Shown: positions 1 to 64,000, numbered from the stretch's first letter. The stretch is 64,000 nucleotides of DNA from a virus (IMGVR_UViG_3300009151_000044:30009-94008), one strand, 5' to 3'. Notes: generated from the letters alone by a model not told the origin. Made by a program: numbers and translations.

Positions 1-354
1 GCTCCGAACTACTCAGGTAGCTTTGTAGGAACTAGTGCCACTGCTCCGCTACTATCAGGAATGATGGCTAGATTAAATCAACTGTCCGGGCGACGAATTG
101 GATTTGTTAATTCAGATTGGTATAGTGTAAGAACAACCGCGTTCAATGATCAAATAACAGGCGACAACCACGGAGGAAACACTGTAGGTTATAAGGCCAC
201 TGCTGGATGGGATGCGACAACGGGCTTAGGAAGTCCTATCGGTACGGAGTTGTATAAGTTATATAAAATTGGCACAACTTTTCCGAAACGTAATAACGGT
301 TTTAGACCTACTAGCGGACAAGTATATCCTAGAACAACAACAGGTGTTCGATAA
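1..354 (+). CDS. S53 (sedolisin/kumamolisin-like) serine peptidase, C-terminal part (5' truncated by window)
   Basis: Frame is open from base 1 (APNYSGSFVGTSATAPLLSGMMARLNQ): GTSAxAP catalytic-Ser motif plus C-terminal GWDATTGLGSP typical of S53. Confidence 0.8.
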   Translation, partial: APNYSGSFVGTSATAPLLSGMMARLNQLSGRRIGFVNSDWYSVRTTAFNDQITGDNHGGNTVGYKATAGWDATTGLGSPIGTELYKLYKIGTTFPKRNNGFRPTSGQVYPRTTTGVR

Positions 355-386
355 GCAATCGATTAAACTACCACATTATATACATT

Positions 387-394
387 GATAAATA
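387..394 (+). promoter_or_regulatory. T4-late-like promoter element (GATAAATA)
   Basis: TAAATA core about 20 nt upstream of the ORF at 415; the motif recurs before many genes. Confidence 0.5.
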
Positions 395-414
395 TAAGAT
401 AAAGAGAGAGTATT

Positions 415-1023
415 ATGCAGAGTAAAGATACAACGGGAATTCATGTAGAAGGTCACATTAAGATTCATGACCCTGCTTCTGGTGAGGTTTTTATTAATAA
501 GCGTAATGCCGTTCATTACGAAAATATTAGTATTGCGCTAGCTCAGAGTATAGCGAACAGCGGCCAAGGTTTTATATATCAGATGGCCTTTGGTAACGGT
601 GGCACTGCTATTGATCCAACTGGTATTATTACCTATTTGACTCCGAATAGTTCAGGATCAAATGCTAGTTTATATAATGAAACCTACACAAAGATCGTTG
701 ATGATAGAAGTAGTAATAACGTAGACCCAACTCGCAATTTTGTTGAAACTAGACACGTTACTGGCACAAATTATACTGACGTGTTTATTACTTGTTTGTT
801 AGATTATGGTGAACCTAGCGGACAAAATGCTTACGATACAACAACTAATAATGAAAGTGCCTATGTTTTTGACGAGCTAGGGCTTAAATCATACAGTTCA
901 ACTGGGCAGAGTTTATTATTAACACATGTGGTATTCCATCCTGTACAAAAAAGTTTAAATCGATTGATTCAGATTGATTATACTGTGCGTATTCAAAGTT
1001 TAACTGGTTTGGCAGGAGTATAA
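415..1023 (+). CDS. Putative virion structural protein (tail/baseplate region)
   Basis: 202 aa, beta-rich, first gene of the tail-fibre run; called from context only. Confidence 0.45.
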   Translation: MQSKDTTGIHVEGHIKIHDPASGEVFINKRNAVHYENISIALAQSIANSGQGFIYQMAFGNGGTAIDPTGIITYLTPNSSGSNASLYNETYTKIVDDRSSNNVDPTRNFVETRHVTGTNYTDVFITCLLDYGEPSGQNAYDTTTNNESAYVFDELGLKSYSSTGQSLLLTHVVFHPVQKSLNRLIQIDYTVRIQSLTGLAGV

Positions 1024-1026
1024 TAA

Positions 1027-3138
1027 ATGAGTTACCAAGTCAAATATACCGAAACAACAAATCCAAGTAAGCCCCCGATCACAGTCGAAGATCAAACAGT
1101 TAACTCGCAAACTGATTTAAAATTTGTTGGAAAGAATTATGCCGGTTATGCTTCTTACATGGCAGAAAATTTCTTACATTTATTAGAAAATTTTTCTAAA
1201 AATACTGCCCCGACTCAGCCAGTTGAAGGCCAGCTATGGTACGACAACAGCCCAGATGTTAATTTATTAAAAGTATATGACGGCACAGTATGGACAGCGG
1301 CAGGTAGTGTTAAGAAATTAGATACTGCGCCTAGTGTTGGAATTATTGGCGACCTTTGGGTAAACACTAATACCCAACAGCTTCATGTATATTCCGGGTC
1401 TAACTGGTTGTTAATTGGTCCACAGTATAGTTCAGGATCAAAAACGGGTCCAGATGTTGAAACTATTATTGACTCAAACAATATTTCTCATAGTGTAATT
1501 ACATTTTGGGCAAACAATAGCAAGGTAGCAATATTAAGCAAAGAATCATTTAAGCCAAAGTTGTTCATTCCGGGATTTACTACTATCGGTCAGGGATTTA
1601 ATATTAGTACAGTTGACGCTGACAGCACAACCGCTCCAACAAAGATGTGGGGAACTGCTAGCCAAGCCAATGCGTTGGTGATCAGCGGCTCTGCTGTTGC
1701 TGCAAGTAATTTTCTTAGAGGTGATGTAATAAGCACTTCTAATACTCCATTAAATATTAGAGCAAGTGGCGGACTAAGTATTGGTAGTGATTTAAGTTTT
1801 AATATTGGTCAAGAATTATCGTCGACTATTTTATATTCTAAAACTAGTGGCGGCACTATAGATCTTAAACTAACAGCAACTAACGGCACGATAAACACAG
1901 TAGTGCGAGTTGATTCAAACAGTAGGGTTGGTATTAACACAATTAGTCCACAAGAAGCGTTAGATGTAAATGGAAACATCACTACTAGCGGAGATATTAC
2001 AGCCGCTGGGTTAACTACTAGCAATACGCTAGCAGTACAATCAACATCAACGTTTGGCGACGATATTTTTACATTGGGTAAAATTGAAACTAGTTACCTA
2101 GATATTGATGGCAATCCGTTTACTTACCCTGTAATTATTCCAGGCCCAAATGATTCAGCAGACGCAATTTACGACATTGGATCTAGTACAAGAAGATTTA
2201 GAAATATATACGCTCAAGAATTTGTTGGAAATTTTAACGGAGCATTTACTGGATCATTATCGGGAAGTATTTCAGGATCGGCAGCAAAGTTATCTAGCCC
2301 AACTACATTTAGACTAATAGGCGATGTAGCTAGTGATGATGTAGATTTTGACGGCCAAACGCCACAACCTGGTCATGATCCGGGTCTTATTGAATTTACT
2401 ACATCTATTAGTCAAAACCTTATTACAGGAAAGCCGCAAGTTACTTCGTCAAAAAATGACGATCAATTATTAGTATATCGATCGGGGGTCGACAGCGGAT
2501 TAAAACGAGTTACAAGACAATCGTTTTTTGCCAATATTCCAACAGTACCTATTGGCTCTTTAATGCCTTTTGCTGGTACAGTGTTACCAAACGGTTATTT
2601 GCTGTGCGATGGCGGCGAGGTGCGTATTAGTGAGTACCCAGAGTTATTTGGTGTAATCGGTTATACTTACAAGAGATTAGGGCTACGTGGTAAGAACACG
2701 TTTGCGCTGCCAGATTTACGTGGTCGATTTCCAATGGGGTCGGATAGCATGGACAATGGGACAACTGTTCCGGACAAAGATGATCCAACTATTTTAATTG
2801 ACGCAGGCGGAGGAAGTGCCAACAGAGTTACTGCTACATCAGCAGATAATATTGGAGACAGTAACGGAGTTGAAGAAATAAGCATTCAGATTAACAATCT
2901 TCCGGAACATAAACATACACTTCAAAGCGATTCTGGGTTACAATATTTTGCCGGGGGAAGTCCAACAGGTGATGCTGATGGCGGAACGATCGCAGGTTAC
3001 GGAGTTTCGGCCGGCGCATCAGGATATGGATTGCCTAATAGCGGAGGAGTTTCGTCACCGCGGCTTGGCGATACTATTAGCACTATGAACCCTTATATCA
3101 CAATTAATTATATTATCTTTACTGGTGTCATACAATGA
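1027..3138 (+). CDS. Tail fibre protein with C-terminal tail-collar domain
   Basis: N-terminal VGKNYAGY..ENFLHLLENF..GQLWYD domain; collar motif PIGSLMPFAG..PNGYLLCDG..FALPDLRGRFPMG; terminal MNPYITINYII. Confidence 0.85.
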   Translation: MSYQVKYTETTNPSKPPITVEDQTVNSQTDLKFVGKNYAGYASYMAENFLHLLENFSKNTAPTQPVEGQLWYDNSPDVNLLKVYDGTVWTAAGSVKKLDTAPSVGIIGDLWVNTNTQQLHVYSGSNWLLIGPQYSSGSKTGPDVETIIDSNNISHSVITFWANNSKVAILSKESFKPKLFIPGFTTIGQGFNISTVDADSTTAPTKMWGTASQANALVISGSAVAASNFLRGDVISTSNTPLNIRASGGLSIGSDLSFNIGQELSSTILYSKTSGGTIDLKLTATNGTINTVVRVDSNSRVGINTISPQEALDVNGNITTSGDITAAGLTTSNTLAVQSTSTFGDDIFTLGKIETSYLDIDGNPFTYPVIIPGPNDSADAIYDIGSSTRRFRNIYAQEFVGNFNGAFTGSLSGSISGSAAKLSSPTTFRLIGDVASDDVDFDGQTPQPGHDPGLIEFTTSISQNLITGKPQVTSSKNDDQLLVYRSGVDSGLKRVTRQSFFANIPTVPIGSLMPFAGTVLPNGYLLCDGGEVRISEYPELFGVIGYTYKRLGLRGKNTFALPDLRGRFPMGSDSMDNGTTVPDKDDPTILIDAGGGSANRVTATSADNIGDSNGVEEISIQINNLPEHKHTLQSDSGLQYFAGGSPTGDADGGTIAGYGVSAGASGYGLPNSGGVSSPRLGDTISTMNPYITINYIIFTGVIQ

Positions 3139-4985
3139 GCTACATAATCAATAAAACTGATGGATCTGTATTAACAGAAATAGTTGACGGCACTATTGAC
3201 CAAACAGCCACTGACTTAACACTAGTCGGAAAAAATGCCAGTAGTTACGGTGAAGCATTTAATGAAAATTTTGTTCATCTCTTAGAAAATTTTGCCAATA
3301 CTAGCGCACCGAATAATCCGATTCAAGGGCAATTATGGTTTGATACTAGTGAAAATAGATTAAAAATTTACGACGGTGGTGGCTTTAAAGTAAGCGGAGG
3401 TAGTATTGTTTCTAATACTATTCCTTCAACTATCGGCCAAGGCGATATATGGATTGATAGTCGAAGGAAACAACTGTATTTCAACGATGGAGTATCTACT
3501 ATATTAGCAGGACCATCTTGGTCAACGTTCCAAGGAATAACTGGATGCGAAGTAGTTGATATAGCCGATACCAATAATAATCCTCGAACAATAATTTTAT
3601 TCAAGGTTGGTGGGATTTTATTAGGAATTTTTAGTAATACTCAATTTGTTCCACTGATTGACGGCGATGGATTAGGTCTTGAGTTTCAAGGTCCGTCTTT
3701 TAACATAGCCACTAGTTACGTTAGGGGCGATCGAGTAACACATAGAAATAACCCGAATACTCCTCCTACGTTAATATATGAAGCAATTACAGCAAGTGTT
3801 CCAACGGGAACATTGCCGACTGATATTACATATTGGAAACAGGTAACTATTAGTCCTGGGTTTAATGCTAGTACACTAGGCAATTTAAAATTTGATGTTA
3901 CTACTACACGAGCAAATGCGTTAATCGATGGTAACGGCGATTTGAAAACCGCAGATAATTTTATAGGTAATGTAGGCGATGCTTCTATCAATGGTACATT
4001 AACTATCACTAACGTAGTTCCTCTAATTCTTGGCGGAAGTACACAGTCTCAAGTAACAGTCAGTAATGCGCTATTTGAATTAGCATCAAATATATCTGAT
4101 CAAAACTTCCAAGTATCGTCAAAGAACGCAGCCAACGGACTGCAAGCTAGTATCTTCGTTAATTCTCGAAATGAAAAGGTGGGCATTTATACTAATACAC
4201 CAACAGCCACGTTAGATGTCAACGGTGATACTCGTATTAGAGGTAGTTTGACAGTTGAAAAGAACATTACTGCTATCAATCAGTACGAAGTAAATATTGA
4301 AGAAAAACTTCTCAATCTAGGTAAAACATCAAACGCAACTAATAGTACAGCGAATGGCGGCGGTATCTTATTAGAAGGCGGACTAGACGGTGATAAAACC
4401 TTATTATGGTCATCTACTATACCAGCATGGTCAAGCTCGGAAAATTTTAATATTGCCAGTTCTAAAGGATACTTTATCAACGGTATCCAAATACTAAATT
4501 ATACAACACTTGGTAGTTCTGTACTTAATTCTAGCCTAACTGGAGTTGGTATATTACGTGCTTTACAAGTTTATAGCAATTCTGCTTCATGCGGTACCAG
4601 CATTGACGGAAATACAATTAGCTATACTAGTAATAGTTTTGCGTCTGGCGATGTTGTATTATTACCAAAGGGCACTGGAAATGTCAGTGTTAGTAATAGA
4701 AAGATTGTTAACGTTTCAAACGCCCAAGATGCTACAGATGCTGTAAATTTACAAACAGTACAGGCGTTAATTAGCAGTGCTCCCCTAGGATTGTCAGCTG
4801 ATACAGCGTTTTTAGCCGGAGCAACGTTAAATGCTGACATTGCCACACAGATTATTGAAAAAGTTTATCCAGCAATTACCCACGGGATTGGTACAGAATG
4901 TAGAATTTGGTGTATTGATCTAGGAATTGCAAAGCTATTCACTATATCTGCTCTTGGGGTATGGGGTTGGTCAACCAATCTGTAA
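3135..4985 (+). CDS. Tail fibre protein (paralogous N-terminus)
   Basis: Same N-terminal domain as 1027; VGIYTNTPTATLDVNG fibre repeat; NVSNAQDATDAVNL stalk-like motif. Confidence 0.75.
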   Translation: MSYIINKTDGSVLTEIVDGTIDQTATDLTLVGKNASSYGEAFNENFVHLLENFANTSAPNNPIQGQLWFDTSENRLKIYDGGGFKVSGGSIVSNTIPSTIGQGDIWIDSRRKQLYFNDGVSTILAGPSWSTFQGITGCEVVDIADTNNNPRTIILFKVGGILLGIFSNTQFVPLIDGDGLGLEFQGPSFNIATSYVRGDRVTHRNNPNTPPTLIYEAITASVPTGTLPTDITYWKQVTISPGFNASTLGNLKFDVTTTRANALIDGNGDLKTADNFIGNVGDASINGTLTITNVVPLILGGSTQSQVTVSNALFELASNISDQNFQVSSKNAANGLQASIFVNSRNEKVGIYTNTPTATLDVNGDTRIRGSLTVEKNITAINQYEVNIEEKLLNLGKTSNATNSTANGGGILLEGGLDGDKTLLWSSTIPAWSSSENFNIASSKGYFINGIQILNYTTLGSSVLNSSLTGVGILRALQVYSNSASCGTSIDGNTISYTSNSFASGDVVLLPKGTGNVSVSNRKIVNVSNAQDATDAVNLQTVQALISSAPLGLSADTAFLAGATLNADIATQIIEKVYPAITHGIGTECRIWCIDLGIAKLFTISALGVWGWSTNL

Positions 4986-5000
4986 ACGAGCCAAAATAGA

Positions 5001-5007
5001 ATAAATA
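5001..5007 (+). promoter_or_regulatory. T4-late-like promoter element (ATAAATA)
   Basis: TAAATA upstream of RBS and ATG at 5031. Confidence 0.5.
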
Positions 5008-5030
5008 CTAAGAATAAGGAATGATGGAAA

Positions 5031-6566
5031 ATGCCATATACGATTAATCATTACAACGGAGATTTTGCTGTTACTGTTGCCGACGGCACAGTTGATACTA
5101 GCTATGCAGTTAAACTTGTTGGCAAAAACTACGCTGGTTACGGTGAACTTCAGAATGAGAACTTTCTAGCATTGTTAGAAAACTTTGCTAACGGCATTGA
5201 ACCAGCAAGAAAAACAGCGGGTCAACTGTGGTATAACAGCACAGACAAAAAATTAAAGTTTTTTGACGGTAGTAAATTTAAGTCAACAGGCGGAGCAGAA
5301 ATAACTGATAGTGTTGAACCGTTAGGGCTTGTTGAGGGCGATTTTTGGTGGAAACGCAGTACCAAACAATTATTTGCTAGAAATAACGCAGGAACATTTA
5401 CACTAGTTGGGCCGCAGGCCGCCGGAACAAATCAAACTGAAATGTTTTCTAGAGAATTAATCGATACTAGAATTCCAGCACAAACTCATCCGGTAATTGA
5501 AGCAAGAGTTAATGGTCTTACATCGTTTATTATTGCGCCAATTGACGCAGTACCTTTTAATATTGATAAAGGTATTGAAGGACAAAATATCTCAGGTTTT
5601 ACTACAGTTCACCCTGGAATTACACTAGCGTTGACTGAAGAATCAGATCCAGCTAATGATATGTATGGTGTTACTGATTCGGCAGACATTAGATTCTTTG
5701 GTACTGCTACTAACTCAGACAAGCTAGGCGGCGTGCTGGCAGCAAACTTTGTAAGGAATGATCAAGCATCTGCATTTACTCGAGTTGTTAGATTTGCCGA
5801 TGCTGGTTATACAGTCGGTGATAGTTGGGCAACAAACGGTTTATTAGTTGATATTTCTGGAGCATATCCAAGAATACAAACACAAGGTTCATCTTTACGA
5901 GTACAAACAAAAGCATCAGGAGTTATAAAGACTCCTATTAAATTAGTTGGCAATGCAATTCTTAACGGCGGTGACGACAACGACGGATTTACATACGACA
6001 TCGGTTCATCTACTGTAAAATTCAACACAGTCTATGCCAATGTTTTTAATGGTGCTGCCACTAAGGCTGACAGTGTAAGTGTAGGTGGTGTATATAGAAC
6101 TGCTAGCGTTGATTCGTCTGGTGTTGGAACAGGTAATACGATCGTTGCTAGAGACGCTACCGGTAATATCAATGCCGTATTATTTCAAGGTATTGCTACA
6201 CAAGCTCGTTATGCTGACTTAGCAGAAAAATATCTTGCTGATGTCGACTATGAGATTGGTACAGTTGTGATGATCGGTGGTGAAAAAGAGGTTACAGCCG
6301 GACAGGTTGGATTCCGTGCTATTGGCGCAGTATCTGCTAACCCGGCATACATGATGAATAGCGATTTAGAAGGCGGCACTTACATTGCGTTAAAAGGCCG
6401 TGTTCCTGTCAAAGTAATAGGGCATATTGCCAAGGGTCAACGTTTAGTGGCAGGCGCCGACGGCACTGCGCAAGCCGCATCTGGTAATACAGCTGACTAT
6501 TTTGCTATAGCATTAGAAACAAGTGCTGACGCTGGTACGCGATTAGTTGAAGCTTTAATTTTATAA
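5031..6566 (+). CDS. Tail fibre protein with C-terminal peptidase G2/IMC-like autocleavage domain
   Basis: Shared N-terminal domain; C-terminal YADLAEKY..GTVVMIGG..GAVSANPAYMMN..IALKGRVPVKV. Confidence 0.75.
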   Translation: MPYTINHYNGDFAVTVADGTVDTSYAVKLVGKNYAGYGELQNENFLALLENFANGIEPARKTAGQLWYNSTDKKLKFFDGSKFKSTGGAEITDSVEPLGLVEGDFWWKRSTKQLFARNNAGTFTLVGPQAAGTNQTEMFSRELIDTRIPAQTHPVIEARVNGLTSFIIAPIDAVPFNIDKGIEGQNISGFTTVHPGITLALTEESDPANDMYGVTDSADIRFFGTATNSDKLGGVLAANFVRNDQASAFTRVVRFADAGYTVGDSWATNGLLVDISGAYPRIQTQGSSLRVQTKASGVIKTPIKLVGNAILNGGDDNDGFTYDIGSSTVKFNTVYANVFNGAATKADSVSVGGVYRTASVDSSGVGTGNTIVARDATGNINAVLFQGIATQARYADLAEKYLADVDYEIGTVVMIGGEKEVTAGQVGFRAIGAVSANPAYMMNSDLEGGTYIALKGRVPVKVIGHIAKGQRLVAGADGTAQAASGNTADYFAIALETSADAGTRLVEALIL

Positions 6567-6578
6567 TAGGATACAAAA

Positions 6579-7523
6579 ATGGCCGCAGGTGTTGGACAAA
6601 AAATTGAAGCCACTGACTATAACAGTATTCAAAATAAAATAGCTGGAATTTTGGGAACTGGTAGTGGTACTTCTGGATACGGACAAGCAGTCTCTAGTTC
6701 GGCTGTTGTGTCCGGCGACAAAATCAATCTCAGCGGTTGGTTAAATCTCAGAGCTGATTTACGTGCTGCACGCGAGCATCAATTAGGCACTGGTACAGTT
6801 AGTACAGGTACTGCTACTGATGGCGCAAATTTACTAGTTCCTGCCAATAGCCTAGTTGTTACTGAAGAACTTAGAAATCAATACAATTTATTTGCTGATA
6901 CAGTGATAGCAAACAAATGGTTATTAGGCACTCCGGGTCAATACTCAACAGAAATTGTTATTACCTATGCTAAATCGGGTGCTTGGAACGGTACAATATC
7001 TAATGTAGTTACTATTTCTGGTAGCGCAAGCGGTGCTGGCACTGTTGATAATATGCGATTCTTTTTTAATGCTGGCGGTAGTTTTCAACTTCAATCTAGT
7101 CGAACTGGCCCAAGCGCAGGATCAAAAGATGACACTTGGACAACCATGTTAACTCAGGCAGCAGTGGTTACTATGAATCATAGTACTACTACTTACTCCG
7201 GGTCAAATGGCACAGTATATAGTATTGGATATGATTCGCTAACTACATCAAATCAACTAATCTTTGGAAAACCGGCAGACGCAGGAAAGTACGCAGAAAA
7301 CGATTATTTTATCTATGCTAGAAAATCAGCTAACGGTGCTGATGTTATTTTTACATTACAATTCCAGGATGATGATACTGGGGATCAAACCGGTCTTGGC
7401 CCACCAGTAGATGAGAATGTCAATGCTGCCGGCGGCACTTTAAATACTTCAGTAAGTATGATTAGACCATCTGGGTCAAATGTTTCGATACTAGCACCTA
7501 CATCAAGCCAAACCGGAATGTAA
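6579..7523 (+). CDS. Putative virion structural protein
   Basis: Gly/Ser/Thr-rich 314 aa in the tail operon; RFFFNAGG motif. Confidence 0.5.
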   Translation: MAAGVGQKIEATDYNSIQNKIAGILGTGSGTSGYGQAVSSSAVVSGDKINLSGWLNLRADLRAAREHQLGTGTVSTGTATDGANLLVPANSLVVTEELRNQYNLFADTVIANKWLLGTPGQYSTEIVITYAKSGAWNGTISNVVTISGSASGAGTVDNMRFFFNAGGSFQLQSSRTGPSAGSKDDTWTTMLTQAAVVTMNHSTTTYSGSNGTVYSIGYDSLTTSNQLIFGKPADAGKYAENDYFIYARKSANGADVIFTLQFQDDDTGDQTGLGPPVDENVNAAGGTLNTSVSMIRPSGSNVSILAPTSSQTGM

Positions 7524-7574
7524 GCTCCCGCTGTAAAAAATAGATAATTACTTGATATATTCAAGAGGTTATCT

Positions 7575-7925
7575 ATGGACGAACGTTTAGAAAAAGCGTA
7601 TCAAGTTGTCAACTACATGGCAACGCTATCTGCTCAAAAACGAGTAATTAAAGAAGAATTTGATCAAAAGTTGCTGCATTATGTAAACGGTAGCACATTC
7701 AAAATCACACCAACTTTAATTAATTTTACAAAAACAGTTATAGATCTAGGGCATACTACTGATGTGGCATTTCTAGACGAAAATAATCTTCCAGTACTTA
7801 TCGAAGATGTACAGGTATTTTTTGATATAATTGTTGATCAATATTTTCAATCCTTAAATATCTACGCAGTTAAGACAGCAGAAATTAAGTCTAAACGTTC
7901 AGTAACAGCTATTACTTCATTATGA
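7575..7925 (+). CDS. Hypothetical protein (possible tail assembly chaperone)
   Basis: 116-aa helical ORF with GAGG RBS, coupled to the downstream GT genes. Confidence 0.4.
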   Translation: MDERLEKAYQVVNYMATLSAQKRVIKEEFDQKLLHYVNGSTFKITPTLINFTKTVIDLGHTTDVAFLDENNLPVLIEDVQVFFDIIVDQYFQSLNIYAVKTAEIKSKRSVTAITSL

Positions 7926-8755
7926 CCCACGGCGCAGTTATATTCGCACAAAATAACGGAGCAATTGACTATGTTAAAATTGCAACATTTTCTGCTAAAC
8001 AAATTAAAAAATATTTGAATATTCCTGTATCGTTAATTACTGATTCTCCCACATCAGTAACTGAAGATGTGTTTGATCAAATTATTGTAATTAGTTCTAA
8101 TACCACGCAAACAAAGAAATTTTTTGACGGCGCATTATCATCAAAAAATTTAATATGGAAAAATCAATCACGTAGTCAGGTGTTTGAACTAACACCGTAT
8201 GATACAACATTAGTCATCGACAGCGATTATATCGTTAATTCATCAGTGTTATTACCTGCTTTTGATAGCGACAGTAATTTTCAAATATATCGTACTAGTT
8301 TAGATCTTGCCGGTTGGCGCAACACCAGTAGCTTTGATAGATTAAATCAGTACAGTATTCCATTTTATTGGGCCACAGTGTTTATATTCAAGAAAGATGA
8401 AATTACACAAACATTTTTTAATATTGTAGATAATATTAAATTAAATTGGGAATATTATAGATTATTGTATACTATAGATTCAAAAGTATTTAGAAATGAT
8501 TTTGCTTTTAGTATAGCAATTCATATTATGAATAACAATACTACTGGCGAGTTTGCTACTGCGCTTCCGGGGAGTATGACATATATCCTAGATCGAGATT
8601 TGTTAGTAGAAATGGCAGAAGATAGAATGCAATTCTTAGTTGAAAAAGAAAGCTACCACGGAGAATATACGCTAGTTAAAACTACAGGACTTGATGTCCA
8701 TGTCATGAATAAATCTAGTTTACTTAGAGTAGTTGAAGGAGGTCAAGGTGTCTAA
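7922..8755 (+). CDS. GT-A fold glycosyltransferase (GT8/nucleotide-diphospho-sugar transferase-like)
   Basis: VSLITD..FDQII; TPYDTTLVIDSD (DxD); RNDFAFS; HVMNK. Confidence 0.7.
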   Translation: MTHGAVIFAQNNGAIDYVKIATFSAKQIKKYLNIPVSLITDSPTSVTEDVFDQIIVISSNTTQTKKFFDGALSSKNLIWKNQSRSQVFELTPYDTTLVIDSDYIVNSSVLLPAFDSDSNFQIYRTSLDLAGWRNTSSFDRLNQYSIPFYWATVFIFKKDEITQTFFNIVDNIKLNWEYYRLLYTIDSKVFRNDFAFSIAIHIMNNNTTGEFATALPGSMTYILDRDLLVEMAEDRMQFLVEKESYHGEYTLVKTTGLDVHVMNKSSLLRVVEGGQGV

Positions 8756-9590
8756 AGGATTCGTTGTTCTTGCTCAAAATACAAGCACAGTAGACTATGT
8801 AAAGCAAGCATATGCTCTTGCGCTTAGTATTAAAAATACTCAAAAAACAGTAACTACAATTTCATTAATCACTAATGATCCAGTGCCTGTCCAATACAAA
8901 CATGTATTCGATAAAATAATAGAAATTCCGTGGGGCGATCTTGCGAATAACCCAGTTTGGAAAATTGAAAATCGTTGGAAGATATTTCATGTATCTCCAT
9001 ACGAAGAAACAATTGTATTAGATACTGACATGTTATTTTTAGATGATATTAGTGATTGGTGGAAGTATTGTAGTAATAGTGATCTTAAATTTTGCTCAAC
9101 GATTAAAAATTATAAAAATGAAATTATATCTACAGACATTGTACATAGGAAAACGTTTATTGCTAACAAGTTACCTAACCCTTATGTGGCATTATTTTAT
9201 TTTAAAAAATCAGACTTAGCACTTGAGTTCTTTAAGGTGTTAGAATTTGTTGTTAAAAATTGGGAATTTTGTTCAAAAACTATTACTACTACTAGCCCGC
9301 AAAAATGGCTCAGTATTGATTTAGCAACGGCAATGTCAATCTACATTATGGGCATTGAAGAACAGGTACTAGACCCATGTTCACCACTTGAGTTTACACA
9401 TATGAAGACTGCGATCCAAGGATGGAGTCCAGTTCCGTCATCGTGGCAAAATGTTGTATCGTTTAATTTTGATGACGGAGTTATGCTAGTTGGCAATTAT
9501 CGTCAACAGTTTTTGTTTCATTATGTAGAAAAAGATTTTCTAACAGACACCATGCTGGTAAAATTAGAAGGGCAAAAAATTTATGACTGA
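8748..9590 (+). CDS. GT-A fold glycosyltransferase, paralogue of the upstream gene
   Basis: LALSIK..ISLITND..FDKII; SPYEETIVLDTDMLF (DxD); FTHMK; FHYVEK. GTG start at 8748 after GGAGG. Confidence 0.7.
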   Translation: MSKGFVVLAQNTSTVDYVKQAYALALSIKNTQKTVTTISLITNDPVPVQYKHVFDKIIEIPWGDLANNPVWKIENRWKIFHVSPYEETIVLDTDMLFLDDISDWWKYCSNSDLKFCSTIKNYKNEIISTDIVHRKTFIANKLPNPYVALFYFKKSDLALEFFKVLEFVVKNWEFCSKTITTTSPQKWLSIDLATAMSIYIMGIEEQVLDPCSPLEFTHMKTAIQGWSPVPSSWQNVVSFNFDDGVMLVGNYRQQFLFHYVEKDFLTDTMLVKLEGQKIYD

Positions 9591-10200
9591 CGAAATAGAA
9601 TACCTAACTGATGAACAACTAGCTTCTATTTCTGGTGTTATTGATAATCTATATTACGTTTATTTTCTTGAAGGCGGTAAAATAGATGCCATTACTAATG
9701 AAAAACGAGAAAACAGTGCTGTCAATTTTATCAAAGTAGAGTACAACCGAATTGAAAAATTCCTAGTTGGCAAGGAAAATTTTTCTGAATATATTGTGTC
9801 GTTGATTGATAAAGATACTCCGGTTATTGTTAAACCGTCCGAGTCAATTAACGCAAATACACACTGGTTATTAAAAATAATTGACCAACCTACAGACAAC
9901 ACTACACTGACTATAGTATGGAATAACGTTAACAAAACTTGGAAATTTTCTATTAATGAATCTTCAAGAACACAAATTAAACAGATTGGATTAACGGCGC
10001 AATTATTATTTTTTATCACGTTTAACAATAATCCAAATTTCTTAATTAGAACAATTAGTATAGACATACTTGATATATCAAACACAGAAGCAATTGAAAT
10101 TCCATGGATTTCAGCGTCAGAACAAGATTATTATAGTATATCTATCAGTACCCGACGATTCTTTGAATCTTATGGAATTTTAAAGTATGAGCAAAATTAA
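9583..10200 (+). CDS. Hypothetical protein in glycosyltransferase cluster
   Basis: 205-aa ORF overlapping both neighbours; no motif recognised. Confidence 0.5.
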   Translation: MTDEIEYLTDEQLASISGVIDNLYYVYFLEGGKIDAITNEKRENSAVNFIKVEYNRIEKFLVGKENFSEYIVSLIDKDTPVIVKPSESINANTHWLLKIIDQPTDNTTLTIVWNNVNKTWKFSINESSRTQIKQIGLTAQLLFFITFNNNPNFLIRTISIDILDISNTEAIEIPWISASEQDYYSISISTRRFFESYGILKYEQN

Positions 10201-11083
10201 AATCATTGAACAAGATGTTATATTTCTCAGTTACGATGAACCAAATGCTGAAAAAAACTACGCAGATTTATGTAATAAACTACCGTGGGCTAAACGTGTT
10301 CACGGTGTAAAAGGCAGCGATGCTGCACACAAAGCCTGCGCCGCGCTAAGTGACACTGAGTACTTTGTTACTGTAGATGCTGACAACATAGTCGATACAG
10401 AATTTTTTAAAATTGAAATAGATCTAGACGAATTGAATTTAACCCCGGACCATGTGTTTAGTTGGTGTGGTAGTGTTCATGTTAATGGATTAAGGTATGG
10501 CAATGGCGGCCTTAAACTATGGACACGTAAATTTGTTAACAATATGAAAACACACGAAAATTCAAATCCAGATGACACTAAAGGGCTAGTTGAATTTTGT
10601 TTTGATGACAAGTATTATCAATTTAACGAAAACTACAGCGAAAGTTATACTAATGCCAGCCCCTTTCAAGCATGGAGAGCAGGATTTCGTGAAGGTGTAA
10701 AAATGAGCTTAGATCAGGGTGCTAAGGTAAAAGACCTTAAAACTATTTGGTGGCAAAATTACGATCGATTATTAATATGGTGTAATGTAGGTGCCGATGT
10801 TGAACATGGATTATGGTCAATGTACGGAGCCAGAGAAGGCGCATATTTAACCAACTGTACAGATTGGGATTATGCTAATGTGCGCGACTTTGAATGGCTT
10901 ACTAATGAGTGGGAAACTACGTATAGTAAAATTACAACAGATATGTTGCCGTATGAAATTATGGGATTAGGTGAAACATTAATTCACGAATGCGGTCTAG
11001 AAATAACAACATTAGACTCTAACAGCAGTAAATTTTTTAAAACAGTTTATAACAACACTCCTCGTAGAATAAGAAAACGATAA
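10187..11083 (+). CDS. GT-A-like glycosyltransferase
   Basis: FLSYDEPNA..RVHGVKG..AH..FVTVDADN (DxD)..NGLRYGNGGLKLW..AWRAGFREGVK. Confidence 0.65.
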   Translation: MSKIKIIEQDVIFLSYDEPNAEKNYADLCNKLPWAKRVHGVKGSDAAHKACAALSDTEYFVTVDADNIVDTEFFKIEIDLDELNLTPDHVFSWCGSVHVNGLRYGNGGLKLWTRKFVNNMKTHENSNPDDTKGLVEFCFDDKYYQFNENYSESYTNASPFQAWRAGFREGVKMSLDQGAKVKDLKTIWWQNYDRLLIWCNVGADVEHGLWSMYGAREGAYLTNCTDWDYANVRDFEWLTNEWETTYSKITTDMLPYEIMGLGETLIHECGLEITTLDSNSSKFFKTVYNNTPRRIRKR

Positions 11084-13119
11084 TGTACGATATAATTTTT
11101 ATTACCACTAGTAGTAATGCAAGCATAGAAAGATATAAAAAATTTAAATTTTTTTATCCACTGGCTAAACAAGCAAAGACCTACGACGAAGCAAAGACAA
11201 AATCTCTTACAAAATTATTTTGGTTAGTGTGGTATGATGTAGAAGTATTACCATCATTTAATTTTACTTACGAAGTGCCGGATTGGGATCAAAAATATAT
11301 CCATATATTTAAACATGATGCTTCGTTTGCCTGTGTTGGAATATGCCTATCATCGAAAGAAATCAATATATCAAAAAGAGAATTTGATTATCGATACATT
11401 ATTAACAATAAAAAAGAAATAGACATTCCAGCAACAACCACTAGAAAATATGAGATATTTTGTATTGATACATACAAAGAATATTTAGACGCGATAGAAC
11501 GCTGTACAACTGATATGTTTTGGATGATTTCTAATAAGATATCAGTGGTTGACGATTTTAAATTTGATATCACCTTTGATCCATTTGATGGAAAGTATGA
11601 CTATGACCGTAATGAGAATCATGCGTTCATTCATAGAGGAAATGGAAAAGATACGTATAACGGAGTATTCTTACTTTCTAAAAATAAACTATTGAGTAAA
11701 CGAGAAGTTGAATATAGATTTCCAGTACAACGTAAAGAATGGGATATTGTTGCTAGCATCACTAAAACTTATGAGATATTTTGTATTGATACTTATAAAG
11801 AATATTTAGACGCAATGGAAAGCTGTACGACTGGTATGTTTTGGATGACTTCAAAAAAAATAGCGATCGACCCAGATTTTAAATTTGATATCACCTTTGA
11901 TCCATTTGATGGAAAGTATGACTATGACCGTAATGAGAATCATGTGTTTATTCACAGAGACAACGGGAAAGATACGTATAACGGAGTATTCTTACTTTCT
12001 AAAAATAAACCATTAAGTAAACGGGAAATTGAACATAGATTTCCAGTACACCGTAAAGAATGGGATATTGTTGCCAGCGTTCCGCCAGAATACGAAAAAT
12101 TTACGTTAGATACTTATAACGATTATCTAAATGCAGTTTCTAGCTCAAACACTGAATTATTTTGGAATATTCCGTCTAATGTAACTGTTAATCCTAATTT
12201 TAAATTTAATTTGTTTTTTGGAAAAGAAGAAGAAGAGTATACTTACGATAAGAATATAAACCATTTATTTTTAAATGGTGAACACTATGACGGGGTTACG
12301 TTATACAGCACTCATTCTATAGTAACTGAACGAGAATTTACCAACAGATTTCCATTAAACAAAAAAGAATGGAATGTGATAGCATCAACACCTAATCCTT
12401 ATGATATTGTGTTTATATCGTATAATGAATCATTTGCTGATGATAATTTTACTAAATTAAAAATACGTTTTCCTCGGGCAATTCGAGTTCACGGAGTTAA
12501 AGGAATTCATCAAGCACACATCGAAGCGGCAAAGTTAGCAACTACAGAAATGTTTTGGGTAGTAGATGCTGACGCAATTATTGAAGATTCTTTTAATTTT
12601 GAATTTGAATATATTCCGTATCGTAATATTCAAAGCAGAAAAATGGTTCGCAGTATTGTTCATGTATGGCAAAGTAAAAATCCAATTAATGGATTGATAT
12701 ACGGCTATGGCGGAGTTAAGTTGTTGCCTAAGGCATTAACAATGCATATGAGTACTACTACTACTGACATGACTACAAGTATAAGTTCTAAATTTAAAGT
12801 AATGCCACAAGTATCAAACATAACTGCTTTTAATACAGATCCATTTAATACTTGGAAATCAGCATTTCGCGAATGTGTTAAGTTATCAAGTAAAGTAATC
12901 GACGGCCAAGTTGATATTGAAACTGAAGAAAGATTAGATGCATGGTGTGTGCTTAATGATGATGTGTCTTATGGGTTTTACGCCTACGCAGGCGCACTCG
13001 CTGGTAAAACATACGGCCAAGAAAATGCCGGCAATTTACCGGCGCTTTCTTTAATTAATGATTTTGATTGGTTACGAACTCAGTTTGATGCTAGTTCAGT
13101 TGCCATCGGAAAAATTTGA
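11083..13119 (+). CDS. GT-A-like protein: degenerate internal repeats plus one complete C-terminal GT-like domain
   Basis: C-terminal domain paralogous to 10187 (FISYNE, RVHGVKGIHQAH, WVVDAD, YGYGGVKL, WKSAFRECVK); about 107-aa repeats upstream. Confidence 0.65.
   Translation: MYDIIFITTSSNASIERYKKFKFFYPLAKQAKTYDEAKTKSLTKLFWLVWYDVEVLPSFNFTYEVPDWDQKYIHIFKHDASFACVGICLSSKEINISKREFDYRYIINNKKEIDIPATTTRKYEIFCIDTYKEYLDAIERCTTDMFWMISNKISVVDDFKFDITFDPFDGKYDYDRNENHAFIHRGNGKDTYNGVFLLSKNKLLSKREVEYRFPVQRKEWDIVASITKTYEIFCIDTYKEYLDAMESCTTGMFWMTSKKIAIDPDFKFDITFDPFDGKYDYDRNENHVFIHRDNGKDTYNGVFLLSKNKPLSKREIEHRFPVHRKEWDIVASVPPEYEKFTLDTYNDYLNAVSSSNTELFWNIPSNVTVNPNFKFNLFFGKEEEEYTYDKNINHLFLNGEHYDGVTLYSTHSIVTEREFTNRFPLNKKEWNVIASTPNPYDIVFISYNESFADDNFTKLKIRFPRAIRVHGVKGIHQAHIEAAKLATTEMFWVVDADAIIEDSFNFEFEYIPYRNIQSRKMVRSIVHVWQSKNPINGLIYGYGGVKLLPKALTMHMSTTTTDMTTSISSKFKVMPQVSNITAFNTDPFNTWKSAFRECVKLSSKVIDGQVDIETEERLDAWCVLNDDVSYGFYAYAGALAGKTYGQENAGNLPALSLINDFDWLRTQFDASSVAIGKI
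11449..12078 (+). repeat. Tandem intragenic duplication, period 321 nt
   Basis: TATGAGATATTTTGTATTGATAC at 11449 and 11770; long identical blocks such as GATTTTAAATTTGATATCACCTTTGATCCATTTGATGGAAAGTATGACTATGACCGTAATGAGAATCATG. Confidence 0.9.
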
Positions 13120-13748
13120 GCGATAACTCGAGCACACGCAATTGCCACTTCTTGATGTTCTTTCTGTGTACCATTAGCACTACGTAGTTCAATAAAATGA
13201 ATCCAGCTACGTAATGTACCATTCATATACAATCGACTTTCAATAAGGCCTTCCGGTAATACAGCCCGAGCTTGTTCTTTTGCTATGCCGTTAACGATAG
13301 CCCACTCGTACTCTCTTTTTGCGGCATAGATGACTCGTTGTTGGGCACGATACCATTCATTTTGTAACAGTTGATCATCGACTGGGACACTGTTCTGTCT
13401 ATTCTTCTCGTCTTGCAACCGTGCTTCTCTACATACAAACGACAGGTCTTTAGTAGGGTCAGCATATCGCTGACTGAACTCTTGGAAGCTGAAACTTCTG
13501 TGTCTAAGGATTTGTCGGGCAATATCTCTGGTTGTAGTAATTTCAATACAGGCACTGACCATTTCGAGAGGGCTCCAGTGTTGGTGTTTGACCAAGTACT
13601 TGATGAGTTTGTCTGACGTCTCTGTGTTGAGCTGATTGGAGGGATTGCTGACACGGGCGCAATACGCAATGAGTTCTTGCGCATCCGCAAGACCCAGCTC
13701 TCTGAATTCCTCTGTAGGTTGGGAATATGATAAAAGTTTAACATTCAT
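13080..13748 (-). CDS. thyX: Flavin-dependent thymidylate synthase
   Basis: HWSPLE, RQILRHRSFSFQEFSQRY (RHRx7S), KEQARAVLP, GTLRSWIHF. Confidence 0.97.
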   Translation of the reverse strand: MNVKLLSYSQPTEEFRELGLADAQELIAYCARVSNPSNQLNTETSDKLIKYLVKHQHWSPLEMVSACIEITTTRDIARQILRHRSFSFQEFSQRYADPTKDLSFVCREARLQDEKNRQNSVPVDDQLLQNEWYRAQQRVIYAAKREYEWAIVNGIAKEQARAVLPEGLIESRLYMNGTLRSWIHFIELRSANGTQKEHQEVAIACARVIAQIFPMATELASN

Positions 13749-14313
13749 TTTTGTTTATTATAATTTTGGTTGCTATTGTAAATCGAGGAAACTCTGCTAT
13801 CTTTGATGGGGTAGTAGCAGAATGCATTAGTACAGAATCAAACACTAGTACTCTACCCGGTTTAACTGTTGATGTAAAAATTGCGTCAACGGAATTAGAG
13901 TCATAAAAAATAGTTTCGCCGTGCCAGTTTGGATCCCAAGTATAGTTTGCATATTGAAGTATCGTATATACTCCTTCTTGGAATGTGTTACAGTCTGCGT
14001 GAATCAGATCAGCTGTGTCTGAGGTAGAATAGTTAACATATTGTCTAACGTCACTAACTTGTTCCCATGGTATAAAATCAATGGTTTTAGAATATTTGTC
14101 TAAGGTAAATTGATATAACATATCATGTTGCCCTAAATTACAAATCCATTTTTTATTAGTTTCGTTTACATTAAATGATAGATCTACATTTGTTCTAGTA
14201 AAATTTAGTTGAGATATAATTGCGTAGATATCAAAATTTTCTTGAGATGAAAATGCGTCATCATACACATAGATTTTTTTATTGTTAAAATTAAATTCTT
14301 TGCAATCGGGCAT
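13738..14313 (-). CDS. 2OG-Fe(II) oxygenase
   Basis: HxD (IHAD), WHGETIF, PGRVLVFDS..H, distal R. Confidence 0.8.
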   Translation of the reverse strand: MPDCKEFNFNNKKIYVYDDAFSSQENFDIYAIISQLNFTRTNVDLSFNVNETNKKWICNLGQHDMLYQFTLDKYSKTIDFIPWEQVSDVRQYVNYSTSDTADLIHADCNTFQEGVYTILQYANYTWDPNWHGETIFYDSNSVDAIFTSTVKPGRVLVFDSVLMHSATTPSKIAEFPRFTIATKIIINKNEC

Positions 14314-14633
14314 TATAATTTTCGATTTTTTAAAAATTTCTCGGTGGATTTTTCTATATCTTTTTTAACTTTAATAGTGTCAAGTTTAAAATCAATATTA
14401 TCAATCCGTTTTTCATATGCCTTAAATAATTCTGACAACGATTTTTCGAAAGATTCCCATCCATCTTTTTTTGTCTTAGCTGTAACTTTTATTTCCCAAG
14501 TCTTGCCATCTTTAAAATTGACCAGTACCGCATGGAGATACCTAAGTGGTAACACGTTGAGCTTTACCTCTCCGAATACTTCTGGCCAATGCTCAATGAC
14601 TTCTTTGGGAAGAATTCTTCCCGCAGTCATCAC
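14313..14633 (-). CDS. Hypothetical protein
   Basis: 106-aa ORF translationally coupled in the operon. Confidence 0.6.
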   Translation of the reverse strand: MMTAGRILPKEVIEHWPEVFGEVKLNVLPLRYLHAVLVNFKDGKTWEIKVTAKTKKDGWESFEKSLSELFKAYEKRIDNIDFKLDTIKVKKDIEKSTEKFLKNRKL

Positions 14634-15232
14634 TTAGCTTTTTTGGTCGGAACCAACTCCTCGGCCAAACGGCGCATAGCGGCAGCTTCTTTAGCAAGTT
14701 TATCAGCTTGTGAACGATAAAACTTGGCTTGATCTTCTGGAGTACCTGTTGGAGCAACTACTGGTTGAGCTATTTCAGGAGCACTTGTTGTAAGTTCTTT
14801 AGCAGATGCTACTTCAGTTAGTTTAGCAGTATCACCTAACCCTGGAGCAATAGATAATCCATCTACGGCAATACCGCGTTGTTCTGCGATGATCTGATTT
14901 AATTCAGAAAGTAAAATAGACACACCAATTGACGGAGTCATTTCAATCTGATCAGTACCAACTTTAATTAGTCGACCTTTTGAATGTAGACTTGGCAACA
15001 TACGGCTTCCGTCTGGAAATTGTGTGCGATCTAATGCTTCGGCAAACTCATATGCTTCTTGAGCGGTTGCGCTTTCGACCAAATTAATGAGAGCATTATG
15101 ATATTGGTCATCTAGGCTTTCAGTCGGTACGACTAGTGCGCTATATGCGTCACCTGGTAGAGTTCTATAAGCAACAAGTACTTTCTTATTTGATGCTTTG
15201 ATTCTACCTACGTGTTTTAATGATTGTGCCAT
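14630..15232 (-). CDS. Hypothetical protein
   Basis: Start moved to MAQSLK at 15232 (GGAG RBS). Confidence 0.6.
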   Translation of the reverse strand: MAQSLKHVGRIKASNKKVLVAYRTLPGDAYSALVVPTESLDDQYHNALINLVESATAQEAYEFAEALDRTQFPDGSRMLPSLHSKGRLIKVGTDQIEMTPSIGVSILLSELNQIIAEQRGIAVDGLSIAPGLGDTAKLTEVASAKELTTSAPEIAQPVVAPTGTPEDQAKFYRSQADKLAKEAAAMRRLAEELVPTKKAK

Positions 15233-15233
15233 A

Positions 15234-15467
15234 TTAGGCTCCTTGTTTAGATGCTTCTGCTTGTTTAGCAACTTGATCTAAGAATGTTGTTAGTTTGTTA
15301 TATGTTTGCCCTACAACAGCCATTTCGTTTGGTTTAAATGCGCCTCGAGAGCTAGCAATATCAATAATAACTTTCATTGCGTTAAGATCGTTAATATTAA
15401 GTTCGGCCGCATTTTCTTGCGATTGTTCTGTTGTTGCTTCTTGATTTGTTTCCACTTGATCAGTCAT
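15234..15467 (-). CDS. Hypothetical protein
   Basis: 77 aa with AAGGAG RBS; ASSRGAFKPNEM motif. Confidence 0.6.
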   Translation of the reverse strand: MTDQVETNQEATTEQSQENAAELNINDLNAMKVIIDIASSRGAFKPNEMAVVGQTYNKLTTFLDQVAKQAEASKQGA

Positions 15468-15498
15468 GGTATCTCCTTAAATTAAGTGTGTATATAAT

Positions 15499-15786
15499 TT
15501 ATCTCAATTGTAAATGTGGACAGGCAATTGTGAAGAAGCTGAGTTCTTTTTCACTTTCAAAGCCGATTCTTGTAGTATATACGATAGTATTAGTATAATC
15601 TAAAGCTAGATCTTGCCCGATATAATACCTATTATTTAGGTTATTCATTATCCACTGATTAACTAATTTAATAAATGTAGGGGTGTGTTTTTCTATTACA
15701 GTATATTTAAAATGAGGAGCGGCAAACTCAACTCTCCGTAAATCAAAATAATTTAAAGGATTAGGTTTGCCATTCTTTAAAGCCAT
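15499..15786 (-). CDS. Hypothetical protein
   Basis: 95-aa ORF abutting the VWA gene. Confidence 0.55.
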   Translation of the reverse strand: MALKNGKPNPLNYFDLRRVEFAAPHFKYTVIEKHTPTFIKLVNQWIMNNLNNRYYIGQDLALDYTNTIVYTTRIGFESEKELSFFTIACPHLQLR

Positions 15787-16989
15787 TTATGCCATTTCCT
15801 TAACTTCTTCGTAGTAAGCGTACTCGCCCCAAGGTGGCACAATAGTATTATTTCCATGAATAATAAAAATAGTATCACAGTAGTTTTCGTCGCCCCACGA
15901 GCTCCAAGGATAACCGTCTGTGAACATGATAAACTTTTTAGGTTGAATATCGTGTTCTTTCATATAATCCCAGTTAGCATCAAACTCAGTACCGCCACCG
16001 CCCATGACTTCATAGTCGTCAAACTCGTCCATGGTGTAACCGTCAAAGTCTGCTTCGTTATATACCTTAGTGTCAAAGCACCAAACCTTAATTTTAAAGT
16101 CTTTGTACTCTTCCATAATGCCTTTAATTTCTGTTAGGAAATCTTTAGCTTGTTCGTCGCCAATTGAACCAGACATGTCGATTGATACACAGATATCAAT
16201 TGTTTCCTGAAATTGTGTACCTGGCAAAATAGCACTCATATGCCAGCCTTTGCGGTTAGGGCGCATGAATGAATAATCGTTTTTAATGGTGCTTTGAATT
16301 TGTTGACGCAAAATTTCACGCCAGTTCATCTTAGGCTCAGTAAGTTCTTTGATCATACGTTGAACGCTGGCAGGTGTATTCCCAGCACCCGCCGCCTGCG
16401 CCGCTTGCATTGTTGCTTCACGAATTTCGTCACGGATTTGTTTTAATTCATCTTTTGTATACGACGGTTTACCTTGACCATCTTTACCATCTTTACCATC
16501 TTTATCGCCCCAGTCGATATGATCATCAAGTAATTGACCAAGAGCGTCTAATTCTTGTTCGTCCATCTCGTCAAATATCTTGTCGTAGACTTCTTCAGCA
16601 CCCATACCGTAGTACTTTTGATCATGGAAAATTGTAATGCCTTTAATTTGATGATCACCAATATGATCGCGAACTAATTGTCCATTAACACAATAGTCGG
16701 CGGCAATGTTAAAAATACGTGCATTACGTCCTTCTTTACGACCCATATGGTCAAATACGTTATGAAGAATTTCGTGAGCAATAACAAATTCCACTTGTTT
16801 AGTAGTAAGTGGTTCGAAAAATGTGCGATTAAAATAAATGGTTCTGCCGTCTGTGGCAGCGGTGCCCATCCATTCAGAGCCTTCTTCAATTTTCAAACGT
16901 GTAGCCATGTTGCCAAAAAATGGATGACGAAGTAGCAGACCTACTCGGGCTACAATAATTTTATCAATAATTGGATCATTGTGTGACAT
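15787..16989 (-). CDS. HExxH metallopeptidase-like + VWA domain protein (DUF2201-type)
   Basis: TAATDGR, AHEILH, NIAADYCVN; MIDAS DMSGS, GGGGTEF, FTDGY. Confidence 0.85.
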   Translation of the reverse strand: MSHNDPIIDKIIVARVGLLLRHPFFGNMATRLKIEEGSEWMGTAATDGRTIYFNRTFFEPLTTKQVEFVIAHEILHNVFDHMGRKEGRNARIFNIAADYCVNGQLVRDHIGDHQIKGITIFHDQKYYGMGAEEVYDKIFDEMDEQELDALGQLLDDHIDWGDKDGKDGKDGQGKPSYTKDELKQIRDEIREATMQAAQAAGAGNTPASVQRMIKELTEPKMNWREILRQQIQSTIKNDYSFMRPNRKGWHMSAILPGTQFQETIDICVSIDMSGSIGDEQAKDFLTEIKGIMEEYKDFKIKVWCFDTKVYNEADFDGYTMDEFDDYEVMGGGGTEFDANWDYMKEHDIQPKKFIMFTDGYPWSSWGDENYCDTIFIIHGNNTIVPPWGEYAYYEEVKEMA

Positions 16990-17019
16990 ATCTACTCCTG
17001 ATGTTTGCTGTATGTATAT

Positions 17020-17048
17020 ATTATAACAGGACCCGAAGGTCCTGTCAA
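17020..17048 (-). promoter_or_regulatory. Consensus sigma70 promoter with palindromic spacer
   Basis: Minus strand TTGACA-ggaccttcgggtcctgt(17 nt)-TATAAT; ACAGGACC-TTCG-GGTCCTGT hairpin. Confidence 0.85.
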
Positions 17049-17063
17049 TTGGTTTTATAACTG

Positions 17064-18164
17064 TTAACGACTTTCTTTTTCTGTAGCCGCCGCAATGTAC
17101 TTACCAAATTTAGAGTGGAATGCATCGAAGCACTCAATTTCGTCCGGATCCAACGGCAATTTGTAAGTGCTCAATGCCAATTTAGTACCCATAATGACCA
17201 ACTCAGTTTCAAAGTTATTCATAATGAATTCAAAGAAGTTGTTAACTTGTTTGTTCCAATCTTTAGCACCTTTGTCGCAACTATCTTTGAGCTCGTAGCA
17301 TAATGCTACAGTAAGTGAATACATAGCTGAGATCTCTTTCGAATCCATCTTCTTAACTTTGCCATTCAAAATGTCAGTAGGGTTAGGCATCTTGCTGGCG
17401 TGTTTACGGTGCGCCATAAATTTAATAGCCAGACCCTCACCGATTGATCCTGAAGTTAGGTCAGTTAATGTATCGGCATCAGTGTCGTCATCTACAAGTA
17501 GTTCACTAACAAATGACCAACTACGTGGCGTAGCAAAGGCACGTGAGCTAGACTTTGGATCAAAGTCATATAAGTCTTTCTTGCTGAAAGTCAAAAAGCC
17601 CACAACATCTTTATGGATCTTATTAAGTACAGCCCATTCGTTCCAGTCTTCCCATTCAACTTGCATTTCCAAGTGAACAAAACGATTAGCCAACGGAGCA
17701 GGCATACGATAAGTAACACCCTTGTCAGTTTCACGGTTACCGGCCGCAACCATTACTACGTTATCGGGCAATTCATAAGTACCGACCTTACGGTTAAGAA
17801 CTAGTTGATAAGCCGCGGCTTGTACGCTAGGTGCGGCACTATTCATTTCGTCCATAAACAAGATAATTTGTTTATGTTGTTTGGCAAACTCTTTACTTGG
17901 TAACTCGCCAGGAGGCGCCCATACCATAGTGCCCGAGTTGCTATCAAAATATGGAATACCTTTGATATCAGTAGGTTCCCAAAGAGAAAGACGAACGTCA
18001 ATCACGTGAGCTTCTAACTCGTCGCCGAGTTGTTTAATAATATCGGATTTGCCAATACCTGGAGGACCCCAGAGGAAAATTGGACGCTTGTTTTTAAAAG
18101 CCTTACGTAGAGACTTTTTAGCGTTTTTTGGGCCTACTGTGCGGCTAAGAATTTCTGCTGCCAT
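17064..18164 (-). CDS. MoxR/dynein-related AAA+ ATPase
   Basis: Walker A GPPGIGKS, Walker B ILFMDE, AAGN, PLANRF. Confidence 0.9.
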   Translation of the reverse strand: MAAEILSRTVGPKNAKKSLRKAFKNKRPIFLWGPPGIGKSDIIKQLGDELEAHVIDVRLSLWEPTDIKGIPYFDSNSGTMVWAPPGELPSKEFAKQHKQIILFMDEMNSAAPSVQAAAYQLVLNRKVGTYELPDNVVMVAAGNRETDKGVTYRMPAPLANRFVHLEMQVEWEDWNEWAVLNKIHKDVVGFLTFSKKDLYDFDPKSSSRAFATPRSWSFVSELLVDDDTDADTLTDLTSGSIGEGLAIKFMAHRKHASKMPNPTDILNGKVKKMDSKEISAMYSLTVALCYELKDSCDKGAKDWNKQVNNFFEFIMNNFETELVIMGTKLALSTYKLPLDPDEIECFDAFHSKFGKYIAAATEKESR

Positions 18165-18214
18165 TTTACATTTCCTTAAAGTTTAGCGGGGTTAAAAATT
18201 TACTTTATGTAGCT

Positions 18215-18243
18215 ATTATACAGCTACCTCGAGGAAGTGTCAA
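18215..18243 (-). promoter_or_regulatory. Consensus sigma70 promoter, -10 inside an inverted repeat
   Basis: TTGACA-17 nt-TATAAT; GTAGCT/AGCTAC arms (18209-18227) flank the -10. Confidence 0.85.
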
Positions 18244-18647
18244 GCGGTATTTTCAGAATCTATTTCTTTTTGTCGCTCATTCATTGCTTTTATGAGCCCA
18301 AATTTTCGTATATCGTCTGAAAACAACATTAGCTCAAAACTCTTCTTTTCCGAAAAGACAGTAATACTTTGGTTAGTTAGCAAGTAAGGACAGTCAATAT
18401 ATCTTTCCAAAAAGATAATTGTCTGTGGACTAAGTTCGATTGGTTCAGTAAATGGAATCTCGTATTCCTTTAATTCTAACTCACTAGTCAAAAACATGTA
18501 CCCTTCTTCACTAAGCCGAAAGGCAGTTTGTTTGTTCACTCGATTTGATTGCCACCACTTATGCGAATATAGATTTACATTAGTTTCGTCTACACTCTTA
18601 CCCCACTGTTGTAAGAATATTTTGGTTAGCACATCTCTGGTTATCAT
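18240..18647 (-). CDS. Hypothetical protein
   Basis: 135-aa ORF coupled in the operon. Confidence 0.6.
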   Translation of the reverse strand: MITRDVLTKIFLQQWGKSVDETNVNLYSHKWWQSNRVNKQTAFRLSEEGYMFLTSELELKEYEIPFTEPIELSPQTIIFLERYIDCPYLLTNQSITVFSEKKSFELMLFSDDIRKFGLIKAMNERQKEIDSENTA

Positions 18648-18928
18648 TTTACGATAGTGCCAGAAGTTAATTTAACAACCTGAAAATCTTCAGATCCAAA
18701 TGTTAAATTTAATTTCTTAGCAAGATTTACTGCGTGACCCGGATTAGAGAAGCTGGTCTTTTTATACTTTGGCCCAGGATAGCTGGTAAGACTGTTGAAC
18801 GATTTTAGATTGAATGGCTCGTTCTTATAGAATACGGCCCAGATAGCATCTGCTTCTAAAACTTGTTCAGCTTTATACGTTTTTTTGTTGGTGTACTCTA
18901 ATAGTACTTTAGGTTTAGGTCTGCTCAT
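18644..18928 (-). CDS. Hypothetical protein
   Basis: Likely start MSRPKPKV at 18928, downstream of GATAAATA (18957-18964). Confidence 0.6.
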   Translation of the reverse strand: MSRPKPKVLLEYTNKKTYKAEQVLEADAIWAVFYKNEPFNLKSFNSLTSYPGPKYKKTSFSNPGHAVNLAKKLNLTFGSEDFQVVKLTSGTIVK

Positions 18929-18965
18929 ATATGCGTATCCAAATAATATACGCATATATTTATCT

Positions 18966-19214
18966 TTATTTAGGCAGTTCGAATCCGCCACCGTCCATCT
19001 CTACAGATATAACTTCAGAGTCTACGCTACGTTTAAGAGCACTATACATGCTTTCGTAGTCTTGGTTCATTTTATCCATCATCTCGGCAAGTGCTAAACC
19101 AAGCATCCTAGCCTGTTGTAAAGACATTTTAACTTCTTTACTTTGAGCTTGTTCAGCACTTCTAACCTGTTGTATAAATTGTGTAACAGGGCTTAAATTA
19201 ATCTGATTTTGCAT
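18966..19214 (-). CDS. Hypothetical protein
   Basis: 82 aa ending in MDGGGF; in operon. Confidence 0.55.
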   Translation of the reverse strand: MQNQINLSPVTQFIQQVRSAEQAQSKEVKMSLQQARMLGLALAEMMDKMNQDYESMYSALKRSVDSEVISVEMDGGGFELPK

Positions 19215-19677
19215 TTGACAGTACCTGTTTCATTTCAATTTCTGATTTAAATGGGCCTTTGTATGGGTAACGTTCAACAGTAATTGCTTTTGGACAAAAA
19301 CTTTTAACCCAGCCCTTGTCAAATTTAATTACATAGTAACCAGCACAATATAGACTCTTACTAGCATTTGATTTAGTAAACAACGGTAGTTTACGCCTTA
19401 CATCGTACATGCTGTTATACGGACTACAACTTGTTGGGTAACTGTGACACTCATACGGAGCAGAATGTGTTACCTTAACTTTGGTACTGGTTAAGAAAAA
19501 CTGTTCTCCAAACTGTTTAGTTAAGTCTTGTTTTTTATTAAACATGACTTCTCCCTTAGTACTACTCAAAACAAATTTATTATTTTCTTTTTTATGTAGG
19601 GTAGCAATCTTAGATCCGCCTTGCTCTACGATCCAAAATTTGCCGTCTACGATCGGCTTTGCGTGAATATCTGTCAT
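19198..19677 (-). CDS. Hypothetical protein
   Basis: 159 aa coupled to rnh. Confidence 0.6.
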   Translation of the reverse strand: MTDIHAKPIVDGKFWIVEQGGSKIATLHKKENNKFVLSSTKGEVMFNKKQDLTKQFGEQFFLTSTKVKVTHSAPYECHSYPTSCSPYNSMYDVRRKLPLFTKSNASKSLYCAGYYVIKFDKGWVKSFCPKAITVERYPYKGPFKSEIEMKQVLSNAKSD

Positions 19678-20693
19678 TATTTTTCCTCAAATAAATTTTG
19701 TACAGCTAGTACAGTCGGGTACCTTGCCTGGAATGGTTCTGCGTATGATTGAATATTGTCAGCAATCTTTTTCATATCGTAACTATTACAGAATTTTAGC
19801 ATACGTATACCTACTTGAGTAATCTCTTTAGGCACAGCATACGTATCGATAGTTTCTTTAATCAATGCCTTGATATTATCTGGCTGTGCTGTTAGATCAC
19901 ACAGTTGTACATTACGTTGATAGTCTTCTAATACTCTATGTTCTTCGCCATTATGGTCGGTCCAACGTTGCAACATGAGATTGTTCCACGAATATCCTTT
20001 GGATTTACGGTCCTCAAATGCTTCAGTCAACCCGACTTTATTTTTAGTTCCCTTAACACGAACTCCCGGATATGCCGAAAAGACATTATCGCTAGTGTCG
20101 CCACGCATACACTTTTCAAATAGTAACCATTCTGGATTCGGAACTTCTTTAGGTTCTTTTGTTTTTTTGTCAATAACAAGTTTACCTTTTTTATCAAATA
20201 TACCATTAATGGTATGTGTCTCTTCAGCAACACCGTTATATTGTTTTACGTTGCCTGACAGTAGTTGATAAAAATCTCTATCTGTTGAGATAATAACATG
20301 ATCAGCCATAGGATGAGCTTGAATAAATCCCGCAATCAAATCGTCAGCTTCTAGTTGATTATGTTGTAGTACAGTACAGTTAGTTTTTTCTGTCACAAAT
20401 GTTTTAAACTCGTCAAATGCTTCCCAGAATACTTTTTCTTCTTCAGCTTCTTTTACTGTATGTGCGGCACGGGCTTCAGCTCGATTAGCTTTATACGGGG
20501 CATAATGATCTTTACGCCAGCTACGACCTTCGAGACAGAACACTACATGAGTACCACCGAAGTCTTGCCAAGCCTTCTTGATACTGTTAAATGTAATATG
20601 AAATGCCATGCCGAGTTTAATCTCAGCATTGCCTTGTACTACATGTCTAGCACGAAAAAATGTGTTAGCAGTATCAACTAAAATATATGTCAT
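19677..20693 (-). CDS. rnh: T4 RNase H-like 5'-3' exonuclease (FEN family)
   Basis: LVDTAN, SWRK..YKANR, LEADDLI, STDRDFYQL, RGDTSDNV. Confidence 0.9.
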   Translation of the reverse strand: MTYILVDTANTFFRARHVVQGNAEIKLGMAFHITFNSIKKAWQDFGGTHVVFCLEGRSWRKDHYAPYKANRAEARAAHTVKEAEEEKVFWEAFDEFKTFVTEKTNCTVLQHNQLEADDLIAGFIQAHPMADHVIISTDRDFYQLLSGNVKQYNGVAEETHTINGIFDKKGKLVIDKKTKEPKEVPNPEWLLFEKCMRGDTSDNVFSAYPGVRVKGTKNKVGLTEAFEDRKSKGYSWNNLMLQRWTDHNGEEHRVLEDYQRNVQLCDLTAQPDNIKALIKETIDTYAVPKEITQVGIRMLKFCNSYDMKKIADNIQSYAEPFQARYPTVLAVQNLFEEK

Positions 20694-21100
20694 TCTATTT
20701 GTGCTCTATTGTTACCAAGTCTTGTTACATTAACATAACCAGCAGTCCGATCTTTAGCTTCCATACCTTCACCTTGAATCATGGAACTATACAAATCTCG
20801 AAACCACCGATCAACAATTTGTTCATCTGGATCACCGTCAAATCCGTAACCAGCTTGTTTCAATTGTACTATAAACAGGTCGTTCCAGTCAAGCTCAAAA
20901 AAGCCATTTCTTGGATTGTCTTTATTAACTTTGGTGTCCAATACGCTAACCCAAGGCTCACCTCGAGCAGTAGCACGTTCTTTTGGTGCTAGTTTAGCAA
21001 TACGTTCATCTTCTTTAGCCTGAGCAGTTTCTAACTGTGCTTGCTCTTTCTCGGCAAGAAGCTTGTCTATACCAAACATCTTTCTAATAAATTGTTTCAT
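20690..21100 (-). CDS. Hypothetical protein
   Basis: ORF coupled to the queE stop; FFELDWN motif. Confidence 0.6.
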   Translation of the reverse strand: MKQFIRKMFGIDKLLAEKEQAQLETAQAKEDERIAKLAPKERATARGEPWVSVLDTKVNKDNPRNGFFELDWNDLFIVQLKQAGYGFDGDPDEQIVDRWFRDLYSSMIQGEGMEAKDRTAGYVNVTRLGNNRAQIE

Positions 21101-21954
21101 TAAGTTCCCCACTCATTTTTAAATAGTGGCACTTGTAAACGGTCACTATAACGTAATCCGTGCTTCATAGCCATTATTGCCACATTTTTATTATTCAATG
21201 CGTAAACACTTTCCACACCGCCCACTGGCATTAGATAAACGTGTCCTTTAAATCCTGCTTTACGATATGCGGCAATGGCACATTCAGCATCAGCAAAGTC
21301 TTGTTCAGTAGCAATAACAAACTTCAAATACGCTGTGCCGACTTCTTCATATTCACAAACTACTTCTGGAAGAATAGCTTCTTCCCACTTTTCACCACTA
21401 CATGGAAGTTTAGCACTTACGCTAAATGTAATTTCTTTATTTTCACACCCATAGGCCCAAAAATTGTCAATCAAATATTGTTTAAATTCTGATGTAAGTT
21501 TTTGAGTGCCGTTAGTTTCAAAAGTGATTTCTTTAAGACCTTGCATCTTAGGGTGACTTAACAAGTCTGGGTAAGCACGTTGCCAGCCCAATAACGGTTC
21601 TCCACCTGTAATAACCAAGTGTTCATCCTTCCAATGATCCTGTGGAAGAATTTCCATAATACGATCTGCGATTGCTTCGCTAGTAAGCATAGGGCTAAGT
21701 TCTTTAAAACTAGGATGCCACGATGCGTAGCTATCACACCCTGTGCTAACTAATGGCAAGTCTTCATATTTTGTAAACATGTGAGATACGCTGGCAATTT
21801 CTTCGGCTTCTTCACTCAACATGCCTCGACTCATACCAAATCCAGCACATTTAAAGTTACAACCAAATGTACGTAAGAACACACTTGGTACACCCATATA
21901 ACGTCCTTCTCCTTGGATTGAATAAAATAACTCGGCTATTTTAATTTTTGACAT
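21100..21954 (-). CDS. queE: 7-carboxy-7-deazaguanine synthase (radical SAM)
   Basis: ELFYSIQGEG..GVPSVFLRTFGCN, ITGGEPLL, FETNGT, SDRLQ; folE nearby. Confidence 0.85.
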   Translation of the reverse strand: MSKIKIAELFYSIQGEGRYMGVPSVFLRTFGCNFKCAGFGMSRGMLSEEAEEIASVSHMFTKYEDLPLVSTGCDSYASWHPSFKELSPMLTSEAIADRIMEILPQDHWKDEHLVITGGEPLLGWQRAYPDLLSHPKMQGLKEITFETNGTQKLTSEFKQYLIDNFWAYGCENKEITFSVSAKLPCSGEKWEEAILPEVVCEYEEVGTAYLKFVIATEQDFADAECAIAAYRKAGFKGHVYLMPVGGVESVYALNNKNVAIMAMKHGLRYSDRLQVPLFKNEWGT

Positions 21955-22282
21955 TTTTCTTCCTAAAATCTTCTACATCGTCTATTGCTAGTTTTAAAGT
22001 TTCTGCATAGTTTAAAGCACCTTGAGCTTTCAAACAAACAGTTGCTTGGGTATCAATATATCCTTTGGTAAGCAGAGTCCAGATATGATGCCATCGTGTT
22101 TGAGTCCAAAAGTTAGATCTAGTAGTAGTATAAATTGTTACAGTAACTCCAGTGTCTTCGGCCTCTACCCAAACATTATGGTCGCATTCGGAACTACCGC
22201 ATTCGCATGTAACACGATAAACTTTTGAGTCTCCCCAATCGTTGTGTTTTAATATACCTTCTGCTGGCATTTGATAATTCAT
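21941..22282 (-). CDS. Hypothetical protein (CxC..CxH, possible Zn binding)
   Basis: VTCECGSSECDH. Confidence 0.5.
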   Translation of the reverse strand: MNYQMPAEGILKHNDWGDSKVYRVTCECGSSECDHNVWVEAEDTGVTVTIYTTTRSNFWTQTRWHHIWTLLTKGYIDTQATVCLKAQGALNYAETLKLAIDDVEDFRKKNVKN

Positions 22283-22500
22283 TCCACGCCCTCCTCAAAC
22301 CATTCATCGACCATTTGTTCCGCCTCTTCTTGTGTAAGGGCTGGTACAAAAATACGAGCAGGTTCTCCTGCTGTATGTTGTATACTAAACTTAATTACAC
22401 CATTTAATGGTACATTATTAAATTCTCTTTCTACAACAAATTCTTGTAAATTTTTAGCACGATTGATTAATTGATCAGTTAACTCTTTAGCAGTGGTCAT
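22279..22500 (-). CDS. Hypothetical protein
   Basis: 73-aa ORF coupled to folE. Confidence 0.5.
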   Translation of the reverse strand: MTTAKELTDQLINRAKNLQEFVVEREFNNVPLNGVIKFSIQHTAGEPARIFVPALTQEEAEQMVDEWFEEGVE

Positions 22501-23234
22501 TTTGAGGCATACTCCTGTTGCATTTTAATATTATCAAAGAATTCTTTCTTAGTACCCATGTCGTCTTTGAATGCGCCTTTGAGTACAGTAGTCTGTGTTA
22601 AGCTACTCTTAGCCATAATGCCACGATTTTCACAACAACCGTGAGTTGCTTGAACATAGACTGCTACGTTTTCTGATTCGGTTGCTTTTTGGATTTCTCT
22701 TGCGATGTCGTTACATAATTCTTCTTGAAGTGTGCCACGACGAGCACACCACTGAGCGATGCGAGTATATTTAGAAAGGCCAATAAGTTTGTTAGCCGCA
22801 ATAATTCCGATGTATGCCACACCTGATACAGGCTGGTGATGATGACTACACATAGAACGCAGTTCGCTACGTACAACCAACATACCTTCGTATCTATCTG
22901 CCGAATCATTTGGAAAAGCTGTTGCATCTGGTGCTGGATCATATCGACCTCCCATAATTTCGTTGTAATACATTTTAGCTAATCGTTTAGCTGTACCTCG
23001 ACTGTTAGGATCGCTTTCACGATCAATGAGCAATCGATCTAATACTACTTCAAACGCTTCAGTGGCTTCTTTAATTAAGATAGCCTTGTCTTCTTCACTA
23101 ACATACTCACTGATGTTATCGCCTGCCCAAAAGCGTTTGCCTTCTCGCTTCATTTTAAAGCGGATAGCATCTGCTAGATTAGCTTCTTCATAGCCCTTGT
23201 CGTCTATGTTATTATAATTTACTGGGTCACTCAA
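22497..23234 (-). CDS. folE: GTP cyclohydrolase I
   Basis: SMCSHHHQP, IGLSKYTRI, LQEEL, HGCCENRG; TTG start after GGAG. Confidence 0.95.
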   Translation of the reverse strand: MSDPVNYNNIDDKGYEEANLADAIRFKMKREGKRFWAGDNISEYVSEEDKAILIKEATEAFEVVLDRLLIDRESDPNSRGTAKRLAKMYYNEIMGGRYDPAPDATAFPNDSADRYEGMLVVRSELRSMCSHHHQPVSGVAYIGIIAANKLIGLSKYTRIAQWCARRGTLQEELCNDIAREIQKATESENVAVYVQATHGCCENRGIMAKSSLTQTTVLKGAFKDDMGTKKEFFDNIKMQQEYASK

Positions 23235-23275
23235 TTTATTACTCCGATGTTAAGGCAGTGGATTGCCATATGTGT

Positions 23276-23304
23276 ATTATACAATCTTATTTAGGTTTAT
23301 TCAA
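23276..23304 (-). promoter_or_regulatory. sigma70-type promoter with nested TAAATA upstream of folE
   Basis: TTGAAT-aaacctaaataagattg(17 nt)-TATAAT; TGTA-TTA-TACA mini-palindrome on the -10. Confidence 0.7.
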
Positions 23305-23502
23305 GATATTTTCTGCTCGAAGTTTGCGACAGCCTTCTTTAACAGCTATTGGATAGTCTGGGCTTATTTCAGATATTGAGCAGTCATATACTATTGTATC
23401 ACCTTTTTTTGGTAGTGATAAAAATATCATTGGTATTACTATTAGAACAGCAACAGCAATCACACCTATTTCTATAGTTTCTCGCTTAACAATATTTGAC
23501 AT
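23287..23502 (-). CDS. Small membrane-anchored protein
   Basis: N-terminal TM segment; YDCSISEISPDYP..C. Confidence 0.55.
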   Translation of the reverse strand: MSNIVKRETIEIGVIAVAVLIVIPMIFLSLPKKGDTIVYDCSISEISPDYPIAVKEGCRKLRAENILNKPK

Positions 23503-23726
23503 AGGTCAGCATCCCTCTTTGATTTGAAATAAAATTCCATCTTGTCTTCGCTCGGGTGACTAGTAAATTTATCTCCCGGCAATCCAAATACTTCTAGAAC
23601 GTCTATACATGCTTCATTCCACCAATATTTGTTTTGTCCCTTCCACGGAATTGCTACAATATATTGATAGCCATCGTCACGTGCTGGTATACGGCTATCC
23701 CAGTTAGCATGTTTTTTTGAGTTCAT
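23472..23726 (-). CDS. Hypothetical protein
   Basis: WNEACIDVLEVFGLPGDKF; likely start MNSKK. Confidence 0.5.
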   Translation of the reverse strand: MNSKKHANWDSRIPARDDGYQYIVAIPWKGQNKYWWNEACIDVLEVFGLPGDKFTSHPSEDKMEFYFKSKRDADLCQILLSEKL

Positions 23727-24285
23727 CTTGAATCCTTTTAAAGACAAATCTGTTACCAACTTCTGTATAATGATTAATAGTACCCCGTTCACTGGCCCAT
23801 AACGTACTAAGATTAATATTATGTTTTTCTATTGCTAGTGAATTAACAATTTCAACATGCGACAAACTAATATATGGAACAGCAATCATATCATGAATCT
23901 GCTTACGTAACAAATTATAAATGTCAATTTGATATTCTTCGTCGTAATGGTATTTGAAAAAATTCTTTGCTGTGTATAGATTTGTATTAAACGGTCGGAA
24001 ATGCTCAATTAAATCCGTAAGTATTAGATCACAATTTTTATGTAACCCAGATTTATGTATAGGATGATTATTAGTGTGTATCCTACTGGGACTAGTATGA
24101 CTTACTATTACTAGATCAAATTGGTTTATATCAACGCTACAAACTTGTTTATAAATTTTATATTCACCAATACCTGCTTGTGCTAGATTAGTTACCTGAT
24201 GTTGTTCGGCAAGTAATCCTACCCAACTTAAATTAGGTGTTGATAATTTAGTAGCAAAACTATCACCGGCAATTAAAATGTTCAT
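23704..24285 (-). CDS. SGNH/GDSL-like hydrolase-fold protein
   Basis: IAGDSF block I, NLAQAG block II, terminal NHY. Confidence 0.5.
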   Translation of the reverse strand: MNILIAGDSFATKLSTPNLSWVGLLAEQHQVTNLAQAGIGEYKIYKQVCSVDINQFDLVIVSHTSPSRIHTNNHPIHKSGLHKNCDLILTDLIEHFRPFNTNLYTAKNFFKYHYDEEYQIDIYNLLRKQIHDMIAVPYISLSHVEIVNSLAIEKHNINLSTLWASERGTINHYTEVGNRFVFKRIQDELKKTC

Positions 24286-24334
24286 ATAGTAACATACACG
24301 TAAGGGTAGTAGTTGACTATAAACACAGTCCTAC

Positions 24335-24706
24335 TCATTTTTTGTAATTTCCTTTTTCAGGTATAACATGTCTAACACCGCCACGTGGGTCTTCCATATC
24401 TCCGTTGCGTCTTGGAATCATATGTATGTGCGGATACATCACTGTTTGACCAGCTGCCGCACCGCAGTTTTGTCCAATATTATACCCGTCCCATTGTTCA
24501 TTAATAATACCATCATACCCAAATTTATGTGCAGCTTTATAACAGGCAATAATGTTATCAAACTTTTCCTGTGTTGGTACAAACAATAAGTGCCCATCTG
24601 TAACAGCATACGCATCTCTAAAGACCCAAAAGTCTTTAGCTCTGTATTCGATTTCAGTCCATGGTGCTCGACGTTCGTCAAGTGCTTGTTCTAGATCTGT
24701 TTTCAT
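24335..24706 (-). CDS. HIT family hydrolase
   Basis: GHLLFVP, NIGQNCGAAAGQTVMYPHIHMIPR. Confidence 0.9.
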   Translation of the reverse strand: MKTDLEQALDERRAPWTEIEYRAKDFWVFRDAYAVTDGHLLFVPTQEKFDNIIACYKAAHKFGYDGIINEQWDGYNIGQNCGAAAGQTVMYPHIHMIPRRNGDMEDPRGGVRHVIPEKGNYKK

Positions 24707-24860
24707 TTTCCAAAAATTTAATTTCGTCTTGAATATACTCACGGTACTCAGTTAGTACTCCCAACTTTCTTCCAGAGTCTCCTGTAGCCCTAAGTTTTTC
24801 TAAATCTTGATCTATAACTTTTAGTTTTGCTTTAAGATCGTCTACGGTTAACTCGCTCAT
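24678..24860 (-). CDS. Small coiled-coil hypothetical protein
   Basis: 60-aa ORF in operon. Confidence 0.45.
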   Translation of the reverse strand: MSELTVDDLKAKLKVIDQDLEKLRATGDSGRKLGVLTEYREYIQDEIKFLENENRSRTST

Positions 24861-25054
24861 TTGCTAGTTCCAAATCTTAATCCGCTAGCACTGCCTAATA
24901 GAATTGCAAATGCCGCCCAAGTTTCCCAAGTATATGGGATATGTAGGATAGGAAAGAGTGTATTTAAACTCCATATACCTAACAATGGTCCAATAGCGAT
25001 AGCAAATACTATCAAAATAATACCTAAAATAAGTTTAATTAATGCTGATGTCAT
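24857..25054 (-). CDS. Small membrane protein
   Basis: Hydrophobic; IWSLNTLFP..IPYTWETW. Confidence 0.55.
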   Translation of the reverse strand: MTSALIKLILGIILIVFAIAIGPLLGIWSLNTLFPILHIPYTWETWAAFAILLGSASGLRFGTSK

Positions 25055-25542
25055 AACCAATAATCCTCCCAAGGATAAACTAACCAACAATCTTCGTCTG
25101 CTTTATTAACTTCCCATACTGAGTAGTCTACATCTTCTTTGCTAGACAGGTTGTTCGTGAGTGTAGCAAAGCGTACAGTCTTGTGCCATATATCATTGTC
25201 CCAGCGTATAGCACTGGGCAATGCTGATTCACGCCAGTCTTGTTTGATCCAGGCAATTGTGCTACCTTGGTCATTGATGTCATCTACTATAAGGATATTT
25301 TTACCTTCATACGCATCTTCTGCCATGCCGCAGTTGCTGACAGTATCGCCGCCATCACGCAAACTGATATCTAGGCTGTTCATCTTAATGCCAGTGTACT
25401 GACTCAGCAGATTAGCGGGAACAAGACCTCCGCGACCAATACCTACAATGTAATCTGGACGCCAATTATGTACTGACATTTGCCTGGAAATTTCCAAGCA
25501 GGCACCCTCTACTTGCGACCAAGTATAGTAAATCTTTTTCAT
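25051..25542 (-). CDS. Purine phosphoribosyltransferase (Gpt-like)
   Basis: IVGIGRGGLVPA, PRPP loop ILIVDDINDQGST, WLVYPWE. Confidence 0.9.
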   Translation of the reverse strand: MKKIYYTWSQVEGACLEISRQMSVHNWRPDYIVGIGRGGLVPANLLSQYTGIKMNSLDISLRDGGDTVSNCGMAEDAYEGKNILIVDDINDQGSTIAWIKQDWRESALPSAIRWDNDIWHKTVRFATLTNNLSSKEDVDYSVWEVNKADEDCWLVYPWEDYWL

Positions 25543-25772
25543 GCTGTTAGTGCTGTAGCCAGAGTTGCCATTTCTTCTTTAGTCATAAAGAAATTATATA
25601 CCGCTGTGTCTCGAACTTCGCCATCGAGCCCTAATGTTTGCTGTTCAAAGTCGACACTGAATAATCCTTTAGGCATTAGTACTTCGTGTTTTTTCAACAC
25701 CAGACGAAATCCTTCGTGATCTTTAATAACTGTTTCCGTATAGGTATTTCTAATTGATTCATGTAGTTCCAT
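25539..25772 (-). CDS. Hypothetical protein
   Basis: ORF coupled to the PRTase; likely start MELHES. Confidence 0.5.
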   Translation of the reverse strand: MELHESIRNTYTETVIKDHEGFRLVLKKHEVLMPKGLFSVDFEQQTLGLDGEVRDTAVYNFFMTKEEMATLATALTA

Positions 25773-26169
25773 TTTCATCTCCTTTAATTGCTTCAAATGT
25801 TCTGTATTTGCCCAATGCTGTAATGTATTCGTTATACAGTTTCTTCAGCTTCGGATGCTTACGTTCTAGTATAACATCTCTTTCAGGAATTGCCAAGACT
25901 TTTTCAATGGTGTCTAACCGTTCTTCTAAATCTCGTCCGTTGATAACCATATTACCTTTAACTTCTATAGTAGGGGGATTAGTTTGATTAATCTTCATTA
26001 CTGTGTCATACGGATTAGAAGGATTAGCCCAATTAGTTGTACCAGTACCTGTGGTTGTATAAATCTGCCCAGGTTGTCCGGTAGTATGTACCGTATTGTT
26101 TCCGTATAATACACTAGGCATTTTTACGGTCGTCAAGATATTTGCCATTTGGTATCCATTTATTATCAA
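25759..26169 (-). CDS. Hypothetical protein
   Basis: Thr-rich N-terminus, helical C-terminus; start uncertain. Confidence 0.5.
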   Translation of the reverse strand: MIINGYQMANILTTVKMPSVLYGNNTVHTTGQPGQIYTTTGTGTTNWANPSNPYDTVMKINQTNPPTIEVKGNMVINGRDLEERLDTIEKVLAIPERDVILERKHPKLKKLYNEYITALGKYRTFEAIKGDENGTT

Positions 26170-26596
26170 CTAAAAAACCCCATTCTCTTTTTTGAGGACC
26201 TGGCATAAACAATGTCCAAGCAGTTACACTTTCTTTTAATTCAATACGATGATAACTGTTAGGACTACAGATGCGGAAATGCCCAGGACCTCTCCAATAT
26301 TTTATTTCGTTAATCTTTTCGCCAAGGGTATTGAACACCGGCACCCATTCATAGTACCCACCTGCTAAAATTAAGGTAGCATACGGCCATGGATGATCAT
26401 GGACATCGTCCGGATCACCTTTTAAAAACTTGTGTAGAAATATATTAAACGGAAACTTTTTTCGATCTTTAAGGAACAAGTAGTACCGTTCTAAGTATGG
26501 CTCGTTGTTCACACGATCCATAATGATAATTTTACGACCACGTTTTTCTAACCATCTAAGGCTTTGCTCTTTGATCTTTTGGAGTATCATAGTCAT
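26114..26596 (-). CDS. Cupin-fold protein
   Basis: YLERYYL, HDHPWP..ILAGGYYE, HRIEL, WTLF..G..REWGF. Confidence 0.7.
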   Translation of the reverse strand: MTMILQKIKEQSLRWLEKRGRKIIIMDRVNNEPYLERYYLFLKDRKKFPFNIFLHKFLKGDPDDVHDHPWPYATLILAGGYYEWVPVFNTLGEKINEIKYWRGPGHFRICSPNSYHRIELKESVTAWTLFMPGPQKREWGFLVDNKWIPNGKYLDDRKNA

Positions 26597-26972
26597 CTTT
26601 TACAAGTTTATAAACTGTCTTAAATTTTTCAAACGCTATTGCTAGCCCGGGATACTGTTTACACATCTCCTCAACTCTAGACCAATCTGGGAATTTGTTA
26701 ATCCATTCGTCCCCGCCACTCCATATACTTGACATATCAATGCCACTAATAGTATTAATAGTAGAGCCATTAGTAAAACAAACAGACCCGGTACTAATTG
26801 TATTTGGATAACATGGAATACATGGATTAGTATAATATGCTAAACCTGAGGTAGATAATGTTATAGTGCTTAAATCAATAGTATTACTAGCATAACTATT
26901 ATCAGTAAAAGTAATAGTGTCTCCACTACTTAATGTTGTTAAGTAATCCGTTTGCGCTAAAGAAGTTGTCAT
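26556..26972 (-). CDS. Hypothetical protein
   Basis: Thr/Ser-rich N-terminus, MCKQYPGLAIAFEKFKTVY C-terminus; start uncertain. Confidence 0.5.
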   Translation of the reverse strand: MTTSLAQTDYLTTLSSGDTITFTDNSYASNTIDLSTITLSTSGLAYYTNPCIPCYPNTISTGSVCFTNGSTINTISGIDMSSIWSGGDEWINKFPDWSRVEEMCKQYPGLAIAFEKFKTVYKLVKDDYDTPKDQRAKP

Positions 26973-28026
26973 GTAAAGCCTCCGCTTGTTTTTTAATGGA
27001 CGGAATCATTTGTTGATAATTGTCCATGTACTGTATTATGCGTCCGCACAAGTCTGGACGAAATACTTCATACGCTTCAAAACTTTCAGTCCACTTGCTT
27101 GGGTATTTGAAAGTGTCAAAATACATCTCGGTGTAGCTAAGTCTATCCGGCACCATAGGAACGGCATCTACTACTGCCCCTTCATAGCAACTGATGCCCA
27201 GCGTTTCTTGTAAGTTAGCACTGAACACTAATTTAGCTTCACCTAATAATTTATGATATTCGTCTTTAGATAATGCTCGATCTTGGCAAACTACAAATTC
27301 ATATTGTGGTAAGTGAGTAGCCAAGTCTCTAAAAATCTCAACTTGTTTCTCAGGAGCAATTCTGTGTGGGAATAGAATAAGATCACGCTTAGTCATATTT
27401 TTGTATGGGCTTAGTGTAGCATCCATATATTCCATTGGCCAACCAGTACGCACAAACTTATCACTAAATGTACCGGCACGTAGTTCTGTCAAATCTTCTT
27501 CAAACCACGGATTCTCTGTTGGAAAATCATTTAATAGATTTGTAAACAGTAGCTCAATATGAAATTGTGTAGCAAAGTAATTATAGTCAAACGCCGCAAA
27601 GAATGATTTCTCAGCGTGTCTAACCCAGGGCTTGTTGCCAACAAGCCGCCCTAGGAAATCTTGAGGATCATAACTGCCAGCATGCCATAATCCATGTGTA
27701 GTCACAGGTATCTGTAACAGTTCACTCATGTACTTTAAGTTTATGATGCCAGGATGCCAAGCATCAGCAAAGATGAAGTGATCGCCAGGAGCCACTGATC
27801 CGGAGCAAAATAAACGACCCATTTGCTCAACCTGACTAGCCTTGTATATATTGGTACCACCAAAATTAAGAAAAGCGCCTGGAGTAGTAGCCCGGGGAAT
27901 ATCCTCAGGGCCAGAGATAATTTGAACATTATGTCCTGCCTTTGTAAGTAACTCCGGTACATGAGTTTTCCATTGACCTGTGTACCGGGTATCTACTGCT
28001 TCTAGATCAACGAGAAAAACAGTCAT
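26926..28026 (-). CDS. GT-B fold glycosyltransferase (GT4-like)
   Basis: FPHRIAPEK; ANLQETLGISCYEG (Ex7E); PDRLSYTE. Confidence 0.8.
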   Translation of the reverse strand: MTVFLVDLEAVDTRYTGQWKTHVPELLTKAGHNVQIISGPEDIPRATTPGAFLNFGGTNIYKASQVEQMGRLFCSGSVAPGDHFIFADAWHPGIINLKYMSELLQIPVTTHGLWHAGSYDPQDFLGRLVGNKPWVRHAEKSFFAAFDYNYFATQFHIELLFTNLLNDFPTENPWFEEDLTELRAGTFSDKFVRTGWPMEYMDATLSPYKNMTKRDLILFPHRIAPEKQVEIFRDLATHLPQYEFVVCQDRALSKDEYHKLLGEAKLVFSANLQETLGISCYEGAVVDAVPMVPDRLSYTEMYFDTFKYPSKWTESFEAYEVFRPDLCGRIIQYMDNYQQMIPSIKKQAEALHDNFFSANGLLNNIK

Positions 28027-28283
28027 TAACTTTCTTGTCTGTTGTACGCTGGACGCGGATTTTTGCCTAGATACGGCTTACGCTCACCATTCCAAGACTT
28101 GCGTGGGCGTGTGCTACGCTCATACGATTGCCAAACTTTTGCCCCTCTATTATACAGATCTGCTTCGTTAAACGGCAACATCTCAATACGACAAAAATCT
28201 AACAGCTTTTCAAGATCATCAAAGATCCGAACAACGTCAGGACGGTTTTCAAAGTATGCGTAGTCTTTGTAATTCTTAGCCAT
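28026..28283 (-). CDS. Hypothetical protein
   Basis: 85 aa; IFDDLE..DFCR..FNEADLY. Confidence 0.6.
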   Translation of the reverse strand: MAKNYKDYAYFENRPDVVRIFDDLEKLLDFCRIEMLPFNEADLYNRGAKVWQSYERSTRPRKSWNGERKPYLGKNPRPAYNRQES

Positions 28284-28297
28284 AATAGCCTCTTATT

Positions 28298-28693
28298 TTA
28301 ATATTTAATGAACGAACCATTTTCTCCGTCTTCGGAGACCTCAATCCAAACCTCACGGTCTGGATACTTTTGTGAAATAGTGTCGTACAATTCGTCCGAC
28401 ATCATTTCGCAACTCTTATGATCTAGCGACAAAACACCTTGTGCGCTAGAATACAGTTGTTCAAGCCATCGCTTGAACTGTATGAATTCCACATCTCTAT
28501 CATTGTGGGTGACACTAAGCCATACCCTAAAATGGAAAATATGACGATGAGGATTAGCAAGAAACGATACATCATATTGATCTCCTGTTGCTAGGTTAGG
28601 GTCTGTAGCGGCCGCAGGATAGCAATGAATGCCTTCCTTTTGAAATGTGACCCAAATCATTTTAAGCGGGCGAATGTCTTGTTTAATAATCAT
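28298..28693 (-). CDS. QueD/PTPS-like T-fold protein (DpdL-like)
   Basis: H(GIHC), LANPHRHIF (LxxxHRHxF), SCEM, VSEDGENG; lacks the QueD CxxxHGH motif. Confidence 0.7.
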   Translation of the reverse strand: MIIKQDIRPLKMIWVTFQKEGIHCYPAAATDPNLATGDQYDVSFLANPHRHIFHFRVWLSVTHNDRDVEFIQFKRWLEQLYSSAQGVLSLDHKSCEMMSDELYDTISQKYPDREVWIEVSEDGENGSFIKY

Positions 28694-29232
28694 TTTATAA
28701 TTTGGTCGTTAGTGTAGTCAGTCCACGGAGTGAACTTACTACGGTCTTTAAGAGTGTGTAGACTATGTGACCACACACCAGGATTAGTAGCATTAAAATC
28801 TTTATCGTCAATTTTAATCATCGTATTATAATTCCATAATTTAATGTAGGGAATTGGAACTCTTATCTGCGGAATAAAATTATTATGATCATTTAATCCG
28901 CCATCATTGAATTCTTCTACTTGATTTAAGGGAATATCTAAACTACACCAGTAGCCTTGCTCGAGAAAATATGTAATCATATCTTCCCATAGTTTATGTT
29001 CATCATATCCGTTGGGATTAAAACTATGATTAGCACCAAAGAAAATATGCTTAATATGTTTACTAGTATCAAGCAAACAATTCTCATCTCCGAGGATATG
29101 CTCGATTGCTTGCTCGTTTTGAACACCAGTTACAAATAGTGTACGCATACCGAATGTAGGTGTATGCTCGACTTCATTACCAATAAAGAAATCTACGTTA
29201 TCACTCACACCGTCTTTATAGTCACGCTTCAT
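28690..29232 (-). CDS. Hypothetical protein in the deazaguanine cluster
   Basis: FFIGNEVEHTP..TLFV; HIFFGANHSF; KIDDKDFNATNPGVW. Confidence 0.6.
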   Translation of the reverse strand: MKRDYKDGVSDNVDFFIGNEVEHTPTFGMRTLFVTGVQNEQAIEHILGDENCLLDTSKHIKHIFFGANHSFNPNGYDEHKLWEDMITYFLEQGYWCSLDIPLNQVEEFNDGGLNDHNNFIPQIRVPIPYIKLWNYNTMIKIDDKDFNATNPGVWSHSLHTLKDRSKFTPWTDYTNDQIIK

Positions 29233-29464
29233 TTTTAGTTTGCTCGTAAAGTTTAAACATTCGAGTCACGTCTTCCATGCGTTCAGCAAAATGCTCAGGA
29301 GCACCTCGAGCCGCCGCTTTCATGTCATATTCTTCGGGATAGTGTCGTAAACAAGCTCGAGCACCGTCTTTGATTGCTTTTGGAACTCGGGGAGTAGTCA
29401 GGATCTCTAATAGAAATCTTTTAGTTTGTACTACTGCTCGATATCTTTCATCTGGTAATGTCAT
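29222..29464 (-). CDS. Hypothetical protein
   Basis: MTLPDERYRAV..LRHYP, a small phage protein type. Confidence 0.6.
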   Translation of the reverse strand: MTLPDERYRAVVQTKRFLLEILTTPRVPKAIKDGARACLRHYPEEYDMKAAARGAPEHFAERMEDVTRMFKLYEQTKNEA

Positions 29465-31098
29465 TTTACTATTGCTTCTAGTTCGTCAAGTTTATCAATT
29501 GCGGATTCGTTGAATTCGCTGTCTTCTGCTAATTGTACAGTATTGGAATCCACTTCGTCAAATAGATTGGCAAACGATGTACTAGCATTAACAGTTTTCT
29601 TACCGCTAGCACCTCGAGTACCAATAATATCCATCCAATATTTGTTATATTCTTCAACTAGGTCGTCTGCTCGTCCTCGATCACTTGTTTCAAATATAGC
29701 ATTAACGATGTCCTTGAAAAACATGTGTTCATATTGCTTAGACGATTTTCTATTTGCGTCTAGTACACTCATCATAGCAGGCATATTACCAGCATCATAT
29801 TGGCGGTTAGCTTCTTGTACAGCATTAATATGCATCCAAACATTGTGCCCCATTTGAATAGCATAACTAAATGAATCCCAGCTAGTCTTGTTACTAACTT
29901 TACCTAACTTATTCAAGTCCGGTGTTTTAATCCAATCTGCTGGATTCATTGGGTCCGGATTAGTAATACCAGGTTTGGGAATACCAGCACCGTAGATACA
30001 AATCTCTTTCATAGTAACTTGATCTATGATTGGACTAGATTCAAATAATTTAAAGATATTATCTTGTATTACTGCGTCTTTAAAGAGTCTAGTGTCTGTT
30101 GCGTATTTTTTATTGTCTGCAGAAGACTGCATACGGTAGACCCATTTTTTACGATCTTCGGTTTCTGTGTTGATATAGATTTGTCCGTTTGCGGTAGCAA
30201 GGAACGGACTTGCGCAGTCAAAAGAGATGGTAAATTGCTCATTATGATATTTCCTTACAGCACGTTGAATGTCAGTGAGCAGTACAGCCCACTCCAATTT
30301 TGAGGTACCTAAGAAGTGCATCCAATCTTGTTCACCCTTCTCAAGCAAGCCATCAAATCTTAATGCCACTAGGCGTTTTAATACCAAGTGTACGTCACAC
30401 ATATTCTGCCCACCCATACCCCAACCGTTAAAATGACGGTCGCCGTATTGTTTAGGATCACAATACTTCTTCATGCGATCATACCAGTCGTCGGCATCGG
30501 CGTGATTTTCGCCCTGTAAAACGTTTAAGAACTTACAATTGCCGTTTCGATTATTAACAAAATAATCGTTATTAATATAAGTACCTTGTACAGCTTCTGC
30601 GTATGTACTAATGCCAGTTGCCGCAACACCAGACGGACTACGAGCTACCCACGCTGGGATATCAAGCCCCATACCATAGTCCATTAGCGTGTCCATCCAA
30701 GTTAACACTTGAGAACGTTTCTTTGCCGCTTTGGGACAATTGGGATCTTTCCAATCAGCAGGCCAAACACCTTTACCGATCTGGAAACCACCTGAGTCAC
30801 CTAACACCCAACTTGTAGATCTATTACGATTTCGGAACATGTCCTCGCTTTCGTCTTGTTTATTCAAATCAAGATTAGCATGTCCTGCGGAGTACAAACA
30901 ATGGTCATAATAAAATGCGCCTTTATCTGGGTCAAGATAGTTAAGACTTTCAACGCCATTCACAAAACTTGCCGGAATACGAGCAGGATCTACATAGTTG
31001 CTATAGCGTTGTTTACCTATAAATGTACTATAAAATCCCGATGTTGCTGGCAAGAAATATGCGTAATCGTTTTGATGTGCTGTTAAATTTTTATTCAT
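29461..31098 (-). CDS. dpdA: TGT-fold DNA-guanine transglycosylase (DpdA/DpdA2-like)
   Basis: LGDSGGFQ catalytic motif, LDIP, LNVLQG, MHFLGTS, SFDCASP, HN; co-located with folE/queE. Confidence 0.75.
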   Translation of the reverse strand: MNKNLTAHQNDYAYFLPATSGFYSTFIGKQRYSNYVDPARIPASFVNGVESLNYLDPDKGAFYYDHCLYSAGHANLDLNKQDESEDMFRNRNRSTSWVLGDSGGFQIGKGVWPADWKDPNCPKAAKKRSQVLTWMDTLMDYGMGLDIPAWVARSPSGVAATGISTYAEAVQGTYINNDYFVNNRNGNCKFLNVLQGENHADADDWYDRMKKYCDPKQYGDRHFNGWGMGGQNMCDVHLVLKRLVALRFDGLLEKGEQDWMHFLGTSKLEWAVLLTDIQRAVRKYHNEQFTISFDCASPFLATANGQIYINTETEDRKKWVYRMQSSADNKKYATDTRLFKDAVIQDNIFKLFESSPIIDQVTMKEICIYGAGIPKPGITNPDPMNPADWIKTPDLNKLGKVSNKTSWDSFSYAIQMGHNVWMHINAVQEANRQYDAGNMPAMMSVLDANRKSSKQYEHMFFKDIVNAIFETSDRGRADDLVEEYNKYWMDIIGTRGASGKKTVNASTSFANLFDEVDSNTVQLAEDSEFNESAIDKLDELEAIVK

Positions 31099-31445
31099 AT
31101 TAAATGTTGTGCCAGTACCATACAGCTGATCCACGCCCATATAGTGTTAAATCCTACTAGTGTCGGTAATAATTTCTTCTCACTTGCCCAAATAAGTGTT
31201 AGACTTGTTGCTAGTGTAAAGAAATACAACCACCATATTTGTATACCGAATATTAAACCAGGAACAATGATAAAAGCCTTGGCCGCCCAACTTAAAAACT
31301 CCACGAGATTATAGTCAGTCCAATATTCCTTTGTAAACCACATGCCATAGCACTCTTTAATCTTAGTAAACGTAATATGTTTATATACTATTACTATTAA
31401 AACTAGCCATGCTAGGCATGCAGATACTATCTGGACATTATTCAT
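31095..31445 (-). CDS. Membrane protein
   Basis: Several TM segments; KKLLPTLVGFNT. Confidence 0.6.
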   Translation of the reverse strand: MNNVQIVSACLAWLVLIVIVYKHITFTKIKECYGMWFTKEYWTDYNLVEFLSWAAKAFIIVPGLIFGIQIWWLYFFTLATSLTLIWASEKKLLPTLVGFNTIWAWISCMVLAQHLI

Positions 31446-32176
31446 TACTTAGATTGTGCTGGTAGAATGTAGTTATACTCGGCAAGTCCGCTGTCAACTG
31501 TAATTTGTAGTGCGCCTTGATCAGTAATCTTCATAGTAATATCACCACTTAGATTTAAAATGCTCATCATTTGATTAACGGGCCATGACCACGATTGTTT
31601 CAATTTACCAGTAATGCCTGCTTGGAAAATAAATGATCCAGCATGGGTGCTAGCATCACCAAAACTAAACACTAGGTTATCATCTTTAGTTGTTATTTGA
31701 AATACTGTTTCTTCAGTATGTGCTTGTGCTTGGAACTTCAACCGTTGGATACTTGAAACGCTTGGTTGGAATTCAATATCCCAAGAAGAGCCTTTATACT
31801 TTACAGACTTAAGACGTTCGTTAATAATGTCTTGATTCATAAAACGGTAATCGTTTTCAAAATCGTTAGCCGCATTAACAAAGTGTAACCCTGTTGGAAT
31901 TTCTTCCCCGTTACGTTGTTGTTTAACCACGCTAATCTTTGCGTTTTCTTTGTACTCTGGGCACTTCAAATGAATGTCCAACTTGTTTAAGTTAGGCATG
32001 CCAAACGTACCTTCAAAGTCGCTGACTGGTTTATGAGTCTTAGCATTAACAATAACTGAACGATCCTCAGCCATCGATTCAATTTTTGTTTCTGTGTCAG
32101 TAGCACTAATTTTCACTAATGGCAAAAAGCCAAGTGAATGTGTATGTGCTACTAGGTCTTGTAAAAAGTCTTTCAT
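31445..32176 (-). CDS. Sliding clamp (gp45/PCNA-like)
   Basis: 243 aa; SMAEDRSV; C-terminal YNYILPA; lies two genes downstream of the polymerase. Confidence 0.7.
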   Translation of the reverse strand: MKDFLQDLVAHTHSLGFLPLVKISATDTETKIESMAEDRSVIVNAKTHKPVSDFEGTFGMPNLNKLDIHLKCPEYKENAKISVVKQQRNGEEIPTGLHFVNAANDFENDYRFMNQDIINERLKSVKYKGSSWDIEFQPSVSSIQRLKFQAQAHTEETVFQITTKDDNLVFSFGDASTHAGSFIFQAGITGKLKQSWSWPVNQMMSILNLSGDITMKITDQGALQITVDSGLAEYNYILPAQSK

Positions 32177-32197
32177 ATTGATTCTCCGTGTTTATCT

Positions 32198-32226
32198 ATT
32201 ATATTTAGGTTTGTGACAAAAGTCAA
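32198..32226 (-). promoter_or_regulatory. sigma70-type promoter with nested TAAATA
   Basis: TTGACT-tttgtcacaaacctaaa(17 nt)-TATAAT. Confidence 0.75.
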
Positions 32227-33008
32227 GCATTTTTTCGTATTTGATGATTGTATTTCACCGTTTCTTCAACTAGTGTAATTGGCGACCCAATTGCGTTAGC
32301 CCATTGTATAAATGCTGTCGTGTCTTTGGGGAAACAATGACCTCCCCATCCACGTTCTCCATCTGGTCCTGGCACAATAGTGTGTCCAGAACCAATTCTT
32401 TGATCGTTAGCTAGTATGTGTCTAACGATATCATAATCCATTCCTGTTGTTTCGCAAATATCGTTTATTTGATTAAAGAAACTTGTTTTAAGAGCAAGGA
32501 ACGAGTTAGTTGAGTATTTGACTAAACATGCTTCTTTAGCAGTACAGTTAAACACTAGTTTACAATTTGGTAATGTTGTTTGGAATAGTTCTTGCCAAAA
32601 ACATTCAGGATCCTCACCGCCTAACACAACATACTTTTGATTTAAGAAATCTTCATTAGCACTTCTTGCTCTTAAAAACTCTGGACTATATGTTATAGAA
32701 AGTGTTGAATATGCTTGTTCGAAAGCTTCGGCAATGCCAGGGGTTACTGTACTTTTAATTAACACTGGCATGAATATAGGTACTTGGTCCAATATGCTAA
32801 TAATTATACTGTCATCGCAAACACCATTTTCAGTAGCGGGAGTTGGCGCACATATAATCAATCCATCGGCATCGTGATGATCTTTAATTTGATCTTCGGA
32901 ATATTTAGGATCAACAATAACGATTTCGTGTTGATTTTTAAAAGCATTGAATACTGCTTTACCAACAAATCCGTATCCGGCAATAATTATTTTCATATTA
33001 GAACTCAA
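32223..33008 (-). CDS. UDP-glucose/GDP-mannose dehydrogenase family protein (lacks the C-terminal domain)
   Basis: GYGFVG Rossmann motif, CAPTP, IKSTVTPG, SPEFLR, KY..NSFLA, GWGGHCFPKD. Confidence 0.85.
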   Translation of the reverse strand: MSSNMKIIIAGYGFVGKAVFNAFKNQHEIVIVDPKYSEDQIKDHHDADGLIICAPTPATENGVCDDSIIISILDQVPIFMPVLIKSTVTPGIAEAFEQAYSTLSITYSPEFLRARSANEDFLNQKYVVLGGEDPECFWQELFQTTLPNCKLVFNCTAKEACLVKYSTNSFLALKTSFFNQINDICETTGMDYDIVRHILANDQRIGSGHTIVPGPDGERGWGGHCFPKDTTAFIQWANAIGSPITLVEETVKYNHQIRKNA

Positions 33009-35667
33009 ATAAACTGTTAAATGTATTCTTTTCTTCAGTGCTAGTAACGTCCCACTTCAATACACCGATTAAGTTGTCTAACTTATTATCGATGATTGTT
33101 TGCTCCATTTCAGCATGATCGAACGGCAAGTCTTTGAACCATTGTGGTAATCGTAACTCGTCTACTGGATAGGCAACACTAGTGTATCCAAGAGGATTCT
33201 GTTTTAGCTTACAAACAATAACTTTAGCACCATCGGTAATCGACATTGAGTATTTGTCGTTAAACATACGCTTTAAGGTATTCCAATTAATACTAGCACG
33301 GACATGTCCAGGCATATTAGCTTTACCGGCTTTTACTTCTTTAGCTTGATATTCTGTAATCTTGTTAGCACGTTTAGGTGAACCTTTCTCCCAACCTGGT
33401 CTGCTTTTGAATCTCAATCTAAATTCGCTGATATGTGCTAGTACATCATCTTCGGTGGCTCCTGTCAAGACTTTTTCAAGTACATCACTTAAAAAGTTCT
33501 GAATGAATTCCGGCGTATCACTGCGCTTCAAATCCAAGCCCATGGCCTTGATCTTACCAGGTTTACCATCCACGTCTGCCCGTTTGCCCTCCTTGTCATA
33601 ATACAAGACAGCATAGCGTTTCTTAGTAATGAACAGACTCTTACTGCCAACGATCTCACGACCTGCTTTGATAACTTCACCACGGGTCTTTGGACAGTGG
33701 AACGCATCTAACATAAACTGTGGGAATGTGGTATTGACTTCTTCACCAATTTGGTCATACAACTGTATAACACTTTCTTTAGTCCAGGGTACATGTCCTG
33801 CGGCAATTTCTTTTTCTAATGTTTTATACGCACTAAAGTAACAAGAGTCAGTATCACCATAGATAATAGCTTTGCCTGTGTGATTGTATTCGCCTGCGAT
33901 AATTTCATTTACCTTACTTGCCATATGGTGTGCGATAGCACGTCCAGTAAGAGTGGTAGATTGACCGATGCGTTTATCAAAAAAGCGACACCCAGGATTA
34001 AGAATGGCACCGTACAGCGAGTTAAGATTAATCTTTTTAACCAATTGTCGCTTGTCCCAGTATTCCTCTTCAATTTTATTACCAGCATTGATTGCCTCCT
34101 TTAGTTTAGCTTGCATTTCTTTTCGCTCGCTATACCACCGTTTCAACAATCCGGGAATAATACCTTCATTTTCATAAGTGAAAATAGTACCGTTGGCACT
34201 AAGCATCCAAGGTTGGTTGCTTTCGTAAATTAATCTATATACTTCTGCGGCACTTAGCACATCGCTATCGCCATTTTCCCAGTCGATGGTAATATCAGCG
34301 CCAATTTCTTGACCCATTACTGCAGTATACTCTACACTGCCGAACATACCTTCCCATGCCGCGGCAAATGATTTTCCTTTGGCAGTTTGATTATCGATAT
34401 ATTCTTGTGTTTTAGTTTGTCGTAGTTGCCCAATAATAGTTTCAGGACCCATATTAAGTGCTCTAATGGCACTTGGATATAACGAATTAATGTCTAACGA
34501 GCCAACCCAGTCCTGGATGCCTTCTTTAGGATATGCAACGTAAGCACCAGCGGCCCCTTCGTTGTCTTCACGTTCGTCCATTTTAGTTCTATTGGGAACT
34601 TGAAATCCTCTGCGATGGCATTCATTAATGATAGCCTGTTCAGTTACCGCTACCGCACCCATTGTAGTCTGTAGCAACACAGTACATTCGTGTGCTAGTG
34701 TGTTGGCAAGATCCATGAACTTGAGCTTTTTATCAAGATCATCTAGTAGTTGGCAGTCATTAATATTATATTCTACAAATGTACGGAAGTCATTGTTGTA
34801 TAGCTGATCCAATGTGCCTTCGTATTGTGTTTTACGCTGACCTAATTCGTATTCTGCGATTGCATCCAATCGATACGTATGACGTTCTTCATACGTATAC
34901 TTACGATACAGTTCAAGACTATCTAAGTGTACACGACCAATGAAGTCATAGGTTACTGCTTGACGTCCGTATTTTTCATATTCTCTGCGTTTAGGAAATT
35001 GATTAAACAAACAGAATCTACGTGTATCTTCTTTTGACAGTGCCTTAGTAACACGGTTAACAGTGTAAGGAATATCAAAGCCTTCTGAGTTCCACCCACT
35101 TAGTATGTCGGCGTCTTTAATTAAATCTAAAAATACATCTAGCATTTCTGCTTCAGATGCGTACAACATGACATTGTCAAAGTCTTTGACAGCTTCCTTG
35201 GCTTGTTCCATGGTCATGGTCTTTGGAGGAATTGCCAAACAGATCATAGTGTCCATCCACTGTAGCTTGACTGCTATAGCAGTGATAGGCATGAACGCAT
35301 CGTCCGGACTAGCATAGCCACGTTCTGGGTCAAAGTCGACCTCAATGTCGAAGAACGCTACATTTAGTTTTGGTGCGTCTTGATTAAGATAGTTTTCACT
35401 TAGGCAAACAAAGATTGGATTAATATCTGCTTCGAATAATTTCTTGCCACTATTAATAGCTTGTTCTTTTCGAAACTCTTTTGTGTTTTTACATACAACA
35501 CGGCTTACGGGATCGCCGTAAATGCTTTGGAATTTGCCCCTTGGGTCTTGATAGTAGAACGTGTGCTTAACAGGAATATCTCTGAATTCACGTTCACCTT
35601 TCTTATTACGTTCAACCACTTTGATGATATCATTCTCGCGGTCAAACCATGCGTCTACGTAGCTCAT
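32998..35667 (-). CDS. Family B DNA polymerase (gp43-like)
   Basis: Exo DIEV, GWNSEGFDIPY; Pol DINSLYPS, KINLNSLYG, YGDTDS, KKRY. Confidence 0.97.
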   Translation of the reverse strand: MSYVDAWFDRENDIIKVVERNKKGEREFRDIPVKHTFYYQDPRGKFQSIYGDPVSRVVCKNTKEFRKEQAINSGKKLFEADINPIFVCLSENYLNQDAPKLNVAFFDIEVDFDPERGYASPDDAFMPITAIAVKLQWMDTMICLAIPPKTMTMEQAKEAVKDFDNVMLYASEAEMLDVFLDLIKDADILSGWNSEGFDIPYTVNRVTKALSKEDTRRFCLFNQFPKRREYEKYGRQAVTYDFIGRVHLDSLELYRKYTYEERHTYRLDAIAEYELGQRKTQYEGTLDQLYNNDFRTFVEYNINDCQLLDDLDKKLKFMDLANTLAHECTVLLQTTMGAVAVTEQAIINECHRRGFQVPNRTKMDEREDNEGAAGAYVAYPKEGIQDWVGSLDINSLYPSAIRALNMGPETIIGQLRQTKTQEYIDNQTAKGKSFAAAWEGMFGSVEYTAVMGQEIGADITIDWENGDSDVLSAAEVYRLIYESNQPWMLSANGTIFTYENEGIIPGLLKRWYSERKEMQAKLKEAINAGNKIEEEYWDKRQLVKKINLNSLYGAILNPGCRFFDKRIGQSTTLTGRAIAHHMASKVNEIIAGEYNHTGKAIIYGDTDSCYFSAYKTLEKEIAAGHVPWTKESVIQLYDQIGEEVNTTFPQFMLDAFHCPKTRGEVIKAGREIVGSKSLFITKKRYAVLYYDKEGKRADVDGKPGKIKAMGLDLKRSDTPEFIQNFLSDVLEKVLTGATEDDVLAHISEFRLRFKSRPGWEKGSPKRANKITEYQAKEVKAGKANMPGHVRASINWNTLKRMFNDKYSMSITDGAKVIVCKLKQNPLGYTSVAYPVDELRLPQWFKDLPFDHAEMEQTIIDNKLDNLIGVLKWDVTSTEEKNTFNSLFEF

Positions 35668-35679
35668 TTAATCTCCATA

Positions 35680-35725
35680 TGTCATTTAGGGCTGACAAAC
35701 ACCAACGTTGCGGTTTATGGCCCGC
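35680..35725 (-). promoter_or_regulatory. Twin hairpin leader (putative translational operator) of the polymerase gene
   Basis: GCGG-GCCATAAA-CCGC and TGTCA-GCCCTAAA-TGACA just 5' of the GGAG RBS. Confidence 0.6.
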
Positions 35726-35748
35726 CTGCCATCTATAGTATACTGCTT

Positions 35749-36006
35749 TTAGATACGTTTTGTAATATCCAAAATTGCTTCAATCTCAGCCCAATCTTCA
35801 TTGTGTGAACTCCAATCGCCCTTGTGAGCAATCTTAATAGCACGATTAATAACGCTGGGTTTGATCTGTAATTCTTCTGCTACTGCCTTGACTGTTTCTT
35901 TTAAGCCTTCTGTAAGATCTTCAACTTCACGTAGTACCGTACTACCTTCCGAAATCAATCGCTCTAGTTTTGCCTTTTCTTCTGCGCCATAATTACGTCC
36001 TGACAT
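35749..36006 (-). CDS. Small helical dsDNA-binding protein (T4 DsbA-like)
   Basis: 85 aa; EGLKETVKAVAEELQIKPSVINRAIKIAHK. Confidence 0.55.
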   Translation of the reverse strand: MSGRNYGAEEKAKLERLISEGSTVLREVEDLTEGLKETVKAVAEELQIKPSVINRAIKIAHKGDWSSHNEDWAEIEAILDITKRI

Positions 36007-36029
36007 GTGATATCTCCTTGTATAAGCCT

Positions 36030-36058
36030 ATTATACTTTACTTATCTTGTAATAGCAA
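36030..36058 (-). promoter_or_regulatory. sigma70-type promoter
   Basis: TTGCTA-17 nt-TATAAT upstream of an AAGGAG RBS. Confidence 0.65.
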
Positions 36059-36080
36059 CCACTTAGAAATTTTAGAGGTG

Positions 36081-36107
36081 AAAATGGCAGAACGAATCTG
36101 CCATTTT
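36081..36107. terminator. Intrinsic terminator
   Basis: AAAATGGCAGA-ACGAA-TCTGCCATTTT perfect stem just after the stop at 36118. Confidence 0.8.
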
Positions 36108-36117
36108 AACTAATTGA

Positions 36118-38118
36118 TTACTTTAGTTTTTCTTGAGCAGCCGCTAGTCCTTTTTGGATTTCTGGATTTTTAGAAGTGCTTAGATCTTTAATTAATGCTT
36201 CAATTTGAGCTTTTAGTGCTGCCATCTCAGCATCGTCGGCTGCTGATGTATCTGGAGGATTTGTTTGTCCACCTTGACCACCGCCTTCTGGAGGTTTAAC
36301 TGGAACATTAGGTCTAACTGGGGTATTAGGAGTAACTGGAGTATTAGGGGTAACTGGGTCATTGCCACCAAGTTTGCCCGAAGCATAACCGCCTGCTAGT
36401 CCAAGCCCAGTCAATCCAGCTGCAGTTTTTAGTGGATTATTTTTTATCGCTTTAACACCTTGGCCGGCACGATAAGCGCCTCTTGCTAGCGCAGGCTGAG
36501 CGGCAAGTTGCTTTTGAAATATTTTAGTACCTTGACCAACTACTTGCGGATTACCTGCTCTAGTTAACGCTCCGGTAGCAACTTTTGCTCCTGATGCGCC
36601 TGTTTTAAACGCATTTAAAGCGCCTTTAGCAATGCTATCCCAAATGCCTTCTTCTAAACCTTCACTTAACCCTGCTGCCTGAGGATCAAATTTTTGCCCC
36701 GTGGGTTGTAATGAGTTATTATCTAAAATTTCCATAGATGGATATGCTAAGATTGGTCCTGTATCTGGTTTAACAACTATGAATTGCTGACCTGCCTTTT
36801 CATGTCCTGGAGGAAATTCCATAAATTCGCCCCCTGCCCTAACAACCATATCGGCCATTTGTTGTTCTTCTGGAGTTGGAGCATCTGGTTTGGCAGCTGG
36901 ATTAGCGTCAGCAACCGGCGCTACATCATCTTCTTCATTAATTCTATCTAACTTTTGTTGTAATTCTCTCATTGTTTCTGCTAGTGATTTTTGTGGCATA
37001 GTAGTCTCTTGAATTTTTAAACGCTGCATGGCGGCTTGTGTTTCTGTACCCATACGTCCGTCGGCACCGTACTTAGGTAATGCGTTTGGATCTTTGGCAA
37101 GGATACGTTGTTGTAATTCCTTGACTTTTGGATCAACTGGTCCTGCGCCCGGCGGTGGAGTTGGTTGGCCACTTTGAGCGGCAGGTTTACCTGTTTTTGG
37201 ATCTACCTTATTCTCTGGATTGTCATACTTGTCAGTAGCACCCGACAGTTCACGACCAGCTTGCCAAGCACCTAGACCAAGAGCTGGGATCCACCCTACA
37301 CCTGGTACTAATGAAAACGCACCCGACAATCCGTTTAATGCAGCACCGAGGTAGTCTCCCTTTTTATAGCTGTCGTAAGCACCTTGTGCGCCTAGTACTG
37401 CGCCAACGCCCGGTGCAGCTCTGCCAAGTACTTTAGTAGCGGCAGCGCCAAATCCTTCGTCAGTGTGTTCTTCACGTACTTCATAGCCAAATGATTCAAC
37501 TAGGCTCTGAGCAATACCGCTTTTGTAGTTGATACTTTCCTTGACCTTGTTCTTTGGTAAGTTTGGATTTGAACCAGCAATATACGGATTACCTTCACTA
37601 TCGGTGGATGCTACATTGCCGTTGGTGTCAGTAGTCATTTTACTACCGTCACCCATATCTCGTGTAGTCGGGCCTGCTGGCTTGCCACCTTGCCCACGTT
37701 TAGCTCTTAATGCGTTGTACTTTTCAATTAATTCTAATAATTTCTTTAGCTTTTCCATCAAGGCAGCATCGGCATCAGCAGTTTCTTTGTACTGCTTCCA
37801 GTTGACACCTTCTGGGAAATCAATGTACTTGCCGTCTGCTGTAATTACACCGTCAACACTGGCTGGATTCCAACCTGAACGATTTAATGTGTCGCCGTTC
37901 CATACAGTAATACGAGAACCGGTCATTGGGCCTTCACCGCCTTGATTGCCGCCTTCCCAGTAAAATGTTCCGTCAGGTGCCAGCATCAACGGCATCTTAT
38001 TACCCAAATTGCCTTTGTGAAAGTGTGTGGGTTTAAATTCTGTAGGAGCAGTTGCTTCATTAACATACGTGCCGGCTTGAATTGCTTCTAATTTGTTAAC
38101 TAATGATCGGTAGTCCAT
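36118..38118 (-). CDS. Putative internal virion protein with peptidoglycan-binding motif and Gly-zipper segments
   Basis: VKELQQRI..YGADGRMGTETQAAM (PG_binding_1-like); hydrophobic Gly/Ala helices; Pro-rich linkers. Confidence 0.55.
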   Translation of the reverse strand: MDYRSLVNKLEAIQAGTYVNEATAPTEFKPTHFHKGNLGNKMPLMLAPDGTFYWEGGNQGGEGPMTGSRITVWNGDTLNRSGWNPASVDGVITADGKYIDFPEGVNWKQYKETADADAALMEKLKKLLELIEKYNALRAKRGQGGKPAGPTTRDMGDGSKMTTDTNGNVASTDSEGNPYIAGSNPNLPKNKVKESINYKSGIAQSLVESFGYEVREEHTDEGFGAAATKVLGRAAPGVGAVLGAQGAYDSYKKGDYLGAALNGLSGAFSLVPGVGWIPALGLGAWQAGRELSGATDKYDNPENKVDPKTGKPAAQSGQPTPPPGAGPVDPKVKELQQRILAKDPNALPKYGADGRMGTETQAAMQRLKIQETTMPQKSLAETMRELQQKLDRINEEDDVAPVADANPAAKPDAPTPEEQQMADMVVRAGGEFMEFPPGHEKAGQQFIVVKPDTGPILAYPSMEILDNNSLQPTGQKFDPQAAGLSEGLEEGIWDSIAKGALNAFKTGASGAKVATGALTRAGNPQVVGQGTKIFQKQLAAQPALARGAYRAGQGVKAIKNNPLKTAAGLTGLGLAGGYASGKLGGNDPVTPNTPVTPNTPVRPNVPVKPPEGGGQGGQTNPPDTSAADDAEMAALKAQIEALIKDLSTSKNPEIQKGLAAAQEKLK

Positions 38119-38141
38119 TTCAATCTTCCTTGATATTCTAT

Positions 38142-39098
38142 TTATTTCTTAGGTACACAATTGGGGACAGTTTTGCCGCCCTTTTTCTTCATGCCTACTT
38201 GCTTGTAATCTTTCCAGCAAGGATCGTTATCCTCGCCAATATTCTTATCTATGCCACGACTGGCAATGCCGCCACGCTTGCGTTTTGCCGCAAGTTCTTC
38301 TATGCCGTGGCGGATTTGTTCTATGTTTTGTTCAAGACCCATAAACATTCCGCCTTGGGCTTTTTTAACAATTTCTTCCCACGCTACCAGGCTATCACTA
38401 TCTGCTAGTTGTGCTAGTTCTTTCAACTGGGCACGGGCTGACATAATACGGCCTTTAAGGCTCATAGGATTAGCTTTTTCGTGACCGTATATAGTTGGAT
38501 CGTTTGGATCACCAGTCATGTCGATTGGAGTTTCTTGTAAATCGCCGATGCTTTGTTTGTAAGCAATAGCGGCATCAATCTCTTCTAGACTTAGTTTTGG
38601 AGCAAACCCTTTGTATGTTCCAGCTTTTAATCCTTGCAACACAGTCATTTTTAAATTAGATCCACGCGGACCTGTTGGAGCAGGGGCTGCCTCAGGGGCT
38701 GCCTCAGGGGCGATTGGTTGCCCAGTTAGTCGATTGATCCCCGGCGGAGTTTCTTGTCCAGGTACTACCCGCTCATTAAGTCTACTTTCTCTCATCATAA
38801 CACGATCAGCAATAGTTTGTGCGTACTGATTAATCAGTTGACGCTTGTGTGCTTGTGCTTCTACAGCTTCTTCATCAAGTTCTTGAAGATAGCCTTTCAG
38901 CAATGATTCTGTTCTAATTAGGGGAGGTGTTTCTTTAGGTGTAGCATAATGTTGCATTGCCATTTGTACAGGCAACGCAACTTTATGTGGATTAGCACCT
39001 TCAGTAACGACTGAAAGAAATTTCTTCATGTCGTTTGCGCCTTCTACAGGCTTTGTAGATACTCCATCCAACGCCTGTAGTATGCGCTTCATGTCCAT
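38142..39098 (-). CDS. Putative internal head protein
   Basis: Modular, with xxE linkers; C-terminal PCWKDYKQVGMKKKGGKTVPNCVP. Confidence 0.5.
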   Translation of the reverse strand: MDMKRILQALDGVSTKPVEGANDMKKFLSVVTEGANPHKVALPVQMAMQHYATPKETPPLIRTESLLKGYLQELDEEAVEAQAHKRQLINQYAQTIADRVMMRESRLNERVVPGQETPPGINRLTGQPIAPEAAPEAAPAPTGPRGSNLKMTVLQGLKAGTYKGFAPKLSLEEIDAAIAYKQSIGDLQETPIDMTGDPNDPTIYGHEKANPMSLKGRIMSARAQLKELAQLADSDSLVAWEEIVKKAQGGMFMGLEQNIEQIRHGIEELAAKRKRGGIASRGIDKNIGEDNDPCWKDYKQVGMKKKGGKTVPNCVPKK

Positions 39099-39102
39099 TG
39101 GA

Positions 39103-40497
39103 TTACCCCAATAGACGCTTTGTTAACGCACGTAATTGATCAACTTCGCTTGATTCTTTAACAATAACATTTTCGTTAAGATTTAAACGACCAGTTAGTT
39201 CACGCATACGAGCTAATTCAGAACTTTCTTTAACTGTTTCTTTCTTATCAGCAACTGCTTTCTTCATTGGCTCTTTTTTGTCACCATCTTTGTCCATGTC
39301 TAAGAAGTCAGGCTTTTTACCTTTCTTAGCTTCGGCAACTGCTTGAGCAACATATGATTCAGTTTTCTTTTCTTTCTTAGCAAAAGGATTAACACCTTTC
39401 TTTGGACCTGCTTTCTTATCAGCAACTGCTTTCTTCATTGGCTCTTTTTTGTCACCATCTTTGTCCATGTCTAAGAAGTCAGGCTTTTTACCTTTACCTT
39501 CGTAAACGCCTTGACCATAAGTTTCGTCAACTTCTTTTTCTTTCTTAGCATTAGGATCAACTTTCTTGCCATCTTTAACACGAGTTACTGTGCCTGGATT
39601 TTTCTTTTCGTAGTCTTTAGAATCTTTAGCGGCAGCTTTGTCAGCAGCCTTGTCAGCGGCTTTGTCAGCGGCTGAGCGTGACTTAGCTTGGCTCTTTGGT
39701 TCTGTATGTGGCTCGTCAGTGAAACGATTTGGATTGTGAGTATGGCGTGTTACCCCTTTTGATGGACGAGTAATTTCACCGCCTGTTGAAGATAATTCTT
39801 CTTCAACTTCTTTTGATGGAGTATATGTACCCTTAACTTCGCCTGTACCAAAATTTGTACTGCCACCTGGGTATTCTGCGGTTAACTCATCTAATTCTTG
39901 ATTGTCTGGAATACCATTATGATTCTTATCTAGACGCTTGTGTGCTGCATGAGTAGCTTTGGTTAAACGCTTATATTTTTCAACTTTCTTTTCAACATGA
40001 TCAGGAACAGGCATGCCCATAGTAAGTCTCTTACCAGTACCACCACATTCTGTACATTGCTCTTCTTTGCCGCCACCGATCATTCTAGTTTCTTCAACTT
40101 TAGATTTTTTAGCTTGTTTTACTTTAAGCTCTTTGATCTTTGCTTTAGCTTCCATTAACTTGTTCTTAAGAGCAACTTTTTGCCCTTCAGAAAGAACATC
40201 ACTGTTATCTAGCTTATGACCGTATTCGCTGAACTCCATCTCGTATTCAAGATAGTGATATACTGAAGCAATATAATCAGCGGCTTTAGTAATCTTAGCT
40301 TGTACCCAACCTTCTAGTTGAGCGTTGTCTTCTAGCTTTTTAAATAGCTTGAAACTGTAGTTAGCTAGTTTGTACAAATCAGCTTTGGCCATTGCGCCTT
40401 CTTCGTCTGTTTGTCCTGGCTCTAAGCCCACGACTTGCCCGCTCATTTCTGGTTGTGTTGGTTCCATTTCTGGGCTCATTTGATCTAATTCTGGCAT
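39103..40497 (-). CDS. Putative internal head protein with EF-hand-like repeats
   Basis: EGWVQAKITKAADYI domain, CTECGGTG, LDKNHNG and 2x PDFLDMDKDGD; duplicated C-terminal ESSExxxxRxLTxRL. Confidence 0.5.
   Translation of the reverse strand: MPELDQMSPEMEPTQPEMSGQVVGLEPGQTDEEGAMAKADLYKLANYSFKLFKKLEDNAQLEGWVQAKITKAADYIASVYHYLEYEMEFSEYGHKLDNSDVLSEGQKVALKNKLMEAKAKIKELKVKQAKKSKVEETRMIGGGKEEQCTECGGTGKRLTMGMPVPDHVEKKVEKYKRLTKATHAAHKRLDKNHNGIPDNQELDELTAEYPGGSTNFGTGEVKGTYTPSKEVEEELSSTGGEITRPSKGVTRHTHNPNRFTDEPHTEPKSQAKSRSAADKAADKAADKAAAKDSKDYEKKNPGTVTRVKDGKKVDPNAKKEKEVDETYGQGVYEGKGKKPDFLDMDKDGDKKEPMKKAVADKKAGPKKGVNPFAKKEKKTESYVAQAVAEAKKGKKPDFLDMDKDGDKKEPMKKAVADKKETVKESSELARMRELTGRLNLNENVIVKESSEVDQLRALTKRLLG
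39240..39495. repeat. Exact 85-nt direct repeat pair
   Basis: 39240-39324 equals 39411-39495 and encodes KGKKPDFLDMDKDGDKKEPMKKAVADKK. Confidence 0.9.
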
Positions 40498-40525
40498 GGT
40501 ATGTAACTCCGTTATCTTTATGTAT

Positions 40526-41170
40526 TTAGCGTCTTTTAACTACTGCGGCCTTCTTTGCCGGGCCACCAAATAGGCTGCTTCCTTTAATATCTAAACCGTT
40601 TTTAGCAGTTCCGTCTTTGTTTCTAGGTTGTACAACCTTAGGTTGCGGGGGTGCTTTTGTACCACTATGCCCAGGTCTACCGATATAACTCTTCTTTCCA
40701 CGTGCTTTTCCCGGACTAATATGTGGTGCATCCACGGTACCTATACTAGCAGAACTAGTTGCTCCGGCAGTTGCTGATTCGTTAGTCGGTGCCCACCATT
40801 TACCGGGTCCAAATTCTTTGTCAGCACTATCTTTTTGCATACTAAAACTACGACCGCTTGTACTGTATTTTGCCTTAGCCCACTTTCCACTTTTAGTTTT
40901 TTTAACTCCGTACATGGCAGCTGTGTCTTCTTGTCCAGGTTGTACACTGTAAAAGTAGTAACCTTTTAATACAGGCTTATCTTCCGGTGCTTGGTAACGT
41001 TGTTGTGGCTCTTTATCCCACCCTTCGTCATTTGCACCACCATCATCTTGATATGCTTGTGATTGATGCTTGCCCATGCCGCTTACGCTAGAACGATAGT
41101 CTCGATCATAAGCACTTGGACTGCCTGGTCGACGATAATGACCGTCGGTTAAAAGTTCACGTATTTTCAT
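40526..41170 (-). CDS. Putative internal head protein
   Basis: MKIRELL N-terminus; TNE|SATAGATSSASI motif. Confidence 0.5.
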   Translation of the reverse strand: MKIRELLTDGHYRRPGSPSAYDRDYRSSVSGMGKHQSQAYQDDGGANDEGWDKEPQQRYQAPEDKPVLKGYYFYSVQPGQEDTAAMYGVKKTKSGKWAKAKYSTSGRSFSMQKDSADKEFGPGKWWAPTNESATAGATSSASIGTVDAPHISPGKARGKKSYIGRPGHSGTKAPPQPKVVQPRNKDGTAKNGLDIKGSSLFGGPAKKAAVVKRR

Positions 41171-41565
41171 ATGCCGTATTGATTCCGTTTAGGGTTGGCA
41201 ACAGTACTTTTTGTATTTGTACCCTCAACTTCTTCACTATTTTTTGAAGTTAGTGTTTTGCCTTTCAATCCCATATTTTTTTTGCTTTTATTAATAATCT
41301 CTTCTTCAGCGTCAGTGTAAGCGAAAGTTGCCAATTGATTAGCAGTATGACTTTTTTGATCCATTGGGTGTAGATCGTCCGGACTACCGGCCATGTTTAC
41401 ACCAAATCTATACATATCGTAATACCAACCAGGTAGTTCTGGGTAAGTGGTCATATTTTTAATTGCTGACTTATGATGAGAATGAAGTTTGCCAGTTTTG
41501 CCCTTTCTCCCGCCGTTGCCGCCGGTATCTCCAGTATCTTCGTTAAACAGTTCTCTTAAATTCAT
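41167..41565 (-). CDS. Putative internal head protein, paralogous to the C-terminus of the 1120-aa protein
   Basis: MNLRELFNE start; YRFGVNMAGSPD..YT..E..NQYGI. Confidence 0.6.
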   Translation of the reverse strand: MNLRELFNEDTGDTGGNGGRKGKTGKLHSHHKSAIKNMTTYPELPGWYYDMYRFGVNMAGSPDDLHPMDQKSHTANQLATFAYTDAEEEIINKSKKNMGLKGKTLTSKNSEEVEGTNTKSTVANPKRNQYGI

Positions 41566-41852
41566 TTGACTGGTTTCTCCCCAGTCATGTAGGGCAAGCT
41601 GAACCATAGTTTAAACCACTCGGGAGTTCCGGGTTTAATATTATGCTTTTTCATTAACTCGCCTTTAGCATTACCAGTTACACTAATATTACTACCTTGA
41701 TTGGCACGATATTCGTGTAATCTTGCTTCACCGCCAAGACCGCCTAATCCCGCTAATGCTTTTAATTCGTGTATAGGATCATCGGGAGCAAGGTAGCAAT
41801 CTTCATTGCTATCCTGATTTAAATTTTCTGCGGTGATCCTATACTGTTTCAT
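41562..41852 (-). CDS. Hypothetical protein
   Basis: IKPGTPEWFKLWFS; likely start MKQYR. Confidence 0.55.
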   Translation of the reverse strand: MKQYRITAENLNQDSNEDCYLAPDDPIHELKALAGLGGLGGEARLHEYRANQGSNISVTGNAKGELMKKHNIKPGTPEWFKLWFSLPYMTGEKPVK

Positions 41853-42286
41853 TTTAAACTTGCTCTCAACATCCAACTGTGTTTCTTATGTGCGTCCTGT
41901 CGATCAGCTAAGAAATTACTTAGTCCGTGATCACCGTTTTGCTCAGCCATATCAAATGTAATACGAAATATATTAGCCATACGTTCGCTATCTTCTAACA
42001 GTTCACCTAGCATCTCACTCCATTCCGGTACAGAATTTTCATCTTTAACTTGTGTGAGCATACTAAATTTGCTATAGCTGGCAGGCGCATACACTTGTAA
42101 TGCTCGTAGTTCTTCAGCAAACTGATCAATAGCACTGTACACTTCGTCGTAAATTCTTTCGAATAACAAATGATGTTGATAAAATAAAGGACCTTCGGTA
42201 TTCCAGTGAAAGTTCTGTGCTTTTAAAGCAAACGCATATTCACTTGCGAATGCTGTTTTTAATGCTAAATGATATTTCTCGTCCAC
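41849..42286 (-). CDS. dps: Dps family ferritin-like protein
   Basis: KAQNFHWN..GPLF..HLLFE..Y..IDQFAE; HKKHSWMLRA. Confidence 0.9.
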   Translation of the reverse strand: MDEKYHLALKTAFASEYAFALKAQNFHWNTEGPLFYQHHLLFERIYDEVYSAIDQFAEELRALQVYAPASYSKFSMLTQVKDENSVPEWSEMLGELLEDSERMANIFRITFDMAEQNGDHGLSNFLADRQDAHKKHSWMLRASLK

Positions 42287-42287
42287 T

Positions 42288-45200
42288 TTAAACTCCGTAT
42301 TGATTCTTTTTACGTTTTGCCACTGAACTAGTCTTATTTACAGTTGGTAACTCTTGACTACGCTTTCCTGACCAGTTTTCAATCTTACCACCACCTACTA
42401 GTAAAGAAGCTTTCTTAACCATTTCAAGTTCTTCGGGTGTATATGTTGATAGTAGAGGATCTCCGCCTAACCATGTATCACCGGCCATCTTTGTAGGATA
42501 GTCAGGGGCGCCAGCAAGGGCAATACCCATCCTGTAGTTCAAATAAGACGATCCTGTACTTGAGTTTTGATCAGGCATTGTTATCATATTTTTCATTGAT
42601 GCTTTATATTCTTTATCTAAGGGTGTTGTTTTACCCTTCATTTTATTACCTTGACCGTTTTTAGCTTCATTAATAGCACGTTCCATTTCACGAACTTGCT
42701 CGGCTAGGCGGCGCTCTTTTAACTTGGCGGCAATCGGCGCCGGAATATCTTTGTCTATTTTATCTATTGATGGCATAGCTGGTTTTATCTCTTGTGGTGT
42801 ATTTACCGGTTCTGTAGATACAGGAAGTTCAGCTGGCTCTTCCGCCGCCGGTTTAATTCTCATAAACTTTCTAGCAGTATCCATGAGTTTTTTAATCCAC
42901 GGCACTCCTAATTTCTTAACATCAAATGCCTGAGTCCAAAATTTCAATGCTTTTTCGTCTGGTAATGATAATGCTTTTCGAGCTTGCGTAAAACTAATGC
43001 CAGTACCGCCTTTGTCCGGATCGCGTTCTGTTTGAATAGTTTCAAACGTGACATCGTTATGACTACCTGGATAGCGCGGATCCTTCATGCGCTTGGCTAG
43101 CACATCCATCCATTTTTTCATGCCGGCGTATCGATCTTCACCAACCATTAGTATAATATGATTATACGGACTATCTGGAGGTAATACTAATTCTTTTTCT
43201 AATTTCTTTATAGGACTTCCACCATCCTGCCATATTTGAAACATATCAGCACGTTCTGGATACAATTTTTGCCAAGTTGCTAATTTCATTTCTGGCGGAA
43301 TCGGATCATCTGGTCCCACTGTAGGGCTAATATAAACAAACGCATCTCCGTCTAATTCATCAGCTTTATCTAACACTAAGTTAACTAACTGCTCGTGACC
43401 TTTATGGCCTACAAAGCTACCTGCTGTTACTATTGCTGTCCTTGTGCGGGTAGCACCTCCGGCAGCTTTTCTTGCTTCTCTAGCCGCTGCAATAGCATCT
43501 TGTTTGTTAGAAACTACTTGGCGTTGTTCTGCGCTAGTAACTTTAATTGGCCCGAGGCGAGTATTAAGAACAATACCTTCGTAATCCTTGCCTAGCATGT
43601 CTTTACCAATAATATTAGGATCTGAAATAATTGCTTTCTCTAAAGCTACTGCTACTGGTTGAAGTGCAGCAGCCACTTGACGTTTGCGATCATTAATGCC
43701 TTTTTCTTTACTGGTCAACATAGTTTTAAGTTCTTCTATGTTTTCTAACGGAGGTACAATTCCAGTAACATCTAATGCGCCATTTTGTGTTAGCGCATTA
43801 TTAATAAACATCACACTGCCTTGCTGTCCCAGTTCAGTTAACGATTTAACAACTTGCCTAGAATTTTTAATGTCGTCTCCACTAGTGGCATCAGATATAT
43901 GAAACGGTACTAGTGCCAGTTCTACACCTTGCGGAAGTTTGTCATAATGAATACCAACAAATTTTAATTGGCCTTCTGGTGTTTCTGTCGCAAATGGTAG
44001 GAACAATACTTCGCAAGTGACTTGTTTGTTAACTAAAAATTCTGGACCTAACTTGTCATCTACAAGTTCAACAGCTTTCATCATTTCTTCAAACAACTTG
44101 TCAAACAACTGAGCACGACCGAGTATCTCTGGATCAGTAGTTCCTTTTTCTTGATGATACTTGGCAAAGTTTGCTTCGTATCTAGGCGGAGTGCGACTAG
44201 TGCCCATAAAAGGTTTGCCGTCGGCATTTTTACCAAACCGTCCACCAAAGCCGTCTACCTTGACGTTCAACGGAATGTTTTGTATTTTAAAGTTTCCATT
44301 ACCGTCGTGTATTTCGTCTAGCAAATCTAACAAGTCTGCTGGAGGTAAATTACGTAAGTGCGGCATACCTTTTCTAAGTTTGGCAGCAACTTCAGCTTCT
44401 GCTAAAGGTTGTTTTGCTGTATTTTTATTAAGAAAATCTTGTTCGTAATTTTTACTCATTTCTACAGCACGGTCACGAAGCTCGCCGACAGTTTCATTTG
44501 GCAACCCTATATTTTCTAGCATGTAGTCAACTGCGGCAAATTTAATTTTTCTATCTCGTGCTGGGTCATTCTTGGTAATCATTTGACTACCTTTTTCAAA
44601 CAAGATATCTAAGAAACGATTAACGACCTCAGTTTTTTGTGTGTCATCATAATTTTTAGCAAGTAGCCCAACAGTACCGACAAAACTGTCTTGTGCGTTG
44701 CGCTCTTGCTTAGATGGTTTGTGACCAAAGAATGCTTCAAAGTGCGAACCAATTGATTGATCGTAGTGTCTGTCTTTTGGCTCTAGCAACTGCATAACAG
44801 GAATGCCATCCTGTACCATTGCTTCACCAGTTGCCGGATCCATATAGGGAACATACTTACGACTTAGGCCACCACCTTGACCGCCAGACACTGCAAAGCT
44901 ATAGTCGGCATCGGTAACCGGTTCTGGACTAATCTTTGTACTTTTCTTAAGTACGCGAGCAACGTATTTGGTACTAGTTTGTGCATAAGGCATCGCACGA
45001 TTGAGGTACTTGTGAAAAACACCTTTAATATTTTGTTGGATGTCATCCCAGTGCGAGCTATGACTATAGGCATACCATTCGTCTGGTTGTTCAGTAGCCG
45101 GATCGTACTTGCCAAATTCAAAATCAATTTGTAATTTAACTGGTAACTTTTCTAAGTTAACTTCCCACATACTTGAGTATTGATTGTTGCCTGGTTTAAA

Positions 45201-45650
45201 TCCGACAAATGTCGCCGGGCCGATTTGTTTTCCGATTACACCTGTTAAAAATTCTTTGACGCTGGGATCTAGTTCAACAGGAGCTTGTGTGTCAATATCA
45301 CCGACTTTAGGTTTTAATTTTACAAATTGATCATCTGTAATCTTTTTATCAAAGAAATGAAAGCTACTTCCGCTGAGATAAGACCCACTAGCGAATGCAG
45401 CTTCCGGCCATATTGGTTTGCCATATTGTTGTGAAAATGCGTTATTGATATTGATCATCAAATCATTTAATACATTTAACACAGCAGTTCTGTTATGAAC
45501 TTCTAAGTCTAAATCTTCTGCTTGATGTACGCCTGGTGTACCTTGCCAGCCAGCTGAGATCTTACCAGCTTCATCGTGGCTGGCTAGATTGCCACCCTCA
45601 GACAGTATTAGAAGTTTTCTAGTATTAACGAATAGTTCACGTAATAACAT
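42288..45650 (-). CDS. Multidomain nucleotidyltransferase-like protein (polB-type NTase + KxDG ligase-like + HxGH transferase-like)
   Basis: GSS..GDID..QIDF; VKVDG..EGIV..IKV; GSFVGHKGH..VGEDR..ISFTQAR. Confidence 0.6.
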   Translation of the reverse strand: MLLRELFVNTRKLLILSEGGNLASHDEAGKISAGWQGTPGVHQAEDLDLEVHNRTAVLNVLNDLMININNAFSQQYGKPIWPEAAFASGSYLSGSSFHFFDKKITDDQFVKLKPKVGDIDTQAPVELDPSVKEFLTGVIGKQIGPATFVGFKPGNNQYSSMWEVNLEKLPVKLQIDFEFGKYDPATEQPDEWYAYSHSSHWDDIQQNIKGVFHKYLNRAMPYAQTSTKYVARVLKKSTKISPEPVTDADYSFAVSGGQGGGLSRKYVPYMDPATGEAMVQDGIPVMQLLEPKDRHYDQSIGSHFEAFFGHKPSKQERNAQDSFVGTVGLLAKNYDDTQKTEVVNRFLDILFEKGSQMITKNDPARDRKIKFAAVDYMLENIGLPNETVGELRDRAVEMSKNYEQDFLNKNTAKQPLAEAEVAAKLRKGMPHLRNLPPADLLDLLDEIHDGNGNFKIQNIPLNVKVDGFGGRFGKNADGKPFMGTSRTPPRYEANFAKYHQEKGTTDPEILGRAQLFDKLFEEMMKAVELVDDKLGPEFLVNKQVTCEVLFLPFATETPEGQLKFVGIHYDKLPQGVELALVPFHISDATSGDDIKNSRQVVKSLTELGQQGSVMFINNALTQNGALDVTGIVPPLENIEELKTMLTSKEKGINDRKRQVAAALQPVAVALEKAIISDPNIIGKDMLGKDYEGIVLNTRLGPIKVTSAEQRQVVSNKQDAIAAAREARKAAGGATRTRTAIVTAGSFVGHKGHEQLVNLVLDKADELDGDAFVYISPTVGPDDPIPPEMKLATWQKLYPERADMFQIWQDGGSPIKKLEKELVLPPDSPYNHIILMVGEDRYAGMKKWMDVLAKRMKDPRYPGSHNDVTFETIQTERDPDKGGTGISFTQARKALSLPDEKALKFWTQAFDVKKLGVPWIKKLMDTARKFMRIKPAAEEPAELPVSTEPVNTPQEIKPAMPSIDKIDKDIPAPIAAKLKERRLAEQVREMERAINEAKNGQGNKMKGKTTPLDKEYKASMKNMITMPDQNSSTGSSYLNYRMGIALAGAPDYPTKMAGDTWLGGDPLLSTYTPEELEMVKKASLLVGGGKIENWSGKRSQELPTVNKTSSVAKRKKNQYGV

Positions 45651-46024
45651 TAATAATCCTTATACTTCCCGTCACTGTGATGTTTTTTAAAATCTTCTAG
45701 CATTTTTTTACAAACTGCTTTACAAGTTTTATCTTCTAATGATTCTGGTAATTCTTTAATAGGATACTCTTCAACATACTGTTTATAGCATTCGTTAACT
45801 GCTGATTTAAACATCATCGGATCAATTTTTTCTTTTGCTTTAACGTGTTTAATACATTTAGTAATCAACGGGTAGACATGACGACGGTACATGTCATCAT
45901 CATGATTCATAAAAAATGTCAGGTCTTCAACAAGATCGAAGTCAATTTTAGTGCCGTCAAGATCTTTCTTGACAAACTCTAATTCTTTAACATCTTTGCC
46001 TTCTAATAGTTCATTAATGCGCAT
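45650..46024 (-). CDS. Putative internal head protein
   Basis: MRINELLEG start; GATAAATA element upstream (46070-46077). Confidence 0.5.
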   Translation of the reverse strand: MRINELLEGKDVKELEFVKKDLDGTKIDFDLVEDLTFFMNHDDDMYRRHVYPLITKCIKHVKAKEKIDPMMFKSAVNECYKQYVEEYPIKELPESLEDKTCKAVCKKMLEDFKKHHSDGKYKDY

Positions 46025-46114
46025 TTTTAGCCCGTTATGTTTAGTCGCAACAATACTTTGCGGATATACTATTTATCGCAAACGCCTTTTTAGAAAATAG
46101 CTTTGATTTGGCAG

Positions 46115-46747
46115 TTAGGCCTTAACAACCCGTTCTATTTTGTTAATAGAACCGCCTAAATGCATTTTTGTCATGAGTAATACGTTATCACCGGTTAGAT
46201 AAAAGTGTGTACCACCCCAACTGCGATCTTTTAGCAGATCTCTTTTACAACTCTTAGTTAGCTTTAACTTTGAAGTATTTTCGGCCCACTCAACAAATGC
46301 GCTGTGGTTTTGTATAGTCTTACCTAGGGTGATCCTAAATTCGTACGGAATTTTAGGCATTATTACAGTATCTTTAACTAGATTACTACCGTCAATCGGA
46401 ATGCTTATATACTTTACTTTATCTTTGTCGATCTTAATTAAACTATCAACATCTGATTTTAAATTTGTATATACTGAAATGTATGGAGATTCTACACGTA
46501 CTTCAATATTTTTTAATTTGTTAATCTGATGTTGTAGCTTAAATGCGTAATCTAATTGTTCTTGAGTCTTTGGTTGCGGTTGATACATTGACCGATATGT
46601 ATCTTTGCTAGTAAGAGTGGTCTTTTTCAACTGTTCTAGCGTTGACTCCATGTCTCCACTTCTAAATGCCGACGCTATCGAGCATACCAGAACTATTTTG
46701 TACTGGTATGTCCCTTTGAACAAACTTTTTGTTGTTTTAGTTAGCAT
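46115..46747 (-). CDS. Hypothetical protein
   Basis: 210-aa basic ORF coupled to clpA. Confidence 0.55.
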   Translation of the reverse strand: MLTKTTKSLFKGTYQYKIVLVCSIASAFRSGDMESTLEQLKKTTLTSKDTYRSMYQPQPKTQEQLDYAFKLQHQINKLKNIEVRVESPYISVYTNLKSDVDSLIKIDKDKVKYISIPIDGSNLVKDTVIMPKIPYEFRITLGKTIQNHSAFVEWAENTSKLKLTKSCKRDLLKDRSWGGTHFYLTGDNVLLMTKMHLGGSINKIERVVKA

Positions 46748-48998
46748 TTTCCAACATGCTGCCTGTAGTAAGCAACGGCACCTTGACTACTTTTGGTTTA
46801 GCAACTAGTAAGATCTTATCGTTCTCAATAGTAATAGTTAACCAACCGCCACCTTTTAATTCGCCAAACAACATCATACGAGCAAGGTCACGTTTAATTT
46901 CCTTATCAATAACACGTTGTAGTGGACGAGCACCCATCTTAGCATCAAACCCTTTGTCGATCAGCCAGTTAACAGCTTCCTTATCAATTTTAATACGAAT
47001 AGCTTTATCTTTAACTTGATCTTTCAAAGCGTCAATAAACTTCATAACTACTTTAGTCATTGTTTCTTTGCCTAACTTATTAAAGGTAATGACACCGTCT
47101 AATCGATTTCGGAATTCAGGAGTAAAGAATTTCTTTAAGTCTTTATCACTATAGTCTTTTTCTTGAGTGCCAAAGCCAATAACATTCTTTTCAGCATCTT
47201 GTGAGCCAGCATTTGTAGTAAGAATAAGAATTAAGTTACGGCAATCGGCTTGCTTGCCATTTGATCCTGTGATAAAGCCATTATCCATCATTTGTAACAG
47301 TACGGTACTTACGTCCGGGTGTGACTTTTCAACTTCGTCAAACAATAACACAGCATTTGGATTCTCTTGAATCTGCGTGATCAATAGTCCGGCGTTTTCT
47401 TCAAAGCCAACATAGCCCGGTGGACTGCCGATAAGTTTACTGATGCTATGCTTCTCTTGATATTCACTCATGTCAAATCGTAGTAGCTTAACGCCCAAGT
47501 GCTTACTCAGCGCCTTGGCAGTTTCGGTCTTACCGCAACCTGTAGGCCCCATGAACACAAATGACCCGATAGGTTTATTATCTGATTTTAAGCCTGCCTG
47601 TGCTACAACAATCTTATCAACTACTTCAGTTAGGGCAAGATCTTGACCGTATACTTCTTCACCGAGCTTATCTTGTAGTGTTGCAAGTGTTTGGCTTTCA
47701 GTTTCCATAACTTGTTCTTCGGGCAAGTTAATAATCTTGCTTAACTCATGTTGGATTTCACGTTCGGTAACATTACGATCGTCTGCTAATTTTAAATTAA
47801 AACGTGAACACGCTAAGTCGATCAAATCAATTGCTTTATCTGGAAGCTTCTTATCTGTTTGATACTTAACGGATAGTTTGATTGCCGCTTGTAACGCATC
47901 GTCTTTAATCTTAACTTTATGGAATTCTTCGTAGTATTTCTTAATGCCTTTAAGAATTTGTAAAGTTACTTCCTGTGTAGGCTCGTCAACAGTAATGCGT
48001 TGGAAACGACGCATGAGCGCACGGTCCTTTTCAAAGTGTTTGCGATACTCTTCCCAGGTAGTCGATGCCACAACTTTAATGTTGCCTTTGCTTAGAGCCG
48101 GTTTCATCATGTTAGCGAGATCGTTAGCACTATTACCTGCGGATCCTGCGCCAGAGATCATGTGTGCCTCGTCGATGAACAGCACCGTCTTACCTTTCTT
48201 AGTAAGGGCTTTCAGCACTTGTTTGAAACGCTCTTCAAAATCGCCTCGATACTTACTGCCTGCTAGCATAGCACTAATATCTAGATTATAAACTGTATAG
48301 TCTTTTAGGAAATCAGGAACAGCACCCTTAACGATATTAAACGCAAGACCTTCTGCTATGGCAGTTTTTCCTACGCCGGGATCTCCAACTAAGATTACAT
48401 TGTTTTTACTACGTCGCCCCATTGCTAAGGCAATATTTTCTAATTCGTCGATTCGACCAATGACCGGGTCAATCTTATTTTTCTTAACAGCATCGTTTAA
48501 GTTTGTAGTAAATGATGATAATGCCCTGCTACTAGAGTTATCTTGTTCTTCTACTTCTTCTTGCTCAACCGAATTGTTAATATAGTCGGCAAATTTATCT
48601 TTATCAATATTTGCTTGAGCAATATAAAAGTGCGCCCAACTACGTTTTTCACCAACCATAGCAAGGAATACATCAGTGGGCTCAATGCGTTGACGACCGT
48701 TGAATAACACTTGTGTAAAAGCACGGTTAAGCACACGCTCAACTGATTGTGTTTTCTTTGGCTTGACTACTACATCCTGAACAGTAATTTCGGCACATTT
48801 ATGCTGAAGATACTCACCAAGATTCTTTCTCAGATGCTCGGCATCGGCACCGTATCCTTGAATAGTGTTAGTAAACGACTCCTCTAATAACATAGCAAAC
48901 AATAGATGCTCTATAGTTAGATATTCGTGGTGTAATTTTTTAGCAGTATCAATTGCTTTTTCAAATACTACTTGTAAATTGTCGCTTGGTTCAACCAT
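46737..48998 (-). CDS. clpA: ATP-dependent Clp protease ATP-binding subunit
   Basis: Clp N-domain; two AAA modules (GDPGVGKT, GPTGCGKT); SKLIGSPPGYVG; IGF loop (VIGF); no ClpB M-domain. Confidence 0.92.
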   Translation of the reverse strand: MVEPSDNLQVVFEKAIDTAKKLHHEYLTIEHLLFAMLLEESFTNTIQGYGADAEHLRKNLGEYLQHKCAEITVQDVVVKPKKTQSVERVLNRAFTQVLFNGRQRIEPTDVFLAMVGEKRSWAHFYIAQANIDKDKFADYINNSVEQEEVEEQDNSSSRALSSFTTNLNDAVKKNKIDPVIGRIDELENIALAMGRRSKNNVILVGDPGVGKTAIAEGLAFNIVKGAVPDFLKDYTVYNLDISAMLAGSKYRGDFEERFKQVLKALTKKGKTVLFIDEAHMISGAGSAGNSANDLANMMKPALSKGNIKVVASTTWEEYRKHFEKDRALMRRFQRITVDEPTQEVTLQILKGIKKYYEEFHKVKIKDDALQAAIKLSVKYQTDKKLPDKAIDLIDLACSRFNLKLADDRNVTEREIQHELSKIINLPEEQVMETESQTLATLQDKLGEEVYGQDLALTEVVDKIVVAQAGLKSDNKPIGSFVFMGPTGCGKTETAKALSKHLGVKLLRFDMSEYQEKHSISKLIGSPPGYVGFEENAGLLITQIQENPNAVLLFDEVEKSHPDVSTVLLQMMDNGFITGSNGKQADCRNLILILTTNAGSQDAEKNVIGFGTQEKDYSDKDLKKFFTPEFRNRLDGVITFNKLGKETMTKVVMKFIDALKDQVKDKAIRIKIDKEAVNWLIDKGFDAKMGARPLQRVIDKEIKRDLARMMLFGELKGGGWLTITIENDKILLVAKPKVVKVPLLTTGSMLENAN

Positions 48999-49479
48999 TT
49001 AATTTCCTTTGTTTTTTCCGTGCCATTTGTAATTTTAAATCACTTACATATTCTGTAAATGTAATTCCATCTAAATGATCCAATTCGTGTTGGAAACATC
49101 TAGAGTCAACGCCATCAAGTTCTATTATACATTGTTTGCCTGTGTTGTCAAGATAAGCGGCAGTAATTTTATTATGTCTTTTAACTTTAAGCCATAAATT
49201 AGGAAAACTTAAACATCCTTCTTGATCATCTTTTAGATCGTTGTCGCCGACCATAATCCATGGATTAAAACAACCGATTTCTCGACCGTCTACTAGTTTC
49301 ATAACAAACACTCTGCGCAATAGTCCGACTTGATTACCAGCTAGCCCAATACCTCGATTAGCCTTCATTATTACTAACATGTCTTGTTCAACGACTGCAG
49401 CATTAATATGATTTTTAAAATCCCAACTTTCAGATTTTTGTTTAAGTATGGGATCAGGCTCGTGAATTAATTTCATCAT
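48991..49479 (-). CDS. def: Peptide deformylase
   Basis: GIGLAGNQVG, EGCLSFP, QHELDHLDG. Confidence 0.95.
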   Translation of the reverse strand: MMKLIHEPDPILKQKSESWDFKNHINAAVVEQDMLVIMKANRGIGLAGNQVGLLRRVFVMKLVDGREIGCFNPWIMVGDNDLKDDQEGCLSFPNLWLKVKRHNKITAAYLDNTGKQCIIELDGVDSRCFQHELDHLDGITFTEYVSDLKLQMARKKQRKLNG

Positions 49480-50305
49480 TGAGTTGCTTCAACCTTGTTA
49501 CTAAATCTGGATCAGTCACTGCTGGTGCCTTAATATTTACTACAATTACAAATCTTCCTTTATATCCGGAATGGGGATTAGTAAATCCTTGTCCTGCGCT
49601 GGCAAATTCTGCTCCAACATTTATTCCAGGTCGTAGGTCAATTGGCATAGTATTTCCAGTAATTGACGTAGCAACTTTTTGACATCCTACCATTGCTTCG
49701 ATTGGTGTAATGTCTATGCTTGTATATAGGTCATCACCTCGGCGCTCAAATTTGCCAGACGGGTCACCTAACACAATAATAGTTACGTTTAAATGGCCAC
49801 GGGGAGTATTAGGAAAACTATCGTCACCTAATCCTTGGTATCTAATAGTTTCGCCATGGTGAATGCCAGGCGGCACATTAATGACTACAGTTTGAGGTTT
49901 ACCGCTAGGTAGTCTATAGTTAGCTTCTAACTGTTTGCCTAAGTAAGAATCTAGCAAGCTGATTTGGCACTGAATATTTAAATCTCTATTTCGACGTTGA
50001 TTTCCACCTCGCATATGACCAAATATATCACCGAACGGATTGCCGCCCTGACCAAACATATCACCGAACGGATCTCCTGATGTAAATCGCACTTGCGGTC
50101 CACCGCCGTACATACGTTGTTGATCGTATTCAGCTTTCTTCTGAGCGTTGCTTAAGATATCATAGGCAACACTGATATCTTTGAATCGGGCTTGGTCACC
50201 ACCTTTGTCTGGATGATGTTTGTTAGCCAAGGTTCGATATGCTTTTTTAATTTCGTCTGGGCTAGCATTTTCGCCAACACCTAGTGTTTGGTAATAATCT
50301 GTCAT
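49454..50305 (-). CDS. DnaJ-class (type II/CbpA-like) co-chaperone
   Basis: J domain with HPD, G/F-rich linker, C-terminal domain, no Zn finger. Confidence 0.9.
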   Translation of the reverse strand: MTDYYQTLGVGENASPDEIKKAYRTLANKHHPDKGGDQARFKDISVAYDILSNAQKKAEYDQQRMYGGGPQVRFTSGDPFGDMFGQGGNPFGDIFGHMRGGNQRRNRDLNIQCQISLLDSYLGKQLEANYRLPSGKPQTVVINVPPGIHHGETIRYQGLGDDSFPNTPRGHLNVTIIVLGDPSGKFERRGDDLYTSIDITPIEAMVGCQKVATSITGNTMPIDLRPGINVGAEFASAGQGFTNPHSGYKGRFVIVVNIKAPAVTDPDLVTRLKQLNDEINSRA

Positions 50306-50311
50306 AGTCGT

Positions 50312-50365
50312 AAAAAAGGCTCCATTGATAGTACTAATTATACTATCTTAAACGGAGCCTGTCAA
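50312..50365 (-). promoter_or_regulatory. Consensus sigma70 promoter nested in a terminator-like hairpin
   Basis: TTGACA-ggctccgtttaagatag-TATAAT; arms AGGCTCC/GGAGCCT and GATAGTA/TACTATC followed by a T-run. Confidence 0.8.
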
Positions 50366-50374
50366 GAGTTTGGC

Positions 50375-50563
50375 TTATTTCTTCTTAGCCGGTGCTTTTG
50401 GTTTTGCCGGTGCGTTTTCAGGAACTTTTTCGCCTTCGAATTTCTTATGCTTTTTAACTGCTTTCTTTTCGGCTATTGGCTTCTTAGCTGGTTCTTTTTT
50501 ATCAGCGGCAATTGCTGTTGTGGCTAACACTGCCGTAATTAATAATGCTAGTAGGTGTTTCAT
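50375..50563 (-). CDS. Small secreted Lys/Ala/Pro-rich protein
   Basis: Signal peptide MKHLLALLITAVLATTAIA followed by a highly basic tail. Confidence 0.65.
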   Translation of the reverse strand: MKHLLALLITAVLATTAIAADKKEPAKKPIAEKKAVKKHKKFEGEKVPENAPAKPKAPAKKK

Positions 50564-50574
50564 AATATTTTTCC

Positions 50575-51165
50575 TTATAGTGCTGGTTGGTCAGCTTGTG
50601 GCACAACTTTACCAAACTTGCTTGCGGCTGGAGCTGGTGAATTAAAACTGCTGGTTGAGCCGAAGCTTCCTGCCGCAGGTGCGCTAGGTGCTGTAAACCC
50701 GCTTGATGGTACGTTGGTTGTTGCATTTCCAAATGCTCCGGGGCTTGCAAAGGCTGTATTAGTGTTGCTACTGGCAAAGGTATTATTAGTACCAAAGCTG
50801 GTTGGTGCCTGGTTAGTGTTGTTTACATTAATCATTCCTTGACTGTTTGGTGGCATGTAAGTTGTGCCTGCGCCCTGGCCAAAACTACCTAGACCACCCT
50901 GCTCTGCTCCAGCAATTTTTTCTTGTGTGCGACCATACGCGGCAATACCCAACACAGCACCCATGGCCAAGTGGAACAGTCCAGCGCCTTGTAGTGTTAG
51001 TGGTTGCCACTGGCTACTGATCTGTCCGTGATTGAGGGCTTGATGTATGCTCCATAATACTGGAAACAACATGAAGTCGCAGGCGCATACCGCCATGTAC
51101 AACCACCCCATAGCTGGTCGCCATCGTTTGGCCATCCAATCTTCTTTTTGTACTGCTTCTGACAT
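50575..51165 (-). CDS. Holin (GTA 3TM-holin-like) with low-complexity tail
   Basis: WRPAMGW..D....P; LGIAAYGRTQEK; lies in the lysis cassette. Confidence 0.7.
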   Translation of the reverse strand: MSEAVQKEDWMAKRWRPAMGWLYMAVCACDFMLFPVLWSIHQALNHGQISSQWQPLTLQGAGLFHLAMGAVLGIAAYGRTQEKIAGAEQGGLGSFGQGAGTTYMPPNSQGMINVNNTNQAPTSFGTNNTFASSNTNTAFASPGAFGNATTNVPSSGFTAPSAPAAGSFGSTSSFNSPAPAASKFGKVVPQADQPAL

Positions 51166-51196
51166 AGTGTTCGCTCCTTTGTCGTTATATGTTTAT

Positions 51197-51466
51197 TTAC
51201 TTTACTTGTTCAAATATCTTCTTTTGGCTAGTGTACCATTCAATCCACGCATTATATTTTTCTCTAAGCTCATAATATTTGCCAGCATTTTCGTTAGCAT
51301 TTTCTATAATATCACTTAGTTGAATTTTTTTATTTGTGTCCAGTAGTGTCAGCTTGCCCGCAGGTTCTACTAGCGCAGCCGGAACATCTGGAAATTTAAC
51401 AGCTACCGGAACAGTAGTACAACCAGTAATCAACGCAACAAGGAAAATTACTAAAAACTTTTTCAT
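51197..51466 (-). CDS. Outer-membrane spanin (Rz1-like lipoprotein)
   Basis: Lipobox LITGC, Pro-rich; follows the Rz-like gene. Confidence 0.7.
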   Translation of the reverse strand: MKKFLVIFLVALITGCTTVPVAVKFPDVPAALVEPAGKLTLLDTNKKIQLSDIIENANENAGKYYELREKYNAWIEWYTSQKKIFEQVK

Positions 51467-51927
51467 TTTTTCACCTCAGTTGGATCAGCTACAGCTTTAT
51501 TATAGTCAATAATGGCAATTTCTGGAACCTTACATTCAGCATTAATTGCTTCTTTATCTTTTTCAATGATTGTTTTAACAACCTCAACTTTTTTCTCAAC
51601 TATCTTAACTCGTTCAACGATCTTAGTTTCAATAACTGTATTAACTTGTTTACTTTGTGCTTCTGCTACAGCTACTTTATCTTGCATTTCTTTAATTCGA
51701 GCACGGGTATCAGTGCCAGCGTTAAAACTACCTAGTAAGTAGGCAGTAGACACTAGTACAACTACCCCACCAATTTCCGCCGGCAGTTTGTACTGACCCA
51801 TAAAAGGAATTAAGTTAACTAACTTACTACCAATATATAAGGCAAGACCAACTATAGTAAACAAATAGTAGATCCAAACAACAAAGCTATCCGGTACTAA
51901 ACTAAACATCCACTGAAATTGTCCCAT
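51463..51927 (-). CDS. Inner-membrane spanin (Rz-like)
   Basis: N-terminal TM segments, coiled coil, C-terminal Cys; between endolysin and lipoprotein. Confidence 0.65.
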   Translation of the reverse strand: MGQFQWMFSLVPDSFVVWIYYLFTIVGLALYIGSKLVNLIPFMGQYKLPAEIGGVVVLVSTAYLLGSFNAGTDTRARIKEMQDKVAVAEAQSKQVNTVIETKIVERVKIVEKKVEVVKTIIEKDKEAINAECKVPEIAIIDYNKAVADPTEVKK

Positions 51928-51933
51928 GACCGA

Positions 51934-52569
51934 TTATCCTTGAAGAACTTGAATTGCGTGTTGGTAATGATTTTGACGATCTTCTAATCCCAATGTACCA
52001 CCGTTGATACGCTTGGTCATTGTAAGGATGTCGCCGTTATCTGCGTACTGATTTAATCCGTTTGTTTCCCAAAACCAGCAACCTGATTGGATAGCACCTT
52101 CAAATGTTCCAAGGAATTCAGGAAGGTCTTCGACTGGTGTTTCAATACTTTCGGCAAACTTAGTATAGTTTTGCTTGCCAGTTAACTGAATAAGTCCACG
52201 TCCGCAGTAACGGAATCCGTCACCAGATGCTTCGTCACCATTACCCATGCGTCCACCGTACGCACGGTTAGCAATAGCTTCTTGATTGTGGGCATACTGA
52301 TTGGCAATTTCCATATTAGGAAATAGTCTTGGCCACACTTTACATAATGTTTCAGCACGATAGTTTAAATTTTCTTTTAGTGCTGTATATCCGCCCGATT
52401 CGTGTGCTGTTTGTGCTAGGAAAGCTGCAACACGTGGCACTGTGTTAATGTCGTAATCAGGAAGAATTTTACATAGTGCTTCATGCCAGTGTTCGACATA
52501 AGGGTTATTAGGTAAAATTGCCGCTAACTTTTGTACTGTAAAATCAAAATCAAATCCGTCTGCCATCAT
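51934..52569 (-). CDS. GH19 endolysin
   Basis: FLAQTAHESG, ENLNY, GRGLIQLTGKQNY, WFW, TKRINGG..GLEDR. Confidence 0.92.
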   Translation of the reverse strand: MMADGFDFDFTVQKLAAILPNNPYVEHWHEALCKILPDYDINTVPRVAAFLAQTAHESGGYTALKENLNYRAETLCKVWPRLFPNMEIANQYAHNQEAIANRAYGGRMGNGDEASGDGFRYCGRGLIQLTGKQNYTKFAESIETPVEDLPEFLGTFEGAIQSGCWFWETNGLNQYADNGDILTMTKRINGGTLGLEDRQNHYQHAIQVLQG

Positions 52570-53303
52570 AGTTTCCTTTTAAGTGCTACGGCCCAGCCGC
52601 TGTTTTCAAATATAAATGTATCACCAATTTTGGTAATATTGTAAGGGCCGATATATTTGGACAAAAACATGACTTCGGCCATGCTTGAACTTTCCAACAT
52701 AATAGGACCTTTTACTGCTGTATAAACTTCTTGTCGTGTACCGCTGGTAACGATATTAAATTTTACTAAATCTCCGTAGCTTTTTTTAAAGCTGATTGAT
52801 TCATCGAGTAAATGTATTTCTTCAGCATAACTATTTTTAAAAAAGTTACTAAAGTTTTCTAACATGTTTTCTTCAGTAGCAATGTTATAAGACTGTGCGT
52901 CAGTCGGTACAGCTATTCCTAAGTTTTCTAGGGTCGCTTCTTGACTTTTAAAACTTTTAAAATATCTAAATCGCATGTTTGGTTCGTCACACAATTTCTT
53001 AACACCGTCTAAAATTGTGTTAATTTGACTAGCAACATGTTTAGTACGTTCTAGCTCGACAAATACTCGATATTTGCCATCATCCATTTCACCGGGAGTA
53101 ATATCTGCGTCAAGCACAAAGTCGTACCCCATTTCGATAAAGTTTTCAAGGTCTTTGGCAGGATCTTCACTATCAACAGTAAATGCTAATACAACAATAT
53201 CTTCGTCGTCGCCAATTTTACTTTTATAAGAATCAATCTCAAAGACCTTTTTAACAAAGTATCTTAGGTCAGTGGCACGTAAACTTTCTGTAATATGTTT
53301 CAT
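52566..53303 (-). CDS. Hypothetical protein (possibly head-associated)
   Basis: MKHITE|SL start; IDSYKSKIG..PAKDLENFIE. Confidence 0.55.
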   Translation of the reverse strand: MKHITESLRATDLRYFVKKVFEIDSYKSKIGDDEDIVVLAFTVDSEDPAKDLENFIEMGYDFVLDADITPGEMDDGKYRVFVELERTKHVASQINTILDGVKKLCDEPNMRFRYFKSFKSQEATLENLGIAVPTDAQSYNIATEENMLENFSNFFKNSYAEEIHLLDESISFKKSYGDLVKFNIVTSGTRQEVYTAVKGPIMLESSSMAEVMFLSKYIGPYNITKIGDTFIFENSGWAVALKRKL

Positions 53304-53305
53304 AA

Positions 53306-53881
53306 TTATACCGGTGGAGCCGCTGGTGCGCCTGCTGGTGCTGGCATACCGCCTGGAGCAGGTGCTGCACCGCCTGGAGCCATAGGAGCAGGTGCTCCGC
53401 CTGGCGCAGGTGTCCCGGCTGTGGGCGCAGTAGCTTCTTGATCTTGATTTTCGTTTTTCATCTTATCCATGTAGCCTTTGTAGATATCAAATGCTACTTT
53501 CTTTGGCATTTGGATTTCAACAACCCAAATAGGCTTATGATCTAATTTACCTTTTTTAGTACCTGGACGGATGTCATCTGGTGTTCGTATTTTTCTAGGC
53601 TCGATCAAATGACTCTTTTCATAAGATACTTTACATCCCAGGTCTAACAATCTTTTTGCGCCATCTGGATCAGGCATCTTATTCTTTGGCCACATAAAGC
53701 TAGCAGTTATCCAATGACGGTCTACGACTGGACCCGATGCTAGTTCACCATCTTCCCAATTGTCGTATACATACAGATCCATTTCGTCAAGCACACGCTC
53801 GAAGTCTTTTAACACACTAATGCTAGTGTTGTTTTCGTATAGATCGTCTATGTTGCGGATTACGTCTAAAATATCATGCAT
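53306..53881 (-). CDS. Hypothetical protein with Pro/Ala/Gly tail
   Basis: DFERVLDEMDLYVYDNW..MPDPDG; GCTAAATA upstream. Confidence 0.6.
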   Translation of the reverse strand: MHDILDVIRNIDDLYENNTSISVLKDFERVLDEMDLYVYDNWEDGELASGPVVDRHWITASFMWPKNKMPDPDGAKRLLDLGCKVSYEKSHLIEPRKIRTPDDIRPGTKKGKLDHKPIWVVEIQMPKKVAFDIYKGYMDKMKNENQDQEATAPTAGTPAPGGAPAPMAPGGAAPAPGGMPAPAGAPAAPPV

Positions 53882-54045
53882 GAGAGTTCCTAGAATTCAT
53901 TATACTTATTTAGCTGGTTTGAAACGATAACATAACAGTTTATTATTCTGTGTATTCGTTAAATAATAGTGTAGGACCTCTGTAGTTATCGAGGCGGTCG
54001 CTACAAGTCCTACTTTTACATTACATTAAAGTAGGAGCAACTTAG

Positions 54046-54762
54046 ATGACAAAAAGAGTGAAAAAACGCTTTACATCAGAAGTTAAAGTCATTGACTTTC
54101 AACCATACCTTCCTCAAAAGAAGCAACGTGTTAGCCTTCAGGCGCGAAATGCCAACCAGAAGATTTACATACAAAAACTCCAAGACGAACAAAAAAGTAT
54201 TATATTTGCCATCGGGCCAGCCGGCACAGGCAAAACAATGCTGGCAGTTCAACATGGAATTAAATTGTTTCAAGAAGGTATAGTAGATAAGATCATTGTG
54301 ACTAGACCCGCCGTTTCCGTAGATGAAGATTTGGGATTTTTACCTGGTACGCTAAATGAAAAAATGGCCCCGTGGACAAGACCAATATTTGACGTACTTG
54401 GAGAATATTATAAACAAACAGACATAGCTAAAATGCTAGAGGATGGAACTATTGAAATTAGCCCGCTCGCTTATATGCGAGGACGTACATTTAAAAATGC
54501 CTACATTATCGCTGACGAATGTCAGAATACAACAGCTAATCAAATGAAGATGCTACTTACACGCTTAGGTGAAGGATCTAAGATGGTAGTAACAGGAGAT
54601 TTAGCCCAGGCAGATCGTATGAACGATAATGGACTAATAGAATTTTGTAATTTATTATCGAAGAAACCCGGACTTAAACACATTGACATAGTCCAGTTCG
54701 ATCATAAAGATATTGAAAGACACGATGCCGTTAAGGAGGTGTTGTCAATATACGGTGATTAA
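54046..54762 (+). CDS. phoH: PhoH family ATPase
   Basis: GPAGTGKT, LGFLPG, AYMRGRTF, DECQN, LTRLGE, TGD..Q.D. Confidence 0.95.
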   Translation: MTKRVKKRFTSEVKVIDFQPYLPQKKQRVSLQARNANQKIYIQKLQDEQKSIIFAIGPAGTGKTMLAVQHGIKLFQEGIVDKIIVTRPAVSVDEDLGFLPGTLNEKMAPWTRPIFDVLGEYYKQTDIAKMLEDGTIEISPLAYMRGRTFKNAYIIADECQNTTANQMKMLLTRLGEGSKMVVTGDLAQADRMNDNGLIEFCNLLSKKPGLKHIDIVQFDHKDIERHDAVKEVLSIYGD

Positions 54763-54785
54763 AAAAGGGCCTTCGGGCCCTTTTT
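54762..54785. terminator. Bidirectional intrinsic terminator
   Basis: AAAAAGGGCC-TTCG-GGCCCTTTTT between convergent phoH and clamp-loader genes. Confidence 0.9.
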
Positions 54786-54787
54786 GT

Positions 54788-55702
54788 TTACAAATGACTT
54801 AATCTTATCAGTGTTGCAGCTAGATTGATTTCAGCATCGCTAACTAGCGCATGATCTGCTAATCCTGCTTTAATAATAAGGATCGCTTTATCCTGAGTAG
54901 GTTCATCACCGAAGATAGTAATATTATCATACAACCAACGATAAATTTCTTCCATTTCTTCTGGACGAGCTTGTGAACATACTAGCTTACGTGCTTCACT
55001 AATCTTACCAGCTTTGAACAACGCAACCATTTCAAGTTTATAATCAGCCTGACCACTGTCACCTTTTTCTGGACTGTGTAATTTGCCATCTAAACTGTTC
55101 ATTTGAACAGTATTGATACATTTACGTAGATCAGGGTATGTAGCTTTAACAAACGTATCAAGTGTGTCTAATTCAAAATCAATTTGTTCTGTAATCAAAA
55201 TCTCAGCCATTCGAGCAGTAAATTCTGTAATGTCTACTCGTTCAATATGAAAGCCCTGGCAACGACTATGTAACGCAGGTATAATCCTGTTAGGATAGTT
55301 ACAAGTAAGAATAAATCTAGCAGTAGTATGGTATTCTTCCATCACTCCACGAAGTGCCGCTTGAGCGTTGGGTGACAAATAATCAGCTTCGTCTAGTAGT
55401 ACTACCTTAAAGTCCCCAAACGGAATCATCTGTACAAAGTTAACAATCTTGTCACGTACATCTTCAACGGAGTTAGTACGGCTTGCGTTAATTTCTAAAA
55501 TATCGTATTCATTTAGATCAAGTTCATTAAACAAGATTTTAGCTAGAGTAGTTTTACCAATACCTGCGTTACCACTAAACAACAAATGCGGAATTGATTT
55601 TTGTTTAATCCATCCTTGTACTTGTTCCTTCTGATGATTATCTCTAAACACATACCCGTCTATAGTTGACGGTCTATATTTTTCAACCCATAGTTCTTTC
55701 AT
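54788..55702 (-). CDS. Clamp loader ATPase subunit (gp44/RFC-like)
   Basis: LWVEKYRP, GNAGIGKT, EINAS, LDEAD, ALHSRC. Confidence 0.93.
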   Translation of the reverse strand: MKELWVEKYRPSTIDGYVFRDNHQKEQVQGWIKQKSIPHLLFSGNAGIGKTTLAKILFNELDLNEYDILEINASRTNSVEDVRDKIVNFVQMIPFGDFKVVLLDEADYLSPNAQAALRGVMEEYHTTARFILTCNYPNRIIPALHSRCQGFHIERVDITEFTARMAEILITEQIDFELDTLDTFVKATYPDLRKCINTVQMNSLDGKLHSPEKGDSGQADYKLEMVALFKAGKISEARKLVCSQARPEEMEEIYRWLYDNITIFGDEPTQDKAILIIKAGLADHALVSDAEINLAATLIRLSHL

Positions 55703-55905
55703 TTTTTATCCCTTTCTAATTCTTCTCTTGTTACAAAGTGCGGAGGAGGATTAAAATTCCAACTATCCGCTGTAAAAATACGTACTGGTTTCCAGTATTT
55801 GTGTAAAATATTGTTAACGGCTACAACTCCTATAACAACTACAACAAATCCTAGCATTGTTAAAATACTGCCGCCGAGCCACACAGCCGCTTGATCCATA
55901 TCCAT
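55699..55905 (-). CDS. Small membrane protein
   Basis: One TM helix; NNILHKYWKPV. Confidence 0.5.
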   Translation of the reverse strand: MDMDQAAVWLGGSILTMLGFVVVVIGVVAVNNILHKYWKPVRIFTADSWNFNPPPHFVTREELERDKK

Positions 55906-55906
55906 A

Positions 55907-56077
55907 TTATACTACTTCCTCAACAATTCCTAAAAATTCTGCTAAGATTAATAATAGTCCAGCAAAAAATAAATCGCCCTGGATTAAACATCCGCCGGCG
56001 CCAATGCGTAATATACTCTTTACAAGGCTAACATAAAAATGTCCCCGGCTTGTGTCTTTAGGTTGAATTTCAATCAT
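55907..56077 (-). CDS. Small membrane protein (56 aa, not in ORF track)
   Basis: MIEIQPKDTSRGHFYVSLVKSILRIGAGGCL..LAEFLGIVEEVV; AAGGAG RBS and promoter upstream. Confidence 0.6.
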   Translation of the reverse strand: MIEIQPKDTSRGHFYVSLVKSILRIGAGGCLIQGDLFFAGLLLILAEFLGIVEEVV

Positions 56078-56085
56078 ATGTACTC

Positions 56086-56133
56086 CTTACCTGTATTATA
56101 CAGGTAAGAACAGGGCTAGTCAATAGCCCTGTT
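56086..56133 (-). promoter_or_regulatory. sigma70 promoter with -35 and -10 centred on two adjacent hairpins
   Basis: TTGACT-17 nt-TATAAT; AACAGGGCTA-GTCAA-TAGCCCTGTT and CTTACCTGTA-TTA-TACAGGTAAG. Confidence 0.8.
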
Positions 56134-56151
56134 ACTCAAAGTAATTACGAT

Positions 56152-56550
56152 TTAATAATGCGGACGCATAAAATCTTCTGGGCTATGTGTTGATCCGTGC
56201 CCAGGAGTGCTGTGTTCACCAGAATAAAAATCATTTGGTTTTTCGTCGGTACTGGCAAGAATTGCCTTAGTATCAACTCTGCGGATAACAAAGTCATTGC
56301 CGTCTTCGCCTCTAACTGTAATCCCGCGAGTCCAACGACCGTGTTCGATTAGGATCCATTCTCCTACTTGTACGTCCTGTTGCTTTGGTCCAATGGCCCA
56401 AACTTTACCCCAGCGTGGTTTAATACCTTCGCTTTTGCCGTCATCACTGCGAATAATAATACCACTTGAAGTTTTTTGTTCTTCAAAATTCATATCTGTA
56501 ATTAAGACATTATCTCGAATTGGGATAAGTTTTCCTTCTACTACATTCAT
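56152..56550 (-). CDS. groES: GroES-like co-chaperonin
   Basis: PIRDNVLI, KTSSGIII mobile loop, GKVWAIGP, VQVGEWIL. Confidence 0.8.
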   Translation of the reverse strand: MNVVEGKLIPIRDNVLITDMNFEEQKTSSGIIIRSDDGKSEGIKPRWGKVWAIGPKQQDVQVGEWILIEHGRWTRGITVRGEDGNDFVIRRVDTKAILASTDEKPNDFYSGEHSTPGHGSTHSPEDFMRPHY

Positions 56551-56825
56551 TCGTTACCCTCTGGATCTTGTTGGGCTACATTTTTAGCAACTGGGTCACG
56601 TGATACTTGCCTATCGGCTACAGCGCCGGCACCTGTCGGCACTGCAATAGTGTCCTCAACCTTGCGGATAATTTTTCCACCAGGCCCTAGTTCGTCACCG
56701 CGAGCATTGACTTTTACATTGCCCACTGCTACTGTCATTTCATTCTGCATAACCAATTTAGTCATGTCGATTTCTTTACCTTGCATTGTGCGGTAAACTG
56801 ATCGTTGTTGTTCTTTCATTGCCAT
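56547..56825 (-). CDS. Hypothetical protein
   Basis: AVGNVKVNARGDELGPGG; GGAG RBS. Confidence 0.6.
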   Translation of the reverse strand: MAMKEQQRSVYRTMQGKEIDMTKLVMQNEMTVAVGNVKVNARGDELGPGGKIIRKVEDTIAVPTGAGAVADRQVSRDPVAKNVAQQDPEGNE

Positions 56826-56852
56826 TTTAATCTCCTTGGATTATACTATTAC

Positions 56853-57362
56853 TTATCTCAGGAATTCCTGCCAGTCTAAATTATATTTGACTGAATCTAT
56901 TTCATGTACACCTAGCAAAAACAGCACAAAACTGGCTACGCTAGACCCACGTCCTACACCCCAAACTACGTTATTTTCGCTACAAACATCTACAAAGTGC
57001 TTGATCCATTGTAGCAAGGGGATCATACCACGTTCTTTGTACGCAATAATTTCTGCCGCAACTCGTGCTCGTTCGGCATCAGTAGTACACCTAGTTAGAC
57101 AATGTGATTCTACGTCAAATTTTAAGTATTCTTTTGGCATAAACCAATCACTTTGAAGTGCTTGGTCAAAATCATCGATTGAAATTTGATCTAATTGTTC
57201 ATTGAACCGATTAAACGTAAATCCAGCGGTACGTTCTAACTGCTCAATATCATCAGTATAATCTACCGTAACTTTTTTTAGATTGGTTAGCTTGCCCTGA
57301 TAGAGGACCTTGAATATGTCTTGTGAATTAAAGATAGGATTACCAAATTGATCTAGGCGCAT
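56853..57362 (-). CDS. Stand-alone fragment of DNA polymerase III alpha (DnaE) palm region
   Basis: ERARVAAEI..WGVGRGSSVASFVLFLLGVHEIDSVKYNL..EFLR; stops before the catalytic PDIDxD. Confidence 0.75.
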   Translation of the reverse strand: MRLDQFGNPIFNSQDIFKVLYQGKLTNLKKVTVDYTDDIEQLERTAGFTFNRFNEQLDQISIDDFDQALQSDWFMPKEYLKFDVESHCLTRCTTDAERARVAAEIIAYKERGMIPLLQWIKHFVDVCSENNVVWGVGRGSSVASFVLFLLGVHEIDSVKYNLDWQEFLR

Positions 57363-57372
57363 AGCCTATAGT

Positions 57373-57603
57373 TTAACTTACATTTATCAATTTGTCAAGA
57401 TCTTTATTACGAGAATTCATCATTTTTTCGTATTCTCGCAGTCTGCGGTTCGCCATTTCGGCCTTATAAGTATCCAGCATCATAGCAACTTGTTGTTGTA
57501 GCTCAAAATTGTATGTGCTGAAATACTTACGAGTTAGATCGTTAATTTTAGATTCAATTTCCGAATCCTTAAATTGACTAAGGTCGCCTGCTAGTGGATG
57601 CAT
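57373..57603 (-). CDS. Hypothetical protein
   Basis: 76-aa helical ORF. Confidence 0.55.
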   Translation of the reverse strand: MHPLAGDLSQFKDSEIESKINDLTRKYFSTYNFELQQQVAMMLDTYKAEMANRRLREYEKMMNSRNKDLDKLINVS

Positions 57604-57606
57604 AGG

Positions 57607-59466
57607 TTAAGCAAATACTGCGCCGTTATTGCCAATACAGAACCATTTGGCATTAATGTATTGTAACGTACAAGCAGTACCAACTCCGGTAAATGCTACA
57701 GTACCGGCTCCGCCCCAAGCTGGGCTAGTTACAGTTATAGTCATAGTGTTGTTACCAGCATCGAGCATGAACGATTTGACCTGACCATCTCTCCCATCGG
57801 CTAATGTAGCTGTTTTAGGTGAGCTATTGGCGGTAAAGTATGATACTGATTTGGCTCGATCAACAACATGTGTTGACACTAACAATTCGCTTCCGGTATA
57901 GTAATACGTGCCGACACTAATTGGATATGCCGCACCAATCAATGAAGTGTCAATACTTACTTGAGTAGCGTAAAGAAATAATATCTTTGGGGTATCAGTA
58001 GTTACTCTTAGTTCAACATACGCACCGGCTGTTCCGGCTGTTCCGTTGATTGTTACACCTTGTGTATATGCTGTAATTGATGACGGAACAACGGTATCAG
58101 CAGTAGTTGAAAAACGTAATGGAGCATTAGCATTCGATGAATGGCTAATATCAAAGTGATATTTTTTGCCCACTGAAAATTCTAAATCAAACTCGTCTCC
58201 TGCATCTGTTCTTAACGCTATGCCGTTTAAGAAAAATACATCTTGATTGCCAGCACCGTTGTCATCGACTGTAACTACGTAAGTAACTAAATCTACATTG
58301 TTAGACCAAGTTTGCGTTCCTGCGTCATATCTTAGCGCATCACCATTGGCCGGCGACACAATATTAACGTCAGTAACATCATTAAGATTGTTGTTAGCAT
58401 TAATCCAATTAGCCCCGTCGTATTTTAAAATTTGATTAGCAACTAATCCAGTAGCAGTATCAACGTTAGAAATATCATTAATGTTAGCAATAGTTATGCT
58501 AGTAGTTGATAGTGAAGTATTACCCTCAACTGTAAGATTTCCTTTAATTACAACTTCGTTTGTAGTTGTGGTACCTAATATAACATTACCACCTACGTTT
58601 AATCGTTTAGCAACGCCTACTCCACCGGCAATTATTACAGCACCAGTTGTTTTAGAAGTTGACTCAGTAGTACCAGCTACTCCTAATTCCAATCCAATGC
58701 GAGCACTTTTAGCGATACCAACGCCACCGCTTATTTTAACTGCTCCAGTAGATGGTGAAGTTGATTCAGTTGTTCCGGTTGCGTTTAAAATGCCGCCAAC
58801 AGTTACATTACCAAACGAAGTAATTAATTCACCTAGCGTAGTGTAGTTACCTAATACTCGCATGAATACGGTGATACCATTATATGTCCATACATCAACT
58901 ACTGTATGAACTGGATCGGTTACTCCGGGTGTATATCCGGTTAACGTAACAGTTTGATTTATCACACCATTTGCTTGATCAAATACTACACTGCCACCGC
59001 TATTTGAAAATTGTACAGTCCATGCGCTAGCCCCATTACTGACTAAATGAATGCGCATACTAGTAAATTGTGCCGGATTAGTTTTCCAATTAGCAAATGT
59101 AATTAATGAATTTTGAGATATTTTAAAAACTTGTAGGGCACCAGAGTTTTCATTAACACCGCTGAAATGTATAGTATGCTGACTACCAGTAAATGTAGTT
59201 TCGCCCGCATCCGGTACCAAGCCGTTAAAATTACTGTACAATCCGTTCTTAATAGTGCTACCTAACAAATCGTTTGTTACAGTAGCAGTTCCAGCTCCTA
59301 GCGTTGCTTTTAGTACTGCTTTTAATTGTAGATCAGACAGGTCTGACTGGGCAGTTTCTAAAGAAGCTTTTATTGCGGCAAAATTTCCACGAAATCCTTC
59401 GCTGTCGTTATCCTGGCCAGCAATCGGAAATGCTTCGTTAATTGCGCCATAATTTAAATTGCTCAT
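57607..59466 (-). CDS. Tail fibre/baseplate-associated structural protein
   Basis: FPIAGQDNDSEGFRGNF N-terminus; TGAVKISGGVGIAK repeats; LNDVTDV repeats. Confidence 0.7.
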   Translation of the reverse strand: MSNLNYGAINEAFPIAGQDNDSEGFRGNFAAIKASLETAQSDLSDLQLKAVLKATLGAGTATVTNDLLGSTIKNGLYSNFNGLVPDAGETTFTGSQHTIHFSGVNENSGALQVFKISQNSLITFANWKTNPAQFTSMRIHLVSNGASAWTVQFSNSGGSVVFDQANGVINQTVTLTGYTPGVTDPVHTVVDVWTYNGITVFMRVLGNYTTLGELITSFGNVTVGGILNATGTTESTSPSTGAVKISGGVGIAKSARIGLELGVAGTTESTSKTTGAVIIAGGVGVAKRLNVGGNVILGTTTTNEVVIKGNLTVEGNTSLSTTSITIANINDISNVDTATGLVANQILKYDGANWINANNNLNDVTDVNIVSPANGDALRYDAGTQTWSNNVDLVTYVVTVDDNGAGNQDVFFLNGIALRTDAGDEFDLEFSVGKKYHFDISHSSNANAPLRFSTTADTVVPSSITAYTQGVTINGTAGTAGAYVELRVTTDTPKILFLYATQVSIDTSLIGAAYPISVGTYYYTGSELLVSTHVVDRAKSVSYFTANSSPKTATLADGRDGQVKSFMLDAGNNTMTITVTSPAWGGAGTVAFTGVGTACTLQYINAKWFCIGNNGAVFA

Positions 59467-62240
59467 ATTGTTATCCTATCGTTTCTAAATATAAGGTATT
59501 TATCCCCTATCTCTTCACCTACTGCATCAATTATATATCGATCAGAGGTGTAGTCTAATAATTTAAAATCAAAGCCACTAAACTTGATGTTTAATATTAT
59601 GTCATCTGCGGTACCTACTTTACAGTAGCAAAGTGGTACAGCTAACTGAAAATCTAATTCTTGTCGTGCGCCCGGTTGAATACTGCGCATCCATAACGGC
59701 AAGTAGTTGCGTTCTAATTCTAACGGTATCTGATTGCCTGAGTTATCTATCCTATAACTTGACTTAATACGATCTCTCCACAAGGAAATGCTACTAGGAT
59801 AATATGTACCTAAATTTGGGTTCGACACCTGATATACCGATTGATCAATACTTACTGACGTATCGGGGCGATTTGCTGGATTACCAACTTGTTCCATGCG
59901 AGCCCGTTTAGCAGCCGCCATGGGGTCGCTTAGACTATATCCAGCCGCCCAAATATCATTACTGGTATCAATGGTTATACTAGAAGAACGCAGTCCTAAG
60001 TTTTTTATAGTATCGGGCAGTACATTACCGTTTGGTTCTAATGGGTCAATCATTTGTACGTACACGACCTCGTATACTTTGTCATGAGTTCCTGGAATTA
60101 CAGCAGTAGCTTTCTTAACACTACTGAATTGAAATCTCTTGCGCTTATGGTTTAACCCCATTGCTGATACATAGGCCGCTGCCTCTGTAGTTTCAATTCC
60201 GGCAAAGATTAACATTGATAGCTCTTGTTGAATCCCAAAATTTTCATCGGTTGGTCTATAGATGCTTTCTGGAGTAAACACGCTGGCATTGTTAATAAAG
60301 CCCTTCCAACGAGATCGTTGATCTAATTTTAAGAATGGTTTAGTTTTTAAATTACCGTATATTGCGCGATTTGGAGTATCAACCGTGATTGAAAATGTTC
60401 TAGTAGTTGCGCTGTAGCCAAACTGATCTTTAGCTTCAACTGTAAACACAAATTTACGATCTATAGTAGTCTTACCGTTATCAAATGATGTAAATGTTTT
60501 TGTAGAAGTTTGTGGCGGCTGATCAAAAAATCTAGTGAGGCCCTGGTTACCAGGTTTATAAAATTGATTGGCCTTGCCAATAATTTCACCATCTTGCGTT
60601 AATCCTAGCCCCGGCGGTAGTCTTCCGTTGACTTTTGAATACAATACAGTTGCCCCAGTGATGCTAGTAGTGGCTTGTATTTTTAAAGTGGATACAAAAT
60701 TAGCATTAATTGATCCCAGATCGACCGGAGTAACCCATGACATCACGCTTTCGACTTCGCCTATCATACTGACGGTGAACACTCTTGGCGATCTTGCGTA
60801 TTCACCTTTATCTGAAAACCGTGTAGCAGTTACAGTGAATTTGTAATCTTTAGTAATCGCAGGCTGATACGGTGAAATACCATATATTTCAGCGGTAGCG
60901 ATATCAAAATTTAATCCTGGAGGTAGTTGACTTAAATCACCAATAAAGAAAGTTACCCCATCTGGCAACGCTAGCTGTAATGGTTCTACAACTGTTAACC
61001 TATATTCATTACTGCCCAATGAAGCCACATGAGATATATGATATTTTCTATAATCCGGAGTTGCTATCACTATGTCAGTTAGCGGATCAGTAATTGTAAA
61101 CAATCCACCAAATGTTAACCATTGACCTATTACTGGAGCAACAGGTGTATTTGTTACGGTAATGCTATGACCGTTAATTTTATTATCAGTATATAATTTA
61201 CTTAATGTAACTGCCGATATATCACTGTTTATTTCTTCTAATGAATAGATAACTTGGTCAGTGTCATATGTGTCTAATACTAATGTTATGTAATTGTTTG
61301 CTCTATGTAATCCAAGATTACTCTTAGTAAGCCATATCGGAGCACGTAGGTAGGTAGCATCTGCGGTAAACAAACTAGTACCATCTAATAATGAAACATT
61401 GTCTGATCTAAAATAATCGTCACCTACTACAAAGATAGCAAACTTTCTTTTTGACTTATATGAAATACTCGGAATAGTAGTGCCATTAATAGGATTAGTA
61501 GTATACGTGACAATGGTTTCCGGAGTCACATCACCGTCTGTAATACTAACTACGAATTCGTAATTTCTGTTTAGTTTCTTTGGTCTTGCCGCTGGTATAC
61601 TATAATCAAAAAATACAGTATCGTAAATATAGCTGTCGTACCCGTTTGTTGGGCGCGACCCGAAATCAAAAGCTACTGAATCATAGTACCCGTCATCATA
61701 TGTACCAGCCCCGTCTTGAGGTTTAATTGATAGCGCAGGCTCCACCCATCCTGTAATTTTACCATCGGGAGACAATGATAATCCTGGAGGTAACTGTCCG
61801 TCGTTGTCAGCAATGAAAAAACTTAATCTTTGACCTGCGGCAGTATCTCGATCAAATGCTTCAATTTGAAAATCTACATAACTCGAGTCTAACACAAAGT
61901 ATTGCAGATTATTTTGATTAACTGTTAATGATCCTGACGGGGTAATAAATTCAGGGTCATCAGGACCTTGGATAGTTATAAAAAATGTTCTGTCAGATAT
62001 CTGACCAAGTTTTTCTGCTCTAATACAAAATTCATAGATAGTATTTCTAGGAACTTCGTAAGGAGTTCCTATTATTTTTAATCCTGAGATTCTAAGACCA
62101 CCGGGAAGTTTTCCTGATATTACTCTAAAATTACTAACTCCTGCTGATAAATTAATAGGCAGCGTAAGTTCTAGAGTAGACCTTTCTTGGAATGTTCCAA
62201 AGGAGTATCCTGATAGTTCGGTCCATACTGCTAGTGCCAT
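59463..62240 (-). CDS. Large virion protein with Ig-like (LPPGL) repeats, probable baseplate component
   Basis: Four G.LPPGL..G.I.G..Y.F.V.A repeats; YLPLWMRSIQ. Confidence 0.65.
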   Translation of the reverse strand: MALAVWTELSGYSFGTFQERSTLELTLPINLSAGVSNFRVISGKLPGGLRISGLKIIGTPYEVPRNTIYEFCIRAEKLGQISDRTFFITIQGPDDPEFITPSGSLTVNQNNLQYFVLDSSYVDFQIEAFDRDTAAGQRLSFFIADNDGQLPPGLSLSPDGKITGWVEPALSIKPQDGAGTYDDGYYDSVAFDFGSRPTNGYDSYIYDTVFFDYSIPAARPKKLNRNYEFVVSITDGDVTPETIVTYTTNPINGTTIPSISYKSKRKFAIFVVGDDYFRSDNVSLLDGTSLFTADATYLRAPIWLTKSNLGLHRANNYITLVLDTYDTDQVIYSLEEINSDISAVTLSKLYTDNKINGHSITVTNTPVAPVIGQWLTFGGLFTITDPLTDIVIATPDYRKYHISHVASLGSNEYRLTVVEPLQLALPDGVTFFIGDLSQLPPGLNFDIATAEIYGISPYQPAITKDYKFTVTATRFSDKGEYARSPRVFTVSMIGEVESVMSWVTPVDLGSINANFVSTLKIQATTSITGATVLYSKVNGRLPPGLGLTQDGEIIGKANQFYKPGNQGLTRFFDQPPQTSTKTFTSFDNGKTTIDRKFVFTVEAKDQFGYSATTRTFSITVDTPNRAIYGNLKTKPFLKLDQRSRWKGFINNASVFTPESIYRPTDENFGIQQELSMLIFAGIETTEAAAYVSAMGLNHKRKRFQFSSVKKATAVIPGTHDKVYEVVYVQMIDPLEPNGNVLPDTIKNLGLRSSSITIDTSNDIWAAGYSLSDPMAAAKRARMEQVGNPANRPDTSVSIDQSVYQVSNPNLGTYYPSSISLWRDRIKSSYRIDNSGNQIPLELERNYLPLWMRSIQPGARQELDFQLAVPLCYCKVGTADDIILNIKFSGFDFKLLDYTSDRYIIDAVGEEIGDKYLIFRNDRITI

Positions 62241-62253
62241 GAATAGTCCTAAA

Positions 62254-62367
62254 TTAGTTTAACGCTACCCAACCACGCTGTGTGCGGTCAGTGCTTCCTT
62301 CAAATTCACTATTATCTAATGGAACTGCTCTTTGAGAGTTTATCCCCCTTCTTAATTGTAATGCCAT
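62254..62367 (-). pseudogene. 37-codon remnant or mini-gene of a tail-fibre type
   Basis: MALQLRRGINSQRAVPLDNSEFEGSTDRTQRGWVALN after a GGAG RBS; LQLRRG resembles the Mtd-type N-terminus. Confidence 0.45.
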
Positions 62368-62381
62368 ATTCTTCTCCTACC

Positions 62382-62897
62382 TTAAAAGGTTCCTAAATCA
62401 AAAGTACTTGCGGTTGGAGCAGTAAATGTTCCAAAATCACCAAAGTTTGCGTTTAATGCAGTTTGAATTTGAGTATTAAGCGTTCTAACATCAAAGCCCC
62501 ATACTGTTGCTTTAATATCACCACTTGCGCCCGGGCTACCTGCTCCAATGACATTATAGCCATTTAGGCTCAAACTACCACCGAGTGTAGGACTGGTATC
62601 AGTTGATACTTCTACTACTGATGCTATATCAATAGTGGTAGCGTTGGCCGTCAGTGTAATTCCCGAGCTGCCAGTTAATGTTTTAAATTTTAATTTATTA
62701 TCAACGTGATTGACAAATACTGGGGTCCCGCTACCAAGATTTTCACCACCAATACCGGTAGCAAATGTGGCATTTATTAAATCAAATGTTCCGTTAACTT
62801 TAGTAAAAGCAGTGTTTAAATCGTCACCTGTGCCGTCGTTAGGGTACTTTCCTAATTTTAGTTTTAACTCGTCTGGTATTATAAATCCGTTTGCCAT
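62382..62897 (-). CDS. Baseplate/tail protein with gp9/gp10-like N-terminus
   Basis: GKYPNDGTGDDLNTAFTKVN; DTSPTLGGSLSLNG. Confidence 0.7.
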   Translation of the reverse strand: MANGFIIPDELKLKLGKYPNDGTGDDLNTAFTKVNGTFDLINATFATGIGGENLGSGTPVFVNHVDNKLKFKTLTGSSGITLTANATTIDIASVVEVSTDTSPTLGGSLSLNGYNVIGAGSPGASGDIKATVWGFDVRTLNTQIQTALNANFGDFGTFTAPTASTFDLGTF

Positions 62898-62919
62898 GTT
62901 ATTTCCTTGCTCTATAGTA

Positions 62920-62927
62920 TATTTATC
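62920..62927 (-). promoter_or_regulatory. T4-late-like promoter element (GATAAATA)
   Basis: About 22 nt upstream of the ATG at 62897; similar elements at 18957, 38139, 40523, 46070, 51194 and 53907. Confidence 0.5.
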
Positions 62928-63774
62928 AAGGGTTACGAACCGCGCTGATTAGCCAAAAGTCACTGCTCATATTTGTATCTTGTATTACGCCATATGGCAT
63001 ATAAAAGTAACCGTTATCACCCCAACTAGTTCCCCAACTGTTACGTACAATAAAACGTCCATTGGTCTTGCCTGCTACAGGCATAGTGTCATCATAGCCC
63101 ACGATACAAACAGCATGTCCACCTAATATCTGTTCAGTGGCTGTATTAGGAAAAGGCATCATTCCAGATCCTGCTTGGCCATGAGGAATATTCGCCCAGA
63201 TACCTTCAAAACTATCATACACTGTAAATCCTATAACAACAGGGTTACCGGCGGCTACTGCGTTTTTAACTGCGGCAAAATTTGTACAGCGTTGATAGCC
63301 TGTTACTTTACGTTTAAGAGCATCTGTATATGCAGGAGCCGGTGGTTTGGTAGCAAACTTACTGGTATTGTAAGGCCATAGTGTTTCTACCGGAGCACCT
63401 TTGGTATAACATACTTTGATGCCGTCACGTATGTAAGCGCCAGCATCGTAACGCACTGATCCTTCTAATACACGCTCTTCGTAATAGATAAACAAACGGC
63501 TTACATCTAATTGTTTGCCGCCTTTACGATCGATGAGTTCAATCTGTCCGGCTATAGCGTTACCAGTACATGAGCCAATGTTCCCTTGATCTTCAATGGG
63601 ACTACAGTAATTTCTTAGATCAACTACTGGTGCTAGTGTTAGTGCTGTGTTAAGTTGATACAAATGATCTCTAGCATCCGGAGGATCCGGTAGCCAGCGA
63701 TACTTGCCCAGTAGACTAGGATTAAAAATTCCCGCTACATTGATTGTTGATAAATTTACACCCGTTGTTTTCAT
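62926..63774 (-). CDS. Papain-family (C1A) cysteine protease
   Basis: DQGNIGSCTG, GGHAVCIVGYD, RNSWG..WGDNGYF. Confidence 0.93.
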   Translation of the reverse strand: MKTTGVNLSTINVAGIFNPSLLGKYRWLPDPPDARDHLYQLNTALTLAPVVDLRNYCSPIEDQGNIGSCTGNAIAGQIELIDRKGGKQLDVSRLFIYYEERVLEGSVRYDAGAYIRDGIKVCYTKGAPVETLWPYNTSKFATKPPAPAYTDALKRKVTGYQRCTNFAAVKNAVAAGNPVVIGFTVYDSFEGIWANIPHGQAGSGMMPFPNTATEQILGGHAVCIVGYDDTMPVAGKTNGRFIVRNSWGTSWGDNGYFYMPYGVIQDTNMSSDFWLISAVRNP

Positions 63775-63784
63775 ATTCGCTCCG

Positions 63785-64000
63785 TTAAATCCAACCAGTA
63801 CTACCAGCTACTTTAGCCCAAATAGGATCAGTACCGTCTGTGTAGTTGGCAATACAATAATAAAATTCTCCGCCAATTGAGTCAATAGCTACCATACCTT
63901 TTAAATCTCCAGCCTGCCCCTCTTTAGTTGTAGGCTTGGCCTGTAATGTTAATGTAGCACCTAATACACTAGTGCCAGCACTATTTTTAATATCACCACC
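63785..64000 (-). CDS. C-terminus of a tail-fibre-like protein (5' truncated by window)
   Basis: PTTKEGQAGDLKGMVAID..FYYCIANYTDGTDPIWAKV. Confidence 0.6.
   Translation of the reverse strand, partial: GGDIKNSAGTSVLGATLTLQAKPTTKEGQAGDLKGMVAIDSIGGEFYYCIANYTDGTDPIWAKVAGSTGWI

What the first reader, a model, noticed from the sequence alone, without database searches (positions are those of the whole stretch)
42288..45650. 1120-aa putative virion polyprotein joining three unrelated nucleotidyl-transfer folds
Seen: GSS..GDID..QIDF (aa about 94-175, polymerase-beta-type NTase); VKVDG..EGIV..K (from aa about 463, RNA/DNA-ligase-type); GHKGH..VGEDR..IS (from aa about 748, HxGH transferase); then a fourth small domain. 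Several domain boundaries carry LSE, LAE or INE motifs resembling T4-type prohead protease sites, and the N-terminus has the shared MxxREL motif. Inference: packaged into the head, cleaved and injected as a kit for RNA/tRNA repair, protein NMPylation or nucleotide-cofactor synthesis at the start of infection, possibly for counter-defence.
Basis: partly seen in the sequence, partly recalled or inferred. Interest (0 to 1): 0.8.

Follow-up and report, generated by a model that had tools for sequence, protein, structure and literature searches.

The report
Head-packaged phage polyprotein, three nucleotidyltransferases
An uncultured giant T4-like freshwater phage encodes one 1120-residue late protein joining a polymerase-beta-type enzyme, an RNA-ligase-type enzyme and an NMNAT/PPAT-type enzyme behind a T4-style head-loading leader, so it is probably packed into the capsid, cut apart and injected, though its substrates are unknown.

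Summary
ORF 42288-45650 (-) encodes 1120 aa, and every quoted motif is present and invariant across homologues.

**Folds**
- D4 (996-1120): a basic, mobile module of unknown fold.

**Packaging and cleavage (comparative support only)**
- Of 185 D1-type proteins, 27 start M-GGN. The other 158 carry a 3-27 aa leader ending [L/I/V]-x-E just before GGN in 155.
- The variable D1-D2 linker keeps [LIV]xE in 155/160 fused proteins. D4 is always preceded by such a site.
- Related 200-221 kb records encode a T4 gp21-type protease and a T4-like head module.
- A depleted ATAAATA late-promoter-like motif heads the operon.

**Functional link**
Cultured Xanthomonas phage X1 encodes the parts as adjacent separate genes, without a leader on D1, so the enzymes appear to work together.

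**Most likely**
Injected nucleic-acid end-repair cargo, following RlaP-plus-RNA-ligase logic. Substrates are untested.

This scan found the same family on other DNA several times, with the same reading. I found no publication describing it.

The parts
42288..45650 (-). Whole 1120-aa ORF (P0001), the precursor polyprotein
   Evidence: More than 580 near-length homologues; the core aa 1-935 is 50-60% identical among huge-phage contigs.
45597..45650 (-). Leader, aa 1-18 (MLLRELF...L-S-E): CTS-like propeptide ending in an (L/I)xE site
   Evidence: pLDDT <50. M1, L3 and E18 are >=90% conserved. In the family, 158 leaders have P1=E in 155 and P3=L/I/V in 155, while 27 proteins start M-GGN without a leader.
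44397..45596 (-). D1, aa 19-418: polymerase-beta-superfamily nucleotidyltransferase starting with invariant GGN
44397..44405 (-). L416-A-E418: predicted protease site in the disordered D1-D2 linker
   Evidence: Linker 410-423 has pLDDT <50. The site is kept in 40/40 close homologues. 155/160 fused homologues have [LIV]xE 5-20 aa before the D2 start, in a linker otherwise variable in length and sequence.
43455..44396 (-). D2, aa 419-732: RNA/DNA-ligase-type (covalent) adenylyltransferase domain
42846..43454 (-). D3, aa 733-935: HxGH (HIGH) nucleotidylyltransferase of NMNAT/PPAT type
42666..42845 (-). Acidic disordered linker, aa 936-995, with several xxE sites and ending I993-N-E995
   Evidence: pLDDT <50 for 937-970; pI 4.75. 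All 15 D4-bearing proteins examined have [LIV]xE within 45 aa before D4.
42291..42665 (-). D4, aa 996-1120: basic (pI 9.7), mobile C-terminal module of unknown fold
   Evidence: It occurs at the C-termini of different HxGH enzymes, and alone behind a leader, at 45-68% identity. No Pfam, PHROG or Atlas hit. AF2 confidence is low.
46070..46076 (-). ATAAATA: T4-type late-promoter-like element heading the operon
   Evidence: 7 copies against 29.5 expected. All lie 15-45 nt upstream of an RBS plus ATG, and three precede tail-fibre-like genes. A copy lies on the coding strand within 1.2 kb upstream of the homologous gene in 23/29 related loci, at ~420-450 nt in 16 of them.
45650..46024 (-). 124-aa ORF with an MRINELLE leader, translationally coupled (TAATG) to the polyprotein
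   Evidence: Conserved directly upstream in related loci, with MRI(R/T)ELxE or MLLxEFF N-termini.
41167..41565 (-). 132-aa paralogue of D4 behind its own leader (MNLRELFNE)
   Evidence: 36% identity to aa 998-1120, E 3.6e-12; start and leader.
40526..41170 (-). 214-aa basic (pI 9.85), low-complexity protein with an MKIRELL leader; internal-protein-like
   Evidence: no PHROG hit.

Best explanation
A late-expressed capsid-cargo precursor.

**Shown**
- It is one ORF with three different nucleotidyltransferase folds plus a basic tail module: D1 polymerase-beta type, D2 RNA-ligase type, D3 NMNAT/PPAT type.
- It belongs to a large family that is a conserved, syntenic gene in the related huge T4-like phage contigs examined.

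**Inferred from comparative data**
- The 18-aa leader works like the T4 capsid targeting sequence and brings the precursor into the prohead core.
- The lineage's gp21-type (Peptidase S77) prohead protease then cuts after Glu at (L/I)xE sites: after E18, after E418, and in the 936-995 linker (last site E995).
- The predicted products are D1 (about 45 kDa, new N-terminus GGN), a D2-D3 two-enzyme piece (58-64 kDa, depending on which linker site is cut) and D4 (about 14 kDa, basic).
- The pieces stay in the head and enter the cell with the DNA, as T4 internal proteins and Alt do.

**Inferred from family logic**
- D1 adds nucleotides to a 3'-OH and D2 seals, as proposed for RlaP plus RNA ligase. 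The set would be a ready-made nucleic-acid end-repair or end-modification kit acting before any phage gene is expressed.
- D3 adenylylates a phosphorylated partner that is still unknown.
For: **Folds**
Catalytic motifs are invariant.

**Leader**
- Stand-alone and fused D1 proteins either start M-GGN (27) or carry a leader (158). The leader ends in E in 155 and has L/I/V at P3 in 155.
- The leaderless start is real in cultured Vibrio phage phiKT1024: an in-frame TAA lies 9 codons upstream and an RBS is present.
- The T4 CTS is MKTYQEFIAE. Residues 4 and 7 target and residues 8 and 10 direct processing. Related loci hold MRAKEFIAE-type N-termini.

**Internal sites**
- [LIV]xE is kept in 155/160 otherwise variable D1-D2 linkers, and before all 15 D4 modules, whether internal or in an N-terminal leader.
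- Stand-alone D2-D3 proteins start at the position that cleavage after E418 would create.

**Machinery**
- PF03420 protease is present in 4 of 4 related 200-221 kb records.
- The G001 head module runs portal, 81-aa MLLNEF protein, protease, scaffold slot, major capsid protein.

**Timing and context**
- An ATAAATA late-promoter-like motif is shared with tail-fibre operons and conserved upstream in relatives.
- In another lineage the gene sits between the major capsid protein and neck genes.

**Functional coupling**
Xanthomonas phage X1 has D1, a 334-aa KxDGxR protein, D2 and a PF01467 enzyme as overlapping genes in domain order.

**Precedent**
T4 packages and ejects Alt and the internal proteins. 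RlaP adds 1-2 NMPs to RNA 3'-OH and works with RNA ligases.
Against: - There are no virion proteomics, and no cultured phage has the fused protein.
- The own 94-kb fragment (25% complete) shows no protease gene.
- The homologues are related, so the counts of conserved sites are not independent events.
- GGN is invariant also in leaderless forms, so part of the site's context is a property of the domain.
- The X1 cluster and the stand-alone D2-D3 proteins lack leaders, so the enzymes can work without packaging.
- No end-healing kinase or phosphatase is part of the protein.
- D1 gives no RlaP Pfam match, and its longest structural alignments are to family-X DNA polymerases, so DNA is as possible a substrate as RNA.
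- The role of D3 in any repair scheme is unexplained.
Confidence: 0.55

Rival explanations
1. Packaged and injected as above, but the target is the phage's own incoming DNA. A family-X-like polymerase (D1) fills gaps and a ligase (D2) seals nicks or joins genome ends on entry, or mends restriction damage. This would be a virion-borne minimal DNA break/gap repair set like Pol X plus ligase of ASFV or bacterial LigD.
For: - The longest structural alignments of D1 (178-192 aa) are to Pol beta, lambda, mu, TdT and ASFV Pol X.
- Neighbouring genes include a DNA polymerase and a Dps-like DNA-binding protein.
Against: - D2 lacks the OB domain of DNA ligases; D3 follows it directly.
- A canonical DNA ligase exists in a related record.
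Confidence: 0.2
2. A cytoplasmic multi-enzyme that is never packaged. The leader and the LxE motifs serve something else, such as translation initiation context, a degradation or chaperone tag for the neighbouring ClpA-like ATPase, or plain structural conservation. The fusion only coordinates three enzymes of one pathway.
For: - The unfused X1 cluster lies among replication and modification genes and lacks a leader on D1.
- Stand-alone D2-D3 proteins lack leaders.
- In this window the gene lies between a ClpA-like gene and the DNA polymerase gene.
- Nothing has been shown experimentally.
Against: - The leader-or-M-GGN dichotomy, with E at P1 and L/I/V at P3 in 155 of 158, is hard to explain otherwise.
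- The same rule recurs at two internal borders inside variable, disordered linkers.
- The same leader type sits on the small protein in the gp67/68 slot next to the protease.
- The operon has a late-promoter-like motif.
Confidence: 0.15
3. Host-takeover or small-molecule chemistry rather than nucleic-acid repair. D3 makes NAD, FAD or a CoA-like dinucleotide, for example against NAD-depleting defences. D1 NMPylates a protein or makes or consumes a nucleotide signal. D2 acts as a capping-type or adenylylating enzyme.
For: - D3 is equally close to NMNAT, NadD, NadM, PPAT and FMNAT.
- Jumbo phages carry HIGH-NTase NAD salvage enzymes.
- T4 Alt is an injected protein modifier.
Against: - The conserved pairing of a polymerase-beta NTase with an RNA-ligase-type domain, as a fusion and as a gene cluster, is the known signature of RNA-end repair.
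- No NAMPT, Nudix or kinase partner is fused.
- D2 keeps the full ligase motif set.
Confidence: 0.1

Closest known systems
T4 internal proteins IPI, IPII, IPIII and the packaged ADP-ribosyltransferase Alt (capsid targeting sequence, gp21 processing, ejection with the DNA)
   Same: - A short N-terminal leader similar to MKTYQEFIAE, ending in (L/I)xE before the mature protein.
- A gp21-type protease and a T4-like head gene order in the lineage.
- Small basic leader-bearing proteins encoded alongside.
- A packaged enzyme (Alt) as precedent.
   Different: - The cargo here is a 124-kDa chain of three nucleotidyltransferases with internal cut sites, a polyprotein rather than a single small protein.
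- The leader is longer (median 15 aa) and of the type MxLxE[LF]F...[LI]xE.
- Nothing has been shown by proteomics.
RlaP (PF10127) plus RNA ligase RNA-repair modules of bacteria and jumbo phages (Burroughs and Aravind 2016, as cited in PMC7824862; PMC12776372)
   Same: A polymerase-beta-superfamily NTase functionally tied to an ATP-dependent RNA-ligase-type enzyme, here by fusion and, in phage X1, by adjacent genes.
   Different: - D1 gives no PF10127 match, even at E 10.
- D2 matches no ligase Pfam model.
- A third, HxGH enzyme is always attached to D2.
- The protein carries capsid-loading and cleavage signals.
phiKZ/SPN3US ejection proteins processed by the prohead protease at (S/A)xE sites
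   Same: Giant-phage head cargo cut after Glu at a short motif, with redundant sites in propeptides or linkers, and enzymes (vRNAP) delivered from the head.
   Different: A different phage lineage and motif (L/I at P3, as in T4). The cargo is not an RNA polymerase.
Gene cluster WEM34317-WEM34320 of cultured Xanthomonas phage X1 (OQ427096)
   Same: D1 homologue (E 3.3e-37 to the family profile), D2 homologue (E 3.1e-12) and a PF01467 HxGH enzyme, in the same order, as overlapping genes.
   Different: - Separate genes.
- D1 starts M-GGN without a leader.
- An extra 334-aa protein with GKKVDGER lies between D1 and D2.
- No D4.
Multi-domain end-repair enzymes (bacterial LigD; T4 Pnkp with Rnl1/Rnl2)
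   Different: - No kinase, phosphatase or AEP polymerase domain.
- Different folds for the polymerase part.
- Those enzymes are not virion cargo.

Membership tests
Polymerase-beta-like nucleotidyltransferase superfamily (D1) | hG[GS] motif followed by [DE]x[DE] on the next strand, and a third carboxylate on a later strand | tested here: met
   G94-S95, D118-x-D120 (strand 118-124) and D176 (strand 170-180) are invariant in 40 and 54 sequences. The GS-to-DxD spacing is 22 aa, longer than usual.
Polymerase-beta-like nucleotidyltransferase superfamily (D1) | Alpha/beta palm fold shared with Pol X, TUTases, OAS/cGAS | tested here: met
Polymerase-beta-like nucleotidyltransferase superfamily (D1) | Match to a curated sequence model (e.g. 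PF01909) | tested here: not met
   No Pfam hit for P0001 or for any of the 54 D1 proteins at E 0.1. Only an ESM-Atlas feature lead: PF01909 on 33% of members of a neighbouring cluster.
RlaP (PF10127) | Match to the PF10127 model | tested here: not met
   No match at E 10 in six-frame searches of this genome and four relatives; none by hmmscan.
RlaP (PF10127) | Genomic association with an RNA ligase | tested here: met
   D1 is fused to the RNA-ligase-like D2 in 160 proteins and lies in one gene cluster with the D2 gene in phage X1, one gene apart.
RlaP (PF10127) | Adds 1-2 NMP to an RNA 3'-OH | not testable with these tools
   The activity is reported for Pseudomonas RlaP in PMC12776372. It needs a biochemical assay of D1.
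ATP-dependent RNA/DNA ligase (covalent nucleotidyltransferase) superfamily (D2) | Motif I KxDG with the nucleophilic Lys; motifs III, IV (EG) and V (K) | tested here: met
   K464-V-D466-G467, E547, E691-G692 and K703 are invariant in A1. The last four are also invariant in the divergent set A3, which includes phage X1. Motif V has one Lys only.
ATP-dependent RNA/DNA ligase (covalent nucleotidyltransferase) superfamily (D2) | Adenylyltransferase domain fold | tested here: met
ATP-dependent RNA/DNA ligase (covalent nucleotidyltransferase) superfamily (D2) | Match to a curated sequence model (PF09414, PF01068) or to solved ligase sequences | tested here: not met
   No Pfam hit. No PDB sequence hit with profiles A1 or A3. 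hhalign against a phage DNA ligase is not significant and aligns motif IV only.
HxGH (HIGH) nucleotidylyltransferase / cytidylyltransferase-like superfamily (D3) | (H/T)xGH motif after the first strand, and an ISxxxxR-type motif near the C-terminus | tested here: met
   H749-K-G751-H752 follows strand 737-744. G882-x-G884-I-S-F-T-Q-A-R891 is also present. H749, G751, H752, G882, G884 and R891 are invariant.
HxGH (HIGH) nucleotidylyltransferase / cytidylyltransferase-like superfamily (D3) | Rossmann-like fold of PPAT/NMNAT | tested here: met
HxGH (HIGH) nucleotidylyltransferase / cytidylyltransferase-like superfamily (D3) | Curated sequence model | tested here: inconclusive
   phrog_3041 'cytidyltransferase' E 1.9e-14. 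Pfam FAD_syn matches only weakly in 27/40 homologues, best E 0.003, below the cut-off. FADS in the PDB gives E 0.011-0.03 over the HxGH stretch only.
T4-type capsid-targeted, gp21-processed head cargo | Short N-terminal leader ending in (L/I)xE directly before the mature protein | tested here: met
   aa 1-18 end L-S-E. In the family, 155/158 leaders have E at P1 and 155/158 have L/I/V at P3; 27 homologues lack the leader and start at the same GGN.
T4-type capsid-targeted, gp21-processed head cargo | Genome encodes a gp21-type (Peptidase S77) prohead protease | tested here: inconclusive
   Not found in the own 94-kb fragment (25% complete). Present in 4 of 4 related 200-221 kb records that carry the homologue, E 2.6e-27 to 9.8e-26.
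T4-type capsid-targeted, gp21-processed head cargo | Late expression | tested here: inconclusive
   An ATAAATA late-promoter-like motif lies 46 nt upstream of the first ORF of the operon, is shared with tail-fibre operons and is conserved in relatives. No RNA run is listed.
T4-type capsid-targeted, gp21-processed head cargo | Protein present in virions in processed form and ejected | not testable with these tools
   It needs virion mass spectrometry. No cultured phage in the collection has the fused protein.

The most novel reading that the evidence does not exclude
Giant T4-like phages deliver a pre-made nucleic-acid repair or modification machine from the capsid: a polymerase-beta-type 3'-end extender, an RNA-ligase-HxGH two-enzyme piece and a basic module. 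All are cut from one precursor by the head protease and act in the first seconds of infection, before any phage gene is read. For example, they might reverse tRNA or rRNA cleavage by host abortive-infection nucleases, or mend the incoming genome. This would be the first virion-borne RNA/DNA end-repair system. It would also show a general, readable 'leader plus (L/I)xE' code by which these phages turn arbitrary enzymes into injected cargo.
Probability: 0.3. Interest if true: 0.8.

Novelty: new variant of a known kind. Interest (0 to 1): 0.62.

Why it matters
- If the reading is right, T4's capsid-targeting system is used in nature to inject large enzymes, and even several enzymes from one precursor. 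That widens the list of what phages bring into the cell at time zero.
- The comparative rule found here allows head cargo to be predicted from sequence in uncultured T4-like giant phages. The rule is: a leaderless M-GGN start versus a leader ending (L/I)xE, and the same site at every domain border.
- The family is large, with more than 900 relatives in the representative library. It is strongly conserved and has no Pfam model for D1, D2 or D4.
- The three enzymes and the D4 module are new, testable biochemical targets with possible links to counter-defence against RNA-targeting immunity.

Tried and rejected
- **Pfam and NCBIfam:** no hit for the protein. Pfam on all members of A1 and A2 gave only weak FAD_syn for D3.
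- **PDB sequence searches:** with the protein and with profiles A1 and A3, only the HxGH stretch of FAD synthetase appeared.
- **hhalign:** the D2 profile against a related phage's DNA ligase was not significant.
- **Foldseek on D1 alone:** nothing below E 0.001.
- **ESM Atlas:** no usable hit for D4.
- **RlaP PF10127:** not matched, even at E 10.
- **RNA ligase PF09414:** not found elsewhere in this genome or four relatives.
- **Ribosomal protein S21:** not found, so there is no link to the published bS21 huge phages.
- **Closest cultured phages by DNA polymerase** (Phosso, Atu_ph07, SCTP-2, an Asteriusvirus): no homologue at profile level.
- **Exact T4 late promoter TATAAATA:** 0 copies; the 7-mer ATAAATA is the informative form.
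- **Sequencing runs:** no RNA holder listed.
- **Phage X1 paper:** reports no virion proteomics.
- **Earlier scan note:** its claim that relatives of two parts were seen in purified virions could not be traced.
- **LDE444-446:** conserved, but it lies inside a helix of D2, so I do not count it as a cut site.
Full report
**Observation**

The ORF lies at 42288-45650 on the minus strand. It has 1120 codons, an ATG start and no internal stop.
- GSS, GDID and QIDF at aa 94-177.
- VKVDG at 463-467, EGIV at 691-694 and K703.
- GHKGH at 748-752, VGEDR at 836-840 and IS at 885-886.
- LSE at 16-18, LAE at 416-418 and INE at 993-995.
- The N-terminus MLLRELF.

The window is the last 64 kb of a 94-kb IMG/VR contig that CheckV rates 25% complete, so this is a huge phage. 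Its DNA polymerase is nearest to those of Sinorhizobium phage Phosso, Agrobacterium phage Atu_ph07, Salicola phage SCTP-2 and the E. coli Asteriusvirus group, at 43-49% identity. Near-identical DNA is held by several freshwater metagenome studies.

**The family**

The word-indexed search found 580 near-length relatives. The exhaustive search found 923 representatives at E <= 0.001. The core, aa 1 to about 935, is 50-60% identical among contigs of up to 340 kb. What follows the core varies. Forty aligned homologues keep all the catalytic-type residues invariant.

Separate genes also exist for D1 alone (about 350 aa), D2 plus D3 (about 500 aa), D3 alone and D4 alone. No cultured phage in the collection has the fused protein. 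Only D1 (Vibrio and Xanthomonas phages), D2 (Xanthomonas phages) and weak D3 matches appear.

**Folds**

The whole-protein AlphaFold model (pLDDT 77) shows four bodies. They are separated by low-confidence stretches at 1-13, 410-423, 727-732 and 937-970.

- **D1.** Folded alone with 54 sequences, D1 reaches pLDDT 96.4 and pTM 0.92. The best solved matches belong to the polymerase-beta superfamily:
  - OAS2, GLD-2, Pol mu, Pol lambda and ASFV Pol X also match.
  - Foldseek gives Pol lambda prob 0.99.
- **D2.** In a search that does not use Foldseek, every listed row that falls wholly within aa 416-731 is a ligase:
  - Trl1 scores 8.4, Pmar-Lig 8.4 and the archaeal Rnl 8.1.
  - REL1, the ASFV ligase and archaeal DNA ligases score 7.8.
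  - Foldseek agrees.
  - KxDG, E547, EG691-692 and K703 fit ligase motifs I, III, IV and V.
- **D3.** This is a clear HxGH enzyme:
  - NMNAT scores 12.6 and NadM scores 12.5.
  - It matches phrog_3041, annotated 'cytidyltransferase'.
- **D4.** It is basic (pI 9.7) and poorly modelled. It has no Pfam, PHROG or Atlas hit.

No Pfam model covers D1, D2 or D4.

**The leader**

This is the main new evidence. Among 185 family proteins with a complete D1 start, 27 begin M-GGN. The other 158 carry a leader of 3-27 residues (median 15) before the same invariant GGN. The residue just before GGN is Glu in 155 of the 158, and the residue two before that is L, I or V in 155. The three exceptions have Met before GGN and look like over-extended gene calls.

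In cultured Vibrio phage phiKT1024 the leaderless start is real. A stop codon lies nine codons upstream in frame, and an RBS precedes the ATG. The leader is therefore an add-on. If it is removed after Glu, it leaves the same N-terminus as the leaderless forms have after Met removal.

This matches the T4 rule. The capsid targeting sequence MKTYQEFIAE is the first 10 residues of the internal proteins. Positions 4 and 7 serve targeting, and positions 8 and 10 serve processing. gp21 cuts after the Glu. Related loci even hold small ORFs starting MRAKEFIAE, MRAREFINE and MRALEFITE.

In this window, four ORFs within 5.5 kb start with the motif. A strict form of the motif occurs at 9 of 379 ORF starts, against 1 of 2040 internal Met.

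**Internal sites**

The D1-D2 linker is disordered and varies in length from about 10 to over 150 residues. Even so, 155 of 160 fused proteins keep [LIV]xE 5-20 residues before the conserved start of D2, and four of the five exceptions have MxE. Stand-alone D2-D3 proteins begin at that same point.

All 15 D4-bearing proteins examined have [LIV]xE shortly before D4. This holds whether D4 follows another domain or follows an N-terminal leader. No conserved site separates D2 from D3.

The predicted products are:
- D1, aa 19-418, 44.7 kDa.
- D2-D3, from aa 419 to a site in the 936-995 linker, 58-64 kDa.
- D4, aa 996-1120, about 14 kDa.

**Machinery, timing and context**

- All four related records of 200-221 kb encode a Peptidase S77 (gp21-type) protease. 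The own fragment does not reach that region.
- In G001 the head module runs: portal, an 81-aa protein starting MLLNEF in the gp67/68 slot, an acidic protein, the protease, a scaffold-slot protein, and the major capsid protein.
- The 7-mer ATAAATA is depleted in the window (7 against 29.5 expected). Every copy lies 15-45 nt before an RBS and ATG. Three copies precede tail-fibre-like genes.
- One ATAAATA copy, at 46070-46076, precedes the 124-aa leader ORF. That ORF overlaps the start of the polyprotein gene by TAATG.
- A copy lies on the coding strand within 1.2 kb upstream in 23 of 29 related loci. I read this motif as the lineage's T4-type late promoter. That is an inference from position and from general knowledge of T4 late promoters.
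- In a different lineage (L104), the 926-aa homologue sits between the major capsid protein gene and virion and neck genes.

**Functional coupling**

Cultured Xanthomonas phage X1 carries four overlapping genes in the order of the domains:
1. A leaderless D1 homologue.
2. A 334-aa protein with a GKKVDGER motif.
3. A D2 homologue.
4. A PF01467 HxGH enzyme.

Fusion in one lineage and an operon in another argue that the three enzymes serve one pathway.

The closest described logic is RlaP plus RNA ligase. RlaP is a polymerase-beta-family NTase that adds one or two NMPs to damaged RNA 3' ends before ligation. It is common in jumbo phages. D1 is not a detectable RlaP member, so this is 'works like', not 'is a'.

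**Mechanism and rivals**

- **Best reading (0.55):** late synthesis, leader-driven loading into the prohead core, and cutting by the gp21-type protease into D1, D2-D3 and D4. The pieces are ejected with the DNA and act on nucleic-acid ends. D1 extends a 3'-OH, D2 seals, and D3 adenylylates an unknown phosphorylated partner.
- **Rival 1 (0.2):** the same delivery, but aimed at the incoming DNA.
- **Rival 2 (0.15):** a cytoplasmic enzyme that is never packaged.
- **Rival 3 (0.1):** small-molecule or protein-modifying chemistry.

The packaging steps are inferred from sequence comparison only. The enzymatic steps are inferred from fold families only.

**Novelty and limits**

The parts belong to known kinds: T4-type head cargo and NTase-ligase repair modules. 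New here are the combination, the polyprotein layout, and the leader-versus-M-GGN rule. The jumbo-phage survey that treats RlaP and RNA ligases does not use the terms 'capsid-packaged' or 'internal head'.

Earlier follow-ups of this scan reached the same reading on other genomes. They are not independent evidence. One of their claims, that relatives were seen in purified virions, I could not trace.

Other limits:
- The homologues are related, so the site counts overstate the number of independent events.
- D2 and D4 were not folded alone.
- No RNA run was listed.

Noticed in passing
window 388-394(+), 5001-5007(+), 18957-18963(-), 38139-38145(-), 46070-46076(-), 59497-59503(-), 62920-62926(-): ATAAATA is about four-fold depleted (7 against 29.5 expected; TATAAATA 0 against 8). 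Every copy sits 15-45 nt upstream of an RBS plus ATG on the coding strand, several before tail-fibre-like genes. It is probably the late promoter of this lineage.
   Followed up: partly
L110 (Xanthomonas phage X1, OQ427096) 5668-9017: The unfused version of the module in a cultured phage: leaderless D1, a 334-aa protein with GKKVDGER, D2, and a PF01467 HxGH enzyme, as overlapping genes next to primase/helicase and 7-deazaguanine genes. This gives a tractable system for genetics.
   Followed up: partly
window 46737-50305 (-): A cluster of a ClpA-like two-ATPase-domain protein (phrog_4871, 753 aa), a peptide deformylase and a DnaJ-like J-domain protein, conserved in synteny across related loci.
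   Followed up: no
window 39103-40497 (-), 41562-41876 (-); L094 8154-9236: Short L[KR]xL(A/T)G-type motifs (ELKALAGLGG; MRELTGRL; LRALTKRLLG) resemble the C-terminal tail of the scaffold-slot protein of G001 (..IRKLAGLK). This may be a second head-loading signal, as another note of this scan suggested.
   Followed up: no
window 41849-42286 (-): A Dps/ferritin-like 'DNA binding protein' (phrog_3636, E 2.8e-27) lies directly downstream of the polyprotein gene, inside the operon of leader-bearing proteins, but has no leader itself.
   Followed up: no
window 38142-39098 (-), last 30 aa: The Cys-containing C-terminal tail (..CWKDYKQVGMKKKGGKTVPNCVPKK) matches the ends of seven otherwise different PHROG families, so it is a small mobile C-terminal module.
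   Followed up: no
L104 4777-8922 (IMG/VR contig of 111.7 kb): A 926-aa three-domain homologue, followed by a 454-aa protein starting MRHQEFIQPLWE, lies between the major capsid protein and virion/neck genes. A homing endonuclease and a methyltransferase are inserted beside it.
   Followed up: partly
BFVD A0A2L0UZB9 (Agrobacterium phage Atu_ph07, 277 aa): A structural relative of D1 (Foldseek E 3.1e-8, 13% identity) exists in a cultured 490-kb phage in which the sequence profile found nothing. Its locus and any published virion proteome were not looked up.
   Followed up: no
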